Origin: a virus
Taxonomy: Duplodnaviria > Caudoviricetes
Reading direction: 5' to 3' (one strand)
DNA length: 64,000 nt
IMG/VR virus record: IMGVR_UViG_3300028591_000095
Coordinates: 64,001 to 128,000 of that record
Position numbers and translations under genes: made by a program. Below are positions 1 to 64,000 of the stretch, piece by piece; position 1 is the stretch's first letter, and every line of letters starts with the position of its first letter. The notes beneath the pieces are model-generated. The model did no database searches. It was not told the DNA's origin and saw only the letters and a program-made list of their open reading frames with translations.

Positions 1-683
1 CGGGGTTTATCATGTTCAAAGAAATCAATCTCAGCAGCTTCCTGTTTAGTCTCATCAACGAGAATCTCAGTGTTCTTGAGATCAGCATGTTTCTTGATAC
101 GTTCACTCTCAACAACCTGATCCATCTTATCAGGTAACTGAATCTGGTCATTGTTGAATACACCAGATACATACTTCTCAGGATCGAACAATGATATGTT
201 GATGTCATCATTCAATGCAGTTCTGAGTTCATATAACTCAAGAGGTTCTGAGAATAATTCAATTACATCTGCATACTTCGAAGGATTTGTGAACAGCTCA
301 AATGTATAGATACCATTTACAAGCTTTCCAAAATCCTCAAAGTTATTTGAGATGAGTTCGAGTGCTTTGCAACCGATAACAGCATAAACCTTATCTGCTA
401 AAGATTCAGGTAACTGACTCATGACATCTGGACCATTGTACTCACCTTCATGAGATGCAATGTCTTCAATCATTTCATTCAGTTTGCTACTGTCTTGGAC
501 TAATTCTGGATCAACATTATTCAACCAACTCAGGATACCAAGTAAAGTTCCATCAAGCTGTATATCAGATTCTACAGTTGGGAAGTTTTTCTTTGTGAAG
601 TTGGAAGCAACAAAATCATTGATTGAATTGATTGCAGTTCCAACATTATCAAAGTATTCTTTATTGATGATAATCTTATCCAT
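1..683 (-). CDS. partial hypothetical (probable virion/head) protein, runs off the left edge
   Basis: Manual translation from ATG at 683 (overlaps the TAA of the protease gene, TAATG) gives MDKIIINKEYFDNVGTAINSIND..., open toward the window edge; absent from the ORF track. Confidence 0.75.
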   Translation of the reverse strand, partial: MDKIIINKEYFDNVGTAINSINDFVASNFTKKNFPTVESDIQLDGTLLGILSWLNNVDPELVQDSSKLNEMIEDIASHEGEYNGPDVMSQLPESLADKVYAVIGCKALELISNNFEDFGKLVNGIYTFELFTNPSKYADVIELFSEPLELYELRTALNDDINISLFDPEKYVSGVFNNDQIQLPDKMDQVVESERIKKHADLKNTEILVDETKQEAAEIDFFEHDKP

Positions 684-1594
684 TATCTGATCCCCCTTAA
701 GATTGAAAGGGCTTCTCTTCTGATGTCACTCTTAAGAGGAATGATGATCTTGGATGTGTCTGCTTGTTCCATTATAATGGAAGCATCTTTGGAGATTGTC
801 ATAATCTCATTTGGAGTTATTTCAAATGACTCACAAACAACTGCCATGTTCTCATCCTGTTCACAGCAATACTTTGCAAGTTCCTGAAGGAATACAACTC
901 TTCCTTCACCTTCGTGGTGTGGTTCGTATGATTCCTGATGAACAGCTTCGATATCTGCAACAGCTTCCTGATGTGATGGAAAATCAACCATGTCGAATGT
1001 GATAACCTTCGATACTCTCATATTCGGAGCATTCATTGGAGCATTAGGAATCATGGTTCCCATAAGTCTCACACTGAACGCAGGAACACCACCAAGATCG
1101 ATGATCTCTGATGCAACAGCTCTACCGCACTCTGTAGATGGATGTGTTGTGATTGTAGCTTTATACAGATCACCAACGAATTCGTCATCACTTATGAAAT
1201 GAGATGTTCTCATTGGTTCTGGAATTGTCATACGAATATCGGAAAATTGCTGTCCCTTGACTTCTGGGTTTGGGTGATTCAGCTCGCCTCTCCACATCGA
1301 TCGCTCCTTGAGATTGTTAATACGTTCGTCGTTCTGTATGACATTTCGTGCATTCTCTTTGTCATATCTACGATGCATACGGTTCTGATGACCGAATGAC
1401 CAAAGTGGAGACTTGAACACACAATATGGAAGACCGTTGCAAGAAGTCTTGACAGTAAGACCTTTACGTTCAAGACCAGAACTGATAGGAGCTTCCTGTA
1501 CAAAGCATGAAGTCTCATACTTGTTGGTCTGTGTACTCTTAAGCATATGATTCAACTTCTTTCTTATTAGATTTTCAACAACCATAATTGTCAT
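683..1594 (-). CDS. prohead (head maturation) serine protease, T4 gp21/phiKZ gp175-like
   Basis: Motifs RGELNHP, FSVRLMG (catalytic Ser region) and ITFDMVDFPSH match the GELxHP / FSxR / TFDxVxxPS signature of phage prohead proteases. Confidence 0.85.
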   Translation of the reverse strand: MTIMVVENLIRKKLNHMLKSTQTNKYETSCFVQEAPISSGLERKGLTVKTSCNGLPYCVFKSPLWSFGHQNRMHRRYDKENARNVIQNDERINNLKERSMWRGELNHPNPEVKGQQFSDIRMTIPEPMRTSHFISDDEFVGDLYKATITTHPSTECGRAVASEIIDLGGVPAFSVRLMGTMIPNAPMNAPNMRVSKVITFDMVDFPSHQEAVADIEAVHQESYEPHHEGEGRVVFLQELAKYCCEQDENMAVVCESFEITPNEIMTISKDASIIMEQADTSKIIIPLKSDIRREALSILRGIR

Positions 1595-1628
1595 TGAATG
1601 TTATCCTTTTGTCACAAAAAGATTTACG

Positions 1629-1650
1629 CATCCGGGGATATCCCCGGATG
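1629..1650. terminator. perfect 22-bp palindromic hairpin followed by a T-tract
   Basis: CATCCGGGGATATCCCCGGATG then TTTTTT. Confidence 0.65.
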
Positions 1651-1674
1651 TTTTTTCGATAATAATGTTATTCC

Positions 1675-1694
1675 ATATTTATATTATTTAAGTG
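1675..1694 (+). promoter_or_regulatory. putative early (virion RNAP) promoter
   Basis: ATATTTATATTATT-TAA-GTG; one of 9 copies of RTATWTAYATHATT-N3-RTG. Confidence 0.7.
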
Positions 1695-1733
1695 GAATAC
1701 ACAAACGAACTATTCTCATTGGAGGTGAGGATT

Positions 1734-1814
1734 ATGGATGAAATAATCATCATTAATGATTCTACAATGTCCCAAAGCGACGTTGAAGAGAATATCCGTA
1801 TTTGGCTAGACTAA
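1734..1814 (+). CDS. 26-aa small ORF (MDEIIIINDSTMSQSDVEENIRIWLD)
   Basis: Strong RBS GGAGGTGAGG at 1721-1730, ATG at 1734, TAA at 1812-1814; enclosed by a 16-bp inverted repeat. Confidence 0.4.
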   Translation: MDEIIIINDSTMSQSDVEENIRIWLD

Positions 1815-1998
1815 TAACCAAATACACACCGACAAAACTTTCCGGATATCATTGAGAAATCCGTCATACGAAATAAAACCATTAACATCGTTTGTGTATT
1901 CCAACTTATTAGATTTGTAAATGTATCATGATATTTAAATAGTATGATATACAATGACAATCTGATATTATTATATTACGAAAGGAAATGATTATATT

Positions 1999-2703
1999 AT
2001 GAAAACATCTGAAAAGGCATGGCAATTAATTAACAAATACTTTAGGTATCTTTCATCATCTACTGAAATTGAGGAAGATGCTGCAACAGCGTCAAAATTG
2101 ATATCGGTCGTCCGGAGAAGTGATGATGCCATATACCAGATGATTGGAATCACATCTGACACACAATCCGGAGAAAAAATATTCCAGTTCAAATCACTTA
2201 ATCCCATTATAAAGAACCATAATGGAATCGCGGGTTGCTCGATGGAGTATGATTATTGTGAAATCACTGAATCTGAATTCGATGAAAAGTTCTACACATA
2301 TGAAGATTGGGAACATGGATTCTTAAATCTCACTATTGCAGAAATGAACAAAGAGATTTTTAAATTCCTTCACCCATATTTCATAACAGCTAAACAGGAT
2401 TGGACATTTGAGTTATCTTGTAAGGGATCTATAATGAGCATAAAATTCTGGGGTTATGGGGCTTATAAATATGAAAAACTAGTGATCCGTATTGACAAAA
2501 TAAACAAAGTGCAAATAAAATTATATGGAGATGGACATAATGAATCTATTACAGTTTTCGATTATGACAATAAGGTCACTAAAATTAATCCAGTTCCATA
2601 TGGAACACTTATTGAAGAAGATATGGTGAAACTCTGTGGCAAAGTCACAGAAGTTATGAGAAGAAATCCAATCAATAAACGCGAGGGGTATGATAAGAGA
2701 TGA
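1999..2703 (+). CDS. hypothetical protein
   Basis: 234-aa ORF with an upstream AAAGGA RBS. Confidence 0.75.
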   Translation: MKTSEKAWQLINKYFRYLSSSTEIEEDAATASKLISVVRRSDDAIYQMIGITSDTQSGEKIFQFKSLNPIIKNHNGIAGCSMEYDYCEITESEFDEKFYTYEDWEHGFLNLTIAEMNKEIFKFLHPYFITAKQDWTFELSCKGSIMSIKFWGYGAYKYEKLVIRIDKINKVQIKLYGDGHNESITVFDYDNKVTKINPVPYGTLIEEDMVKLCGKVTEVMRRNPINKREGYDKR

Positions 2704-3077
2704 GATCAGTAGCAATCCATGTGAAAGAGAGTTGCATTCGTGCATTTGAGAATTACATCAATGACGACCGATTTAAGGAACAACTCCAGAAAGGTGTATT
2801 CATTATGAGTAATCTGTTCGATGAAGGTGATACTCGTAATGAGTTTGGTAAAGTGGTTGATATACAGCATGAAGACGGTACTGATGAATTCGATCTTTTA
2901 TATCAGCAGAATGAAATGTATGAGAATTACTGGATCGAATGTGTGACACCTGTGTTGGATGTCGATTGCACCAGTAGTGGTGTTGTACTTGATAATGATT
3001 ACTTTCCTACTGAAGAGAATTTCACAATCAATCGTATTGTGAAATTCTTTCCAACATTCTTAAGAAGTCATAAGTAA
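2700..3077 (+). CDS. hypothetical protein
   Basis: 125-aa ORF, ATGA overlap with the previous gene, terminator follows. Confidence 0.75.
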   Translation: MRSVAIHVKESCIRAFENYINDDRFKEQLQKGVFIMSNLFDEGDTRNEFGKVVDIQHEDGTDEFDLLYQQNEMYENYWIECVTPVLDVDCTSSGVVLDNDYFPTEENFTINRIVKFFPTFLRSHK

Positions 3078-3081
3078 TTAC

Positions 3082-3104
3082 AAGCTCCCCATTACGGGGA
3101 GCTT
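3082..3104 (+). terminator. intrinsic terminator
   Basis: AAGCTCCCC-ATTAC-GGGGAGCTT then CTTTTTCTT. Confidence 0.8.
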
Positions 3105-3114
3105 CTTTTTCTTG

Positions 3115-3188
3115 TCTATTATTCTTACATTCCATATATACATCATTATTATGGACAATACGAGAGTATTGTTACATTATATGAAAGG
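3115..3188 (+). repeat. 74-bp early promoter/leader cassette, copy 1 (copy 2 at 38203-38276)
   Basis: 73/74 identity; contains the promoter ATATATACATCATT (3134-3147), hairpin ACAATAC-GAGA-GTATTGT and GAAAGG RBS. Confidence 0.9.
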
Positions 3189-3198
3189 ATGTGATATA

Positions 3199-3435
3199 AT
3201 GAAAGTCTTCAGACTCGATGATGGCTCGACAGGTCTGGAACTTGATCATGGTGACATGGATAAGTATCACGTAATCATTCAGAATCTGTTAGCTATCCCA
3301 AACCTGTCGGAAATTCACTTTAAGAATTTGACAGGTAAGGAAGCAATGCAAGTCCGCCAGTCATTATGGAGATTCGTAGAAGTGTCAGATTTTTACGACA
3401 TCGACATTACACTTAGAAGAAAGGAAGAGATATAA
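3199..3435 (+). CDS. small hypothetical early protein
   Basis: ATG at 3199 after AAAGGA; flanked by an early promoter and a terminator. Confidence 0.7.
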   Translation: MKVFRLDDGSTGLELDHGDMDKYHVIIQNLLAIPNLSEIHFKNLTGKEAMQVRQSLWRFVEVSDFYDIDITLRRKEEI

Positions 3436-3440
3436 ATATT

Positions 3441-3467
3441 ATATGTGCCCCATTACGGGGCACATAT
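3441..3467. terminator. bidirectional terminator at convergent genes
   Basis: ATATGTGCCCC-ATTAC-GGGGCACATAT then TTTTT. Confidence 0.8.
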
Positions 3468-3473
3468 TTTTTG

Positions 3474-5618
3474 TTATGCAAATGATTCTGTTACAGTAAC
3501 ATTACCCTGATTGATAATATCCTGAATATGTTGATCGACATCTCCAGCACGGTTAGGATCATATGTTGAAGAAATTCCTTCGTTTTCGATGTCTGTTTCT
3601 AACATCGATGAGAAGTTATTCTTGATCCATGTGAGATATTCTTTAACAGCAGGATCGAGACCTTTCTGTTTAAGAGCATTCTCAGCAAGCTTTGCAGCCG
3701 CATGGTTACGTTCACTATTGGTTGGATATGGAACTCTCAGAATTGTAAACATTTCTTTTTCAAGTTTTGCAAGCTCATTAAGTTTCTGAACATTGTTTAC
3801 TGTATTAGGTGTGAAGTTCTTACTATGTCCCTTAAGATTCTTGATATAGAATGTTAATGGGAAATTGTAAATACCAGCAAACATATCAGCCCATGATTCT
3901 TCAAAAGCCTGACCGTTCTTATACGCATCATCAAATAATTTCTCAGTTGATTTGTTAATAGCACAAATTCCAGTTCTAGATAAATTAATGAAGCTGATTA
4001 TGAATAAGAATCCGGAAATACCACCAGCTGTTGACATTAATGCCAAACCGAGAATGAATGATATAACTGCTGATACGAGAGCGAGAAGTGGGCTTTGAGT
4101 AAACTTCTTAAACTTCTTTAGTCTGGAAATATGTTTGCGATACTCAGCAATGAGTTTATCGATATCATCTTCAGACATTTCAGAAGCATTGGTTTGATCA
4201 ACGAGATGCTTGATATCAGCTTTCTGCTGTAATGATGTAAGTAACATCATATACTTAACAAGAGCTCTGCGTTTCATAGGATTCTTCAGATTAACAATAT
4301 CGAAGTTTCTCAAAGAATTAACATACTTTGTTGCGATCTCGCGTTTACGTTTTGCAGATCTACAAGAAGCCATGAGTGCAATTGTAGCAGTTGTGTTTAC
4401 GATGAATGAATCTGTAACAGTTCTGATCGAATCTGCAATACAATGGAATATTTCATGAAGTAATACGGAAACGACGGTTTGACCGAACAACTTTTGGTCA
4501 ACTGGAGCATCTGAGAACAAACCATAATTCTCAACAGCACACCAGATTGACATACCGTTGAGTTTGAATCCTTTCGACTTAGATACCATAATCTGCGTCT
4601 TATGTTCATCTTCTTTATCGAAAATGTGAACACCGGCATTTTCATAATCCTGATCACGTTCTTTAAACCATTTGATTGAAAGATGACAATCGAATTGCTC
4701 TTCAAGTTCACGAACAGCTTTATGATAGTTAGGATTGTTTATGAATTTTGTAATGTCAATATCTGTAGAGAATTTGACATTACTCTGTTCAGCACGAGCT
4801 TCATTGAAATACTTTACAGCTTTGAGTATGTGTTTATTATCAAACTTCATATGTTTGATATCTTCAGGTTTGATGATTTTTTGCTTTGTCTGTTTAGCTT
4901 CCTGGTAGAATATTGAATCAGTAGGTTTGATATCAAATCCCATTTCTGAGAATATATCATAACCAAGATGAACAGAGTTATCATATTCAGTTATCAGATC
5001 AAGTAAATCATCTGATACATCAACTGATTCACCGACATCAGTCATTTCTGGTTCAGGAGTATTATCAGCTGGAGCTGCATCAGAAGTGATATCATCAGAA
5101 TCTGAGAAATAAGAATTAACATCTTCTTTCTTCTTAGAATTGTCATCAGATTTTTCTGGGATCTCTCCATTACGTTTCAGGTCAGCAACTTTCATCAAAG
5201 CACTTTTTGTCATTGGACGATCAACGATTCCAGAATCATAAACGATGATTTCGTCACCTTCATCAGTCTCGAAACGTTTAACAACTTTACCTTTATTTGG
5301 ATCGCCATTTGCAACAGCTGTGTCAAACTTACTCTTCTCAATAGCATTAGACTGGAAGTCATTCAACTTACTGTCAACTCTCTGAGAAATGTAATCCAAC
5401 ACTGAACCTATTGCACATACGATGGATTGTGTATTTGCATTGGCATTCTTTCTGTTCGGTGCAATGATAGTATCATTGACAACCTTGATAGATTGCTGTG
5501 TATCATCCTGAAGTATATGTGATGGTGGTATACAATACATTGCACCAACAGCTTCAAGTGCTGTGATTAAATCAGGAGATTCATTAATCACTTTCTCTAT
5601 CATTTCCTTATTGAGCAT
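3474..5618 (-). CDS. probable virion protein with zincin-like metallopeptidase motif and hydrophobic hairpin
   Basis: LLHEIFHCI (HExxH), downstream EESWADMFA (ExxAD) and YPTNSER; hydrophobic stretch LLALVSAVISFILGLALMS...FLFIISFINL; start at 5618 after GGAGGTGG. Confidence 0.6.
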   Translation of the reverse strand: MLNKEMIEKVINESPDLITALEAVGAMYCIPPSHILQDDTQQSIKVVNDTIIAPNRKNANANTQSIVCAIGSVLDYISQRVDSKLNDFQSNAIEKSKFDTAVANGDPNKGKVVKRFETDEGDEIIVYDSGIVDRPMTKSALMKVADLKRNGEIPEKSDDNSKKKEDVNSYFSDSDDITSDAAPADNTPEPEMTDVGESVDVSDDLLDLITEYDNSVHLGYDIFSEMGFDIKPTDSIFYQEAKQTKQKIIKPEDIKHMKFDNKHILKAVKYFNEARAEQSNVKFSTDIDITKFINNPNYHKAVRELEEQFDCHLSIKWFKERDQDYENAGVHIFDKEDEHKTQIMVSKSKGFKLNGMSIWCAVENYGLFSDAPVDQKLFGQTVVSVLLHEIFHCIADSIRTVTDSFIVNTTATIALMASCRSAKRKREIATKYVNSLRNFDIVNLKNPMKRRALVKYMMLLTSLQQKADIKHLVDQTNASEMSEDDIDKLIAEYRKHISRLKKFKKFTQSPLLALVSAVISFILGLALMSTAGGISGFLFIISFINLSRTGICAINKSTEKLFDDAYKNGQAFEESWADMFAGIYNFPLTFYIKNLKGHSKNFTPNTVNNVQKLNELAKLEKEMFTILRVPYPTNSERNHAAAKLAENALKQKGLDPAVKEYLTWIKNNFSSMLETDIENEGISSTYDPNRAGDVDQHIQDIINQGNVTVTESFA

Positions 5619-8055
5619 TATTTCCACCTCCATTATTCTGTTCCTCGTTAGGTTTTGAGTTCGGAGTACCTTCTTGCTTATATGCTTGAACGATGTCTCT
5701 GTATACTGAATAAGATTCCTTGTAGAATTTATTCGATATTACATTCGCTGCAGTTGCCGCATAGATGTTTGCAAGCTTCATAAGAGCTTCTTCAGCATCA
5801 GTTAAACCCTGAGAATCTTGTTGTGGGTTGTTTCCATTCTGCTGTTGATTCTGTCCTTGCTGTTGATTCTGTGTTTCGATACGTTTCTTAAGTGCATCTG
5901 CAGCTTTAGTCAATGAATCAGATATGGGTTTGAGCTGTTTAAGAGCGTTCTCAGCTTCAAGAATATTCTCACACAAATCAAGGAACATTTTGTCAGTAAC
6001 TGGTAGAGCCTGATTATTATTCTGAGGAGTTTGCTGCTGCTTATCATACAGAACAAAGTTCTCAACTTCCTGTTTCATCTGTTCATCAGACATCTGTGGA
6101 TCGATCTTCATTCTCAGATCCTGTGGAAGTGCTTTGATAAATAAGTCCGTTGCCAGATGACCAGCTTGTATATTTCTAGTCTTAGCATCGGTGACAGAAT
6201 TAGTCAAGTTTGTTATTGCATCAACATCGAGATGTCTGATCTTTTCAAGGTTGATATTGTACATCGGGAAGTTATTTACAGTGATATTGAAGTTCTTGGC
6301 TTTAAGAGCACCAGCAATTTCTTCATTGGTGGCTTTGTTATTCTTTACCCAAGTGATTTCCAAACGATGCATGTTGAGGAACTTCGGAGCAATATTAGCA
6401 AGCTGATCATGAATCCAACGAATCAATGCTGAGATTCTTCCCTGAAGCTTCATTGAAATATTCTTGGCTTTGTTCTGAAGAGTATTATTATCTCTACCAA
6501 CAACATTGACCTGTGGTTTAGCAGCTGTGTTGGCTTTGTTCTCACCCTGACCGGAATTTGGCTGTTGGTCATCAACTTCCATAACGAATGATTCTGTATA
6601 CAGATATCCAGGTATCATTGTATTTGGCATACTATCAGAGTTATCAACAACGAGTGTGTTGTTATGATAGAGCTTGAGTATACATCTTGTGAGTATCTCA
6701 CCAAGTACAGCAAGAATATCTTTAGTGATTTGATTATCATCAATCTCGTTATTTTTGTATGCTGAAATGATTCCAAGCATTACATTTCCAACATTGATGA
6801 TGTGGTTTGCGATCTCTTCATTCTTGGAGAGATGTTTGTCGCCGTATATATGATATATAGTATCCAGAGTATTAAGTATTGGATGTGTTGCCTGATTACC
6901 TGGATTATCACGACGATAATTTCCATCGTAGAACAGATCACCATATACAAGTTTATCCAACCAATTTACATCAGTATGGAAATCAGCCACTTCATATGGA
7001 TCTTCGTATGTACGCTGTCCGGTCTTCTGATTGATCCATGAATCACCAGGCTGTTTGAAAGTATCACGCCTGTGCTTAAGTAACATTGGAACTATCGAAC
7101 TAGCACCAGGAATGTCACATATAGTATTGAGATTCACATACTTGATCAGGAGCTGTGCAATAGGTGACTTCGGATTCTTGATGATGTAATAGAGTGCTGA
7201 AGCCACATCATGGAAATCAGGAGTCATATCAGCAAGTACAAGTTCACGGAAGTTACAACCGAATGGAATCTTAGAACGAAATACTCTTGTATCTGTCTGA
7301 AGAAGACAACATTCAGTCACTGTAGATTCTTCATCAGACTTTGTGTTGTATGATGACTTAGGAACAACGTAGTTCTTCATACCACATATTGTGATAGTAT
7401 TCAATGTAACTGCAAAGATGATGAATGACTGAAGGATTCTTGTGAATGCAGATGCTTTGAGTGGTTGAGAAAGTTGCCATACTGGATCCTTATCAATGAT
7501 ACCGGGAAGTGCTTTAACAATGTTCTTCATTACACCAGAGAAATGAAGATCATTTACTTTCTTCAGATCAGCTTTGATGTTCATCTTCTGAATACCAATT
7601 TCATAGTTTGACTTCAAGTATGTTGGGAATACTTCATTATGAGCGATAGTGAGAAGATCATCAAGCATGAAGTCCTTGACATCTACATATGATTGGGTGA
7701 ATGCACCGAGTACGTTTGTTTCATCAAATGGAGTGTCACCGTGCTCTTCAAGGAATCTGTATACAGATTCAACTGCAAATTTCTGCATATCATCAATGTT
7801 GTATTCAAGCATTCCAATGCGGAATGATTTTACAAGATTTGATGTAAATGTAGAAATGTCATTTGGTGTGATCAGACGAACTGCATATTTATTACTGCAA
7901 TATCCGTATTCACAATCAGCTGAAGAATGTACGGCTTTGTTGAGTTGGTCCAATGCTGTCTGATAAAGTTTCATTGCTTTTTCAAACTTCTCATTGAAAT
8001 GATCAGTGAACTCAAACTTTGGACGTGTGTCCTTTTTGTCCATTATATTATTCAA
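5608..8055 (-). CDS. large putative virion (head/inner-body) protein
   Basis: 815 aa with Q/N-rich linkers and YTESFVME candidate processing sites; lies in a minus-strand late cluster. Confidence 0.6.
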   Translation of the reverse strand: MNNIMDKKDTRPKFEFTDHFNEKFEKAMKLYQTALDQLNKAVHSSADCEYGYCSNKYAVRLITPNDISTFTSNLVKSFRIGMLEYNIDDMQKFAVESVYRFLEEHGDTPFDETNVLGAFTQSYVDVKDFMLDDLLTIAHNEVFPTYLKSNYEIGIQKMNIKADLKKVNDLHFSGVMKNIVKALPGIIDKDPVWQLSQPLKASAFTRILQSFIIFAVTLNTITICGMKNYVVPKSSYNTKSDEESTVTECCLLQTDTRVFRSKIPFGCNFRELVLADMTPDFHDVASALYYIIKNPKSPIAQLLIKYVNLNTICDIPGASSIVPMLLKHRRDTFKQPGDSWINQKTGQRTYEDPYEVADFHTDVNWLDKLVYGDLFYDGNYRRDNPGNQATHPILNTLDTIYHIYGDKHLSKNEEIANHIINVGNVMLGIISAYKNNEIDDNQITKDILAVLGEILTRCILKLYHNNTLVVDNSDSMPNTMIPGYLYTESFVMEVDDQQPNSGQGENKANTAAKPQVNVVGRDNNTLQNKAKNISMKLQGRISALIRWIHDQLANIAPKFLNMHRLEITWVKNNKATNEEIAGALKAKNFNITVNNFPMYNINLEKIRHLDVDAITNLTNSVTDAKTRNIQAGHLATDLFIKALPQDLRMKIDPQMSDEQMKQEVENFVLYDKQQQTPQNNNQALPVTDKMFLDLCENILEAENALKQLKPISDSLTKAADALKKRIETQNQQQGQNQQQNGNNPQQDSQGLTDAEEALMKLANIYAATAANVISNKFYKESYSVYRDIVQAYKQEGTPNSKPNEEQNNGGGNNAQ

Positions 8056-8237
8056 AACAATCAGCTCCTTTTATAAAATTTAATCGTCTGGGTTCAATAT
8101 AGTTTCGAATCCCAATGTAGATTACATCCTCGTTTTTATCAACTCATCAATAAGTCAGGGATATTCCATTACCATCTTCCCTATGATGGTCCTGACTTGA
8201 TAACTCCAATAACTAAAGCGTTTGTTTGTTTAATGTC

Positions 8238-8259
8238 GACCCCGGGATTACCCGGGGTC
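8238..8259. terminator. hairpin terminator
   Basis: GACCCCGGG-ATTA-CCCGGGGTC just after the RNAP beta-C stop. Confidence 0.75.
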
Positions 8260-8267
8260 ATCATTTT

Positions 8268-9011
8268 TCAGTCTTCAGTAAATTGAGCTCTAACGAGTCC
8301 TGTATTATAGTAAGCTTCTGATACAATATCAGTCTTAATACCCATTGCTTTCAAGAACAAGTCAGTCTTAAGCAATGTGGGTTTATCAAGTGAATTGGTT
8401 TTGATATCCGCAAGTTTACAACTACCCGATTCAGATATCTTCTCAAGCATGTTTTCATACTCGATCATGTTATCACCACGAACACCACAAATCTCGGACA
8501 GAACATTATCAGCTCCAATACCAATAAGGATTTCATTCTCGATTCCAGAGAATGTACCACCTTTGGATTCACCCTTAGCAATACCTGTAAGATCATCACG
8601 ATCCAAGTCATTAATTACACCGGTTGATTTTTTGGTCTGGAGTTGTTGTACAGTCTTGATATTGAGATATCCAACCAGTACAGGAGTACGAGTTCTGATT
8701 GGACGATTTGGGTTTGATGATACATGTGGAAGATATACGTACTCGTACAACTTGAGATTCATAGCGTCTGCAGCTTTCTCAATGTTCTCATATTTGAGAG
8801 TCTTGCGTTTATCATACTCTTCAATGTCAAGTCTGATATTAGCTTTTGGATCTGCTAAGAACTGAGTAACCCATTGTGTGAACTCAGCATCATTCATGTG
8901 AGAAAATACCGCACGATATTTATTAGCATTATCTCCAGAAGGATCCATAGCATTTAATGTACGATATATGAGAGTCTCAATTTGACCACGCTTAGATTTT
9001 ATATCAGCCAT
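8268..9011 (-). CDS. RNA polymerase beta subunit C-terminal fragment (split, probably virion RNAP)
   Basis: VGYLNIKTVQQLQTKKS...RDDLTG...ESKGGTFSGIENEILIGIGADNVLSEICGVRGDN aligns with the RpoB C-terminal GYMY..KL..L...K...GGQRFGEMEVWALEAYGA...LQEMLTVKSDD. Confidence 0.8.
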   Translation of the reverse strand: MADIKSKRGQIETLIYRTLNAMDPSGDNANKYRAVFSHMNDAEFTQWVTQFLADPKANIRLDIEEYDKRKTLKYENIEKAADAMNLKLYEYVYLPHVSSNPNRPIRTRTPVLVGYLNIKTVQQLQTKKSTGVINDLDRDDLTGIAKGESKGGTFSGIENEILIGIGADNVLSEICGVRGDNMIEYENMLEKISESGSCKLADIKTNSLDKPTLLKTDLFLKAMGIKTDIVSEAYYNTGLVRAQFTED

Positions 9012-9023
9012 TTATATCACCTC

Positions 9024-10346
9024 TTAACCGATAACACCCTTCTGTATAATGTAACCCTGATTTTCAATTTTTGCAGGTGTGATAGGTGTATTATCATCTA
9101 TGCGATTAGTTTTACAATCAAATACGTTTTCAAATCCAAGAGTCTTTGCAGGTATTGATTTTATATTAGGATATACGCTCATATCTCGTATATCAACTAT
9201 AAATTTCGAATCTTCATTCGTATTGAATTCAAGTCTTTTAGTTCCAACATTATAGTCTCTATGTTGATAACCTTGAGCAATTCCTTGACGGTTCATATCT
9301 GTGACTTTATTGAGCATGTCCGAAGCAGTCATACCTCTACCAGATGTATTACCGTTAACCTGACGCTTCATATCCTTTGTAATCTCAACACAATCATTCA
9401 GAATAACCGCTTGAGTTTTAACAGATTGATTCATCAATTGCTGTCTGACTGAACTTGTAGCAGTTTGTGCATTGTTTGCAGCTTGATTAGCTTGTTGTAA
9501 TGATTGATTTACAGACTGATCGATTTTTTGCTGTTGTTCTTGAATCTGTTTAATCATTGCTTGGAAATCACCAGCTTTAATTGTCACAAATCCATCCTGT
9601 TGAGTTGGCTGAGATGTTTGCTGTTGGGTGTTTGGTTGATTCTGTGGAGTTGGTTGTGTAGGATTCTGCGGTGTTGGTTGTGGGGATGGTTGTGGAGTAG
9701 GTTGTTGTGGAGTAGGTTGTTGAGATTGACTCAACTCTTGTTGCTGTTTTTCAAGTAAAGTCTTTTTGATCTGTAAAGCTTTCATCTTCTTTTCAATTTC
9801 AGCAAGCTCAGCTGCGATCTGTTTAAATTCTTGCTCATTCTGCTGATTATCAGGTTGACTCAATGCTTGAACAGCTCTCTGGTTCACTTGTGTGTATTTT
9901 TGAACTTCCTGTTGAAGTTGCTGTGTCTGTGGTGGAGCTTGTACCTGGGTTTCAGGTGGTATCTTCTTTGTGTTGAGAACTACAAAGTTTGACGCTTTCT
10001 TACACCAACCAAGAAGTTTATTGATACCATTCTCAATCTTGTTTGAAAGATTTTGAACAAAGTTATCATTTGAATTGTTTGTAGCATTGCTGATTTTCTG
10101 ACCAACTTTGTCAACAGCTGCGTTACCTTTCTGAATAGCATTATCAAATCCTTTGTCAATCTTTTGACCAACATTTGATACGCCTTGTGTAACAGCTCTT
10201 CCAGCTTTCTGGATATTATCTTTGAAACCAGCTTCCATGCAATAGAATTCCATCACATATTCTTTTTCATATGATTTCATTAATGCCATAAGCACGTTAT
10301 ATTCAGACTCCAGAATTACGTATTCTATTTCCATAGTCATAGACAT
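9024..10346 (-). CDS. putative head/inner-body protein with propeptide and Q/P-rich repeat linker
   Basis: N-terminus ILESEYNVLMALMKSYEKEYVMEFYCMEA paralogous to the 10837 gene; QPTPQ repeats; coiled coils. Confidence 0.6.
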   Translation of the reverse strand: MSMTMEIEYVILESEYNVLMALMKSYEKEYVMEFYCMEAGFKDNIQKAGRAVTQGVSNVGQKIDKGFDNAIQKGNAAVDKVGQKISNATNNSNDNFVQNLSNKIENGINKLLGWCKKASNFVVLNTKKIPPETQVQAPPQTQQLQQEVQKYTQVNQRAVQALSQPDNQQNEQEFKQIAAELAEIEKKMKALQIKKTLLEKQQQELSQSQQPTPQQPTPQPSPQPTPQNPTQPTPQNQPNTQQQTSQPTQQDGFVTIKAGDFQAMIKQIQEQQQKIDQSVNQSLQQANQAANNAQTATSSVRQQLMNQSVKTQAVILNDCVEITKDMKRQVNGNTSGRGMTASDMLNKVTDMNRQGIAQGYQHRDYNVGTKRLEFNTNEDSKFIVDIRDMSVYPNIKSIPAKTLGFENVFDCKTNRIDDNTPITPAKIENQGYIIQKGVIG

Positions 10347-10358
10347 ATAGATTCCTCC

Positions 10359-10832
10359 TTATATAAATATTTTATTTGAGTATAATTGGTTGAGTTCATC
10401 GAATGAAACTCCAATTACAACTTTCTTTGATTTGGAACCGATTGCCATTCTGTCACTGCCTTCAATCTGTAATATCAATGCAGGATTTCCTTCAAGCTCG
10501 TCAATAATACAATCAATGGTGATATCGGTTATTGACAAACGATTACACTGTTCCTCAAGTTCTTCCCTGATCTTCTTAGGAATAGATTTATCATCAGCAT
10601 ATTCGAATAAATATGATTCGATGTTGATACCCAATTCAGGTATCGATGGATACTGACCTGGTTTCATTAATAGGAGCGTCAGTATGATGTTCACAGCCAT
10701 TTCGAATGTGGAGATGACTTTTGGTTTAGAAGCTGAATCATATCCCATAGTTGCATCATAACCTAAGGTCTGAACAGATGATGGATACTTTCTATTGATC
10801 TCTTGGAGCGTAATACCTTTTTCATCTAACAT
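10359..10832 (-). CDS. baseplate wedge protein, gp25-like
   Basis: ILTLLLMKPGQYPSIPELGINIESYLFE resembles the gp25/GPW motif (L.T.PGE.P..PEFG..L..LLFE). Confidence 0.7.
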   Translation of the reverse strand: MLDEKGITLQEINRKYPSSVQTLGYDATMGYDSASKPKVISTFEMAVNIILTLLLMKPGQYPSIPELGINIESYLFEYADDKSIPKKIREELEEQCNRLSITDITIDCIIDELEGNPALILQIEGSDRMAIGSKSKKVVIGVSFDELNQLYSNKIFI

Positions 10833-10836
10833 AATA

Positions 10837-11952
10837 TCATTCCTTTCTTATGACAGGGATATTATCTATCGATACCAGTTCCGTCAGTTGTCGTTTCAAC
10901 AATGCATCGTCTCCACTACCAGGGGTTACATCCCATTCTCCATTGGTTTCATGAGCATTATTGAAATATGTTGCTTCGAAACAGTCAAATGCCCATTTAC
11001 ATAATGACTTAAGGTCAATTTGCGGAATTGAGCCATCAACTAAATCGGATTGTCTAATTGTATAACCAAACGATGTCCATATTTCTCGACCAGTAGCATC
11101 ACGACCATATTTAATATGATCACCACCATAACTTTTATTCACACCTAAGTCTTTATCAAACTCACCACCAAATTCTCTACACAAATCACCGACATACGCG
11201 CTTACCATTATCCAGCAATATCCATTTTGACAACTGTATTTGAATTGGTAAGATCCGCGTTCTGGGTCTGCACGAACAGAATGTTTAGCAGCACTGCTAG
11301 ATGTTGCTAGGAATGCACAAGCGCTTTTAAAGTCGGTACAAAGTGTTCTAATGCTGATATATTTTCCACCTTGAACCGATCCATTTGGAGTTCCAACTTT
11401 TTCAAAAGATTTCTTTAAATTCTCAATAATATATTTCGTTTCTTCAAGAGATTTATTAGTTGAAATCTGTTCTGTTATATTCTTATTAGCTTTAGCAAGT
11501 TCTTCAAGAATTTCCTTACAACGTTGAACATTTGCAATATTCTTCTCGTTCTCAGCTTCATCGAGATATTGTTGAACGGTTGTTGTCATCTTTTCAACAG
11601 CTTTCAAATAATCAGCAAGTGTTTCATTGGATGCTTTTTCAAGATTACCCATAGAATCTTTCAATTTTGAAAACTCTTCTGAACTTTCATCTATGAGCTG
11701 TTTCAAATCTCTGAGATCAGGTTTCGGATCAACTGGTTTGGAATCATCTTTACCGAATAAACGTCTTATCTTCTTTCTGATCCAATCAATTATTCTACGA
11801 CATAATGCAACGAGTCTTTTCAGCAAACCTGGTTTAGATTCACCATCAGCTTCCATATAATAAGATTCCATAAGGAATTCTTTTTCATATGATTTTGATA
11901 ATGACATGAGTACATTGTATTCTGATTCAAGAACAATATCTTGTATATTCAT
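10837..11952 (-). CDS. putative head/inner-body protein, paralog of 9024-10346
   Basis: N-terminus VLESEYNVLMSLSKSYEKEFLMESYYMEA, then an amphipathic helix and coiled coil. Confidence 0.6.
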   Translation of the reverse strand: MNIQDIVLESEYNVLMSLSKSYEKEFLMESYYMEADGESKPGLLKRLVALCRRIIDWIRKKIRRLFGKDDSKPVDPKPDLRDLKQLIDESSEEFSKLKDSMGNLEKASNETLADYLKAVEKMTTTVQQYLDEAENEKNIANVQRCKEILEELAKANKNITEQISTNKSLEETKYIIENLKKSFEKVGTPNGSVQGGKYISIRTLCTDFKSACAFLATSSSAAKHSVRADPERGSYQFKYSCQNGYCWIMVSAYVGDLCREFGGEFDKDLGVNKSYGGDHIKYGRDATGREIWTSFGYTIRQSDLVDGSIPQIDLKSLCKWAFDCFEATYFNNAHETNGEWDVTPGSGDDALLKRQLTELVSIDNIPVIRKE

Positions 11953-11958
11953 TATCAA

Positions 11959-12240
11959 TCACTCCTTTTTTAATTCATCACGTATCATTTCACATATCAC
12001 TGAGGCATCTTTGCCTTTCATATAGAAATCATACAATTTCTCAATCAATAATGTCAGTATGATTGATGTTGACTGTGAAGCATTTGCAAACACTAATTCA
12101 CTTGATAATGATACATTAGATCTCATTATCGTTAATAAGTATTCATCTGATTTATTTGATATATCTCCTTTAGTAGATAATGTAATCACTTCTGGAAATC
12201 TATCAATTATCATCTGAATGGTTTCATGTACTTTACTCAT
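11959..12240 (-). CDS. hypothetical protein
   Basis: Probable ATG at 12240 after AGGGGTG; abuts neighbouring genes. Confidence 0.6.
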   Translation of the reverse strand: MSKVHETIQMIIDRFPEVITLSTKGDISNKSDEYLLTIMRSNVSLSSELVFANASQSTSIILTLLIEKLYDFYMKGKDASVICEMIRDELKKE

Positions 12241-12250
12241 ATAATCACCC

Positions 12251-13000
12251 CTATTCAGGACGATTGTTTGGTGATTCAACATATTCATTATCGAACTCAT
12301 CATAGTTCTTATCAAGAATCTTGATGTAATGCATTCCAGTTCGTTTGCATTCATTTCTCATCATTTGGTCTTTTCTTGCTTCGATATCACGATTATGTTC
12401 CATGAATGATGTGTTGAAGTTACCTTGTTTAATCTCAACATGGAGATTCAATGATGGAATGAAGAAATCTGGAATGTACAGATGTTTGGTTCCGTCTCCC
12501 CATTTGTAATGGAAATCTACTGGGGATGGAGCAATGATATCATCAGGACTCCAGTCCATGCTCTTGAGATGATTCAAGAAATCAACTTCGTAATTACCGA
12601 TAACTCTGAACTTATGATTCTCATCCCATACATAATCACGAGCATCAGCATGATTCATCATCATCTTACGTTGTTGAGCTCCATCATTCAACAGATGTTC
12701 TTTTCCATACACATTAACCATTCTCGATTTCATCATCTTGACGTAAGCTTCCTTACATTTCGGATCATCACAAAGTCGAGCATATTTTAATGTATCATCA
12801 TTGAATGCGACTCTACGTTTACGACACATCAAACACAAACGTCCCATCGGTTTATTGACGAATAATGAATAAGCAAACTCGTATCCATCATCACAATCCT
12901 GAGGAATTTGGTCATTGTGTTTATAAACAACATGATCACAATACTTATGTTTATCATCAAATGATCTGTCACAGAATAAACATTTTACTCTACGACTCAT
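12251..13000 (-). CDS. zinc-finger plus TnsA/gp4-like PD-(D/E)xK endonuclease
   Basis: CLFC...HVVYKH (C2H2), CLMC...CDDPKC, and YIPDFFIPSLNLHVEIK nuclease motif; GGAGG RBS. Confidence 0.7.
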   Translation of the reverse strand: MSRRVKCLFCDRSFDDKHKYCDHVVYKHNDQIPQDCDDGYEFAYSLFVNKPMGRLCLMCRKRRVAFNDDTLKYARLCDDPKCKEAYVKMMKSRMVNVYGKEHLLNDGAQQRKMMMNHADARDYVWDENHKFRVIGNYEVDFLNHLKSMDWSPDDIIAPSPVDFHYKWGDGTKHLYIPDFFIPSLNLHVEIKQGNFNTSFMEHNRDIEARKDQMMRNECKRTGMHYIKILDKNYDEFDNEYVESPNNRPE

Positions 13001-13026
13001 AGTCAAACCTCCTTTAATAAAGAATA

Positions 13027-13054
13027 TTATAGTTTGGTCTCAACCAATGTGTAA
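13027..13054. promoter_or_regulatory. back-to-back divergent late promoters
   Basis: Minus strand GACC-AAACTA-TAA (13027-13039); plus strand AACC-AATGTG-TAA (13042-13054). Confidence 0.6.
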
Positions 13055-13097
13055 TCTATCTCTGATAGAATTAAACTAACGAAAGTGGTGATATTTA

Positions 13098-13625
13098 ATG
13101 AGAGTAAATGTAATGGGTAAAGGTGTTTGCCCTGTTCTCGGTTCGATCTTGCCAATCGTAAATGTTGATATTGATGAAGGAACACTTCTGAGACTTGTTA
13201 ACACACGTACAATCCGTGTATTTGATGCAATCACAGGACTTCAGATTACATCAAGAAATTACAAGAATATCATAATGTCAAGAGTAGTAGCTCCTAAGGC
13301 ACAGGTTGAAACACCCGTTGAACCCGTCAAGGTCTCTCCAAATCCATCGACTGCTAAGAAGAAGTCAACAAAGAAGTCAACCAAGGAAGAGGCTCCCGCA
13401 ACAGTGGAAGCTGTACCAGAGGTTGCTGCAGAGGAGACTCCTTCCGAACCTGTTGAGGCTCCAGTAGAAGTGCAGTCAGAGCCCCAGCCAGAAACTCCTG
13501 AAACAGAAACTCCAGCTGAGACAACAGACACAACCGACGATACAACAGAAGATTCGTCAGCTGAGACTGAATCAGAAGATACTGAGCAGACCACATACTC
13601 ATCAAAGAAGAAGAAGAGAAGATAA
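13098..13625 (+). CDS. hypothetical protein with long acidic P/E/T-rich disordered tail and basic C-terminus
   Basis: 175 aa ending KKKKRR; late promoter upstream, terminator downstream. Confidence 0.75.
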   Translation: MRVNVMGKGVCPVLGSILPIVNVDIDEGTLLRLVNTRTIRVFDAITGLQITSRNYKNIIMSRVVAPKAQVETPVEPVKVSPNPSTAKKKSTKKSTKEEAPATVEAVPEVAAEETPSEPVEAPVEVQSEPQPETPETETPAETTDTTDDTTEDSSAETESEDTEQTTYSSKKKKRR

Positions 13626-13629
13626 GATA

Positions 13630-13649
13630 GGGCGGGGTTAACCCCGCCC
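13630..13649 (+). terminator. hairpin terminator
   Basis: GGGCGGGGTTAACCCCGCCC. Confidence 0.75.
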
Positions 13650-13669
13650 AATTCTTTTATGTCTCAAAA

Positions 13670-13682
13670 AACCAAACCGTAA
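13670..13682 (+). promoter_or_regulatory. putative late promoter of the dockerin operon
   Basis: AACC-AAACCG-TAA. Confidence 0.6.
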
Positions 13683-13708
13683 AATTATACTTTAAAGAAG
13701 GTGATAAA

Positions 13709-14902
13709 ATGGATGAATTCATAAATGAATTTGATTTTGGTATTGATGAAGCGATGACATTTATAATGGAATCTGCTGAAACGAATCTCAGATTGAGAAA
13801 AGAAATCATCGAACCAATCATGAAGGTTCTTGATACCAAAAAGGGTTCTGATGAATATCTGAAGTTTGGTACTGAATTTATTGAAGCTAATGCTGAAATG
13901 CTTGCAAGAGAATTTCCAACTAAACGTGTATCATTCCCAAAGAAATACGTTGATAATATATTCAGTGTATTTGGATTTGATAAAGATGAATTCAAGAAAA
14001 CATTCAAAGAATTATGTGCTGATATCAATGGTAGTGACTTCAAGACTGTAATGGCTACTCCAACGAACATAATTCATACGATTGTTTTATTCTATTCAGA
14101 TATCACATACAATCGTTATGTTAGAGACTCAGCACGTCAACAACTTGCATTGACTGTCTATCACGTTATGTTCAATAAATTCTATCATGGTTTACCAGAT
14201 GAGAAAGTCATGGCATATACATATCTTCATCTTAATAGAAACTGGGCTATCATTAAAGCTGAAGATATGATGACATGGATATCTGATATGGTTGATTCTG
14301 CATATGGATTCTATAAAACCCAACTCACACTGAATACTTCTGCACACACAATCATCAAGTTCTTGAATAGACTCAGAGCACAGATGCGTCAGTCAATGGC
14401 ACAACTTGCAAATGTTTACTTTAAGAATCAGACTGAAGGCAATCGTGTTAATGAAGATTCTACAACTGGAGACAATGAATATATTGTATCTGATGATACA
14501 TCTCAAATCCGTAGTAAACTCATGCAGTTGTTGAAACGTGGTGATACTCTGTATACTACTGAAAGTAATTTGTATACTGGAGTTGGCAGACTCAAGAATG
14601 TTTCATCAAAAGCATTATTTGAATTAGCCCAGCAAGTATCTCATAGAGATATCAGTGAATTGATTGATTTAATATTCTACGTGTTCATAGTAAAAGAAGG
14701 ACATAAGGTTGAAGAAATCAATTCATCTGCATACATCGGTGAGATAACAAACTTACCAACCAAAGTTGATCGTTGTATTCCTGGAAAACCTATCATTGCT
14801 CCATATGTAAAGAAATACAAGGTCAAGAAAGAATTGATCGTCGCATATATCTGTCTTATTGCAACATGGATAATGATGAGGATCAATGACGTTACTAAAT
14901 AA
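13709..14902 (+). CDS. hypothetical protein (helical), first gene of a late operon
   Basis: 397-aa ORF with AAGGTGA RBS. Confidence 0.8.
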   Translation: MDEFINEFDFGIDEAMTFIMESAETNLRLRKEIIEPIMKVLDTKKGSDEYLKFGTEFIEANAEMLAREFPTKRVSFPKKYVDNIFSVFGFDKDEFKKTFKELCADINGSDFKTVMATPTNIIHTIVLFYSDITYNRYVRDSARQQLALTVYHVMFNKFYHGLPDEKVMAYTYLHLNRNWAIIKAEDMMTWISDMVDSAYGFYKTQLTLNTSAHTIIKFLNRLRAQMRQSMAQLANVYFKNQTEGNRVNEDSTTGDNEYIVSDDTSQIRSKLMQLLKRGDTLYTTESNLYTGVGRLKNVSSKALFELAQQVSHRDISELIDLIFYVFIVKEGHKVEEINSSAYIGEITNLPTKVDRCIPGKPIIAPYVKKYKVKKELIVAYICLIATWIMMRINDVTK

Positions 14903-14916
14903 AAGGAGATGATAAT

Positions 14917-16785
14917 ATGGCTAGAGCATTAGGCGATTTGAGTCCTGCAGTTGGTGGTGATGGTGTTATCAACGAAGATGATCTTCAAGCATATCAGGAT
15001 GCCATTGATTTAAACAGAATCCATTCGCATTGGGATAACGTTGAAGACCCTGAAGATCCTGGTCATCGTATTAACAAAATCATTGACATCGATAATGGTG
15101 GTTTGTTAACAGATCAAGCTCGTGTTGCATCATTACACAGAACTGGATTTATATCCAATATCGATAAACTTCTGATTTCATCTTTTATTAATGATCCACA
15201 AGGTGAAACTCTTGAAGCACATATCAATGCTATAGATTCAAAGGAAGTTATTCCTGTACCGGATCCATCCGTTAAGACTCTTGAAGAACTCAGAAGAAAT
15301 ATCACTGATCATATTCAAGAACTTGTTATCTTCCAAGCTCAAGCATTTCTTGAATTGCAGAAGACGGGACCTTCAAGCTTACACGACGTTGAACAGAAGA
15401 TGCAACGTGTATGGGCTGATGCATATAAGTATGATTATGATACAGCAGCTCAGACTGATGCTAACATGGAAGCTGCATTAGAAGTTGATGGAAGCAAATA
15501 TCCTGAGGATGATGGACATAAGAAACTCCCACAGAACATCTATGGTCTCATCGATAGTATCATCAGAGCTCTTACAAAGGTTCAGCTTGATAATGTAATA
15601 TCAGAATATTGGAAACCTAGTGAGGCTCCTACAATATCAGATCCACCTACACCCGAGCAACAGACTAAAGTTATCGATCATATATGGAATGAAACAGGTG
15701 TCGAGAAAGGTCTTTCATTCTACAATGAATGGAAGGATGTTGAACCTTCACCAGAGCCAGGACCAGAACCGACTCCTACTACAGACTTGGTACCTCCAAT
15801 TCCAACAGCAGCAGCACTAACTGGAGATCTTGCTACATGGGTTTCTAATTCAGCAAATGCATCAGATCTTCAAGCAGTCATCGATGCTCAACATCCACAT
15901 CAGATTATTACATGTGCATTCAAATCTGGTGTTACAAATGCATCTACAACGAAATCTGTTGAACTTACATGTTGGCAATATTCATCTGGTACATGGGCAA
16001 AAGCTAAGGATAAAGATGGAAATGATATGGAATTTACCGAAGGCTGTTATGTAGGTGATGCTGGTATCTTCCCAGTATCAGAACTCAAAGAAGGAGATAA
16101 TGCTAAGAAAAATAGAACTCCAGCAGGTGCATTCCAGCTTGGTAACTATACAACCAATACAGACGAGGTTGGTGCATTTGGTATTGATACTGCTTGGGGA
16201 ACTGAAACACCTGACATGCACTATCGTGTTTTAAATGCTAATAATGTACACTGGATTGATCGTGATGGTTGGCTTGCTGGTTTGAAAAACTGGTACAACA
16301 TGTTTGCTAACTGTGATGGTCAACGTGCACTTATTCAGTATAAACGTTTCGATTGGGATACAGGAGTTTCAGGTGGTGTTGCTGATAAAGATGGTAATAA
16401 GTATTCAACTGCAAGTACGGAATTCAAGTATGGTCAGTTCTATACAGTTTCACCATTAGTAGATTCATCAGAATATAAAGAAAATCTGTATGAAGAAACT
16501 TCGAGTTATGGAAGTAAATATTCTTACAACCATGCAGTTGTTATCAGATTCAATATGCCACCACATGTAACTAGACCAGTATTGCCAAAAAACACAGATG
16601 AACAACAGCCAGCATATACATCTGATGGTATTGGTGCTGGATCGGCATACTTCTTACACACATCCAATGGTTCAAATACTGGAGGATGTGTATCTGCAAA
16701 CGATAACGATGTCGTGAAGATAATCAAGTGGTTGAAGCGTAATGATAACCCTTACATTCTCATCAGACTTCCCTCAGGATCATAA
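14917..16785 (+). CDS. dockerin-like module + Pro/Thr linker + L,D-transpeptidase (YkuD)-like catalytic domain
   Basis: N-terminal LGDLSPAVGGDGVINEDDLQAYQ and second repeat LTDQARVASLHRTGFISNIDKLLISSFI; linker EPSPEPGPEPTPTT; C-terminal RTPAGAF...YNHAVVIRFN...GAGSAYFLHTSNGSNTGGCVS (H...TxGC). Confidence 0.7.
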   Translation: MARALGDLSPAVGGDGVINEDDLQAYQDAIDLNRIHSHWDNVEDPEDPGHRINKIIDIDNGGLLTDQARVASLHRTGFISNIDKLLISSFINDPQGETLEAHINAIDSKEVIPVPDPSVKTLEELRRNITDHIQELVIFQAQAFLELQKTGPSSLHDVEQKMQRVWADAYKYDYDTAAQTDANMEAALEVDGSKYPEDDGHKKLPQNIYGLIDSIIRALTKVQLDNVISEYWKPSEAPTISDPPTPEQQTKVIDHIWNETGVEKGLSFYNEWKDVEPSPEPGPEPTPTTDLVPPIPTAAALTGDLATWVSNSANASDLQAVIDAQHPHQIITCAFKSGVTNASTTKSVELTCWQYSSGTWAKAKDKDGNDMEFTEGCYVGDAGIFPVSELKEGDNAKKNRTPAGAFQLGNYTTNTDEVGAFGIDTAWGTETPDMHYRVLNANNVHWIDRDGWLAGLKNWYNMFANCDGQRALIQYKRFDWDTGVSGGVADKDGNKYSTASTEFKYGQFYTVSPLVDSSEYKENLYEETSSYGSKYSYNHAVVIRFNMPPHVTRPVLPKNTDEQQPAYTSDGIGAGSAYFLHTSNGSNTGGCVSANDNDVVKIIKWLKRNDNPYILIRLPSGS

Positions 16786-16803
16786 TGAAAGGAGTTGAAT
16801 ATT

Positions 16804-17289
16804 ATGGCTAGAATATTTGGTGATTTCAATGACGATGGTACCGTAGATGCAAGAGATTCATCTGCTATCGGTGGTTATGTCACAACTCTTAAGAAATGTG
16901 GAACTCCTGAATCTATACCAACTCAAGAGGATATTGATGCTGGTGATGTTTTGAGATTTGGTAAACTCAATATGTATGATTCGAAAGCTATATTGACAGT
17001 ATACGCAATTGACAGTACACTAGAAAGAGATTGGGTTTGTCCAAAAACAGAACCATCTAACTGGGCTACAGCATATAAGAAGTTTTATTACACTGATCCA
17101 CAGACTCAAGAGAGAAAACCTATGAGTGCAATGACACAGTGTCCTTCATTCGATCCTGGTGGAACTGGTTATATCGGTCCATATTGGATCCATGGAAACT
17201 TTGCAGCTAATGTATTTCCTAAGAAACATAATGAGGAACATGATATTGATTACATCGATATCAGTAACTACATATCTGATTTACCATAA
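16804..17289 (+). CDS. dockerin type I domain protein
   Basis: FGDFNDDGTVDARDSSAIGGY and AGDVLRFGKLNMYDSKAILTVY are the duplicated F-hand dockerin repeats; C-terminal TEPSNWATAYKKFYY segment. Confidence 0.75.
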   Translation: MARIFGDFNDDGTVDARDSSAIGGYVTTLKKCGTPESIPTQEDIDAGDVLRFGKLNMYDSKAILTVYAIDSTLERDWVCPKTEPSNWATAYKKFYYTDPQTQERKPMSAMTQCPSFDPGGTGYIGPYWIHGNFAANVFPKKHNEEHDIDYIDISNYISDLP

Positions 17290-17374
17290 CTCACAAGTAA
17301 TCTCATTAGCTAGACTTCCAATATAGGTAGCCGTTGGAACCTCCTTTGAAAACTAATGGGATTTTAAAATATAT

Positions 17375-17396
17375 ACACCCCGGTTTCCCGGGGTGT
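17375..17396 (+). terminator. intrinsic terminator
   Basis: ACACCCCGG-TTTC-CCGGGGTGT then TTTATTTT. Confidence 0.8.
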
Positions 17397-17412
17397 TTTA
17401 TTTTCTCTTTTT

Positions 17413-17432
17413 GTATTTATATCATTATGGTG
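17413..17432 (+). promoter_or_regulatory. putative early promoter
   Basis: GTATTTATATCATT-ATG-GTG. Confidence 0.65.
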
Positions 17433-17480
17433 TACGAAGGAACTCATTTGTACAAAAATTTATCTAGGAGGTTAATCATT

Positions 17481-18161
17481 ATGGGTGTACAGAATGACAG
17501 TAATTTTGAAGGAAGCGTATTTGAGAAATCATTGAACTTTCATAACAAGGATAAGAGTATCGATGACAAACTCAAGGAGCTTCCTAAGTCTGATGGTGCA
17601 TGGCAAAAATGTATCGATGATAACATCGTACCAACTAACCCAGTATATACTGGTGAAGCTAAGGAGGAACCAAAGACTGTTAAGAGACCATCAAAACCTG
17701 AATATTATCTCAACATTGCATCAGTGGTTGCAACACGTTCTACATGTATACGTAGAAAGTTCGGTGCTGTAATAGTAAAGGATGATACAATCATATCAAC
17801 CGGATATGCAGGAGCTCCTCGTGGTCGTGAGAATTGTTGTTCCAGAGGAGAATGTTTCAGAATGGAAAACAATATCCCAGCTGGTACAAGATATGAAGTA
17901 TGTAGATCTGTACATGCTGAAATGAATGCAATCATCAACGCTGATCCTATAAAACGTAAAGGTGCCACAATGTATCTTGTGGGTCTTGAGAATGATGGTT
18001 CATATACAGAAGCAGATTGTTGTTCAATGTGTAAGAGAATGGTAATCAATTCTGGAATAACAAAGATGGTATTCCGTACAAAGGACAAAGGTGTTAGAAC
18101 AGTGGTTGTTAATGAATGGATTGCAAATGATGATTCATTAACTATACATGAGGGATATTGA
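17481..18161 (+). CDS. dCMP deaminase (ComEB-like)
   Basis: RSTCIRRKFGAVIV, STGYAGAPRG, VHAEMNAII and CCSMCKRMVIN zinc motifs; AGGAGG RBS. Confidence 0.9.
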   Translation: MGVQNDSNFEGSVFEKSLNFHNKDKSIDDKLKELPKSDGAWQKCIDDNIVPTNPVYTGEAKEEPKTVKRPSKPEYYLNIASVVATRSTCIRRKFGAVIVKDDTIISTGYAGAPRGRENCCSRGECFRMENNIPAGTRYEVCRSVHAEMNAIINADPIKRKGATMYLVGLENDGSYTEADCCSMCKRMVINSGITKMVFRTKDKGVRTVVVNEWIANDDSLTIHEGY

Positions 18162-18162
18162 T

Positions 18163-20193
18163 ATGAATGAATTTGAAAAGTATTTGAAAGAACATCACAT
18201 TGAAAGTATCGGAACTCCTCCTCCGGATTTACGTAAAGTATTTCCGGAAGGAGCAATGATGTTCAATGTAACATATCGAAGACATCCTGAAGAATTTGAA
18301 GTTGTGTATCTTGATCCAGCGACTAATCGGTTAGAGGTTGCATACATTCCTGCAATTGTAGATATCTGGTTTACTAAACCCGAATTCAGATATACAATGA
18401 AGGATTCATGTATTGAGCCATACTTCAAAGACAAGATGAGATATCAACACAAGGATGATGATGCATATCAGATACCACAGATAGAACTTGATAAAACTTA
18501 TCGAGTTTGGTGTAAAGTATCTCAGATTCCAAAGATGATATATCAGCACGCTGGTAAAGCAAAGATGTATTCTGAAGATGGCTCACATCTGATAGATACA
18601 ACATATGCTGAATTCTATGAAGAGAATATGGGATCTGCATATACATTCGGAACCTTCACCAAACGAATGTGCCAGAATCCATGGTCATTTAAGTGTGACT
18701 TCCAACCAGATGTATACTTCAGAGATCGTTGGGTTCATGAATTCGGTGATGTTTGTGATACATCAAAAGTCACAGCAGCATTTCTTGATATTGAGATTGA
18801 TGTTCTTGATGTTAATATAAATCTTAAGAATCCAAAGGATAACCGAGCTCATGTATCAATGGTAACATCAATATTCCCTAAGGATAAAATGGTGTATGTT
18901 GATATACTTGAACCTAGACCATTAAATGACTTTGCTCAACATCTACATGAGAAAGTGATCCCATTACGTAATAAGATGGTCAAAGAATATGAATGGATTA
19001 AATCTCATCAGAAAGAATTCATTGATATGATTCTCGGTCATGAATCTACATCCAATTGTCCAGTACGTATTGATGAAGACATGGAGAATCTCAAATATCT
19101 TCAGGGGTATACTGTAAACCTTGGATTGTTTGAACAGCGTGAAGGTAGACCATTCATTGAAGCTGAAGCTCGATTGATAGATAACGTGTTTGCACATGTA
19201 AATCTTCATAGACCAATGTTCATGTTTGCATGGAATGCTCCGTTCGATATCAATTATCTTCCAAACCGATTACAATATATTGGTTATGACCCGGGTAGTT
19301 CAGTTGTACCAGAAAACTTCAAATCGAAAGAGATTAGATATGAACCCGATAAAACAAATAACTTCTCAATGAAGAACAGTCGTGACTGGTTCTATATAGC
19401 ATCTTATACACAATACTTATGTCAGGAACGTCTGTATGCTGGAATAAGAAAGTCTCAGTCTGAAGAACCTTCATATCAGTTGACTGCTATAGGTAAGAAG
19501 GTGGCAAAGATTGAGAAGTTGACTGATACTAAATCCGGTAAATTCTCCGAGTTCTTATACACAGACTTCATCAAGTTCGTATTGTATAACGTTCGTGACG
19601 TTGTTATTCAACTTGCAATAGAAACCAAAGTAAGTGATGCGAAAACGTTGTACGCTCGATCATATGACTTCGTTACAGCATTCTCAAAATGTTTCCAAGA
19701 AACACATATCGTAAGAAACTCAAAAGCAAATCTGTATGAAGTATTTGGATATGTAATGGCTAACAAAGTTGTCGTCGATAAAACTATCGATGGTGCTTTC
19801 CAGGGAGCTTATGTTGCTGATCCATTAAAGAACTCAGTAACAATGGTCATGTCTGGTCGTGGAATGAACTGTATCATTTACGGCTCTGCAGATTTGGATG
19901 CTACAGCAATGTACCCATCTCAGAAGATGGCATATAATCTTGGTAAGATGACACTTATCTACAAATGTAGAATTGATAATAACCTTTTCCGAAATAAGGT
20001 TTGCAGGAACTTATCATACAACCAGAAATATACGTGGAAAGATTCTGACAAGAATGAACATGAAACTGATTTGTCTGGTCCATTATTCAACTCATTTAAA
20101 AATCACAATGTATGTTCATTGATGCATAATTGGTTTAATGCACCTACTGTAACTGAACTCATTGCTCATACACATAAAGTGTTAACATATTAA
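18163..20193 (+). CDS. family B DNA polymerase, N-terminal part (3'-5' exonuclease + motif A) of a split enzyme
   Basis: ExoI FLDIEID, ExoII AWNAPFDINY, ExoIII YNVRD, FQGAYV, motif A DLDATAMYPS; no KxxxNSxYG or YGDTDS before the stop. Confidence 0.85.
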   Translation: MNEFEKYLKEHHIESIGTPPPDLRKVFPEGAMMFNVTYRRHPEEFEVVYLDPATNRLEVAYIPAIVDIWFTKPEFRYTMKDSCIEPYFKDKMRYQHKDDDAYQIPQIELDKTYRVWCKVSQIPKMIYQHAGKAKMYSEDGSHLIDTTYAEFYEENMGSAYTFGTFTKRMCQNPWSFKCDFQPDVYFRDRWVHEFGDVCDTSKVTAAFLDIEIDVLDVNINLKNPKDNRAHVSMVTSIFPKDKMVYVDILEPRPLNDFAQHLHEKVIPLRNKMVKEYEWIKSHQKEFIDMILGHESTSNCPVRIDEDMENLKYLQGYTVNLGLFEQREGRPFIEAEARLIDNVFAHVNLHRPMFMFAWNAPFDINYLPNRLQYIGYDPGSSVVPENFKSKEIRYEPDKTNNFSMKNSRDWFYIASYTQYLCQERLYAGIRKSQSEEPSYQLTAIGKKVAKIEKLTDTKSGKFSEFLYTDFIKFVLYNVRDVVIQLAIETKVSDAKTLYARSYDFVTAFSKCFQETHIVRNSKANLYEVFGYVMANKVVVDKTIDGAFQGAYVADPLKNSVTMVMSGRGMNCIIYGSADLDATAMYPSQKMAYNLGKMTLIYKCRIDNNLFRNKVCRNLSYNQKYTWKDSDKNEHETDLSGPLFNSFKNHNVCSLMHNWFNAPTVTELIAHTHKVLTY

Positions 20194-20198
20194 TGTTG

Positions 20199-20224
20199 TG
20201 GATGGCGGGAATTCCCGCCATCCA
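20199..20224 (+). terminator. palindromic hairpin terminator
   Basis: TGGATGGCGGGAATTCCCGCCATCCA. Confidence 0.75.
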
Positions 20225-20246
20225 TGATAATTCAATTGTATAAAAC

Positions 20247-20259
20247 AACAACCTTATAG
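20247..20259 (+). promoter_or_regulatory. putative nvRNAP promoter upstream of gyrA
   Basis: AACA-ACCTTA-TAG. Confidence 0.45.
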
Positions 20260-20287
20260 CTTTTTAAATATAGGAGGTCGTGATGAA

Positions 20288-22603
20288 TTGAAACCTAATG
20301 AATTGTATACTCCAATCAAAGATGAAGAATTTGGAAACCCAAATATGACTCGAGCTGATTTAGGATCATTAGCATCAAGATATTATTGTCTGTACGGTGT
20401 CAATGTAAATATGGCAAGAGCAATTCCGTCAAATGTTGATGGATTGAAACCGATTCACAGAAGAATCTTATATACCATATATGATAGATATGGTAGAGAT
20501 CAGTTTACTGTTGGATCTGCTATCGGTGATGTAATGCATCTTTCGCCCCATGGCGACCAAATGGGTGATGTATTCGCTGGATTAGCACAGGACTTTGGAA
20601 ACAACATTCCATTGATAGATTCATCGGATGGTGGTAATGCGGGTAATGCTGTTAATGGTAGTGACGCTGCATCTCCAAGATATCTTCAAATGAGATTGTC
20701 GAAGTTTGCTGTAGATGTGTTGTTTAAGGAATTCGATAGAAAGGTGAATATGATTCCATCATATGATGGTAAGACAGTTGAGCCAGTAACATTACCAGCA
20801 AGAATTCCTCTGATTCTGCTGAATGGTTCTCTGGGAATAGGTCTTGGATTCTCTACAACAATCCCACCATATAATCTCAATGAAGTAATCAATGCTACTA
20901 TCAAGCTGATAAAGAATCCGGATGCTAAGATAAGATTGGTACCTGATTCACCAACTGGATGTGATGTAATAATCATTGATGATAATCATTTCATATTCCA
21001 GTCATCATTCGAGATAAACAATCGTAATTATGAAATCACTTTCAAGAATACTCCATATGGAGAGTTCCTTGATAACATCAGAGAACGTCTGAATGAAATC
21101 CAGGATTCAACTAATCCGATACCAGAAATCTTGACAGCTGATGATGAGTCTCAATTGCTTGAAGGTGAAGTTCGTTATGTTGTAAGATGTAAACCATGTA
21201 ATCTGTATCAGGTATTGAATAAGTTGTTCAAGCGTGTTGCAGGTTTCCGTAGTGGTATTGCAACCACAAACATGCAGGTCATTGAACCTAACTTCAAGAT
21301 GGAAGCTTATAGTGTAAAGCAGATACTGATATCATGGATCAACAATCGTATCATGGAGAAGCGTACATGGCTTCAGAGAGAACTTATTGCACAGACTCAG
21401 AAGTTCAATCAGAACGTTGGTAAAGCATTCATGTTATCACCAAAGAATCTGAATACTACTATCAAGATATGTCGTGACGCTGATAGTGAAGAAGATGCTA
21501 TACAGAAACTTGTTAAACATTATGCTGGTAAGGTATCATCATCTCAAGCCAAGCTTGTAGTTGATATTCCTTTACATAAATTATCACTCAAACGATATGA
21601 GGAGACAGTTAAGATCATTGAGGAAATCAAGGTCGAGATTGAAAGACTCCGAAATATCATCAGCAATCCAGAGAATATCAAAGATGAAATCATCAAAGAT
21701 ATGAATGAAATCAAGAGTGAATACGGTTACAGTAGAAGAAGTACAATTCTGAATACTGGAGAGAAAGAAGTCGTAAACATCGGTGTTGTACAGACATTGG
21801 TAGACGGATCCGTGATATTCTCGGAGACTGAAAACCCACAGCATTTATCTTCAGATGTGATTCCTATTAATGGTAATGACGTTTGTTTGATCGATGACAA
21901 AGCCGGTTACATTTGGGCAGATACAACCAAGGTGCCACATGATAAACCTGTAACAATGACCTCTATTGGTCGTGGTGGTGCAATGAGTCGATGTATCGTA
22001 GCCGTTTCGAATCAGTCAAACAACATAATCCTATTATCGAACAAGGGAAGGATTAAGTACATGCCAGTATCCAGAATACCATCTAACACAGCAAGAAAGC
22101 CATTGGTTAAGCTTGATGAAGATGAACACTTGGTATCCGTTTTAGAAGTACCAGATAACACATTGTCAGATATATTGATATATACGAATGATGGTAATGG
22201 TAAACGTATACAGACAACGGACTTGAACAAAGTATTATCAGTAGATGCAAACGGACAGTTCATTATGAGTGGTTTTGATGTAGCTGGAATGTTCTGTGTT
22301 AATTCAAACAAACCGTTCCTGGCATATGTAACAAAGCTTGGAAGAATCAGAATCAACCATTCGAAGTTCTTGACAGCAACTAAGAAGTTTGGCGAATGCA
22401 AGCCAATAATCAAGCTGTCTCCTCAGGATGATTTAGCAGCCGTGTTCTGTGTTGACAAGGATCAGAAACTCATATTACATCATGCGGACAGCAGGGTGTC
22501 AACTGTCAACATAGAATCCTTACCAGTATTGACAATGGCAGCTCCACCGGAACGTCCTAAACATGTGCCAGGCGTTAAAGTTTTACGTGTGACATTACAA
22601 TAG
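20288..22603 (+). CDS. gyrA: type IIA topoisomerase (DNA gyrase/topo IV) subunit A
   Basis: RAIPSNVDGLKPIHRRILY, PHGD, AASPRYL (catalytic Tyr), IPLILLNGSLGIG, IPPYNLNEV; C-terminal beta-pinwheel-like repeats (SNKGRIK, TNDGNGKR, TKLGRIR). Confidence 0.9.
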   Translation: MKPNELYTPIKDEEFGNPNMTRADLGSLASRYYCLYGVNVNMARAIPSNVDGLKPIHRRILYTIYDRYGRDQFTVGSAIGDVMHLSPHGDQMGDVFAGLAQDFGNNIPLIDSSDGGNAGNAVNGSDAASPRYLQMRLSKFAVDVLFKEFDRKVNMIPSYDGKTVEPVTLPARIPLILLNGSLGIGLGFSTTIPPYNLNEVINATIKLIKNPDAKIRLVPDSPTGCDVIIIDDNHFIFQSSFEINNRNYEITFKNTPYGEFLDNIRERLNEIQDSTNPIPEILTADDESQLLEGEVRYVVRCKPCNLYQVLNKLFKRVAGFRSGIATTNMQVIEPNFKMEAYSVKQILISWINNRIMEKRTWLQRELIAQTQKFNQNVGKAFMLSPKNLNTTIKICRDADSEEDAIQKLVKHYAGKVSSSQAKLVVDIPLHKLSLKRYEETVKIIEEIKVEIERLRNIISNPENIKDEIIKDMNEIKSEYGYSRRSTILNTGEKEVVNIGVVQTLVDGSVIFSETENPQHLSSDVIPINGNDVCLIDDKAGYIWADTTKVPHDKPVTMTSIGRGGAMSRCIVAVSNQSNNIILLSNKGRIKYMPVSRIPSNTARKPLVKLDEDEHLVSVLEVPDNTLSDILIYTNDGNGKRIQTTDLNKVLSVDANGQFIMSGFDVAGMFCVNSNKPFLAYVTKLGRIRINHSKFLTATKKFGECKPIIKLSPQDDLAAVFCVDKDQKLILHHADSRVSTVNIESLPVLTMAAPPERPKHVPGVKVLRVTLQ

Positions 22604-22608
22604 TTTAT

Positions 22609-22631
22609 AATGGGGGGATCTTCTCCCCATT
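22609..22631 (+). terminator. hairpin terminator
   Basis: AATGGGGGGATCTTCTCCCCATT. Confidence 0.6.
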
Positions 22632-22659
22632 CATTTTATAAAGAAGGAAGGAATGTATC

Positions 22660-22875
22660 ATGAATATTTTTAAAAAGAAAGAACAGCCCTCAAACAACAC
22701 AATCTCTACGGAAGGAGAAAACAAACAGTTGACATTGTTTTCATATCTGATATACAATCGTGCTGAGAATAAGTTCACTGGAAGTATTAAGCTTACAGAA
22801 GACCAAGCTCAGGAATTGAATATGCAGATGAAGTATAACGATGTCGACAACAACATATCTTTTGTCAGGAGTTGA
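22660..22875 (+). CDS. small hypothetical protein
   Basis: 71 aa with AAGGAAGG RBS. Confidence 0.65.
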   Translation: MNIFKKKEQPSNNTISTEGENKQLTLFSYLIYNRAENKFTGSIKLTEDQAQELNMQMKYNDVDNNISFVRS

Positions 22876-22879
22876 TATT

Positions 22880-23134
22880 ATGAAACAAGCTATCATTGAT
22901 ATGGGGAAGAAGTATAATGTGACAGCGTTTGAATATAATGACAACATTGATGAGCGTAGTAATCTGAGAAGTCTCGTACATCTGTTATTTGTAATGAATC
23001 GTGATGACGATCTTGGAAGATATTCATTCGGTACAATAGATGGAAAACTCTCAGAAGAACAGATCGAAGATATACAGAAGATAGATATGGGGATAATGAT
23101 TCATAAAGACCTTGTTAATCATGTGATGAAATAA
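22880..23134 (+). CDS. small hypothetical protein
   Basis: AGGAG RBS; C-terminus LSEEQIEDIQKIDMGI resembles those of its neighbours. Confidence 0.65.
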   Translation: MKQAIIDMGKKYNVTAFEYNDNIDERSNLRSLVHLLFVMNRDDDLGRYSFGTIDGKLSEEQIEDIQKIDMGIMIHKDLVNHVMK

Positions 23135-23147
23135 CAAAATAAATGGA

Positions 23148-23453
23148 ATGGAATTGATTAGTATGGATGAAAAGAGATCAAGTCGTCTCATAGGCAAACT
23201 GACGACAATTGCAATGCTCGCAAAGAAATATAATGTAGTGTATACACCACTCGATGATTACATGAGTACACTCTCACATGTAATCAAACTCATAAACCAA
23301 CGTAATCTGTATTTGGGAGGAGAATCAAAATGTGTAATAGTTTATTTTCCTTTAGCATACAAAATTCGACCACTTACAGTATTACTCACAGATGAACAGA
23401 TTCATGATATAAAGAAGATTGATATGTGCATTTCTATTGAAGAAAAGAGTTGA
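23148..23453 (+). CDS. small hypothetical protein, paralog of the previous gene
   Basis: AKKYNV...LTDEQIHDIKKIDMCI versus GKKYNV...LSEEQIEDIQKIDMGI. Confidence 0.65.
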   Translation: MELISMDEKRSSRLIGKLTTIAMLAKKYNVVYTPLDDYMSTLSHVIKLINQRNLYLGGESKCVIVYFPLAYKIRPLTVLLTDEQIHDIKKIDMCISIEEKS

Positions 23454-23480
23454 TGTAATATTAAATTCAAAATAATAATT

Positions 23481-25937
23481 ATGAATACCTGTGTGGCAGT
23501 CACACCAGGTGAAGCAGCTTTGGATAACTTAGGACCTCTCGTAAATATGTTAACATATGAAGATGACTTCACTGAGCAAACTGTCACATTAGGTATCATG
23601 ATGGATAAGAGAAACGATACTTTGTATATACACAAAGGAATCGACATTGAGTTCCTTAGAAAGCTTCTCATAAACACAACGATTGTTGAGGATCTTGATT
23701 ATGAAGGTGAAGATATGAAGTTCCAGTTTGAAGAACTCATAGCTCCGCGTAATGAAGAACAAGTCGATGTTATCAATTTCATAGCTGGTGAGAAAGACTT
23801 CGAAGATAATCGAGATGATTCAAGATTGTTTGTTGTAAAGAAACCTGGTTTCGGCAAAATGCAACCATTCTTTACCAAGATAGCAACACCTGATGGATAT
23901 GTCAAAATGGCTGATATTCGTCCTGGTAGTACCGTATTTAATGAAAACGGTAATGAATGCAAAGTGTTAAAAATATTCGATCATGGTCCACAAAAAGTAT
24001 ATCAGATCAAATTCTCTGATGGTCGAATGACATATTGTGGTGATGAACATCTTTGGCGTGTAAAAGAAGATGGTGAATGGCATACCAAACCATTATATGA
24101 AATCCGTAATTCATATATGTCATACATGACCAGATGCAAATATCGTTATGAGATTCCTAAGAATGGTTTCATTAAATATCCATGGCATTTTTCTAAGGTT
24201 GACCCTTTCACATATGGAATATGTGTTGGATTAGCAAATCATAATAAGAAGCATTTGACATTCGATGTTGAATATTATCAACTTGAAAAAGTCCGTTCTA
24301 TTGTAATGGATATATGTAATATCAATGATTGGGAATATCGATTCGAAAACAATTCATTTGAATTCTTGGACAAAACCATGCGTTGGATTAAACATGATGA
24401 AATATTCTACAATGGTACTTATTACATTCCGAAGAATATGAAATATTCCTCTACACGTTTAGCATTATTAGGTGGAATATTAGAATCAATGGTATGGGCG
24501 AATAACGCAAGAGTTATTTCATCAAATCGATTAGAATTATTGAATGATATTATTGACATATTCCGTTCATGTGGATGTTATGCCAAATTGAAGATTAGTA
24601 AATATAGTAATATCGCAAGTATCGAATTTGGTTTATCTCAAACGGTAATATGTGAAACATGTGAAGACTGTCGTAAGTATTTCAAACGTTGGTGGAATAC
24701 ATATACCAAACGTAACAAAGAACCAATCTACATCAAAGACGTTAAAGAATTCGGTACATATCAATGTAGATGTATCCAAGTAGATAGTCCTGATAAGTTA
24801 TATCTGACAGATGATTATGTAGTTACTCATAATACATATTGTACTGGATATGGAATCGGTCTGTATAAAAAGAAAGCTCTCATCATAATGCATCGAGATT
24901 CGTTACGTACACAATGGAATGAATCATTATACATGATGAATGGATTTGAACATAGATTCGTTCATGAGATTGCTGATACAAAAGAATTGTATGATATTGC
25001 ATGCGGTAATTGGGATAAAGATTATGACATATATCTCATAACTCATGCAACATTCCGTGCTGGATTAAAACGTATCGGGGACTTGAAGCTTGCACAGAAC
25101 ATTGTCAAGAATCTTGGTATCGGTGTAAAGATAATCGATGAAGCACATCTTGAATTCAAAGATATATTACTACTTGATATTGTATGTAATGTCAAACGTA
25201 ATATCTATCTGACAGCTACTCCAGGTCGTAGTCAACGTGAAGAAAATAAAATCTATTGGTATGTATTCAAAGGAGCTAACTTCTACGCTCCATCTACTGA
25301 ATTGAATAACAACATGCCGAAGAAATGGATGAACTATGTGACAGTCAGATTATCATCAGAATGTAATCCTAATATCTATCGATGGAGAGTCAATGGTGGT
25401 AAAGGAATGAATGCTGTATCATACGGCAAATGGGTTATTGAATACGATAAAAAGAAACGTCATTTCAAATGTTGTAAAGAACTTGTGATGCAATGCTTTG
25501 ATCGTGATCAAAATGCCAAAGTTCTCATATTGATACCATTGATTTCATTATGTGATAAACTGATGGATTTCCTTATTGATGAACTTGATAAGGAAAATCA
25601 ATTCAAGTATGCATTGACTATAAGAACTATCAACTCGACTAATTCAAAATCTGATAATGAATATAACAAGAAAGCTGACGTGATTATATCTACCTTAGGA
25701 AGTATGGGTGTTGGTACTGACGTTAAAGGTTTGACTGATATAATCAACATGACTCCATATTGTAGTAAGCTCACAGCTGAACAATCTCTTGGACGTGTTC
25801 GTTATTCTGGTAAGATAGGTCATTACTATGACATCATTGATACATCTGTGCCAATGGACAAGTATTGGTGGAGAGCTCGTTCAAAAACATTGAAGAGACT
25901 TTCTAAGAAAGATGAAATACTTGATTGGAATGAATGA
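23481..25937 (+). CDS. SF2 DNA helicase (UvsW-like) interrupted by an intein
   Basis: PRNEEQ Q-motif, Walker A KPGFGK//T split by the intein, IIDEAH, LTATPGR, GVGTDVK, EQSLGRVR. Confidence 0.85.
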   Translation: MNTCVAVTPGEAALDNLGPLVNMLTYEDDFTEQTVTLGIMMDKRNDTLYIHKGIDIEFLRKLLINTTIVEDLDYEGEDMKFQFEELIAPRNEEQVDVINFIAGEKDFEDNRDDSRLFVVKKPGFGKMQPFFTKIATPDGYVKMADIRPGSTVFNENGNECKVLKIFDHGPQKVYQIKFSDGRMTYCGDEHLWRVKEDGEWHTKPLYEIRNSYMSYMTRCKYRYEIPKNGFIKYPWHFSKVDPFTYGICVGLANHNKKHLTFDVEYYQLEKVRSIVMDICNINDWEYRFENNSFEFLDKTMRWIKHDEIFYNGTYYIPKNMKYSSTRLALLGGILESMVWANNARVISSNRLELLNDIIDIFRSCGCYAKLKISKYSNIASIEFGLSQTVICETCEDCRKYFKRWWNTYTKRNKEPIYIKDVKEFGTYQCRCIQVDSPDKLYLTDDYVVTHNTYCTGYGIGLYKKKALIIMHRDSLRTQWNESLYMMNGFEHRFVHEIADTKELYDIACGNWDKDYDIYLITHATFRAGLKRIGDLKLAQNIVKNLGIGVKIIDEAHLEFKDILLLDIVCNVKRNIYLTATPGRSQREENKIYWYVFKGANFYAPSTELNNNMPKKWMNYVTVRLSSECNPNIYRWRVNGGKGMNAVSYGKWVIEYDKKKRHFKCCKELVMQCFDRDQNAKVLILIPLISLCDKLMDFLIDELDKENQFKYALTIRTINSTNSKSDNEYNKKADVIISTLGSMGVGTDVKGLTDIINMTPYCSKLTAEQSLGRVRYSGKIGHYYDIIDTSVPMDKYWWRARSKTLKRLSKKDEILDWNE
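23859..24833 (+). mobile_element. class 3 intein (325 aa) with degenerate LAGLIDADG endonuclease, inserted in the helicase P-loop
   Basis: GK|MQPFFTKIATPDG ... CGDEHLW ... QCRCIQVD ... YLTDDYVVTHN|T; W-C-T triplet present; RLALLGGILES LAGLIDADG-like block. Confidence 0.85.
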
Positions 25938-25965
25938 ATAATCCCCGGGAATTCCCGGGGATTAT
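25938..25965 (+). terminator. palindromic hairpin terminator
   Basis: ATAATCCCCGGGAATTCCCGGGGATTAT. Confidence 0.75.
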
Positions 25966-25988
25966 ATTTCCTATTATTATTAAAAACG

Positions 25989-26008
25989 ATATATATATCA
26001 TTATTATG
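25989..26008 (+). promoter_or_regulatory. putative early promoter
   Basis: ATATATATATCATT-ATT-ATG. Confidence 0.7.
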
Positions 26009-26179
26009 GTCTAGGGAAGATGTATTCATCTGGACGGACTAATAAGACATACCTCGGAACAATGAGGATCTTATTAGGAACTTCAAATGAAGCTCTTTAT
26101 CCGAAAACCAACCGGCGTGAGGAGGCCCAAATCTCCGCCATCCAAAACTACAATATTTATGCAAAGGATGGTAATTCAC

Positions 26180-26932
26180 ATGAAAATCATGGACGTTAAG
26201 GTTTATCTTGAAGTAGTAGCTCTTCTGGCACTTATTATCGCAATGGTGACAGGATGCTGTAAAGTAGGCAAAGGCGCAAGAGTCACAATTGACAACACCA
26301 AACTCGCAATTGCTGAAGTCACAGTTCCGAAGCCATATCCCGTAATAGGTACAGCATTATCAACAGACTTCGTGAAAGTAACCTACACCACAGACAGTAA
26401 CTTCATACCCATTTCAGTCGAATCAACAGTGGATACGACAGAAACAACATCGATTGAAACGGAAGAGATGACTGAACCTGTGGCACTCGAAATGAATTTC
26501 AATGCCGATACGAATATCGAGGATGACATGAATGTCGACGTTACGGAAATGTCATTCGAACCTAACGACTACGGTGTATATCCGTCTGTAGCTTCGGGCT
26601 ACATAACAGAAGAGGAACGCATATTCCTCTGCAATACGGTTGGTACCGAATACGGTAGTGACTGGGTTAGTCTTTATGACAAAGCTTTAGTTGTGGACAC
26701 TGTAATGACCAGAGTAGAACAGGGCTGTTGGACAAACGGTCTGGAGTCTAACGTGTACAATGTCCTCACGGCACCCAATCAGTACGATCCGTCTTACACA
26801 GACGGCTGGATGCATGACAACGTTACAGAATCATGCATCGATGCTGTGGAGTATTACTTCCAGCACAAAGATGAGTTTCCGCATTACACATCTTTCTACG
26901 GAGATGGTGTGGAAAATCATTTCTACTATTAA
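26180..26932 (+). CDS. SleB-like cell wall hydrolase (Hydrolase_2) with N-terminal membrane/lipoprotein signal
   Basis: LCNTVGTEYG...KALVVDTVMTRV...NVYNVLTAPNQY...GDGVENHFY; N-terminus VALLALIIAMVTGC; T/E-rich spacer. Confidence 0.7.
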   Translation: MKIMDVKVYLEVVALLALIIAMVTGCCKVGKGARVTIDNTKLAIAEVTVPKPYPVIGTALSTDFVKVTYTTDSNFIPISVESTVDTTETTSIETEEMTEPVALEMNFNADTNIEDDMNVDVTEMSFEPNDYGVYPSVASGYITEEERIFLCNTVGTEYGSDWVSLYDKALVVDTVMTRVEQGCWTNGLESNVYNVLTAPNQYDPSYTDGWMHDNVTESCIDAVEYYFQHKDEFPHYTSFYGDGVENHFYY

Positions 26933-26956
26933 GCAACCCTGAAGGGAGATGGGTCT

Positions 26957-27187
26957 ATGAAGAAGGGCACACAGATTTGGCGGGTGGTAGTAGATAAGGG
27001 TTCAAGAGTTAGCATCATGGACTCTGATCGAAATCCTGTAAAAGTAACGCGATCTCAGAGAAACGCACTAATTGACTGGAAAAACGAAAAGTTCTTGGTG
27101 AACATTATCAAGGAATTTTCCAATAACAAGATATTGCATCCTGAATTCACCATCGTACAGAATGGTGAAATCGTGTTTAAAATGTGA
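26957..27187 (+). CDS. small hypothetical protein
   Basis: 76 aa with AGGGAG RBS. Confidence 0.7.
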   Translation: MKKGTQIWRVVVDKGSRVSIMDSDRNPVKVTRSQRNALIDWKNEKFLVNIIKEFSNNKILHPEFTIVQNGEIVFKM

Positions 27188-27192
27188 GTGTA

Positions 27193-27217
27193 TATGCAGG
27201 GCTTCGCGCCCTGCATA
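27193..27217. terminator. bidirectional terminator
   Basis: TATGCAGGGC-TTCGC-GCCCTGCATA between convergent genes. Confidence 0.75.
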
Positions 27218-27226
27218 ATACCTTCT

Positions 27227-27619
27227 TCATGGCACATCGATGTCAGTGTCGTTCGGAGCATCTGCTTCCACTGGGTGAACGACGTTGGCGAATTCATCAG
27301 TTGTTAAGGAAATATCATCATTCGAAGGAACATCTTCGTTTGGTGATTTTCCTTTTTTGTTAAGCTGTTTGCCTACCTGGTTAATACCTACTGCACCAGC
27401 ACCTGTTGATATACCAATGAATACAGCTTCAATGATGTTGTTTCCCATCTCAACATCTGTAAAGTAATATCCACAAACACTAAGGATGATTCCATAGATG
27501 ATTGCGAATATAGGAAGATAATACGAGATGTCTTTCTTGAAGAGTGATGCTATATACTTGGTAGTCGAAACGAGTATGGTTACGAATGATGATAAGGTAA
27601 TGATACTGAATTCTAACAT
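27227..27619 (-). CDS. holin-like membrane protein
   Basis: Three hydrophobic segments; IEAVFIGISTGAGAVGINQVGKQL is typical of Firmicutes phage holins; charged tail; AAGGAG RBS. Confidence 0.7.
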   Translation of the reverse strand: MLEFSIITLSSFVTILVSTTKYIASLFKKDISYYLPIFAIIYGIILSVCGYYFTDVEMGNNIIEAVFIGISTGAGAVGINQVGKQLNKKGKSPNEDVPSNDDISLTTDEFANVVHPVEADAPNDTDIDVP

Positions 27620-27695
27620 ATTAATCAGCTCCTTTTATTATTTGGACTTATGTCCATTACTAGAAGGTACTTATATTTCAAAGGAGGAAACCCTA

Positions 27696-28724
27696 ATGAA
27701 CAATAAAATGCTTATTGTACATCACACTGATGCAGATGGTCATTGTGCTGCAGCGTTGGTCAAGTATGAACTTGCGGGACCGAACGTCATCAATTACTAT
27801 GCATACAACTATGCAGGAGAAATCAAATGTGATGTTGATAGCGGTACAACAGTTTATCTTGTTGACATCAGTATGAGTAATGATGTAGAAACATTCATCA
27901 AGTCGTGTCTTGATAATCAGTGCAAGATTATCCACATCGATCATCACAAGACCAGTGTTGATTACTACAACGAGAACAAGGTTGATGATCCTAAATGGGT
28001 TTATTTTGTACATGATGAGAATGATGAAAGAAATGGTGCTATCAGTGGATGCTTACTCACATTTATCTACTCATGTATGAATAGTGATAAGAGACAACAT
28101 CCAATGGATGCTGATTTCGATCTCACTGAACTCAGAGACCATCTCATCTTTGATGGTAATACTGATATGGAATATCGCGTTCCTTATCTTGTAAGACTCA
28201 TCGATGATCATGATGTCTGGAGACATAAGATGAAGGAAACTAAACCTTTCGCTTATGCTTACAAGAGAATGCCAAAGGAAATCACAATACCTGAGAATGA
28301 AGACTTCTGGGAAGCTATCTATAATGATAATCACAGAGTTATATTTGCAGCAATTCAATCAGGTGAACGCTATGTACAGGATGAAGAAGAATCTAATGCA
28401 ATACTCAGAGAGACGGGTGGATTCGAAACCGACATCTTCGGAAACAACTGTTACTGTCTGAATAACCTCAAAGCTGGATCTGATCAGTTTGGTGATGAAT
28501 ATGCTGATCATGATATGGTTTGTCGTTTTGCATATACTGGAAAAGGTTGGAGCTACTCACTGTACAGCAGTAAAGAAAATGTAGACTGTTCTGAGATTGC
28601 TAAACAGTACGACGGCGGTGGACATCGTGGAGCTGCAGGTTTCAAACTCGACTATTGTATATTCGGTGGTCAACCTCCAAAGAAATCACTGTGGCAAAAG
28701 ATCAAAGAGTTCTTTATGCATTAA
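27696..28724 (+). CDS. DHH/DHHA1 family phosphoesterase
   Basis: HHTDADG, VDIS, IDHHKT, GGGHRGAAGF. Confidence 0.9.
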   Translation: MNNKMLIVHHTDADGHCAAALVKYELAGPNVINYYAYNYAGEIKCDVDSGTTVYLVDISMSNDVETFIKSCLDNQCKIIHIDHHKTSVDYYNENKVDDPKWVYFVHDENDERNGAISGCLLTFIYSCMNSDKRQHPMDADFDLTELRDHLIFDGNTDMEYRVPYLVRLIDDHDVWRHKMKETKPFAYAYKRMPKEITIPENEDFWEAIYNDNHRVIFAAIQSGERYVQDEEESNAILRETGGFETDIFGNNCYCLNNLKAGSDQFGDEYADHDMVCRFAYTGKGWSYSLYSSKENVDCSEIAKQYDGGGHRGAAGFKLDYCIFGGQPPKKSLWQKIKEFFMH

Positions 28725-28729
28725 AAGTA

Positions 28730-28751
28730 ATCCCCCGGGAGACCGGGGGAT
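28730..28751. terminator. bidirectional terminator
   Basis: ATCCCCCGG-GAGA-CCGGGGGAT between convergent genes. Confidence 0.75.
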
Positions 28752-28755
28752 ATCT

Positions 28756-30696
28756 TTAAATCTTTACTATGGTTTCCAGTGGAGTCTCACGTTGTTTACG
28801 ATTGTTCAATGTTGAACACAATCCCTTCTTAACAGAGTTGGATACATCCTGGAACAGTAATCCTGATAAGAAGTTTGATGTTTGAACCAATGTTCGGAAA
28901 TTATCTTTTTTGTACGAGAGTTGGTTAACTGATGGATCTTTACCATACACCTTGGCAAATGTATCGAAGTCTTCTGTACGACATGTACGACGAACCAACA
29001 TCTCATAGATGATTGATGGTGACTCGAGATCTATCTTATTCATAGCCAGACAGTTGAAGAGCATCTGTACAAGTAATGAATAAGGAATCTGAGCTACCTT
29101 TGAATACAAGAATATCTGATTGATGAAGTATTCAACATTTACAATGTTCTGACGAATTGCAAGCTTTGTAACAGCTGAGTCAGGTTCATATGTTATAATA
29201 GTATAGTCACTGTCTTCTTGTGGTTCAGCATACAAATTAAACGTCAACAATGATGGAATTGTAATCAAGGTTGTTGCAATCTCTTTATCATTCTTATCAT
29301 AGAACTTTGCAGGTACAACACCAAGACATGCAATGTATGTGGGTTCACGCTCGAATCCTACGAGATCCACATCTCCTTCAGTTTCATCTTTGATACGTGG
29401 GATGAATATTCTCATCTTTTCTTTATTGAACAGGTATCCATCTTTGATATAAACCTTATCTGTATCTGAAAGCATTGTCTTCTCAACCTTCATAGCACCA
29501 GCAGATTGAGAAAGATTGTGTTTTGATTTCAGCTTGATATTCAGGATTCTATCTGTAAACTGTGTACACAACAAACCGATTCGTGTAACACCGAATTGAT
29601 AGAACAATGGACCAGCACACTTAGCACAAATAAGATCATGTGTACAACATGCTGGTGAGCAGAGTTTAACTGTTTTACCCATATATGATCCAATGTTCTT
29701 ACTTGTCAATGTGACAATCTTTGAACCATCAACAATGTTGCGTTCCAATACATATGGAGCTGTTATATCATCGATTGTGAGTGGGATTGTTGCTTTAGTA
29801 CCACAGTCTGATTTAGGATTCGGATCAAGTTCTTCAGACTGAAGTAATGCCATCATCTTTTTTGACATGTAACCTGCATCAGCTGTACCAACGGCTGATG
29901 GATATGCACCAGCAACAATTGAGTTTGCGAACGCTGGGATACCTGTACGATCAATACCATCCATCATGGAGTTCTTTACAACATCATATCTCTGAGTGAT
30001 ATCATTGAATACAGCACCACGCATAACGTTGATTGTTTTGTAGTTATTATCCAAATCATATACGCCGGAGTTGAATAGATCATTTACTTCTCCAGCAGTC
30101 TTAAGATTCTCTCTAACGAGTTTCATGAGATCAGCTTCAATTGCATTGGATCTCATAACCTGTTGAATAGGATCGTTTGAATTGAGTTCGTTTGCGTATT
30201 GTCTGAACAACTCTTCTTTACGTTTGTTAACGTTCTCCATAGGTCTGAGTAATGATCCGGATACTGCAGTTCCTAAGAAACAACAAACCCATGCTGCAAG
30301 TCTATCACGAGAATCGATTACGTTAGCTTGATCAGTTGTTGTAATCTGGTCAGTAACAACTAACTCTGCGATCATTCTCTCAAACTTACCAGTTCCTTTT
30401 TTACCAAGAGGAATATTCCAATACTTTGTTACTTGAATAACATGAGACCCTTCAAGAACATAACGGTTGAACAACAACATACCGAGTGAAGTTTCAGTTG
30501 GACCAATTACATATGGATATTCTTCTGGAGTTAACATTATATGAGCATTGCAATCGAAGTTTGCATATTTGAAAGTATTTGATTCACGATCATGATATGA
30601 TGCGAACATGTCTTCGATGAATGCTTTGGTGATTTGTTCAACTGGGGTTGACAATAATTTCTGTTTACCCAGTTTGGTATTCTGAGCATCAGCCAT
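28756..30696 (-). CDS. RNA polymerase beta' subunit C-terminal half (split, probably virion RNAP)
   Basis: Bridge helix AVGTADAGYMSKK, DCGT, CSPACC..LICAKCAG zinc site, trigger-loop IGLLCTQFTDRILNIKLKSKH; late promoter at 30724-30736. Confidence 0.85.
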   Translation of the reverse strand: MADAQNTKLGKQKLLSTPVEQITKAFIEDMFASYHDRESNTFKYANFDCNAHIMLTPEEYPYVIGPTETSLGMLLFNRYVLEGSHVIQVTKYWNIPLGKKGTGKFERMIAELVVTDQITTTDQANVIDSRDRLAAWVCCFLGTAVSGSLLRPMENVNKRKEELFRQYANELNSNDPIQQVMRSNAIEADLMKLVRENLKTAGEVNDLFNSGVYDLDNNYKTINVMRGAVFNDITQRYDVVKNSMMDGIDRTGIPAFANSIVAGAYPSAVGTADAGYMSKKMMALLQSEELDPNPKSDCGTKATIPLTIDDITAPYVLERNIVDGSKIVTLTSKNIGSYMGKTVKLCSPACCTHDLICAKCAGPLFYQFGVTRIGLLCTQFTDRILNIKLKSKHNLSQSAGAMKVEKTMLSDTDKVYIKDGYLFNKEKMRIFIPRIKDETEGDVDLVGFEREPTYIACLGVVPAKFYDKNDKEIATTLITIPSLLTFNLYAEPQEDSDYTIITYEPDSAVTKLAIRQNIVNVEYFINQIFLYSKVAQIPYSLLVQMLFNCLAMNKIDLESPSIIYEMLVRRTCRTEDFDTFAKVYGKDPSVNQLSYKKDNFRTLVQTSNFLSGLLFQDVSNSVKKGLCSTLNNRKQRETPLETIVKI

Positions 30697-30723
30697 AACT
30701 ACCATCCTTTCTTAACATAAAGA

Positions 30724-30736
30724 TTATCGATTGGTT
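30724..30736 (-). promoter_or_regulatory. putative late promoter
   Basis: AACC-AATCGA-TAA on the minus strand. Confidence 0.6.
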
Positions 30737-30758
30737 GGTTCTAGAATTTTATAATTCG

Positions 30759-30778
30759 ATATTTATATCATTTAAATG
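30759..30778 (+). promoter_or_regulatory. putative early promoter
   Basis: ATATTTATATCATT-TAA-ATG. Confidence 0.7.
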
Positions 30779-30828
30779 GAATAGAGAACAAGGTACTCGT
30801 TCCAATATATTTATAAGGAGGAATCTAA

Positions 30829-32061
30829 ATGGGATATAATAAATTCTTATTCCCGATGATGATGTTACTGAGAAAGGCTAAACCCGATGAATCTATTATC
30901 AATGAATTGATAAAGAAACGTGTTTGGTACTCTCTGGACATCTCAACAATCTATCATGACATAACCCCAGTGCTTTCAGTCATAACACCTAACACGGCTC
31001 CAAAGTCTGTATATGTGGATGAAGAAACAGAAGATGAACTGTTTGCAATGTATCATACACCTTATGGACGTTCATCAGCAAATATCGTGTTTTATAAAAA
31101 CACACCTATTCTCGTAGTAAAGACACATAATGACAAACAGAGTATGTCTGACTATAGTCTCGTAACCTTCAACAATAAGCATTGTAGACTTGCGGTTATG
31201 GAGTTTGTCAAAAAGTGTTACAAAATGAGACATAAATATGCAGTAAGACCATTCGTTGGTCAGATCAATATTGTTGATTACGGTGGACGCAATGGACAAT
31301 ACTTCAACTGCGACAAGAAGACATTTGCTGACGTATTCTTACCGGATGAACAGCAGAATGCCATCGTAAATGGTATCAATGATTTCATTAATAAAATACC
31401 GTGGATGGAAGAAAATCGAATTCCTACTCATTACGGAATACTTCTGTATGGAACACCAGGCTGTGGAAGAACATCTATCATCAAGGCTATAATTAATAAC
31501 TGGAATATCAGACCACATTATATTCAGACTCTTGAAGATCTTCCTGAGTTAGTAATGTCACATCTTCCAAAAAGAAAATCACCAACTGATGAAATCCATA
31601 TGGTAATTTGTGAGGATATTGACTGCACTCTGTTCAATCGTCAGAAAGGATTCGAAGACTCAGACGATGAGCCAAAAGAAATATTCTCAACCGGTGATAT
31701 GTCTGCTCATCCAAGACATAGAGAAAGAAAGAAATCATTGTCTCAGGTTCTTAATAGTATTGATGGTCTGGTTGCGCCTCACAATACGATCTTCATATTT
31801 ACAACCAACCATATCGAGGAACTTGACCCAGCTCTTATCAGACCAGGTCGTATGGATCTCCATCTGGAGATAAAACCTGTCTGTGAAGAAACATTAAATA
31901 AATTCTGTCTCAAATTCTTCGGTAAAGGAATTCCAAAAGACTTCAAATGCAAAGAGGGAATTCTGTTCTCTCAGTTACAAACAATCATAATGGGTAATGG
32001 TACCTATGATGATATATTAAATTATACAAAGAAAGAGGAGGAACTGAGTTATGAAGAATAA
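30829..32061 (+). CDS. AAA+ ATPase (BCS1-like)
   Basis: GILLYGTPGCGRTS, VICEDID, LSQVLNSIDG, TTNHIEELDPALIRPGRMD. Confidence 0.85.
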   Translation: MGYNKFLFPMMMLLRKAKPDESIINELIKKRVWYSLDISTIYHDITPVLSVITPNTAPKSVYVDEETEDELFAMYHTPYGRSSANIVFYKNTPILVVKTHNDKQSMSDYSLVTFNNKHCRLAVMEFVKKCYKMRHKYAVRPFVGQINIVDYGGRNGQYFNCDKKTFADVFLPDEQQNAIVNGINDFINKIPWMEENRIPTHYGILLYGTPGCGRTSIIKAIINNWNIRPHYIQTLEDLPELVMSHLPKRKSPTDEIHMVICEDIDCTLFNRQKGFEDSDDEPKEIFSTGDMSAHPRHRERKKSLSQVLNSIDGLVAPHNTIFIFTTNHIEELDPALIRPGRMDLHLEIKPVCEETLNKFCLKFFGKGIPKDFKCKEGILFSQLQTIIMGNGTYDDILNYTKKEEELSYEE

Positions 32062-32287
32062 CAAGTTCAAAACAGTCGTTATGACTGTATCAATCATTGG
32101 AGCTATCGCATCAGTTGCAAGACTGATAATCGAGCTCATCAACATCAAGTCCAAGAAGACAGACGAAGTTCTTGACTGCAACTGCTGCGGTTGTAATGGA
32201 ATCGATTATGATGACTTCGTAGTTCCTCAGGACATGTACGACCAGGCAGACGAGGATGATTTCACGGAGGGTTCAGAAGATGAATGA
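32051..32287 (+). CDS. small membrane-anchored hypothetical protein
   Basis: N-terminal hydrophobic helix, CNCCGC, acidic tail; GAGGAGG RBS. Confidence 0.7.
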   Translation: MKNNKFKTVVMTVSIIGAIASVARLIIELINIKSKKTDEVLDCNCCGCNGIDYDDFVVPQDMYDQADEDDFTEGSEDE

Positions 32288-32999
32288 GAATCTGATAAAT
32301 GATTTCCTTGAGAGATCCAATGACGTTAAAGACATCGATGAGGATGCTATTAAGGATACTACAGTCCAGATACTGATACCTTCAAGCGGTGTAGCAAAGG
32401 TTGACATGTCATCACTGTGGACATACGACAATGCTACCAGACAGGACATTGTTAACGATTACTTCACAAACGTCAATATTATTAACCATATGATACTTGA
32501 TCTTTGCAACGCAGTCGAGAATAAGGATGAAATAGTTGCTAATGTAATGGAAGCTATTACAGAGCATGCTAAACAGCTTGAACTCCATTACAGTTGGTCT
32601 AATCTTAGTCCTGATGCTGAAGCAATCATGATTTGTCTGGATGTAAAAGCATTCCTCGAAGGATGCATTCAGTTCATCGCTGATACATTTGATATCATAC
32701 CTGAAAAGGAGAATATCATAATGGATCCAGAGACTGAGAATCCTTTCAATGAGGAAGAAACATCTGACGAGCCTACAGCAATCGACGACAACTTTATGCA
32801 GGACATCTTTAATCAGAATTCAATCGAAGGTCTTTACGGAGTTGCAGCAAAGTATGCAGCTGAGGAAGAAGAATCCGACGATGAAGATAACTCTGATGAA
32901 AACTTCGCTAACATGTTAGCAGCTGAACTTTCAGGAGCTACTGAAGGTGAAGAGTTCACAGAGAATGAATTATATGGAGGTAATACAAATGAAACCTGA
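32280..32999 (+). CDS. acidic hypothetical protein
   Basis: Overlapping operon gene, D/E-rich. Confidence 0.75.
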   Translation: MNENLINDFLERSNDVKDIDEDAIKDTTVQILIPSSGVAKVDMSSLWTYDNATRQDIVNDYFTNVNIINHMILDLCNAVENKDEIVANVMEAITEHAKQLELHYSWSNLSPDAEAIMICLDVKAFLEGCIQFIADTFDIIPEKENIIMDPETENPFNEEETSDEPTAIDDNFMQDIFNQNSIEGLYGVAAKYAAEEEESDDEDNSDENFANMLAAELSGATEGEEFTENELYGGNTNET

Positions 33000-33414
33000 T
33001 GAAATTAACATGGATGCAAATCCCGAGACATCTGTTGAGGAACTCAAAGAACCCATCGTGGTTCTCCCAAGCGGTAGATGTATGCAGATCAACAAGGACA
33101 TGATACTCAAGAATGATCAGTTGGCTCAGAATGTTGAGAACTGTAAGAGAGCTATCAACGAGTACACAAACGTAATCGGCAGAATCAGCAGTCTGACTGA
33201 TGAAGAGATTGACAACGTTCTCGATAAGCTTACAAGTGAGCTCACATCCGCAGGTCTCTTCAAGATCACTGAGTACATCAACCACTCAAAGTCTGAGATG
33301 ATAGTCCTCATGGCTTCAGCAATCATCTCATTCTTCAGCACTATCCTCTACGTTACAGCTGCAGACAGTCTGAATACAGAGGTTGAGTCTGAACCTAACA
33401 CAGTAACCGAATAA
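32989..33414 (+). CDS. hypothetical protein
   Basis: GGAGG RBS; ends before a terminator. Confidence 0.75.
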   Translation: MKPDEINMDANPETSVEELKEPIVVLPSGRCMQINKDMILKNDQLAQNVENCKRAINEYTNVIGRISSLTDEEIDNVLDKLTSELTSAGLFKITEYINHSKSEMIVLMASAIISFFSTILYVTAADSLNTEVESEPNTVTE

Positions 33415-33420
33415 GACTAA

Positions 33421-33441
33421 TGGCGGGGATTAACCCCGCCA
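33421..33441 (+). terminator. hairpin terminator
   Basis: TGGCGGGG-ATTAA-CCCCGCCA. Confidence 0.7.
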
Positions 33442-33460
33442 ACATTTTATATCGAAAGGA

Positions 33461-34216
33461 ATGATTACGATGAAAGTATCATTAATAGCAAACACACCAC
33501 ATCCTGAAGAAGTTATCACCCTGGCAGCAAAGATGTGCTACTCAAACAAAACCATTGATGAAATGAGTATTGAAGAATATGAAGATTTCATCAAACGTCT
33601 GATGGAACTCGGACATGAAAGTCCTATAGAACATGTAACATTCACATTTGGAATCGAAGGTATCAGTCGTAGCGCCAGCCATCAGTTGGTGCGTCATAGA
33701 ATCGCATCATACTCTCAGAAGAGTCAGCGTTATGTTAAGGAAGACCAGTTCGACTATGTGGTTCCACCTACAATCGAAGGTAGTTGTGCTGAAGACAGAT
33801 TCAAAAAGTTAATGGGATACATTCAAGCTGAATATAATTCCATTAGAAATGATATCATTGCTGAACTTGAAGAGCAAGGTGTTGATAAGAAGTCTGCTGA
33901 GAAGATTGCTAATGAAGATGCTCGTTACGTTCTTCCAAATGCATGTCAGACTTCATTAATTGTTACTATGAATGCAAGAAGTCTCTTTAACTTCTTCAAA
34001 CTCCGTTGCTGTAACAGAGCTCAGTGGGAGATAAGAGAATTAGCAAATGAGATGTACAGAATCTGCTATATGGTAGCACCGACGTTATTTATGTATGCTG
34101 GACCAGGTTGTGTAGTGAACGGTCGATGTTCAGAAGGCAAAATGTCGTGTGGACTTTCTGCTCAGAAGATTCGCGAATTCGATGTACTCAGAAAGCGTTG
34201 TGATTTCAATGCCTAA
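33461..34216 (+). CDS. thyX: FAD-dependent thymidylate synthase
   Basis: GHESPIEH, SRSASHQLVRHRIASYSQKSQRYV (ThyX signature), EDARYVLPNA, RAQWEIR. Confidence 0.95.
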   Translation: MITMKVSLIANTPHPEEVITLAAKMCYSNKTIDEMSIEEYEDFIKRLMELGHESPIEHVTFTFGIEGISRSASHQLVRHRIASYSQKSQRYVKEDQFDYVVPPTIEGSCAEDRFKKLMGYIQAEYNSIRNDIIAELEEQGVDKKSAEKIANEDARYVLPNACQTSLIVTMNARSLFNFFKLRCCNRAQWEIRELANEMYRICYMVAPTLFMYAGPGCVVNGRCSEGKMSCGLSAQKIREFDVLRKRCDFNA

Positions 34217-34442
34217 CTTCATGAGCGTGTTTGCTTGCTATGCACACATAAACGCTTTACCACGAAAGAAATTCTCCAATGATTTTAAATATCTACAGGA
34301 GAATGGAGCTAGTATTACTTTCATTTCAATACCAATAATACCACTTGCATTTGGTGATGATGGTGTATGGAGATCGCCAGAAGAAGTTAGAAAACCAGCG
34401 GCGATGTACATATCGAATTGTGAAGGAGATTTTAAAAACTGA
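34209..34442 (+). CDS. small hypothetical protein
   Basis: Overlaps the thyX stop; fills the operon. Confidence 0.55.
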   Translation: MPNFMSVFACYAHINALPRKKFSNDFKYLQENGASITFISIPIIPLAFGDDGVWRSPEEVRKPAAMYISNCEGDFKN

Positions 34443-34453
34443 AAGGAGTTACT

Positions 34454-34906
34454 ATGGACAACAAAACAAGTTTTTCAATGAAAATGTTTGATTTAAATTG
34501 TATGAACATTATAAAGGACAATGTAGGATATCCTTTTAATATGGAACATACATTAGTCAATTCAGTTGTGTGGATGACATCATTATCCATCCCTCAAATA
34601 TGTGGTGCATTCCATGTATTAAACAAACGAGCTGAATTTGATAAAGACTGGAAGAAATATCTATTACTCTACTCATACGATCATTCAGCACTTGTTCGTG
34701 AAGCTACAGTGATTGAAGACCATGTCTTGAGTGACGCTTGTGAATACATAGATAACATAAGTAAAGGAATCTATCCATACCCAACTTATAACTTTGATTG
34801 GATGAAGTTTGGATTCCACCTTCGTGACAATGGATTCATTCTTAAGAATAAAGAATCCGATTGTGACATCAGACGTTTACATTGTTCAAGAAAGGGTGCC
34901 CGTTAA
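34454..34906 (+). CDS. hypothetical protein
   Basis: AAGGAG RBS, 150 aa. Confidence 0.7.
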   Translation: MDNKTSFSMKMFDLNCMNIIKDNVGYPFNMEHTLVNSVVWMTSLSIPQICGAFHVLNKRAEFDKDWKKYLLLYSYDHSALVREATVIEDHVLSDACEYIDNISKGIYPYPTYNFDWMKFGFHLRDNGFILKNKESDCDIRRLHCSRKGAR

Positions 34907-34914
34907 CGGGCACC
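34895..34914 (+). terminator. hairpin terminator
   Basis: GGTGCCCGTTAACGGGCACC overlapping the stop codon. Confidence 0.65.
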
Positions 34915-34931
34915 TATAATTTATATATTTT

Positions 34932-34951
34932 ATATTTATATAATTACAGTG
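34932..34951 (+). promoter_or_regulatory. putative early promoter
   Basis: ATATTTATATAATT-ACA-GTG. Confidence 0.6.
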
Positions 34952-35015
34952 TAACACATATAGACGGGAAACTGTCGTGTTATTAATAAAATTTATTATG
35001 AAAGGAGTAATTGTC

Positions 35016-36008
35016 ATGTACGATTACGAAGAAAATGCACTGTTACAGCGCATCGATTTTCTCAAAGCAGAGAACGAAAGACTTAGAAAGGAGATGGGTG
35101 AATTTGGATTCTTCGGAAGTGAGTATTCAGCACCATGGGTGGTGGATGTAAAGAACACACTCAAGAATCAGCTTACTGTTGCAGACTATGATCTTCTCAG
35201 CAAGATAAACATCGCTTATGAACCTGCTAAGATGCATAGATGTATCAAGCTTCTCAACTGGATGCTCGTAACAGGAGTATTCAACAGAGCGCAGGGTCCT
35301 TACAGACCAGCAGGTGGTTATAAAGGCGTCTCAGCGATGGCACCCGAAATTCCTCCAGTTCCTGGTCCTGATGAGTACACATATGATGTTCCTGGCTTCA
35401 GACCTGTAACTGATCCTATCACAGCTAAGAACACTGAAACAATGCCTAACTGGTTTGATATCCCCGGTTCCGGACCTATTGCATATGGAGCGAATAAAGG
35501 TGATTTCAAGAATCTGTTTTCTAAGAAGTACCAGTACAACGGAGAAGTTCTCTCAATCGATTTCCCTGCTAAGATGGCTGACAAGCTCCACGAGGAGTTC
35601 AAGGGAATGGAAGAATATATAGACAACTCCATCATCATAACAAAGGGATTCCACGGATATGATTCTGTAACAGTGACACTCTGTCTGAATGAGCTCAAGG
35701 ATAGAGAGAAGATCAACCAGATCATCGATCAGAATATCGACCTGCTTATCCGTTTCATTACAGACGAGACTGTAGGATCTGAAGAGAAACCTGTTGATAC
35801 TGAGATTGATGCTAAGTTCAGTGAGAAAGCTTTCGACATTTATGAAAGTGATATGGCTCCTTTAGGAGATCCTTTCAGAGGTCCTTTCACTACTGACGGA
35901 AAGGGATTCTTCGGACCTGCTGCAAAGTACAATGACCCACCGAAGAACGAGGAAGTTGAGACAACAGAGGAGACAAAGGCTGACGATGAGACTAACTGCG
36001 GAGATTAA
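35016..36008 (+). CDS. hypothetical early protein
   Basis: AAGGAG RBS; about 330 aa, P/G-rich middle. Confidence 0.8.
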   Translation: MYDYEENALLQRIDFLKAENERLRKEMGEFGFFGSEYSAPWVVDVKNTLKNQLTVADYDLLSKINIAYEPAKMHRCIKLLNWMLVTGVFNRAQGPYRPAGGYKGVSAMAPEIPPVPGPDEYTYDVPGFRPVTDPITAKNTETMPNWFDIPGSGPIAYGANKGDFKNLFSKKYQYNGEVLSIDFPAKMADKLHEEFKGMEEYIDNSIIITKGFHGYDSVTVTLCLNELKDREKINQIIDQNIDLLIRFITDETVGSEEKPVDTEIDAKFSEKAFDIYESDMAPLGDPFRGPFTTDGKGFFGPAAKYNDPPKNEEVETTEETKADDETNCGD

Positions 36009-36324
36009 TAAACTCCTCAGATTCCTCAACATCTATTCAGCTGATGAAATCCGTGAGATCCACCTTGTAGAGTTCGAGCGAACAGTTCGAACTCTTCAGG
36101 GTTCTCATACTGAACATGCTGTGGGGTGGCGAATTGTCACCCCTGATGCATGTATACTTGATGTTGAGAAGAGTCCTACAGGATGTTTTAAATTTGAAGG
36201 AGATAGAAACAACGTCGAATATATTATAAGATATCTTCTTTCACACTACTATAGTACCAGTGCTATAGCTAGCATACTTGGTATAGCCGAAAAAGATGTT
36301 TTAGGAGGTAATAACAATGGCTGA
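35986..36324 (+). CDS. hypothetical protein
   Basis: Overlaps both neighbours in an operon. Confidence 0.65.
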   Translation: MRLTAEINKLLRFLNIYSADEIREIHLVEFERTVRTLQGSHTEHAVGWRIVTPDACILDVEKSPTGCFKFEGDRNNVEYIIRYLLSHYYSTSAIASILGIAEKDVLGGNNNG

Positions 36325-37075
36325 TGAAAATTACATTAAGATGGATGGCGAAGTAGACTCATTCGAAGGAGGAGCTACACGCTATTCGAAGAAGGGTAAA
36401 GGTCGATATGATCTCATTCCTCACACAATTTCTCTCATAGAAGAAGAACTCGATTTAATTTTTCCGAGACTTGACAAAGGTGAGTATTTTGCATCACTCG
36501 GGAATCTTAAACAGGCCGAGTATTCTAATACACCCGATAGATGGCTCTACACTCTCATCGAGTTCATCGCTTTAAGATATACGCCAGGTATCATCAAACA
36601 TGAAAACGGTTTCACTGTAAAGATTGTAACACGTGATGCATTTGATTGGGGTATCAACGCTCTTGAGAGAGACCTTGCACATCACTATGAGTATGGCGCT
36701 GAACGTTATGGGGTTGATAACTGGAAGAACGGAATTCCAGTTACTGGTGGTGACAGAGGTGGTTCATTCACCGACAGTGGTATGCGTCACCTGAATCAGT
36801 GGTTTGATATCACATTCAAACGTCCTGTATGGGATGAAGATGGTATTCCCGTAACACCTGTAATTGCTGAATGTGATCCGGAAGGAAATCTTGTTCCACC
36901 TGAAAAGCATGATGTTGCATTCGCATGGAACTTCTTCAATGCAGTATGGGTACTCTCAGAAGAGAAAGCTGTTGAGGATGCTCCAATAATCGAGAAGGAA
37001 CTTGAGGAACGCTATCATAGAATTAAACCCATCAATGAAGAGATGCATGATTTCGATGACAGCATATCAGATTAA
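36317..37075 (+). CDS. dATP/dGTP diphosphohydrolase-like protein (DUF5664 family)
   Basis: FEGGATR...GKGRYDLIP, HYEYGAERYGVDNWKNGIP, SFTDSGMRHL, HDVAFAWN. Confidence 0.8.
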   Translation: MADENYIKMDGEVDSFEGGATRYSKKGKGRYDLIPHTISLIEEELDLIFPRLDKGEYFASLGNLKQAEYSNTPDRWLYTLIEFIALRYTPGIIKHENGFTVKIVTRDAFDWGINALERDLAHHYEYGAERYGVDNWKNGIPVTGGDRGGSFTDSGMRHLNQWFDITFKRPVWDEDGIPVTPVIAECDPEGNLVPPEKHDVAFAWNFFNAVWVLSEEKAVEDAPIIEKELEERYHRIKPINEEMHDFDDSISD

Positions 37076-37089
37076 AGTGGTGAATTTAA

Positions 37090-37545
37090 ATGGATAAAAG
37101 AAAAATTGCTAAAATAACAAAAATAATGTTAGGACAATTATACAAACTCGATTTATCTGATGAAGACAGTATAAATTTTATGAAGATAATAGCAGGACTA
37201 ATGCTTGCAGCACTCAATCCAATGAATGAAAACGACTTTGGAGAATTCTGGAATGAGTCTGTAGATGAATATAGAGAAATGATCGGTGATATAGATAATG
37301 AGTCAGTTCAAGTGGTTAATGGACTCGTATTAATGTTGCAGATGCATGATGATGAATTTCAGGATGGACAGTATACAGCTTTGGTTGCTAAATACAGAAG
37401 ATTCTTAAAGGAGTTCATTAAATTTTGTATTGACGATGTTACGGATGACGAACTTGAAGCTGAACTTTTGAATGCTAATTCATCTATCATGATTGATGAT
37501 ATGCTTAATGCTATGAGAAATCAGAATGATGAAGACAAAGATTAA
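37090..37545 (+). CDS. acidic hypothetical protein
   Basis: 151-aa ORF ending at a terminator. Confidence 0.7.
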   Translation: MDKRKIAKITKIMLGQLYKLDLSDEDSINFMKIIAGLMLAALNPMNENDFGEFWNESVDEYREMIGDIDNESVQVVNGLVLMLQMHDDEFQDGQYTALVAKYRRFLKEFIKFCIDDVTDDELEAELLNANSSIMIDDMLNAMRNQNDEDKD

Positions 37546-37548
37546 TTT

Positions 37549-37577
37549 AATACACCCGGGTTAAACCCGGGTGTATT
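37549..37577. terminator. bidirectional terminator
   Basis: AATACACCCGGG-TTAAA-CCCGGGTGTATT then TTTT. Confidence 0.8.
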
Positions 37578-37582
37578 TTTTC

Positions 37583-38158
37583 TTATTCTCCGTCAGTAGC
37601 TTCAAACAGTTTTACATCGTATTCTTTATCATTGATTACGATGCGACCGAATCCAACAGCAGCACTACCACTGTCATCTTCTTCAGCAGGTTTACTCGGT
37701 GTCTCAGGTTCTGGATCTGGTGTAGGATTATTTCCAGGTCTATAACCATCATCATATATTCCAAGTGCATTCGGAATACCACTGATAGCACATACATCGA
37801 GGAAACATCCAGCTGAGAAACGTGGTCTTACACAGTAATGACAATGTGAACCAAAGCTGTATCCTGTATCGCCTTCAACTCCTATTACATCTGTACACTT
37901 TACTTTTGCACCTGTTGTGGTAAGGAGTTTAGACATATGACCGTAGTAATAGTAATTACCATCGGGACCGAGGATACATACGAATTGACCAAATCCCTGT
38001 TTGTGATTAGCTTCGTTTTCCCATCCAGCATAGATAACTTTACCAGTTACAGTTGCATGGATATTCTTGGAATCAATACCTACAAGATCAAGACCATCAT
38101 GTGCTGAGCCTTTGAACTGTTGGGTTACTTGAAACCGACCTTCATATGGACTGTTCAT
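37583..38158 (-). CDS. M23 family peptidase (endolysin)
   Basis: HDGLD (HxxxD), YYYGHM, GDTGYSFGSHCHY (HxH); late promoter AACT-CATCGG-TAA at 38183-38195. Confidence 0.85.
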   Translation of the reverse strand: MNSPYEGRFQVTQQFKGSAHDGLDLVGIDSKNIHATVTGKVIYAGWENEANHKQGFGQFVCILGPDGNYYYYGHMSKLLTTTGAKVKCTDVIGVEGDTGYSFGSHCHYCVRPRFSAGCFLDVCAISGIPNALGIYDDGYRPGNNPTPDPEPETPSKPAEEDDSGSAAVGFGRIVINDKEYDVKLFEATDGE

Positions 38159-38202
38159 ATACAGACCTCCTTCATTAATATATTACCGATGAGTTGTAAC
38201 AA

Positions 38203-38276
38203 TCTATTATTCTTACATTCCATATATACATCATTATTATGGACAATACGAGAGTATTGTTACATTATACGAAAGG
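38203..38276 (+). repeat. 74-bp early promoter/leader cassette, copy 2
   Basis: Near-identical to 3115-3188 (single T/C difference). Confidence 0.9.
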
Positions 38277-38285
38277 GGTAATGTT

Positions 38286-39005
38286 ATGAACATTACTAAC
38301 ATTTACAATGACACTGACGGAAAGGTGTGGGTCTTCAGTGATCTGCATATTCTTAAGAAAGCTTGGGACAAGCCTCGTATCGTAGAGAATACGAAAGTCC
38401 TCAAGCAGTTTAAAGTTGAAATGAAAAAGGTGAAGCATGGAGACATGGTCATCTTCCTCGGAGATTTAACTGATGACACTATCCCCAGAGCCATGCAGCT
38501 CGATCTCATCGAGCAACTCTGGGGTGGTATGAACATCCAGAAGGTGTGGGTCAGAGGAAACAACGATCTGCTTGAAGACGAACTCTATGAGCGTAACGGA
38601 TGGAAAATCTGTTACTCTGCAACTCTCGAGCTTGCGGATATGACAATCGTATTCTCTCACACATCGATTCAGATGTTACCACTCTACGACAAATACAGAT
38701 TCTACAATGTTCACGGTCATATGCACCGTGGGGATGATAGTAAAATGTATTACTACCATGATCCATACAAGTGTGTGAACGTTGCTCAGAATCTCTGTGC
38801 AACTGGTAAAATCCTGGCAATCGACGACGTTCTCAAGCTTGTTAAAAGTGAACCTTGGGAAAATGAAGATTGGTATGAGGGTCAGGAAAAGATTGGTATG
38901 AGCCTTTTCCTCAAGAACCAATCTTCAAATGAGTGTTTCAATGACTTCAAAGATATGGAAAAGATCGGTAAACCTGAAGTCAAAGAAACTTGTGAACGGA
39001 GGTGA
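38286..39005 (+). CDS. calcineurin-like metallophosphoesterase
   Basis: FSDLH, FLGD, RGNND, FSH, VHGHMH. Confidence 0.85.
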   Translation: MNITNIYNDTDGKVWVFSDLHILKKAWDKPRIVENTKVLKQFKVEMKKVKHGDMVIFLGDLTDDTIPRAMQLDLIEQLWGGMNIQKVWVRGNNDLLEDELYERNGWKICYSATLELADMTIVFSHTSIQMLPLYDKYRFYNVHGHMHRGDDSKMYYYHDPYKCVNVAQNLCATGKILAIDDVLKLVKSEPWENEDWYEGQEKIGMSLFLKNQSSNECFNDFKDMEKIGKPEVKETCERR

Positions 39006-39007
39006 AG

Positions 39008-39178
39008 ATGATGACAATGATTAAGCGAATTATCGCAGCATGTGTCGCTCTTGTAGCAGGTGTAGATGCAATCTTCAATATGCAGAAGATGTCAGACACC
39101 CGTTCAGTGAAAGCGACAATTGAAACATTCCTTGCAACAGCATTATATTGTTGCGGAATGTTAGTAACACTTGAATGA
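39008..39178 (+). CDS. 56-aa putative two-helix membrane protein
   Basis: Manual translation MMTMIKRIIAACVALVAGVDAIFN...FLATALYCCGMLVTLE; GGAGGTG RBS. Confidence 0.55.
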   Translation: MMTMIKRIIAACVALVAGVDAIFNMQKMSDTRSVKATIETFLATALYCCGMLVTLE

Positions 39179-39549
39179 AGGAGATGATAATTGTGAACCC
39201 ATTCACATTGGCAATAATGCGTACGGTTGTTACACCGTACTATTCACCACAGGCAAGCAACGATGATGATGCCGTGGCGATCTGGGCAGCCACAGCAGTT
39301 AAGTTACTTGCAGATATTAAGGATGAGAAATCCGCTTTCTCACGTCTCACAAAAGATGTTGAGAAGGATATCGTTGAGGAGTTTGTACTCGACGGACTTG
39401 AGGTTATCAAGTACATGAAAGATAGTTCAGAGTTCAGAGTCTGGTTTGAGAGCGAATCGATCAGACTTGGAATATACGACGATGTCAAGACAATGAAGAT
39501 AGAGTGTGTTAAAGCTCATATCGCACTTTCAGCGTTCTTGGCTAACTGA
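39175..39549 (+). CDS. hypothetical protein
   Basis: AAGGAG RBS (start may be GTG at 39193); terminator follows. Confidence 0.7.
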   Translation: MKEMIIVNPFTLAIMRTVVTPYYSPQASNDDDAVAIWAATAVKLLADIKDEKSAFSRLTKDVEKDIVEEFVLDGLEVIKYMKDSSEFRVWFESESIRLGIYDDVKTMKIECVKAHIALSAFLAN

Positions 39550-39564
39550 ACTGATATTAATTTT

Positions 39565-39592
39565 AAGAACCCCGATTAACACCGGGGTTCTT
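39565..39592 (+). terminator. intrinsic terminator
   Basis: AAGAACCCCG...CGGGGTTCTT then TTTCTT. Confidence 0.75.
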
Positions 39593-39616
39593 TTTCTTGT
39601 AAGGAAGTGATATAAT

Positions 39617-40150
39617 ATGTTAACAGAATCATTGAACGCGGATTCATTCAGAATAGAATGTAAGTTCCCCAAATCAATAATGACGAATTTGTTCATTCCC
39701 GCATTCAGTAAGTTTGATCATATATGGCATATCAAATACAATGATGAACCATTAACGATTATTGATGAATCGTATGATGGTGAATATATGTATCTGTATT
39801 ATTATACTGAATCAGGTGAACGTTTCGATATTGTAGACGGTGATATCATTCGTTTAGATATTGAGATATGGAATGCTCGCGGAGCTAGAAGGTTCATGGG
39901 TAAAGTAAATCTCAATGCAGATGAAATCATTTACGTATGTGAAACTTGGAAGGCTACAAGACAATCCAATGGTTACAATACATTTGAGATGGTTGAGACT
40001 GATGATGTCATTATAACTGAACTACTGAAACCTAGATGGGATATGAACATGTTCCAGAAGAAAATCAAGATGGAATCAGAACCATCAATTATCGATGTTG
40101 ACTTTGTTGAAGTCAATGAGAATCAAATTGAAATGAAAGGAAACGATTAA
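39617..40150 (+). CDS. hypothetical protein
   Basis: 177-aa ORF with RBS. Confidence 0.7.
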   Translation: MLTESLNADSFRIECKFPKSIMTNLFIPAFSKFDHIWHIKYNDEPLTIIDESYDGEYMYLYYYTESGERFDIVDGDIIRLDIEIWNARGARRFMGKVNLNADEIIYVCETWKATRQSNGYNTFEMVETDDVIITELLKPRWDMNMFQKKIKMESEPSIIDVDFVEVNENQIEMKGND

Positions 40151-40151
40151 A

Positions 40152-40478
40152 ATGAATGACAGGTTAGCATATGAACTCATCGAAGAATTACATAATGTCA
40201 ATCTGAATCTGATGGAATTAACAGATGCTATTAAAGGAAAGAATAATGTATCGGATAAACACGAACAACAACAATCAGAAGAACCAATCAATATCGATTT
40301 AGTGCGTTTATTCTCAAATGCAATATCATCATATTGTATATGCGATGGTTGTGTTAATAATAACGATGGAAAATGTTCAAAGAATATGCCATTGTATAAG
40401 AAGTGTCAGGTATGTATGTATTACATAAATGATGCTGTTTATAGACCAATATTACCAGAAGGAGTAGATCAAGTATGA
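40152..40478 (+). CDS. hypothetical Cys-rich protein
   Basis: CDGC...C...CQVC, a possible zinc site. Confidence 0.65.
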   Translation: MNDRLAYELIEELHNVNLNLMELTDAIKGKNNVSDKHEQQQSEEPINIDLVRLFSNAISSYCICDGCVNNNDGKCSKNMPLYKKCQVCMYYINDAVYRPILPEGVDQV

Positions 40479-41158
40479 AAAAGATACCAACATTATTCGA
40501 ACGTGTGTTCGAGAATCATAAAATCGTTGACATCAAACCTGAAGTAGTGCCAGAACTGGAATGGGTGTTTAAGGGTGAAGGTGATGCAACTGTTAAGATC
40601 GATGGTAGCTGTTGCTGTATCATTGATGGAAAGTTGTTCAAACGTTATGATGCCAAGAAAGGTAAACCAATTCCCAATAATGCAATCAAGTGTCAGGAAG
40701 AAGCAGATCCGGTTACAGGTCATCTTCCGTGTTGGGTTCCAGTAGATGAGAACAATCAGGGTGACAAATGGTTTATCGAAGCATATAAAACAACCACTGA
40801 AAGTGCACCAGACTCACTGTATGATGGTACATACGAAGCTATTGGAAAACATTTCAATGGCAATCCATATAACATGACAGGAGACATGCTCATCAGACAT
40901 GGATTGATCAATATCAACGTACCACGTACATTTATCGGAATCAAAGCATACCTTTTATTCACTCCGATTGAAGGAATTGTATTCTGGAAAGATGGAGAAC
41001 CCAAATGCAAAATAAAACGTTCTGACTTTGGATTCGAATGGCCGTGTGAAAATGCAACAATTAACCCTGACATGATCGGAGTCGATAAAGTTTTAGAGTC
41101 TGCGAAAAACGGAAATCCAATGATCGTCGGAGTAGATTTAAACAACAACGATGAATAA
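40475..41158 (+). CDS. RNA ligase-like nucleotidyltransferase (DUF5565/C12orf29-like)
   Basis: MKKIPTLFER, ATVKIDGSCC (KxDG motif I), GTYEAIG, IEGIVFW, KIKRSDFG. Confidence 0.75.
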   Translation: MKKIPTLFERVFENHKIVDIKPEVVPELEWVFKGEGDATVKIDGSCCCIIDGKLFKRYDAKKGKPIPNNAIKCQEEADPVTGHLPCWVPVDENNQGDKWFIEAYKTTTESAPDSLYDGTYEAIGKHFNGNPYNMTGDMLIRHGLININVPRTFIGIKAYLLFTPIEGIVFWKDGEPKCKIKRSDFGFEWPCENATINPDMIGVDKVLESAKNGNPMIVGVDLNNNDE

Positions 41159-41204
41159 ATTAATACCCTGGGATAATTCATTCCTTTCTGTATTATAGAT
41201 TATT

Positions 41205-41230
41205 ATAGGTGGGACTTGTGTCCCACCTAT
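41205..41230. terminator. bidirectional terminator
   Basis: ATAGGTGGGAC-TTGT-GTCCCACCTAT. Confidence 0.75.
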
Positions 41231-41246
41231 TCGTGGTTATTATTTA

Positions 41247-42452
41247 TTATTCACCAACTTTAACGAGCTTTCCAGCATCAATATCAATAACCATTGACTC
41301 AGCTACAGTCTCTGCAGTGTTATCAGAAACGAAATCAACACTGGCTTGATACAGAACACCCACTTCAGCATACAAAAGTTGACCCTTAATATACTGAGTA
41401 TTCTGATGGTATTCAACAACATCATATGCTTTATTCTCAAGCAATGCAACACGTTCCTCGAGTTCGAAGTTCTTAGCACGGAGTTCATCAACTTCCTGAG
41501 TGAGAGTTTCAACAGTTGTAAGAAGTTCGTCAACGATAGCATCGATTGGTCTATTGAGACACTGATAGATTGGATATGTGTTATATACCCATGGCATATC
41601 ACCAACGAATGCAGTGAAACTGAATCTGATTCTTGTACTCATATTAGCCTGGAACTGAGTTGTCCAACCAATCTCAGTAGTACAATAGATTGTCTCAGTA
41701 GACTCAGCAGCTTCAACAGTTTCATGTTCGATGTTGATCTTTGTTCTCTCTTCATTGAATGCATAATAAGGATTGAGTTCCTCATCATTATGTACAGTAT
41801 CAACATACATCGACAGAGTATCAAGTCTTAATGTATACACACCTTGGAATGTGAGTGATGGTATATCACCGATCATCATTCCCATGTAAGAATTAACAAA
41901 GTAATCCTTCAGATCTGTGTAATGCATTGCTGAGTTCTTTACAAAGCAATCCACATGAGATTGATAAACATTTCCGCCGTTCGTATCAAATACAGTATAC
42001 TCAAGACGGAATCTGACAGTCTGTTTTACGAGTGGAAGTTTACCTTTGAGCTCTTTGTATTGAGCTGATATCATATCACAAAGATTACCAAACCACAATG
42101 TGTTCGATATATTATCATGAGTCATATCAACGGTTGCAGCAAGATTGAGACACGACAGATCTTTGGTTCTGGATACTCGTGTATAGATACTTTCAGCGGC
42201 TTTAAGTTTTGCACCATATACCATATCAGTATTATCGATGAGATATGGTTTTTGGTTTATGATTCTGAATGCGTTATATGGCATATGACCATTTACTGGA
42301 ACACCTTCTTTACCGACAACATCTTGTGCTGTTACAAGTGATCCAGGATTACAACTACCGCATTGACCGCATCCGACAGCATATGGATAACAACTGGGAT
42401 AATATCCAGGAACACCATATACAACTCCGATAGGTTTATTAGTAAGATTCAT
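41247..42452 (-). CDS. putative virion/tail-associated protein with coiled coil and C-terminal CBM5/12-like module
   Basis: Beta-rich body, heptad LLTTVETLTQEVDELRAKNFELEERVALLE, then EYHQNTQYIKGQLLYAEVGVLYQASVDF. Confidence 0.5.
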   Translation of the reverse strand: MNLTNKPIGVVYGVPGYYPSCYPYAVGCGQCGSCNPGSLVTAQDVVGKEGVPVNGHMPYNAFRIINQKPYLIDNTDMVYGAKLKAAESIYTRVSRTKDLSCLNLAATVDMTHDNISNTLWFGNLCDMISAQYKELKGKLPLVKQTVRFRLEYTVFDTNGGNVYQSHVDCFVKNSAMHYTDLKDYFVNSYMGMMIGDIPSLTFQGVYTLRLDTLSMYVDTVHNDEELNPYYAFNEERTKINIEHETVEAAESTETIYCTTEIGWTTQFQANMSTRIRFSFTAFVGDMPWVYNTYPIYQCLNRPIDAIVDELLTTVETLTQEVDELRAKNFELEERVALLENKAYDVVEYHQNTQYIKGQLLYAEVGVLYQASVDFVSDNTAETVAESMVIDIDAGKLVKVGE

Positions 42453-42473
42453 ATATTACACTCCTTTTTTATT

Positions 42474-42857
42474 TTAATGATCTTCAGGTTTCGTCGGAAG
42501 GTCCATCACTTCTTCATGGAACGAATCCATTACACCGTTTTTGCCCAGCGTATGATACTGATTATACAGATTATCAAAGTTATCTTTGACATGTAAAGGA
42601 ATCTCATTCTTCGGACAATATTCATCATGGATCTCTATCAGTCGATCTCTCAGGAGCGCCTGTACCCCGCGTTCTAAAGCTTCTTGATGTTTCACATCTT
42701 CAGCATGAAGTTCTCGAGCGGCTTGCTCACTAGCAACCCTTCTTTCATCTGATTCATTGATTCTGTTAGTAAGATACTTCATTACAGCTGCAAGAAGACC
42801 TGATGATATCAATAACGATATTACCGATGTAATAATTCCTGTCGTTGTTTCGTCCAT
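42474..42857 (-). CDS. single-TM holin-like phage protein
   Basis: N-terminal TM; GVQALLRDRL...NLYNQYHTLGKNGVMD motif common in Firmicutes phage lysis modules; late promoter AACC-GATTCA-TAA at 42915-42927. Confidence 0.6.
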   Translation of the reverse strand: MDETTTGIITSVISLLISSGLLAAVMKYLTNRINESDERRVASEQAARELHAEDVKHQEALERGVQALLRDRLIEIHDEYCPKNEIPLHVKDNFDNLYNQYHTLGKNGVMDSFHEEVMDLPTKPEDH

Positions 42858-42952
42858 ACTAAACCCTCACTTTCTGAAATATAATGGTATGTCGATGAAC
42901 AATAAAAGTTCACCTTATGAATCGGTTTAATCTCATAGAATATCAAGATTCC

Positions 42953-42972
42953 ATATATATATTATTAATATG
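42953..42972 (+). promoter_or_regulatory. putative early promoter
   Basis: ATTCC-ATATATATATTATT-AAT-ATG. Confidence 0.7.
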
Positions 42973-43077
42973 AAGAAAGAGTAGAAATACTCTTACTTCG
43001 GTACACATATTCAATATATTACTAGGGGTCTAGTCAACCCCCACTCTTCGGAGTGTGATCTTTTAAGGAGGATCATT

Positions 43078-43455
43078 ATGACAATTAACTTTACAAACAT
43101 GGCTCAGCTTCAGGAATTTTTAAGAGCATTGACTTCTGTTTTTGAAACCGCCTACGGTTTTAAGAATGTTACAGCTAATCCGATGATGATGAACGCATAC
43201 GGTGATATTATCGTTGGATGGAGAATTGACAACATGAAAATTTCTGAGATCGAGGTAAAGATCGAATCAGATTTCTGGGTGTCATTCAAGTTCATGAACG
43301 GCAACGATGTTGTATTCGAGTTCGACGGAAAAGCAACTCTGGAAAGCTTCATTAACTGTAACGATCTGACACTTGCCAAGAAGTACGGAAAAGTTGAAGG
43401 TTTAGAAAAGCTTCAGTATCAGGCAATAATGGAAATCATAAATGATTGGTGCTAA
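43078..43455 (+). CDS. hypothetical early protein
   Basis: AAGGAGG RBS. Confidence 0.75.
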   Translation: MTINFTNMAQLQEFLRALTSVFETAYGFKNVTANPMMMNAYGDIIVGWRIDNMKISEIEVKIESDFWVSFKFMNGNDVVFEFDGKATLESFINCNDLTLAKKYGKVEGLEKLQYQAIMEIINDWC

Positions 43456-43473
43456 TTAGAAAGGAGAATCTTT

Positions 43474-43836
43474 ATGGAGAAGAATTTCAAAGTAAACCCA
43501 ACAACTGAAATACTTAAAAATATTAAAAAGGGTTGGCAGAAACTTATGTGGGATACATCACTGGTAGACAGTTATATGGAAATAGTCATAGATGTAGCTG
43601 TTACATATACTTGGGTACTTCCGAATGACATCTATGACTCAATTCAGCTTATCATCAACGACGATACAGCAAAAATAATAATCAATAACGTGAAAACCAA
43701 TGAGTTCATTGAATTCGAGAACATATCCGACTTTGACAGATACTGTTGGGAATCAGACAGAATAATGTCAAAATATGAAAGTGAACGCTTAGAAGCTATA
43801 AAGAATTGGGCGGCAGAAAACTTAGTATCTGAATAA
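43474..43836 (+). CDS. hypothetical early protein
   Basis: AAGGAG RBS. Confidence 0.75.
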   Translation: MEKNFKVNPTTEILKNIKKGWQKLMWDTSLVDSYMEIVIDVAVTYTWVLPNDIYDSIQLIINDDTAKIIINNVKTNEFIEFENISDFDRYCWESDRIMSKYESERLEAIKNWAAENLVSE

Positions 43837-43896
43837 TGTCACAGCTCCTGACGAGGAGGGTAAATATACAATGCTCGGCAAGTGCTCAAACGATTT

Positions 43897-43925
43897 AAAG
43901 AAGCTCCCGTAATGGGAGCTTCTTT
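43897..43925. terminator. bidirectional terminator
   Basis: AAAGAAGCTCCC-GTAAT-GGGAGCTTCTTT then TTT. Confidence 0.8.
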
Positions 43926-43933
43926 TTTCTTGT

Positions 43934-46900
43934 TTAACCGTTCCATATTCCACGTATTCGTTCTTTCAATTCCTTCAATACTTTATTACCAGCAGCAACA
44001 ATCATTACCGATGGAATCATACGTCCGAGAATTGAACCTGATGAAACGAACATACTGATTTCTTCATCAGGTTTAGTTTCTGAATATGGCTCCAATCCTT
44101 CAGGAATCATCTCAGAAATAACCTGTTTCGATGCAGCATAACATACACACTTATCACCAACAGATGTTGAGTTAGCGTGATCAATGTACACTTCAATCAA
44201 TACATCAGTTGTTATACTCTTGATACTAGAACCTTTCAATGGTTCCGTCGGGAGTGAGAATAAAGTATTCATCTTATAAACAGAATTCGTTTTATCATGC
44301 TTATCAAGAATTCTTCTTTTCTTTTTATTCTCATTGAAGTAATTGCTGACGATCTGATACAATGATGGTGAGAGTTTATCAAGTGATTTGATTGTATAGA
44401 TTCGTACATCAACAACCTTACCAGAATGCTTTGCTTTCTTTATACGCTTTGCATTATCGATAAGATTTTGTTGTGTTCCATCCTTAGTCTGGAATGCTTT
44501 CAGGAAGTTGTTTACATTCTTATCGCCAGTATCACCGATACCGAATACTACAAGTGGATCACCAACTTCTACTTCATCACCAACCTTAACGATTGATTCG
44601 ATTTCAGCATCAGCGTCTATCTTGATATCCTGCATCATAATAACATGTGATGTCATTCGTTTACTCATCTTCTCAGTCATAACACCGGCGTCTTCATATG
44701 TTGCATATGTTCCCATGAATGCAACCTTTGCAACCGGACCGAGATTTGCACGAACAACACCGTCGATTCCTTTGGTAAAGAATTTGTTATGATATGCAAG
44801 AATGTCATTCTGTTTGAATTTATCATTTACATTCAGATCTGTAATGAGTTTATTGTCTACGTAGAAACCGCTACCCGAATTGAATGAGAATCTATCTGAC
44901 AATGGAACTGCTTCCTTTTCACCAGACTTATACTGTACGATCATATACTGATCATCTTTATCGATGACTGTTCCATCTTCCTTTGCCATTACAGTAAATT
45001 CATCTGTAAGTGAAGCTGGGAGTATCTCATCCAAACCGTTAGAGATCATAACAGGTTCAGCATCATCTGTTGCAATGATATGAGATGACTGTGATGTAGC
45101 AATAGCAGTACGGATAGCATCGTCTCGAGTAGCAGTTGCAGGAGTAATCAATTCTGAATATGACGATAAATCCATATCAGTCATTTTATTGATGTCTGCA
45201 TCAGCTGTTGTATAACCACGAACTGAATCGATCTTTGGATTTATAGTAAGCTGTCTGTTGATACCAATGTTACCATTATTAGGAGAACTCATTGCAAGCT
45301 TACCGATCATACTTGGATCGTATGCACGCTTTATCAACTTATACGCTCTATCGTTATTGACACCCTTGAATCCTTTCTTTGTGATGCCTTCTTTTGCATG
45401 AAGTTCAACAAATGGATTCAATGCAGATGCTGGTTCTACATTAGGAACATTCAAGAGTTCATTGATTACTTCATTTGGGTTGAACTGAAGTGGGTTACCA
45501 CGAACCTTTGAACCCATGTTGTTATTATAACGAGAGATTGCAAATGCCAATCTGTAATGGATAATTGCAGGGATGATTTCAGATGAACGAACTCGATACA
45601 ATGTAGAGTTCGTTTCTCCACCACAGTTATTATCAGCTAACAGCTGTGATGCATACAGCAGCATACCAACGATATCGTTCGGTAAATTATAATGCAAACA
45701 CACATCAGATGTGATGACATCGACAAAGAATTGATAGTATGTGATGAATGTTGTGAGCTGTGAATACTGTTTAAAGAATAATTGGTTGAATATATCTACA
45801 TAGATAGAATTGGAATTCATTATTGGAGTTTCAAAATCACTGGCATTGTATGCTCTGGTATTGATTCTGTAGAAGCCGTTGAATAGCAGCTGGTTCGGAA
45901 TTGTATTTGGTATTGCAAGTGCTTTATCCTTGAATCTAATAATGAAATACTTTGGATCCGAATATCTCAAATCAACAAACTGATACTTGATTCCAGCTTT
46001 CTGAAGAACTTGTGTGAGTCCTTCCCATGCACATACGGCAAGACCAATAGGAACCTTGATAGCATCGAGTTTACATTCTGAATACATTGAGAGTTTACCT
46101 GGTTTGCTACCACGATATACACGCTGTATCTCAGGTGGTAATGTATTGACGATAGTCTCAGTCAATGTGATACCGCTTCTTGTCATACCAGTTTCTGTAT
46201 TGATAACGATTGGAACTTTGTTGATCATTCCACAACAGAATTCATCTTCCTTAACACTAACGAAGGTGTATCGTTTTGCACATTCAGGTCTATTGAAGAA
46301 AATCTCACAGTTAGCTTTTTTATTGATGAAACTGAACCATTGCTTTGCATATTCATCATATTCGATTGTCGATATGAATGGACGGTTTGATGATACCGAG
46401 CTACCCGGTTTGATATATTCAGTTTTATTCTTCATAACCTTTATCAACAATCCAACGTCTACAAGTGATTTAGTATCATATCTGGATACTGTAATCTTAT
46501 TGTAGTTTGATGTAAGCATTACAGTCTTAGCATCAAGCTTGAGAATCGGAATTGGGAATTCCTGTTTTCCGATATTGTACCAGATACCATTAAGATAGAA
46601 TCTACCATTCTTTACAACAGGAACTCTGATATTGATATTGGATGTTCTGTCAGTAGTACGACTCTTGAGTGTGACTCTCCAGTTATGTACCAATGATACA
46701 GAGTCTGATACATCTGTAACCTTTACATCCGTAACATAGAATCCATCTGGAAGAGTTGAAAGTTTCATGAACGTTGATACAATATCACGGTCCATGAGTT
46801 TGGTTTCATATTCACGTTCAACGTTTGCAAAGCTTGAACCTTTACGAGCACCTGTATTCAAGGTTGTAATGTTATTAGGTACAATAGGTTTTGGTAATGG

Positions 46901-48220
46901 TGTATCTGTAATAGATGTGATTGTATTGAATGAAACATTGTTGAGTTTTATCTTTCCGAGATTCTCTCTGATCTTGAGTTCTCTTGCAGAAGTAATTGTC
47001 TTGGTTGTACTTGCAGTATCAACAGCTTCAACATTCTTCGCAAGTCTCTTAGCAGTATCATTGTTGATCTTCTTCTCGATAGAGTTATTCTCATCAGTGT
47101 TTAATTCCTTGGCAATCTTTCCATAATTATTAATTACATCGGTTGCAGGATTGATACGATTCAAAAGCTTCGCATTGATATTCATTGCTTTAGCTTTATA
47201 GACATCATTCTTATCAAGATTAGGATTCTCTGCAGGAGCTCCTTCACCATACTTGGCTTTGAGTTGATTGATTGTTGCAGATACAGATGATACAGCATCA
47301 GTGTTTACAGCTTGAAGATTCTTGATTTCTTCGGTTTCAGTCTCAGCTGTTTTCACATCAACTTCTTCACTGTCTTCGACATCAGGTTCAGCAAGTTTAT
47401 CCAACTTCTCAGCAATTGTTTCCTGATCAGGATTATCGAAATCATCGATACTTTCACCAGCTTCTTCATCAGTTGTAGCAGTCATCTCAAGAGGAATACC
47501 AACTTCTGAAAGGAACTTTCTCAATCTCATAGCATCGTTTCTTGGATTGTACTGTTGGAGATCAAGTTTGTAATCTGCTTTTGGTGAACGGAATACAATT
47601 GTAAGTTTCAGACGTTTGATCATGTTTTCATTATTGAATAACAATGCAGTCAACAAACCATTCAACAGATCAGAATTGTATGTGTTAACACTAAGCTGAT
47701 TGTACAGTTTGTATCTGGATGTATCAACAATGAGAACCTTTTCATTTGAGAACTTGTAATAGTTCAAAGTATGCATAAACAAATCGAATATCTGTTCTTG
47801 AACAACCCTCTTTGGAAGAGTTCTCAATACCATAGATACTTGTTTGAATATGTCACTCATCGGTATGTACAGATTTGATTTGAGTGTTTTCGGATATGGG
47901 AATCTGATGACTTCCAGTTTAGGCAACAACCTTTGGTCGTTGATGTACTTCATTTTATTAGCAATATCAGTCTGTGTCAGTTGATATCTAATCGGACGAA
48001 TACCACATATCTTATCGAATATACGATATGGCATTACAAGCATATGATAATTGACCTTTGGTGCTGGAAGCATCTTGATGATACGAATATCATATTCAAA
48101 TGAATCACTCAACAGATATACTGATACATCTTCTTTACGTTCTGGAAGACGTAAGAACATTCTTGCTGGTATCAAGTTAGACACACTGGACAAAGCCACT
48201 GCTTCTTGATATATATTCAT
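43934..48220 (-). CDS. RNA polymerase beta subunit, large N-terminal part (virion RNAP, phiKZ gp178-like)
   Basis: DPSMIGKLAMSSPNNGNIG, RDDAIRTAIATSQSSH, YEDAGVM, VGDKCVCYAASKQVIS, ISMFVSSGSILGRM match RpoB conserved blocks; ends where the 8268-9011 fragment takes over. Confidence 0.9.
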   Translation of the reverse strand: MNIYQEAVALSSVSNLIPARMFLRLPERKEDVSVYLLSDSFEYDIRIIKMLPAPKVNYHMLVMPYRIFDKICGIRPIRYQLTQTDIANKMKYINDQRLLPKLEVIRFPYPKTLKSNLYIPMSDIFKQVSMVLRTLPKRVVQEQIFDLFMHTLNYYKFSNEKVLIVDTSRYKLYNQLSVNTYNSDLLNGLLTALLFNNENMIKRLKLTIVFRSPKADYKLDLQQYNPRNDAMRLRKFLSEVGIPLEMTATTDEEAGESIDDFDNPDQETIAEKLDKLAEPDVEDSEEVDVKTAETETEEIKNLQAVNTDAVSSVSATINQLKAKYGEGAPAENPNLDKNDVYKAKAMNINAKLLNRINPATDVINNYGKIAKELNTDENNSIEKKINNDTAKRLAKNVEAVDTASTTKTITSARELKIRENLGKIKLNNVSFNTITSITDTPLPKPIVPNNITTLNTGARKGSSFANVEREYETKLMDRDIVSTFMKLSTLPDGFYVTDVKVTDVSDSVSLVHNWRVTLKSRTTDRTSNINIRVPVVKNGRFYLNGIWYNIGKQEFPIPILKLDAKTVMLTSNYNKITVSRYDTKSLVDVGLLIKVMKNKTEYIKPGSSVSSNRPFISTIEYDEYAKQWFSFINKKANCEIFFNRPECAKRYTFVSVKEDEFCCGMINKVPIVINTETGMTRSGITLTETIVNTLPPEIQRVYRGSKPGKLSMYSECKLDAIKVPIGLAVCAWEGLTQVLQKAGIKYQFVDLRYSDPKYFIIRFKDKALAIPNTIPNQLLFNGFYRINTRAYNASDFETPIMNSNSIYVDIFNQLFFKQYSQLTTFITYYQFFVDVITSDVCLHYNLPNDIVGMLLYASQLLADNNCGGETNSTLYRVRSSEIIPAIIHYRLAFAISRYNNNMGSKVRGNPLQFNPNEVINELLNVPNVEPASALNPFVELHAKEGITKKGFKGVNNDRAYKLIKRAYDPSMIGKLAMSSPNNGNIGINRQLTINPKIDSVRGYTTADADINKMTDMDLSSYSELITPATATRDDAIRTAIATSQSSHIIATDDAEPVMISNGLDEILPASLTDEFTVMAKEDGTVIDKDDQYMIVQYKSGEKEAVPLSDRFSFNSGSGFYVDNKLITDLNVNDKFKQNDILAYHNKFFTKGIDGVVRANLGPVAKVAFMGTYATYEDAGVMTEKMSKRMTSHVIMMQDIKIDADAEIESIVKVGDEVEVGDPLVVFGIGDTGDKNVNNFLKAFQTKDGTQQNLIDNAKRIKKAKHSGKVVDVRIYTIKSLDKLSPSLYQIVSNYFNENKKKRRILDKHDKTNSVYKMNTLFSLPTEPLKGSSIKSITTDVLIEVYIDHANSTSVGDKCVCYAASKQVISEMIPEGLEPYSETKPDEEISMFVSSGSILGRMIPSVMIVAAGNKVLKELKERIRGIWNG

Positions 48221-48296
48221 TTATCTTACCTCACTTTCAATTAATTGAAACATGTCGTTTCGATTATTAATTTGTCGATGAGAGGAGGAATAAACA

Positions 48297-48584
48297 GTGG
48301 GAAAAATCAGGAACCAGGAGTTCATTGAATACATCTCCAAACTCAAATACATGGTCGATAATGATTTCGTTTGTATCAACGATATCATTGACCAAGGCAC
48401 TGTATATGGATTGAACCCTGTGATTTATAATCGCAAGCTTACACCGGAGGCTAATAAGGCTACAGTATATAGTCATGTCTATCAGAGATTCAGAGTGAGT
48501 CTCAATGATGATCAGTTATCATATCTATGTGACCACAACCTCATGTCTGTTGAGTTCATTCGACGATTAAAGAAAATGCTATAG
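48297..48584 (+). CDS. small hypothetical protein
   Basis: GTG start after GAGGAGG; terminator follows. Confidence 0.7.
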   Translation: MGKIRNQEFIEYISKLKYMVDNDFVCINDIIDQGTVYGLNPVIYNRKLTPEANKATVYSHVYQRFRVSLNDDQLSYLCDHNLMSVEFIRRLKKML

Positions 48585-48590
48585 AATTGA

Positions 48591-48613
48591 TTCCCGGGCT
48601 TAACGCCCGGGAA
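48591..48613. terminator. bidirectional terminator
   Basis: TTCCCGGGC-TTAAC-GCCCGGGAA. Confidence 0.75.
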
Positions 48614-48618
48614 CATCA

Positions 48619-49911
48619 TTATTCTTTCATCAACAATACTTTTTTGATTATATAGATTACCATCGGAGTGTACAGATATATTTCTCTCAATGATGTAATC
48701 CCATTATCAAATAACTGATCTCCAGTGTACAATGACAGATCATGGATAGAACGTAATCTTCCATGTATGAAATCATGTATGAGTTGGATGTAAGTATAAC
48801 GTTGACACTTGTAATGTTGACAGCAGTCGAATCGACATTCACAACAATTGCATTCACATTTCTTTGTACACTTACAGTCATAATCTCCAGCAAGAATCCT
48901 AGCAATCTCATCTGAGAAATATGTATCACAATATGGAGATGCACACCATGGATCATTTGGAATCATTACATGGATATCATTGTCACCGTATCTCGGGAAT
49001 GATGAATTGACAAAGTTGTATGAATCCATTATATGATATTTGAAAGTATCCAGATAACGTATTGGAGCATCACGCTCAATCCATTTGAATGGAGATTTCT
49101 CATATAAGAAATTCATATCATGCATGTTGAGTTTGTCTTTGTTCAGTACAAGATTACCATATCGATTATCATCAATAAGTAATCCATGTTTAGCCATGAA
49201 CATATTACCAGATGGATCGAATAAAGCTTCACCATTAACTCTACAGATCAAACAGTTATGTCTTGGGTCATAGAACTTGGAGACATAATTATCAACCATA
49301 TCATTTACCATCTGAATCAATCTTGATCTGTATTCGTAGTCTTGCTTACCAATGACTGGAGTTAAATCATGACCACCGATTGTCTGAAGATCTGTTTTGA
49401 ATTCACTGACAGTTTGTCTGTAAACCCATTCGATTTCATTTGGATTTGTTGAGAATAATTGATATGATATTTTATATGATCCATCTGTATTGAGACCGTC
49501 CTGACCAACTTGAGTAACTCTGAACAAATGATTCATGTTTACTTGTCTGATTACAAAGAAATCATTTTCTTTTGGTTGGATGGTTCCTGGAATGATGTAC
49601 GCTTCACCCGGTAGTTCATAGTTTCGAACCGTTGTTGTTGATGTTTGTGTGTCTTGTGGTTGTAATGGTGAGAATCCAAGTAATGGAAAATCATCAATTC
49701 TGTTGAATCTAAATGGTGAATCGTTACCAAGGATTTGATATACATCATTCAAACCAAATGAACTTGTTGATCGATCGTCATTGATATTGAAGTATGTGAC
49801 AATCGTACGACCATCACCAGTGTACTTATTTACTCTGGAATGCATCACTTCATCATATTTATACAATTGACCATCAATGGTTGAACGTTCATCAAATATT
49901 ATGTTGCCCAT
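48619..49911 (-). CDS. putative virion structural protein
   Basis: 430 aa; late promoter AACC-CAACGA-TAA at 49938-49950; Cys cluster near the C-terminus. Confidence 0.55.
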   Translation of the reverse strand: MGNIIFDERSTIDGQLYKYDEVMHSRVNKYTGDGRTIVTYFNINDDRSTSSFGLNDVYQILGNDSPFRFNRIDDFPLLGFSPLQPQDTQTSTTTVRNYELPGEAYIIPGTIQPKENDFFVIRQVNMNHLFRVTQVGQDGLNTDGSYKISYQLFSTNPNEIEWVYRQTVSEFKTDLQTIGGHDLTPVIGKQDYEYRSRLIQMVNDMVDNYVSKFYDPRHNCLICRVNGEALFDPSGNMFMAKHGLLIDDNRYGNLVLNKDKLNMHDMNFLYEKSPFKWIERDAPIRYLDTFKYHIMDSYNFVNSSFPRYGDNDIHVMIPNDPWCASPYCDTYFSDEIARILAGDYDCKCTKKCECNCCECRFDCCQHYKCQRYTYIQLIHDFIHGRLRSIHDLSLYTGDQLFDNGITSLREIYLYTPMVIYIIKKVLLMKE

Positions 49912-49987
49912 ACAGACACTCCTTTCATGTTGTAATTTTATCGTTGGGTTTATACTATTATAGTATACCCTATTATTTAATTATTCC

Positions 49988-50007
49988 ATATATATATTAT
50001 TCTTATG
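49988..50007 (+). promoter_or_regulatory. putative early promoter
   Basis: ATTCC-ATATATATATTATT-CTT-ATG. Confidence 0.7.
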
Positions 50008-50078
50008 AATAGAGAAACGATTCAAATGTTTTTATAATCCGAAATTTTTAAATTCTCTATTCGGAAAGGAGGTCAGCT

Positions 50079-50906
50079 ATGACCATAAAGCAGTTGGTAG
50101 ACAACGGGAATATTCCTTGGGTCATGAATATTCCTGACCACATCACGAAGGTTGTCGTGCATGATGGAACTTTCCATGCAGACGACGTATTCTGTGTGGC
50201 GATTCTGAAAGAGTGTTTCAAAGAGGATATTACGGTCAGAAGAATTCCTCGAAACGCAGACATTGAGAAGTATGGCTACGATACTCTCATATGTGATATT
50301 GGTGGTGAATATGATGGTATGAATTACTTTGACCATCATCAGTTTCCGGCTAGGTCACTCAGAAAGCAGGAACTCCGTGCTGCAATCGGTTTACTCTGGG
50401 ATGTCTATGGAAATCAGATGTACCATAAGACTACGTCGATGATCAGAGATATCGACAGACATGATTGTGACTCAAGGCAGTTCAGATCTCAGTTAGCTGT
50501 AACAATCGGTTCATTCAATCCTGATTGGACAGCATCAGACAAAGAGCGCGACAGGTGTTTTGATATGGCTGTTAATGTAGTAAGACAGCTAATCAGAGCA
50601 TCTATCATCTCAGATACTTTCAATATGAGAGCAATCAGACAGGTATCTGAGAATCATACAATTGAAAACAATGTAATGTTCCTGGAGACAAATGCTCCGT
50701 ATGAATCATTCATATCGGACTACGAGGAGGTGAAAGTCGTAGCAAGAAAATCCGGTAACCGTTACAAACTCAAAGCAGTGAATGGTTACTCATTCTCACC
50801 AACTTGGAGTGGAGATCCACCATTCCCGAATATGCTAATGAAGCATTGGATAATAGATTGCGGATCTAAAGAAACAGCAATCAAAATCGCAGCTTTACTT
50901 AAATAA
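50079..50906 (+). CDS. MYG1 family exonuclease/hydrolase
   Basis: HDGTFHADDVFCVAIL, DIGGEYD...FDHHQ, AAIGLLW, IDRHD, SFNPDW. Confidence 0.8.
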   Translation: MTIKQLVDNGNIPWVMNIPDHITKVVVHDGTFHADDVFCVAILKECFKEDITVRRIPRNADIEKYGYDTLICDIGGEYDGMNYFDHHQFPARSLRKQELRAAIGLLWDVYGNQMYHKTTSMIRDIDRHDCDSRQFRSQLAVTIGSFNPDWTASDKERDRCFDMAVNVVRQLIRASIISDTFNMRAIRQVSENHTIENNVMFLETNAPYESFISDYEEVKVVARKSGNRYKLKAVNGYSFSPTWSGDPPFPNMLMKHWIIDCGSKETAIKIAALLK

Positions 50907-50924
50907 TGAAAGGTAGGAAAATTT

Positions 50925-51698
50925 ATGAAAGTAAGATCTTTAAGTACTGATGACCTTAGAAAAGTTTGTAAGACACTCGTTGAAACAGACGGGGATGTCA
51001 TAGTTACTGCACAGACTCACGGTTTACCACCGGAGTTTGTAAAGAAGATAAAAAAGGGTGAGTATCTTCCGAGCGTCACAAGCTCGTTCTTCTCACCTGA
51101 TAGATGGAGAGATCCGGTTCCCGGTTGCACAGAACCTGATCCGGTTCAGCTCACCATCGATGAAGAACCCAAGGAGGAAAAAGAAATGTCAGTACCAACA
51201 AAAATCAACAGGAGACAAGGAACTCCTGAAGCAACCGTCAGACGTATCTGTGAAAGATTATGCGAAGGAACACATCTCAACAAAGAGATCGCTAAGGAAG
51301 TTGGTGTCTCCGAGAATGTGGTCTCACTGATAAAAATAAAGAAGAGATACACAGATATCTCTGATAAATATTTCACGTACATCAATGACCATCAGTACAA
51401 AGTTCTGAAAACTGGTAAGATCGTTGATATTAATGCAAGATCATTGGCATTGATGAAAAAGACCCCACCGACTACTGTTGAAGTTAAGAAGAATGAGACC
51501 AAAACAACAGTATCAGCAACAGTCAAAACTTCAGACGAAAACGATATCATTCAGGAGATAATCAATCTTGCAACAAAGGTTGTAGGCTCCAAGAAGATAT
51601 CAGAACTCCCTGAACACATTCAGACAAAGGTGCTTGAAGTTATTAAGAGTGACATTGAGAATATGTCTCTCAAAGAAATAAAGGAGCTCTGTCAGTAA
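50925..51698 (+). CDS. HTH-containing DNA-binding protein
   Basis: NKEIAKEVGVSENVVSLIK helix-turn-helix, plus a degenerate copy at the N-terminus. Confidence 0.65.
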   Translation: MKVRSLSTDDLRKVCKTLVETDGDVIVTAQTHGLPPEFVKKIKKGEYLPSVTSSFFSPDRWRDPVPGCTEPDPVQLTIDEEPKEEKEMSVPTKINRRQGTPEATVRRICERLCEGTHLNKEIAKEVGVSENVVSLIKIKKRYTDISDKYFTYINDHQYKVLKTGKIVDINARSLALMKKTPPTTVEVKKNETKTTVSATVKTSDENDIIQEIINLATKVVGSKKISELPEHIQTKVLEVIKSDIENMSLKEIKELCQ

Positions 51699-52855
51699 TG
51701 TCAAATTATCAATACCAAAATCCTCTGGATGTGCTTGATGATTATATCGATAAACTCACCAGAGGAATCATGCCAGCTGCAATAGATGAGATTACTGAAA
51801 AGGAAATCGAAATCAGAATGCGTGAGCTGGCAGCTGAGGTTGAAGATATTGACGATGCTGATGACGAGGAAATCAATGCTCTTATCTCCGATGCTAAAGA
51901 ACTCAAAGCGAAAGTTCAGGAGACTAAGAGAAAAGCGACTCGTAAAGACATCGCTATCTTCACACTCAGTGAAGAAACCAAAGCAAAAATCAGAGAAGAA
52001 ATGTCATCCTCATATGTCCGCAAGAAGCCATCAGTATATAATACGGATGAGCGTACTGAGAAGGACAATAAGGAATACATGATTCTCAAAAAGAGAGCAT
52101 CTAAAATCAGAAGATGTTACTATCATCCCGAGGATTGGAAAGCTGCTGTTGATACTTTGCTGGACATAGTAAAGTATGATAGAAAGAACTATCCATGGTT
52201 GACTGAAGATGCTTATTATCAGGCGTTCTGGAATGGAGAGATCAAACTCAATTGTATCTGTCCGATTCTGTATATAGACTATCACACTCCTATCAAAGAC
52301 CCACTGACATTATTGGGTATTTATAAGGGTGAGATAACTATAGAAGAAGAACCGACATTCGATCCATCTGAGAGAGTTAAGCTCAAGGATGATACAATCT
52401 CGATGGTTAAGGTTCATAATTATACAGAAGCAGAAACCGATTACATGCAGGACCTCGCATCAAGAGGTTTCGACACTCCGATGAACATAATCTTCAAAGA
52501 TTCGCACAAGGATCTTTATGCAAGATTCATGCCTTCAACTAAGAAGAGTGTAGATCCGGAACGTTTGAAGAATTATCTATCATATTTGCAGATGGGCAGT
52601 CAAGTAAAAGACCATGACTTCAAACCTTTTGAAGAAGCTGACATCATCAGTTATATTCATGCAATGAATCATGGTACTTTGAATACTGCTCTTAATTCTG
52701 CAACAACCAAATGGTTGACAGCAATCTCATCTCCTGTACAGAAGACACAGTTGGACATCGGTATTAAATCAACGGATGTTGTTGTAAATGCTGAAGCTGC
52801 AATGAGAGAAGCTGCTATAATGGCAAATATTAAAAGTTTATCGTCGATGACATAA
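51698..52855 (+). CDS. hypothetical protein
   Basis: 385 aa, TAATG overlap with the previous gene. Confidence 0.8.
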   Translation: MSNYQYQNPLDVLDDYIDKLTRGIMPAAIDEITEKEIEIRMRELAAEVEDIDDADDEEINALISDAKELKAKVQETKRKATRKDIAIFTLSEETKAKIREEMSSSYVRKKPSVYNTDERTEKDNKEYMILKKRASKIRRCYYHPEDWKAAVDTLLDIVKYDRKNYPWLTEDAYYQAFWNGEIKLNCICPILYIDYHTPIKDPLTLLGIYKGEITIEEEPTFDPSERVKLKDDTISMVKVHNYTEAETDYMQDLASRGFDTPMNIIFKDSHKDLYARFMPSTKKSVDPERLKNYLSYLQMGSQVKDHDFKPFEEADIISYIHAMNHGTLNTALNSATTKWLTAISSPVQKTQLDIGIKSTDVVVNAEAAMREAAIMANIKSLSSMT

Positions 52856-52933
52856 ATGTAATACTACTTGCCATAGTATAAATCCGATCCATGTCCAGAT
52901 CGGGTATGTCAACCTTTCCGAAAAAAGCACAAA

Positions 52934-52957
52934 GATCCTCCCCATATGGGGAGGATC
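52934..52957. terminator. bidirectional terminator
   Basis: GATCCTCCCCATATGGGGAGGATC between convergent genes. Confidence 0.75.
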
Positions 52958-52970
52958 CACTTGTGTGTTT

Positions 52971-55900
52971 TTAGTTCAGTTTTACTGGTTGTGAATACGC
53001 TGTTGTGCAAACGTATTTTTTCTTGTATTTGGAAATGTTATCGAGAATGATCTCGGTTCCGCAATTGACAAATGGTATGATTTGGATTGTATTATCTACG
53101 TCAGAGATGTCAGCTGAATCTGAAGATGATATGTAAATTGTAAAGAATCCATCATACTGACCAGCAACTTTGATTCTGTAACAATCATTGTCAATATCGA
53201 TTGAGTATTTGATTACAGGGATATTCAATATGTCAGATTTATGATGTAATGGAATATATGGATTCACAACAGCTTCGTGTTTCCAAAGCTTGTCATACAT
53301 TGCGAGAATCTTATTATTGTCAACCTCACGTAATCCAAGTTCTTTAACTGAGAGATTATACAGAGTAACACCATTGATACTTGGTTGATGTATGAATCTT
53401 CTGTAATCATTGGTATTATCTAAAATCAATCCGTCAAGAATGTTAGCTTCGACATCATGATTGTTAGGATTTGAAATGACGTGTTTTGTATACTCGAACA
53501 AATCAGAGTGTTGGAGATTGTAGAACAGGTAGTCGATTCGTTGATCGATTATGTATCTATTGCTCAACATCATTTTCAGGAATGATTCGTATGTGTTTGT
53601 GTGGTAGTAGTTTCCATAAAGATCTATGTAAACATTACCATGTGGGAGAATATCTGAATCAAACATATCATCAACCAATTCAACACATTCAAAGTTACGT
53701 AATGAATTGAGGTTACATAATTGGATAGATGTTGGTGATATGATATGAAGTGATTTTGAATCATTGAGACATCTACCATTTACCCAGAATTCATATCTGT
53801 CTCGTGTCAAAGGTGTCGGGATATGTCCAGTCATATCAATAATACCGTCAGATGGTATTGTATCCAATGAGTATCTGCAGATACCAACATATGGAGATTT
53901 GACTAACTCTATATTTGGATTAGTATCAGTATTGATTGCGAGTCTTCTGGTATGATCATTATGACGTGTATCTGATATTGGATAACGAACATGTTTCTTT
54001 GAGTTGTAGTAATACTTGTATGGATCATCTGGTAATGAGTTGTCTGGGTATAACCATTTAGATTGAAGATTATAGTATATATCTCTTATAATTAAATTAT
54101 AGGGGAATCCTCCTTTAGATGGACACGATACAATGAATCGTTTTGGAATAATATGATACATTGGATTATTGAGTTTAACCCAGTTACCACATTTCAATTC
54201 ATTATTCTCATTTTTTGTAACGGAGATTGTTATTAAACCACCGCAACTTTTGTATGCTGAAGAAGATGATAAGATTGAACAGATGTAATCACCTTCATCA
54301 AGATGATCTGAGCTGCATCGTTTTACTGTGAATGATTGATTATCTGAATCATCTCCTGATATAAGTTCAAATGTCAATGTAGAAAGATTTCCATTGAACA
54401 TATCAGGTTCAACACATATTGCAGTCATTCTCGTACTTGTCTGATATGAATCAACTGGCACGTTTACTGTGCATTCATATGTATTGTAATCTGATGATTG
54501 TGTTGTCGTCACATCTTTGAATTTGAATGGAACATAGAATTCAAATTCTGAATATGGACGATTGTTGATTGTGATGTCTTTGAATCTGTATACTGGATTC
54601 GAAGTATACTTACCATTTGGATCAGGTCTCTCAACTAAGAAACCTTCAAGAATATATGCTTTGTCGATATCATTTGGTAAATTATCTTCTGTGTACCTGT
54701 AATACTCGTATCCGTCAAAGTGTTTTCTTACATTAATCTCCGAATAGATATCTGCATCGATATGGTCATTGATTGATAAGAATGGTTTGAATCTGACGTT
54801 ACATGTTGGAGGATTGAGTTCGATGTCAGTAAATATATCTGATTTATTGAATCCGACATATACTAACAATTTCTGAGTGATGTGTGCTGAGTGAAGTTGT
54901 ACATCTATTGAATGGAGAACATTATTGGTTTCAAAATCATTAGGATTGTCAAACTTAACACCATCAACGATTGTAGTTGATACAATATAATCAGATGGAT
55001 CAATCCATTCATGATTCTGGTAATCATACATATACAATTCCAGTTTATCAGTATATGGAAGATCTGTTATACATTCAACAAAACTGTTTGTCACTTGACT
55101 TGCTCTACCATTATCGATATAAACTAATGCTGCATTATATGAACCAATGTTATACCATGTCGATGGAGTCTCGAGATTTCTGATATATCGGTTCATACGT
55201 TCAACGTATTTAGCCCAATAATCAATCTTCAAATCATATTCATCTATGATATTCTTGAGACGTACTTTGTCATATATTGTAGTAGCTTGAGTGTATTCTT
55301 CGATTACACCAGCTTTATACATTTCCAAATCACGAGTTTTGTTTATTCCTATTTCCTTTTGAGCATTGAATGTTTCGATTTCATTATCCCAAACATCATG
55401 GTCATCAGGTTCACTTCTGAGTATTGGATATATCTCAGATAATGTCATAGGATTCACATTGTGATTTATCATGTTGACTCTGAATGAATCATATATTGGT
55501 TCGGTTTGTTTTGTAGCCGGATTGATAAATCTGTCGTACAACCATTCAGAGTTAGCTTGTATCATAGCATCGGTGTGAACTGATGATGCAGTTGCAATAA
55601 ACTTAGTATGCATCTGACCACCATTTCCGAAGATTACATATGGATCTCCGTATGCAGTGACAAGTTGTGCAATACCAATTCTATTGTAGAATAAGTAATC
55701 ATGTTCAATTGTATCAATCAATGCTCCATCTATATACAATGATACTAGTCTGACAGTTTGACCTGCAGATTCACCACGTTCAAATGTTAAACATGCAACA
55801 TGATAATCATTTGCTGATATGGTTGAGATTATTGATTTGGTCCATGGATCTGAAACATCTGATCCACGTCCACCAAAGAACATGATGTTGTTATAGTTGG

Positions 55901-58900
55901 AGTCATCCTGATTATATACACCGAGCATAAATACTGGATCTTCCGGATATGTATCCTGCGAAGTACCAAGAATTGTTGCTGGTAATGCATAACCTGTTGA
56001 TGGATCTGCTTGTACTGGAGTTCCATCAATTCGTTTGAATACAATGTAGATTGTTCTGTTATCCAATGATCCAGCTGTATCAGGACCACTCAACTGTATT
56101 TCGTTTGTATTGGTATGAATTTCAAGATTCATAATGACTTCATGTTCATCACCAATTGAATTCAATATAATCGGTAATGGATGATCATACTCAAAATCAT
56201 ACCATTGGGTTGGTGTAAGATAACGCAAGCAATCATAATAATGATCAACGTTATCCATGTATGGCATTTGTGATATGTCGGTTTCGTATATCTGGAATTC
56301 ACCAATATACTTGAATTGATATTGTTTGTGTTCATCATCAATGAATCGATTGTCGATGTTGTCACCAATAAACCAATTCAATCTTGTGTAAACATAATTT
56401 GCATTATTCTGAACAAAGATTGGATCTCCAGGGAAATAGAACATTTCCTCATACGGAATCTCACTGAGTTCTATTATATTATATGAACCCAACGATGTAT
56501 CATTATATTCATTCAAGAAATTAGATACGTTATCAGGTATAACATGACACTCAATATCATTAAACAGATAATCCTGAATCTTCAAAAGATCAGCTACTTC
56601 CAACCATTCACAATCATCAACTTTGGCTTCTAAGAAACCGTGACTTTGTGAATGATCAATTGATGTAACGATAACAGGGAATCTGTATTCATAATCAGCA
56701 GTCTCAAGATAAATCTTCTGACCAACTACGTATGGACCATAGACTGAAGTTATTACATCATCATCCGTTGGAATATGTAAAACTTGAGATGGTTTGAAAT
56801 ACATTCTAGCTGATGTATGCTCACCGTAATTACCTACAGCATATTCATTGATCATCTGATTTGGTGCATAGATTCTATCGATAGAACCCGGAAGTCTTGT
56901 GTTTCTGTTGAGAACCAGTTCAGATACATGTGAGAGTTGATTGAATCTGTTTCCAATCAGTAACTCATAATGCATATCAGTGTATTTACGATTAACGATT
57001 TGACCATCTACAACATTGAATGTTTCATGAATATTCTGAACATCAACCTTTGTGTTGTTCAATTCATTAAGTAATGAGATTGGATCTGCAATATCCGATG
57101 ATGAACCAACTCTTGAGAATGTGATGTCTGCAGAAACGTATGATGAACCTGATGCTGTTATTACTTCAACCTGAACATTATCAATTGGAGTACCATCGAA
57201 GAATGCATATTCACATACAGGATACAATGCTACGACTGTGTATGTTGTACCATCGTATTCATATTTAGGATACAGAATAATGTCAACGTCATTAACAACA
57301 TCTCCAGTCACTGGATGTGTTGTATGAGCTCCAGCAGTAAGTGTGAACTTTGCGTATTTCGGTTCATCTCCAACCGTCTGTGGCTCGTAATCAACATTCA
57401 TTCTGTACATATCGAAGATGTAATGCTGAATTATGTCATAAACGAAATTACGGAGTCTTATGAACTGTAATCTATATTCATTTATAAGTGATGCAAATGT
57501 TGATTCTAAGTTAGGAATACTCTGAGCAAGCGTCATTCTTATATTTTCGAATGTACTCTGGTATTGTGTGAAACGAGGTTTATCATACAATGTATTATCA
57601 GATACATAATCCTCAATATTAGCAATCAACTCATAGTCAATCTGCGAAGCCCATTCTTTGAATTCGAACAGGTTCATTGTTTGATTGATCTTCTTGAAAT
57701 GTAAATACATCTTACGAACTCTCGGTTTTGCATAATCCTTAAATCCGTAATTGTAGTATACAGATTTGATGTCACTGTTGAATTCCTGAATGAATCTATA
57801 GATGGATACAATACGATTGTTGAAATCGATGTTGTTCACCATATCATTAGTTATAGTCCACAAAGCATTTACAGTTTCATAGATTTTGTTGGTTTGTTCA
57901 TAGAATGGTCCGAATACTAAACGAATCACTTGCTCTGTATCTGGGTTCATATATTCAGGATACCGCAGTTTATTATCTGCTTTTACTTTGAGCTTGTAGA
58001 TTCTGTCTTTCAATAATCCATAAAGTTTCATCTGATTGAATGACGTCTCATAGTTTGTCATGAAGTCTGACATATAATCATGAACTGTCGACATGTACTC
58101 TGTAAGAAGCTGACACGCTTTGATATCATCATGATATGAATTCTTTACAGCTCCAGCTGTGGTTATATCGGGATACTGAACATATTTAGATCCATCAATT
58201 TCATTTTCTTTTATCAATGGATATCTAACAAAGTTTCCATAGCTGTTGAACACATAGCGATATGGAGTATTGACTATTGCTGAACCTTGTACGACGAATG
58301 GAAGTTGATGATATACACCGGATTCAAGTTCACCACTTACAGTATTCGGAGCTGTGTAGAAATATGAATAGTTAACACTGGATTCATCATTTCTATTCAA
58401 TACTGAAGTTATATCGATATCAATATATCTTTCAGAATGATGATCATGTGTCAATCTATAAAGGAAATACGATAAGAAGTTATCGTTATTATTATAGAAA
58501 AGATTGATTGTGTAGAATAGATAGTTGATTGTGAATGGTGATTCCAAAGAATCTTCATCTGGAGTTCCAAGTGTTGTCACACCAGACAATTCATAGTTGA
58601 TATCAGACGGATATTGCTTCAACAGTTCATCATCAATTCGATGTTTCAACATCTTCGACATTACATTGACACATGTTGTACCATCGTAATCATCAAACAA
58701 AACTTCACTGATTTTCAACAGTTTATTTTCAGCACTCCAATATCTGATATATCCTTGATGCTTGTGAATCTCTGTACAGAACTTATCAAAGTCGAATACA
58801 GTTTCACCAGTCATTGGTTCAACGTTAGGTTCACCAGCGGCTTCGGTATCAGTATATAATACGAAGAATTTGAATATCTCATCACCTTTGAGATTTGTAT

Positions 58901-60626
58901 CAATATAGAATGAATTCTGAATTCCGTTGAAATGTTTAATATTTGGATTACAGAACAACCAAACCTTTTCTTCAACGTCGTACTTCATGACAATGAAACA
59001 CTGTTCGGATACAGGTCTATTGAATCTGGTAGGTTCAGCAGGAATGATGAAATTGTTTGTTATCTGATTGAATAATATCAAAGTATTGAACATCTCATTC
59101 TCGAGTACGCTGTATATGTCATTGACATACGTTTTGAATGTACCATTGTAGAATGTATCAGGTCTGATGCTTTCAAGGTTTATCCAATCGATTCTATTGT
59201 CATATACAAGCTTGACATCATTGTATATCTTTTCAAACTTATTGATTGATTTCTGTTCAACCAGTGATGTCAATGCTGCAAACTTCAAATAGTTTGAACG
59301 TGCTATTGATACAGCATGGAATATAGATTCAATTGGTTTGACAATGGCAATATCAACATACCATGCATCTGAATTCTCATTGACATTCCTCAGTTCAGCA
59401 CCAACAAGTTCAACTCTTCTTGAAAGATCCTTAATGGTATCAGCATCATATAATACATTAATGAATACACGATGTGATTGAGAATTATCTCTATCGATTA
59501 CGATTGGTGGTGTACAGATATCAACAGTGTAATCAACACGATTGGTTGATGTTTTGATTGTATCTCCATCCGCAGTAACAGGTTCACCATCGATAGTTTC
59601 TACGATACTCTTATTCAGCATATTGAAATAATTCATTGCTGGATAGATATTTGGGATCTCGAAGAAATACTTCAGTTCATATATAACAACACGAACATTT
59701 CCAAGTCGTACATTCTCGGTTACCATGTTACTTGTAGCTGATTGAAGTTGTGGAATATGAATACCCTCTTTATCAATGTAACAGAAGTTTCCAGGAACAT
59801 CTACCGAACCTATCAATCCTTCATAATAGATATCTACAAGACCCGACAAAGTAGTATCATCAAATCCTTCATATCCAGTATCTTTCCATGGAATAAGTAC
59901 ATTACCACCATTGAGTTTGTTAGGTTCAAGCATGAATGAGTAAACCTTTGATGTATCCAATTTATATACAATACATTCAAAGTCGATAGGTTTTCTCCAA
60001 CGAACTTTGAACATCAAACCGTGATCATCAAAAGCAACCATACAATCATTTGAAATCAAACCATTCATGGTAATCAAGATACTGAAATCGAGGATGCCAC
60101 TATAGAGAGGGGTGTTTGTTAATTCAGATATATGAATCCATTTATTAGTTGATTTCACATGCATGTCGTGTAAACGTTGACGAATGAATTCATCACGTTC
60201 TCCAAAATGCATCTGGTCGTATGGTACATCGATAACATAATACTTTGATGCAGGATCATATGTAACGTATTTGTTGTTAGTGCTTTTGACTGAACATATC
60301 ACAGCGTGAGTATTGACAACCATCCTACTCATAGCATTCTTATAATTGAATTTATATGTTTCAATCAATGCATTATTGATGTCATCAAATGTATAATCAG
60401 AATCTTGCATGAGATTCAAGAGTTTGTCAAATCCATAGTTATTACCTACAACCATAAAAGGTTGCTCATCAATTAATTGGGAACCGGATTTAACCAATGG
60501 AAGTAATCTGTCATTGATAGTCTTCCATTTGGTATCATTATAAGTAATCAAACCGTTACGATTTCCATTGATGTACTTATGATATTTATAAAACCAATCT
60601 TGATAATTGATTGTGCTCATGGTCAT
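52971..60626 (-). CDS. very large virion (baseplate/tail) protein with inserted LamG/concanavalin-like domain
   Basis: 2551 aa; late promoter AACC-CAGAGG-TAA at 60645-60657; RTIYIVFK...DYHVACLTFE...VSLYIDG LamG-like strands at about 55520-56250. Confidence 0.65.
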   Translation of the reverse strand: MTMSTINYQDWFYKYHKYINGNRNGLITYNDTKWKTINDRLLPLVKSGSQLIDEQPFMVVGNNYGFDKLLNLMQDSDYTFDDINNALIETYKFNYKNAMSRMVVNTHAVICSVKSTNNKYVTYDPASKYYVIDVPYDQMHFGERDEFIRQRLHDMHVKSTNKWIHISELTNTPLYSGILDFSILITMNGLISNDCMVAFDDHGLMFKVRWRKPIDFECIVYKLDTSKVYSFMLEPNKLNGGNVLIPWKDTGYEGFDDTTLSGLVDIYYEGLIGSVDVPGNFCYIDKEGIHIPQLQSATSNMVTENVRLGNVRVVIYELKYFFEIPNIYPAMNYFNMLNKSIVETIDGEPVTADGDTIKTSTNRVDYTVDICTPPIVIDRDNSQSHRVFINVLYDADTIKDLSRRVELVGAELRNVNENSDAWYVDIAIVKPIESIFHAVSIARSNYLKFAALTSLVEQKSINKFEKIYNDVKLVYDNRIDWINLESIRPDTFYNGTFKTYVNDIYSVLENEMFNTLILFNQITNNFIIPAEPTRFNRPVSEQCFIVMKYDVEEKVWLFCNPNIKHFNGIQNSFYIDTNLKGDEIFKFFVLYTDTEAAGEPNVEPMTGETVFDFDKFCTEIHKHQGYIRYWSAENKLLKISEVLFDDYDGTTCVNVMSKMLKHRIDDELLKQYPSDINYELSGVTTLGTPDEDSLESPFTINYLFYTINLFYNNNDNFLSYFLYRLTHDHHSERYIDIDITSVLNRNDESSVNYSYFYTAPNTVSGELESGVYHQLPFVVQGSAIVNTPYRYVFNSYGNFVRYPLIKENEIDGSKYVQYPDITTAGAVKNSYHDDIKACQLLTEYMSTVHDYMSDFMTNYETSFNQMKLYGLLKDRIYKLKVKADNKLRYPEYMNPDTEQVIRLVFGPFYEQTNKIYETVNALWTITNDMVNNIDFNNRIVSIYRFIQEFNSDIKSVYYNYGFKDYAKPRVRKMYLHFKKINQTMNLFEFKEWASQIDYELIANIEDYVSDNTLYDKPRFTQYQSTFENIRMTLAQSIPNLESTFASLINEYRLQFIRLRNFVYDIIQHYIFDMYRMNVDYEPQTVGDEPKYAKFTLTAGAHTTHPVTGDVVNDVDIILYPKYEYDGTTYTVVALYPVCEYAFFDGTPIDNVQVEVITASGSSYVSADITFSRVGSSSDIADPISLLNELNNTKVDVQNIHETFNVVDGQIVNRKYTDMHYELLIGNRFNQLSHVSELVLNRNTRLPGSIDRIYAPNQMINEYAVGNYGEHTSARMYFKPSQVLHIPTDDDVITSVYGPYVVGQKIYLETADYEYRFPVIVTSIDHSQSHGFLEAKVDDCEWLEVADLLKIQDYLFNDIECHVIPDNVSNFLNEYNDTSLGSYNIIELSEIPYEEMFYFPGDPIFVQNNANYVYTRLNWFIGDNIDNRFIDDEHKQYQFKYIGEFQIYETDISQMPYMDNVDHYYDCLRYLTPTQWYDFEYDHPLPIILNSIGDEHEVIMNLEIHTNTNEIQLSGPDTAGSLDNRTIYIVFKRIDGTPVQADPSTGYALPATILGTSQDTYPEDPVFMLGVYNQDDSNYNNIMFFGGRGSDVSDPWTKSIISTISANDYHVACLTFERGESAGQTVRLVSLYIDGALIDTIEHDYLFYNRIGIAQLVTAYGDPYVIFGNGGQMHTKFIATASSVHTDAMIQANSEWLYDRFINPATKQTEPIYDSFRVNMINHNVNPMTLSEIYPILRSEPDDHDVWDNEIETFNAQKEIGINKTRDLEMYKAGVIEEYTQATTIYDKVRLKNIIDEYDLKIDYWAKYVERMNRYIRNLETPSTWYNIGSYNAALVYIDNGRASQVTNSFVECITDLPYTDKLELYMYDYQNHEWIDPSDYIVSTTIVDGVKFDNPNDFETNNVLHSIDVQLHSAHITQKLLVYVGFNKSDIFTDIELNPPTCNVRFKPFLSINDHIDADIYSEINVRKHFDGYEYYRYTEDNLPNDIDKAYILEGFLVERPDPNGKYTSNPVYRFKDITINNRPYSEFEFYVPFKFKDVTTTQSSDYNTYECTVNVPVDSYQTSTRMTAICVEPDMFNGNLSTLTFELISGDDSDNQSFTVKRCSSDHLDEGDYICSILSSSSAYKSCGGLITISVTKNENNELKCGNWVKLNNPMYHIIPKRFIVSCPSKGGFPYNLIIRDIYYNLQSKWLYPDNSLPDDPYKYYYNSKKHVRYPISDTRHNDHTRRLAINTDTNPNIELVKSPYVGICRYSLDTIPSDGIIDMTGHIPTPLTRDRYEFWVNGRCLNDSKSLHIISPTSIQLCNLNSLRNFECVELVDDMFDSDILPHGNVYIDLYGNYYHTNTYESFLKMMLSNRYIIDQRIDYLFYNLQHSDLFEYTKHVISNPNNHDVEANILDGLILDNTNDYRRFIHQPSINGVTLYNLSVKELGLREVDNNKILAMYDKLWKHEAVVNPYIPLHHKSDILNIPVIKYSIDIDNDCYRIKVAGQYDGFFTIYISSSDSADISDVDNTIQIIPFVNCGTEIILDNISKYKKKYVCTTAYSQPVKLN

Positions 60627-60670
60627 AACCTCCTTTTTAAAAGTTTACCTCTGGGTTTTTATAAGAAAAA

Positions 60671-60696
60671 TACACCCCGGGTAATCCCGGGGTGTA
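60671..60696 (-). terminator. intrinsic terminator
   Basis: TACACCCCGGG-TAAT-CCCGGGGTGTA with a minus-strand T-tract. Confidence 0.8.
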
Positions 60697-60701
60697 ATTA
60701 A

Positions 60702-62090
60702 TCATGATGTGATTAATGCTGTTGTAACAGATGTCCATTCCTTCATACGAATCTCAACAGAATCCTTGACTGGGTTCTGGAAGCATGAGAGATGGAATCC
60801 GTACCAATATTTGAGATGTTCATTAGGCACAATGAACATATTCAACTGATCACCATCGAAGTCAGCATTGAGACCAGCAAGGATTGGTTCACCAACACTG
60901 ATAGTATCATCATTGAGTTTGAAACGTCTGACTTTCAGCAAACAGTTGGATGCGATGTTGTTTACAGGTTCACGCAGCATCATTATCCAAACACCTTCAT
61001 CAAGTATCTCCTGAAGTATAGCATGAACTATCTCTGGATGTTTGTTCATGTTTATCATGAGATATGCCTGTTCAAGTGTTATGTTATAACGTACATGAAT
61101 ACGGTGTGTAACTTTGTACTTCATCAGAGTCATGAGCATTGGGAAAGGTAGGTCAACCTCTCCAGCTGATAAGGTCTGATCAAGAATGATTACACCTCTG
61201 CCAGAGAACTCAAATGTTCCTCCGACAATTTCAGAACGAACCAATCCTGTCTTTGAAGCCATTTCATTATCGATCAGATGTTCAGTAGCACCTAACCAAT
61301 ACTTCTGGAAACAGTTCAGAGCATTGATCTGTTCTTCTTTATAGTACATATCATCCAGTGAACAATAGACTGCACACATCTGTGCATAGAATCTATTGAT
61401 TCTTGGATAGAAGTAAGATTCTGAGGTTTTGGATACCGGGCGGAATGCTGTAGAATACACCGGTATCTTTGAAGTGAAAGCGATTTCTTTTTCTGCAAGA
61501 ATTGTTTCTATATCGGATTTGTTGGTCGAAGTCAAACACGATAATATGATTTCTTCAAAATTCTCATAGAAACCATCATGTCCGATTCCTTTCCATTTCA
61601 GCTTATTCTTCGGAACCTTTTCAAGAATTGTATTTATATCGTCCTGGGATACTTTACCACGACGCTTCTTCTTCGGTTCTTTAGAAGCTTCTTCATCTTT
61701 GTTGTCTTTATCTGTATATTTAATCGAGCTCTTATCTTTGTAATCACCAAGGATGAATCGGAGTAAAGCAGTTCCGATTACACGTTTGATAATTCCATAA
61801 TATACTGGAGTCAGCACACGATGTGGATATATATCCATCCATCCAGTCTTCTTGAAGTTCAGAGATCTGAGAGTTATCTCTGTACGACAATGTGGACACT
61901 TCTGTCCCAAAAGGTCACGTCCAGTGTAACATCCACAATCACACGAAAACTCCGTGTCGGTGAAATTATCTGCATTGATGAGATTGTTTACATTGATTTG
62001 GCCGTAGCTATCTTTCTTTATCTTGAATCCGTTATTGAGTATCATGTCAACACAATACTGTGCTTCCATGTTGTAACGTACACCTTTCAT
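60702..62090 (-). CDS. RNA polymerase beta' subunit N-terminal half with catalytic motif (probably non-virion RNAP)
   Basis: FSCDCG...CPHC zinc finger, IPVYSTAFRP, FSGRGVI, LREP, AGLNADFDGDQLN. Confidence 0.9.
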   Translation of the reverse strand: MKGVRYNMEAQYCVDMILNNGFKIKKDSYGQINVNNLINADNFTDTEFSCDCGCYTGRDLLGQKCPHCRTEITLRSLNFKKTGWMDIYPHRVLTPVYYGIIKRVIGTALLRFILGDYKDKSSIKYTDKDNKDEEASKEPKKKRRGKVSQDDINTILEKVPKNKLKWKGIGHDGFYENFEEIILSCLTSTNKSDIETILAEKEIAFTSKIPVYSTAFRPVSKTSESYFYPRINRFYAQMCAVYCSLDDMYYKEEQINALNCFQKYWLGATEHLIDNEMASKTGLVRSEIVGGTFEFSGRGVIILDQTLSAGEVDLPFPMLMTLMKYKVTHRIHVRYNITLEQAYLMINMNKHPEIVHAILQEILDEGVWIMMLREPVNNIASNCLLKVRRFKLNDDTISVGEPILAGLNADFDGDQLNMFIVPNEHLKYWYGFHLSCFQNPVKDSVEIRMKEWTSVTTALITS

Positions 62091-62112
62091 TCCTATATCC
62101 TCCTTATCACTT

Positions 62113-63750
62113 TTAGAATGTTGCGAACAGCTCTGATATCATATCGATAACACGGGTTGTCATCAAATACGGTTCATAGAACAATTCAGCACCTAACGAA
62201 CTTGGGTCATTGTGGTTTACAATTGTGAATGATGATAACACTACGTGCATGATCGATTCAGATAAGTCATCTCCTGATGCTTCTGATAACAGGTAACGTG
62301 TAATTGAACCATCATTAGTTACATATTTCTTTATATTACTTATATCTTTCTGAGATAAAGTCTTTGATGATTCTGAGGTAGCCTTACCCATCAGAAGATT
62401 TATCAAATCATTTGATACTGTATCTTCTTCATTAAGATTGTATATACGCATAATCATACTACGTACATACAGAAGCAGAATGAATTTCTGTTCCGTTGAG
62501 ATAGTTGACAGTGATATTGATGAATGGAATTTATTGTATAATACTATACGAATCAGCATTGATGCAAGTTCATTCATCTTGGGAAGATTTTCCATATACC
62601 AATTCAATGGTGTGAGGTCAGTTTCCATAATAGCATGACCGATAATCATATTGAGATCACGACGCATACATGTAAACTCACCAGGATTGAACGAACGTAT
62701 CATTGATATTGGTGATGAGGATGAGATATTATCTGTCTGAAGCTGAGAGACGTCATCGACAGATATGAATGTGAATCTGAGTTGAACTTTACGGATTACA
62801 TTTGTTGCATGTCCAACGATAGCCTTGATCAATCCTACACAGGAATGAATTGGACGTTTGAGATATGGATCCCATTCTGATGCAAATGTAAGTTTTATAA
62901 GTCCATCACAGAGTAATGATTTTCTCATAATTGATTGTGCAATAGTAGGTGCAGTAACACCTTCGATAGCCTGCATATCAACTATGTTCGAGTTTGATGT
63001 TATACACTGATTAACAGACTTCTGTACGTAGTCATACAGTACCAAATACATCTTTGGATTAAGCATATTCATAATCTTAGTGTATGCTTTTGCGAATGAT
63101 TCGAATAATGTCTTTGGAGAATTACCCGTTGATATGATGAAATGTTCTATGAAGATATGCATTACTTTCATCATGAATGACAGAATGAATGCATCTTCAA
63201 GGAATTCAACTGGGAACAATCCAATCGTATCATCACCAACATCATTATCTCTTACCATCAATCTAATCTTTTCGATTGTCTTGTCTGGGAAGAGTATTGA
63301 TATCAGACGATCAGAGTATTCTTCAAATGTTGCCATCGTGTAATCCTGAGAATCAGTAACATACTTGGCAACACACATTGATGTCAGTAAGTCATTGTCC
63401 TGATCATATAATGCTGTAAAGAAGTTAATCTGTTCACAGATCAAATTCTGAAGATCAACACGTTTAGATCTTAACTTGAATATCTGACAATTCGGATCGA
63501 GAACATCGTTCGGAAACAATGCGGTGAAGTTTACGATTATCTGAGAACCGTAATGACGCATTACAATATCCTCGGGTTTGGGCTGCCATCTGATAAAACG
63601 TGTCTTCTTATACTTCCTACCATGCATTCCAGTTGGCAAACCATTGAACGGATATTCAGTTCCATGATTAATGTTATACGTATACTGGTCAGCTTTATCA
63701 ATTTCGAAAGTATAGATTTCCGTCTTATTGATGATATCGTCTTTACCCAT
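62113..63750 (-). CDS. probable non-virion RNAP promoter-specificity subunit (phiKZ gp68/AR9 gp226-like)
   Basis: 545-aa helical protein co-transcribed with beta'-N; size, position and the segments ICEQINFFTALYDQDNDL and FILSFMMKVMHIFIEHF recall this family (not alignment-verified). Confidence 0.45.
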   Translation of the reverse strand: MGKDDIINKTEIYTFEIDKADQYTYNINHGTEYPFNGLPTGMHGRKYKKTRFIRWQPKPEDIVMRHYGSQIIVNFTALFPNDVLDPNCQIFKLRSKRVDLQNLICEQINFFTALYDQDNDLLTSMCVAKYVTDSQDYTMATFEEYSDRLISILFPDKTIEKIRLMVRDNDVGDDTIGLFPVEFLEDAFILSFMMKVMHIFIEHFIISTGNSPKTLFESFAKAYTKIMNMLNPKMYLVLYDYVQKSVNQCITSNSNIVDMQAIEGVTAPTIAQSIMRKSLLCDGLIKLTFASEWDPYLKRPIHSCVGLIKAIVGHATNVIRKVQLRFTFISVDDVSQLQTDNISSSSPISMIRSFNPGEFTCMRRDLNMIIGHAIMETDLTPLNWYMENLPKMNELASMLIRIVLYNKFHSSISLSTISTEQKFILLLYVRSMIMRIYNLNEEDTVSNDLINLLMGKATSESSKTLSQKDISNIKKYVTNDGSITRYLLSEASGDDLSESIMHVVLSSFTIVNHNDPSSLGAELFYEPYLMTTRVIDMISELFATF

Positions 63751-63778
63751 GTATCAAACACCTCTTTCTGAAAATATA

Positions 63779-64000
63779 TTAAATACCGTTGCTGGCAATA
63801 GATGTAAACATAACGATCTTATTATTCTTTCTCAGCTCCGTAGGTACATCTGATTCCACGACTTCGGAAACGTACATGAAATCATCAACGATTGTAATCA
63901 GTATTGGAGCTTTTACATCTTTACATTTATTTATTGATTCTGGGTTAGATGTTGTGAAAGTATAATTAGGGCGTTCGTTTAATATGGGGACTAAATCCCC
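63779..64000 (-). CDS. partial hypothetical protein (3' end), enters from the right edge
   Basis: Open frame GDLVPILNERPNYTFTTSNPES...KIVMFTSIASNGI* with TAA at 63779-63781. Confidence 0.6.
   Translation of the reverse strand, partial: GDLVPILNERPNYTFTTSNPESINKCKDVKAPILITIVDDFMYVSEVVESDVPTELRKNNKIVMFTSIASNGI

Follow-up and report, generated by a model that had tools for sequence, protein, structure and literature searches.

A putative late gene unit of a jumbo phage encodes a predicted Ruminococcus-type dockerin and a predicted wall enzyme with a related module

Two adjacent phage genes that begin with similar dockerin-like modules raise the question of whether a phage might dock proteins of its own into the cohesin sockets of its host. 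We addressed this question in a window of 64,000 nucleotides (positions 64,001 to 128,000 of the virus record IMGVR_UViG_3300028591_000095), where the reading frames of both genes, here called g2 and g3, and their first residues (MARALGD from position 14917 and MARIFGD from position 16804) lie where the original prediction had placed them. That prediction had described a two-gene operon behind a late promoter. We found instead a unit of three genes, with g1 located between the promoter-like motif and g2 (Table 1).

The unit is bounded by two strong terminators, each a G+C-rich hairpin followed by a T run; the upstream hairpin is conserved in three related phage loci (L003, L005 and L007), and the downstream one is the terminator that had been predicted for the end of the unit. 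The promoter-like motif, AACC-N6-TAA, is conserved in L005 and L007. The window contains six copies (6.8 would be expected by chance), all of them intergenic, on the same strand as the gene that follows and 31–70 nt upstream of a gene start; the motif precedes five other genes besides the unit, and the unit has it in common with virion genes. The late promoter of phage AR9 is AACA-N6-TA/G, found ~10 nt before the transcript start and upstream of late genes (PMC5312081). The window motif, known from sequence alone, differs from it in the fourth base and is a plausible AR9-like late promoter, with g1 intervening before g2. Late units of AR9/PBS1-type phages likewise have hairpin terminators at both ends, and the window shares with these phages split multisubunit RNA polymerase genes, but its RNA polymerase is <30% identical to those of the cultured relatives. 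Signals for co-transcription of g1, g2 and g3 are present, and an AGGAG ribosome-binding site lies 8–9 nt upstream of g3. (Note that the g1 protein has a conserved hydrophobic stretch at its C-terminus and that searches of PDB sequences and of the phage collection gave no match to it.)

Table 1 Features of the g1-g2-g3 unit and its borders, in window positions
Feature	Positions	Strand	Basis or remarks
Upstream intrinsic terminator hairpin	13630-13649	+	8 G-C pairs, T-rich tail; closes preceding gene
Promoter-like motif AACCAAACCGTAA (AACC-N6-TAA)	13670-13682	+	39 nt ahead of g1 start
g1	13709-14902	+	397 aa; phrog_2921
g2	14917-16785	+	622 aa; starts MARALGD
g2 residues 1-95, divergent dockerin-like F-hand pair	14917-15201	+	hhalign to g3 module
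g2 residues 100-300, conserved helical region, then Pro/Thr/Glu-rich linker (~276-300)	15214-15816	+	Alignment; low-confidence model secondary structure
g2 residues 302-622, YkuD (L,D-transpeptidase/carboxypeptidase) fold	15820-16785	+	Pfam, VIA-align
g3	16804-17289	+	161 aa; starts MARIFGD
g3 residues 1-73, R. flavefaciens-type dockerin	16804-17022	+	Pfam, profile, fold
g3 residues 74-161, small conserved domain	17023-17289	+	P-x-N-W, Y-K-K-Y-Y-Y, invariant C-terminal L-P
Downstream intrinsic terminator hairpin	17375-17396	+	9 pairs, T tail; closes unit ahead of dCMP deaminase gene

On sequence and modelled fold, g3 begins with a true dockerin like those of Ruminococcus flavefaciens, and cohesin binding is predicted for it. 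In particular, 14 of the 15 members of the g3 family match Pfam Dockerin_1 (PF00404; best E 2.8e-7), while EF-hand families are matched by one member each. The window protein itself falls short of the cut-off (22.4 versus 22.9 bits), and a six-frame search, at 24.5 bits, exceeds it. Among solved structures, the family profile matches the ScaH dockerin of R. flavefaciens best (8ajy_B, E 5.1e-10), with the alignment spanning both repeats and the Y-A-I-x-S-T tail, which bears out the predicted Ruminococcus type. Run against two R. flavefaciens genomes, the same profile recovered full-length dockerins in both (31 in one and 34 in the other), with E values as low as 1e-13. Consistent with the predicted dockerin fold, the best 11 of 48,161 chains in a structural comparison (VIA) are all dockerins (Z 3.4–4.8, rmsd 2.4–3.6 Å over 55–77 residues, apart from a weaker alignment that covers 42 residues at 5.2 Å), as are the top three Foldseek matches (TMt 0.59–0.66). 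All of these dockerins were seen in cohesin complexes. Note that the dockerin part of the g3 model reaches a pLDDT of only 50–66.

In g3, loop 1 follows the canonical pattern D-x-N-x-D-G-x-x-D-x-x-D (D7-F-N9-D-D11-G-T-V-D15-A-R-D18), with D7 and D18 invariant among 15 sequences. It carries A-R at recognition positions 10–11, and the Arg at position 11 is kept in the window protein and in most relatives; in group-4 dockerins the cohesin-contact residues are G11/R12 (PMC5301203). Loop 2 is degenerate (D48-V-L50-R-F52-G-K-L-N56-M-Y-D59), with Leu and Phe at ligand positions 3 and 5, and these positions are hydrophobic in 14 of 15 relatives, P0030 alone having a canonical loop. Because loop 2 is degenerate, and because cohesin-binding dockerins with a single repeat occur naturally (PMC12270676), we class g3 as a dockerin whose only intact site is loop 1 rather than as a canonical two-site dockerin. 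The remainder of the protein is modelled better (pLDDT 83–90 for residues 81–130); nevertheless, the structural comparison gave no fold match for residues 74–161 and the protein atlas gave no lead. The protein has no hydrophobic segment.

The likeness of the g3 module to the ScaH dockerin (a group-4 dockerin, solved with the ScaE cohesin in PDB 8AJY) comprises a length of ~70 residues, two F-hand segments and a three-helix fold. With R. flavefaciens dockerins in general the module shares a loop 1 of the form D-x-N-x-D-G-x-V-D-x-R-D and a Y-A-x-x-S-T tail after the second helix, and its profile matches them with E values from 5e-10 to 1e-13, the LRR-Doc proteins of strains 007c and MA2007 included. 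The N-terminal placement of the phage modules is also known to work in R. flavefaciens, where dockerins at the N-terminus equal those at the C-terminus in activity (PMC5301203). The phage modules differ in being phage-encoded, in starting at residue 5 without a signal peptide, in their degenerate loop 2 and in having parent proteins that are not carbohydrate-active.

For g2, the claim of a second dockerin protein holds in part: its N-terminus appears to be a diverged homologue of the g3 module but falls outside the Pfam family. Profile–profile alignment of the two modules (hhalign) gave a probability of 94.4% and a score of 42.5, as compared with scores of at most 20.4 and probabilities of at most 10% in 30 column shuffles. 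None of 13 g2 relatives matched Pfam Dockerin_1 at E <= 0.1, and a search of the PDB gave only a weak dockerin match (8x3a, E 0.28). Structural matches are similarly weak (8ajy_D at Z 5.2 over residues 4–109, 2ccl_B at TMt 0.64 and 4fl4_A at TMt 0.59, from a model with pLDDT 45–64). Loop 1 has an insertion of 4–6 residues in all relatives but the deepest, loop 2 (S-L-H-x-T-G-F-I-S-N-I-D) has lost three ligands, and the recognition position lacks Arg, while the module is well conserved inside its own family. Because the g2 N-terminus fails Pfam and yet is homologous to the g3 module, we call it dockerin-like, or dockerin-derived, and not a member of the family. These findings support a diverged copy of the g3 module, with cohesin binding again a prediction.

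The C-terminal domain of g2 has, by Pfam and by structural modelling, a YkuD fold with an invariant His/Cys pair, and wall-enzyme activity is predicted for it. It scores 23.6 bits against Pfam YkuD (PF03734; cut-off 23.4), a model that 12 of 13 relatives also match, and its three best structural matches are the hydrolytic L,D-carboxypeptidases Pgp2 (6XJ7, Z 11.4), Csd6 (4XZZ, Z 11.2) and Bd1075 (7O21, Z 10.2), aligned at 2.8–3.0 Å over 129–136 residues; ten further chains of the L,D-transpeptidase fold follow at Z 8.3–9.8. H581 (16657–16659) and C591 (16687–16689), located within F-L-H...G-G-C-V-S, are invariant in 13 sequences and, from the motif and the aligned structural range, are probably the equivalents of the catalytic pair through which Csd6, Pgp2, Bd1075 and the L,D-transpeptidases act on peptidoglycan stem peptides, an action predicted for g2 as well. 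Several features set g2 apart from these enzymes, namely a domain of ~320 residues with large insertions rather than ~130–150, sequence similarity merely at the Pfam threshold, G-C-V-S in place of G-C-I-R, the lack of an NTF2-like or PG_binding partner domain, and cytoplasmic synthesis in a phage. YkuD is a rare catalytic class among phage lytic proteins (PhaLP, PMC8310338). Like these proteins and modular endolysins, g2 combines a wall-acting domain, a linker and a targeting module, but its module is dockerin-like (two papers, PMC8310338 among them, do not mention dockerins), it has 622 residues with a 200-residue helical middle, and its phage has a separate Amidase_2 lysin.

Is the enzyme then a hydrolase? 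Most likely, we infer, g2 is an L,D-carboxypeptidase or endopeptidase. It would instead be a true transpeptidase if it cross-linked or decorated peptidoglycan, for example for superinfection exclusion or protein attachment. The Pfam name of the fold and a catalytic His/Cys pair that serves both chemistries are compatible with this, as are the Z scores of L,D-transpeptidases (9–9.8), which lie less than 2 units below those of the carboxypeptidases. However, without a signal peptide g2 would have no access to the wall while the infected cell is alive, an enzyme made late would have little time in which remodelling could pay, the three top structural matches are carboxypeptidases, and a Ser follows the Cys-Val of g2 where the usual L,D-transpeptidase motif, G-C-I-R, has Arg. 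We regard transpeptidation as very improbable. A regulatory role of the F-hand module is also improbable, if less so. Dockerins need Ca2+ to fold, and the module might be disordered in the low-Ca2+ cytoplasm and fold outside, keeping the peptidase harmless until lysis with no specific partner. The canonical EF-type loop 1 of g3, the single matches to EF-hand families and the usefulness of a control on premature activity in proteins that are not secreted would fit such a switch; yet no catalytic domain that such a switch could control is known in g3, the loop 1 insertion and three lost loop 2 ligands make Ca2+ binding by g2 doubtful, and the similarity to R. flavefaciens dockerins reaches the helices and the Y-A-x-x-S-T tail, that is, interaction surfaces.

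An N-terminal module common to two different proteins is also a textbook sign of an adaptor that fastens proteins to the virion, and this counts against docking into the host. On that account the module would attach g2 and g3 to the particle via a phage partner, cohesin-like or not, with g2 as an entry wall hydrolase, g3 as an accessory or decoration protein and host cohesins uninvolved. Tail-associated lysins are built much like g2, which runs from its N-terminal module through long conserved helices and a linker to a C-terminal peptidase; moreover, g2 and g3 share the N-terminal module only, like receptor-binding or tail-spike proteins with a common anchor, and the motif in common with virion genes, the conservation of the g2 module (as for a conserved phage partner), the invariant extreme C-terminus of g3 and the separate endolysin candidate all fit. 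We nonetheless consider such an adaptor rather unlikely. A search for Pfam Cohesin in the phage record (166,640 bp, 62% complete) gave nothing credible, only an 11.9-bit chance match inside the DNA polymerase gene, and we found no third protein carrying the module; since the record is 62% complete, a phage-encoded partner is possible. The g3 module is near the host-type consensus and evolves fast, which better suits the tracking of variable host cohesins than a conserved virion socket. Furthermore, 50,697 cultured phage records contain no homologues of g2 or g3, and hence offer no virion proteome to lean on.

The reading we favour, tentatively and at a little short of an even chance, is lysis-linked docking of g2 and g3 into host cohesins, with g2 as an accessory wall cutter. 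Both proteins would be late products of an AR9-like jumbo phage, probably of a rumen Ruminococcus, with modules copied from the repertoire of the host. As had been predicted, inspection of their polar N-termini (M-A-R-x-x-G-D, with the dockerin from residue 5–6 and no hydrophobic leader) reveals no signal peptide, whereas dockerin proteins of cellulosome-type systems are secreted by one. Because of this lack, g2 and g3 would have just two routes to the cell surface, either through the membrane once lysis has breached it or as components of the particle. The module may then fold in Ca2+-containing surroundings and dock onto a cohesin at the surface of the host or on its scaffoldins, which would tether the Cys/His YkuD-fold peptidase of g2 beside peptidoglycan; g3 would either bring its small C-terminal domain to a socket of this kind or simply fill one. 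The presence of a separate 270-aa Amidase_2 protein (an endolysin candidate at L008:1412-2224) is the reason why we regard g2 as an accessory enzyme. (We rejected g2 as the main endolysin of the phage, given this protein and the finding that no membrane protein follows g2, whereas a main lysin usually has a holin as its neighbour.)

Several observations count against docking into the host, among them the degenerate loop 2 of both proteins, the failure of g2 to match Pfam and its lack of the recognition Arg, and the low confidence (pLDDT 45–66) with which both N-termini are modelled. Dockerin-like modules are, in addition, common in organisms without cohesins. Of note, among 1.84 billion proteins the longest cellular match to g3, and its nearest cellular dockerins, come from R. 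flavefaciens strains 007c and MA2007, which speaks for docking. The closest R. flavefaciens dockerins belong to LRR-Doc proteins, and this counts against it: FD-1 dockerins whose parent proteins contain LRRs bound, for the most part, not one of the cohesins tested, in a species that has many cohesins (PMC5301203).

The distribution of the genes agrees with the predicted jumbo phage, as an identical g2 protein is encoded on a 261,215-bp contig, and the proposed survey of related phages found g2 and g3 adjacent in nine of nine loci. They are the fastest-evolving genes of the neighbourhood (31–34% identity to relatives for g3 and 37–54% for g2, as compared with 80–85% for g1 across the clade and 65–69% for DNA polymerase), which fits proteins at the interface with the host. 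The relatives come from ruminant-gut metagenomes, with samples labelled TONG22-1, a label that suggests a buffalo gut survey. A Ruminococcus host is suggested by these circumstances, although the proposed CRISPR-spacer matching did not add to them: 20 kb of the window, compared with 161 Ruminococcus genomes (two candidates scored per genome), yielded no CRISPR-like match. The cultured phages most closely related to this one have Staphylococcus, Bacillus and Listeria as hosts, and also Yersinia and Fusobacterium.

Dockerin-annotated genes have also been described on a putative ANME-2 virus contig, with a proposed role in cell-surface adhesion (PMC13452462). There the setting is archaeal and the dockerin adjoins a secreted NosD-like protein, unlike the enzyme fusion and the gene pair conserved across a phage clade described here. 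Adhesion by the phage itself is unlikely in our view, but would take the form of a particle that displays host-type dockerins, with g3 as a decoration or fibre-tip protein and g2 as a tethered wall cutter, and that adsorbs via free cohesins of Ruminococcus surface scaffoldins or of fibre-bound cellulosomes. If so, the Lego-like assembly system of the bacterium would be the receptor of the phage, and cohesin–dockerin specificity would set its host range.

The protein encoded by g3, the last gene of a three-gene unit (g1, g2 and g3), begins with a module (residues 1-73) that carries the signature of a dockerin, as had originally been predicted. Against the Pfam family Dockerin_1 the g3 protein scored 22.4 bits (cut-off 22.9) and, in a six-frame search, 24.5 bits. 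When 1.84 billion representatives were searched exhaustively, a g3 family of some dozen small proteins emerged; 14 of 15 members matched Dockerin_1, and EF-hand families were matched by one member each. The best solved match to the family profile was the ScaH dockerin of Ruminococcus flavefaciens (8ajy_B; E 5.1e-10, 42.8 bits), in an alignment spanning both repeats and the Y-A-I-x-S-T tail, with Clostridium dockerins far behind at 30.7 bits or less. The g3-derived profile found 31 full-length dockerins in one R. flavefaciens genome and 34 in another, the best at E 1e-13, and the cellular protein matching g3 over the longest stretch in the 1.84-billion-protein search came from R. flavefaciens 007c and MA2007. 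The AlphaFold model of g3 has a mean pLDDT of 68.7; its three best Foldseek matches were dockerins, as were the eleven best of 48,161 chains compared by VIA-align, the module part itself being modelled at a pLDDT of only 50-66.

In g3, loop 1 is canonical and position 11 is still Arg; group-4 dockerins contact their cohesin through a Gly-Arg pair at this site (PMC5301203). Two ligand positions of loop 2 are occupied by Leu and Phe, a feature shared by nearly all relatives. Placing g3 in the ScaE-binding group 4 would not be justified: the best match among solved structures is ScaH, yet the best genomic matches in R. flavefaciens are the dockerins of LRR (LRR-Doc) proteins. Because most dockerins of LRR-containing parent proteins in R. 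flavefaciens FD-1 bound no tested cohesin (PMC5301203), no single partner of g3 can be put forward, ScaE being one candidate among others. The remainder of g3 (residues 74-161) is a conserved domain that gave no fold match, Pfam match or protein-atlas lead; the idea that it resembles choline-binding-type wall repeats found no support. In P0025, a 202-aa g3 relative on a Logan contig, a module of this C-terminal type (P-x-N-W ... Y-K-x-Y-Y-Y ... A-P-x-W ... K-Y-F-Y) is duplicated before the dockerin. Judging from this duplication, the C-terminal module is separable and mobile.

For g2, the prediction of a dockerin (residues 1-95) held in part. None of 13 relatives gave a Pfam dockerin match over this region, and structural matches were weak (8ajy_D, Z 5.2; 2ccl_B, TMt 0.64) in a low-confidence segment of the model. 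Profile-profile comparison with the g3 module, however, gave a probability of 94.4% and a score of 42.5, compared with a maximum of 20.4 in 30 column shuffles and 10.4 for the reversed profile. In the deepest g2 relative the loop is canonical (D-L-N-G-D-N-I-L-D-Q-T-D); the remaining relatives have an insertion of 4-6 residues in loop 1, and a comparable one is present in one g3 lineage. The second segment, S-L-H-R-T-G-F-I-S-N-I-D, was placed by alignment to true dockerins and follows a Q-containing linker helix; three ligands are replaced, and H74, G77, S80 and D83 are invariant. In a 254,975-bp relative the first Ca loop carries insertions in both g2 (L003:6001-7830, Y-P-V-P-P-E-P-G) and g3 (L003:7851-8303, Y-P-I-G-S-G), which may reflect exchange between the two modules, or parallel change in them, inside a single genome.

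The rest of g2 comprises a conserved, predicted helical region (residues 100-275), a Pro/Thr/Glu linker and a C-terminal domain (residues 302-621) with a YkuD fold. This fold was seen with VIA-align, with the L,D-carboxypeptidases Pgp2 (Z 11.4), Csd6 (11.2) and Bd1075 (10.2) ahead of ten L,D-transpeptidase-fold chains (Z 8.3-9.8), but was missed by Foldseek, which found no significant match to the whole model; the whole g2 profile retrieved from PDB sequences only noise and one weak dockerin match. Against Pfam YkuD, g2 scored 23.6 bits (cut-off 23.4); 12 of 13 relatives matched, and both H581 and C591 are invariant. In R. flavefaciens there is no gene like g2, the sole match being one of 19 bits in a broken frame, and we therefore do not regard the catalytic domain as a recent capture from the host. 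One paper lists YkuD, as a rare entry, among the catalytic domains of phage lytic proteins and makes no mention of dockerin (PMC8310338).

Features of the three-gene unit and its surroundings (window positions unless stated; identity is between the window's proteins and those of three relatives)
Feature	Position	Strand	Length	Identity	Remark
DUF7487 / phrog_15137 endonuclease	12251-13006	minus			N-terminal C2H2-like zinc finger
AACC-N6-TAA	13042-13054
Acidic-tailed protein	13098-13625		175 aa
Strong hairpin terminator	13630-13649				Upstream flank of unit
AACC-N6-TAA	13670-13682
g1	13709-14902		397 aa	80-85%
g2	14917-16785		622 aa	37-54%
g3	16804-17289		161 aa	31-34%
Strong hairpin terminator	17375-17396				Downstream flank of unit
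dCMP deaminase	17481-18161			53-74%
DNA polymerase	18148-20193			65-69%
AACC-N6-TAA	30724-30736
AACC-N6-TAA	42915-42927
AACC-N6-TAA	49938-49950
AACC-N6-TAA	60645-60657
Amidase_2 protein	L008:1412-2224 (G000:C1:6911-7723)		270 aa		Outside window

The three genes are co-oriented and closely packed between two strong hairpin terminators. Thus, the operon originally proposed does end at a terminator but consists of three genes, g1 included, rather than two. A late-type promoter had been predicted where AACCAAACCGTAA sits, 39 bases 5' of g1. The motif AACC-N6-TAA is no more frequent in the window than expected by chance (6 copies versus 6.8). All six copies are intergenic and on the coding strand, with a gene beginning 31-70 nt further downstream; among these genes are one for an RNA polymerase subunit, a virion structural gene and the giant gene of 2551 aa. 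The motif is one base away from the experimentally defined late promoter of phage AR9, AACA-N6-TA/G (PMC5312081), and the copy before g1 is kept in two of three relatives. Given this placement, conservation and near-identity to the AR9 consensus, AACC-N6-TAA can reasonably be considered a candidate for a late promoter element, of the kind used by the non-virion RNA polymerase.

The first gene, g1 (phrog_2921), shows 80-85% identity between phages that share only 65-69% in DNA polymerase, and a conserved hydrophobic stretch (L-I-V-A-Y-I-C-L-I-A-T-W-I-M-M) closes its product. It behaves as a core gene would, its product may be membrane-associated, and its tie to g2 and g3 may be only transcriptional. 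There was no PDB match to g1, and its protein-atlas neighbours were uninformative; we did not take it for a cohesin-like scaffold, because its composition suggests a largely helical protein.

The order g1, g2, g3, dCMP deaminase, DNA polymerase was the same in every relative examined, and in the survey of related phages a g3-like dockerin gene lay 3' of g2 in all nine loci. Since g2 and g3 are kept in order but have the lowest identities of the set, they are retained yet fast-evolving, like most host-interface proteins. The parent record is 166,640 bp long and an estimated 62% complete; a 261,215-bp contig encodes an identical g2 protein, and the phage is therefore a jumbo phage, as predicted. 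The window encodes a split multisubunit RNA polymerase, topoisomerase II, helicase, DNA polymerase and virion genes. Among cultured phages, those nearest in RNA polymerase beta (all <30% identity) include Staphylococcus S6, PALS_2 and DC4, Yersinia phiR1-37, Bacillus AR9-like phages, Listeria LPJP1 and Fusobacterium phages. No match to the cassette or to g1, g2 or g3 came up, at the DNA or the protein level, among 50,697 cultured phage records. The relatives come from one JGI metagenome and from samples labelled TONG22-1, a label that suggests a buffalo digestive tract survey (PMC8831627). The CRISPR-spacer link to a host envisaged in the original prediction did not emerge from 161 Ruminococcus genomes searched with window positions 1-20000 at two candidates per genome, a weak negative of low power; only imperfect matches of 24-56 nt were found, and neither of two sites inspected lay in a repeat array.

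The most economical explanation, and one to which we give a little less than an even chance, is that the phage acquired a dockerin from the Ruminococcus repertoire and deployed it on two late proteins. Whether virion-borne or released at lysis, g2 and g3 would, once outside the cytoplasm, dock onto cohesins, and docking would place the Cys/His L,D-peptidase of g2 at the cell wall. The 270-aa Amidase_2 protein is likely the main endolysin, so g2 would be an additional wall enzyme. Profile and regex searches covering the 166-kb record in all six frames located the module in g2 and g3 alone, and we therefore set aside a general phage address tag; no phage-encoded cohesin was detected in this 62%-complete record. 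Alternatively, though we consider it unlikely, the shared N-terminus might attach both proteins to the virion, with g2 acting as a tail-associated lysin. That the module works as a Ca2+ switch, without any partner, is quite improbable, and genuine transpeptidation by g2, with its YkuD fold, is more improbable still.

Cohesin-dockerin pairing is among the strongest and most specific protein-protein interactions and organises rumen fibre digestion. As the original prediction stated, no characterised phage cohesin-dockerin system exists in the literature that we searched; dockerin annotations occur in a handful of viral sequences, among them a putative ANME-2 virus contig (PMC13452462) and a Vibrio phage gene. 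The parts are thus known already, and the combination and viral setting are new. Should the modules prove to bind host cohesins, the phage would be the first virus to mimic cellulosome parts, with a possible account of how phages find, hold or open fibre-degrading Ruminococcus cells; the modules would form a new class of targeting domain for phage wall enzymes, and infection could directly alter cellulosome occupancy and fibre breakdown.

Several neighbouring genes are also of note. The C-terminal 70 or so residues of the Amidase_2 protein form an unassigned stretch that, by eye, resembles SH3b, and its modular layout looks typical of phages of Gram-positive hosts. The 175-aa protein, which is syntenic in all relatives and preceded by an AACC-N6-TAA of its own, has a conserved N-terminal domain of 60 residues and a long acidic tail rich in Pro, Glu and Thr, and ends in K-K-K-K-R-R. 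The DUF7487 endonuclease gene just upstream of the cassette is likewise syntenic in relatives; about 100 nt of its frame are shared with the next ORF (11959-12354), so that the start of one or the other may be wrongly called. The dCMP deaminase gene lies directly upstream of that for DNA polymerase. AR9-like, S6 and phiR1-37 phages have deoxyuridine DNA, and since these are among the nearest cultured relatives, uracil may replace thymine in the window's phage too.
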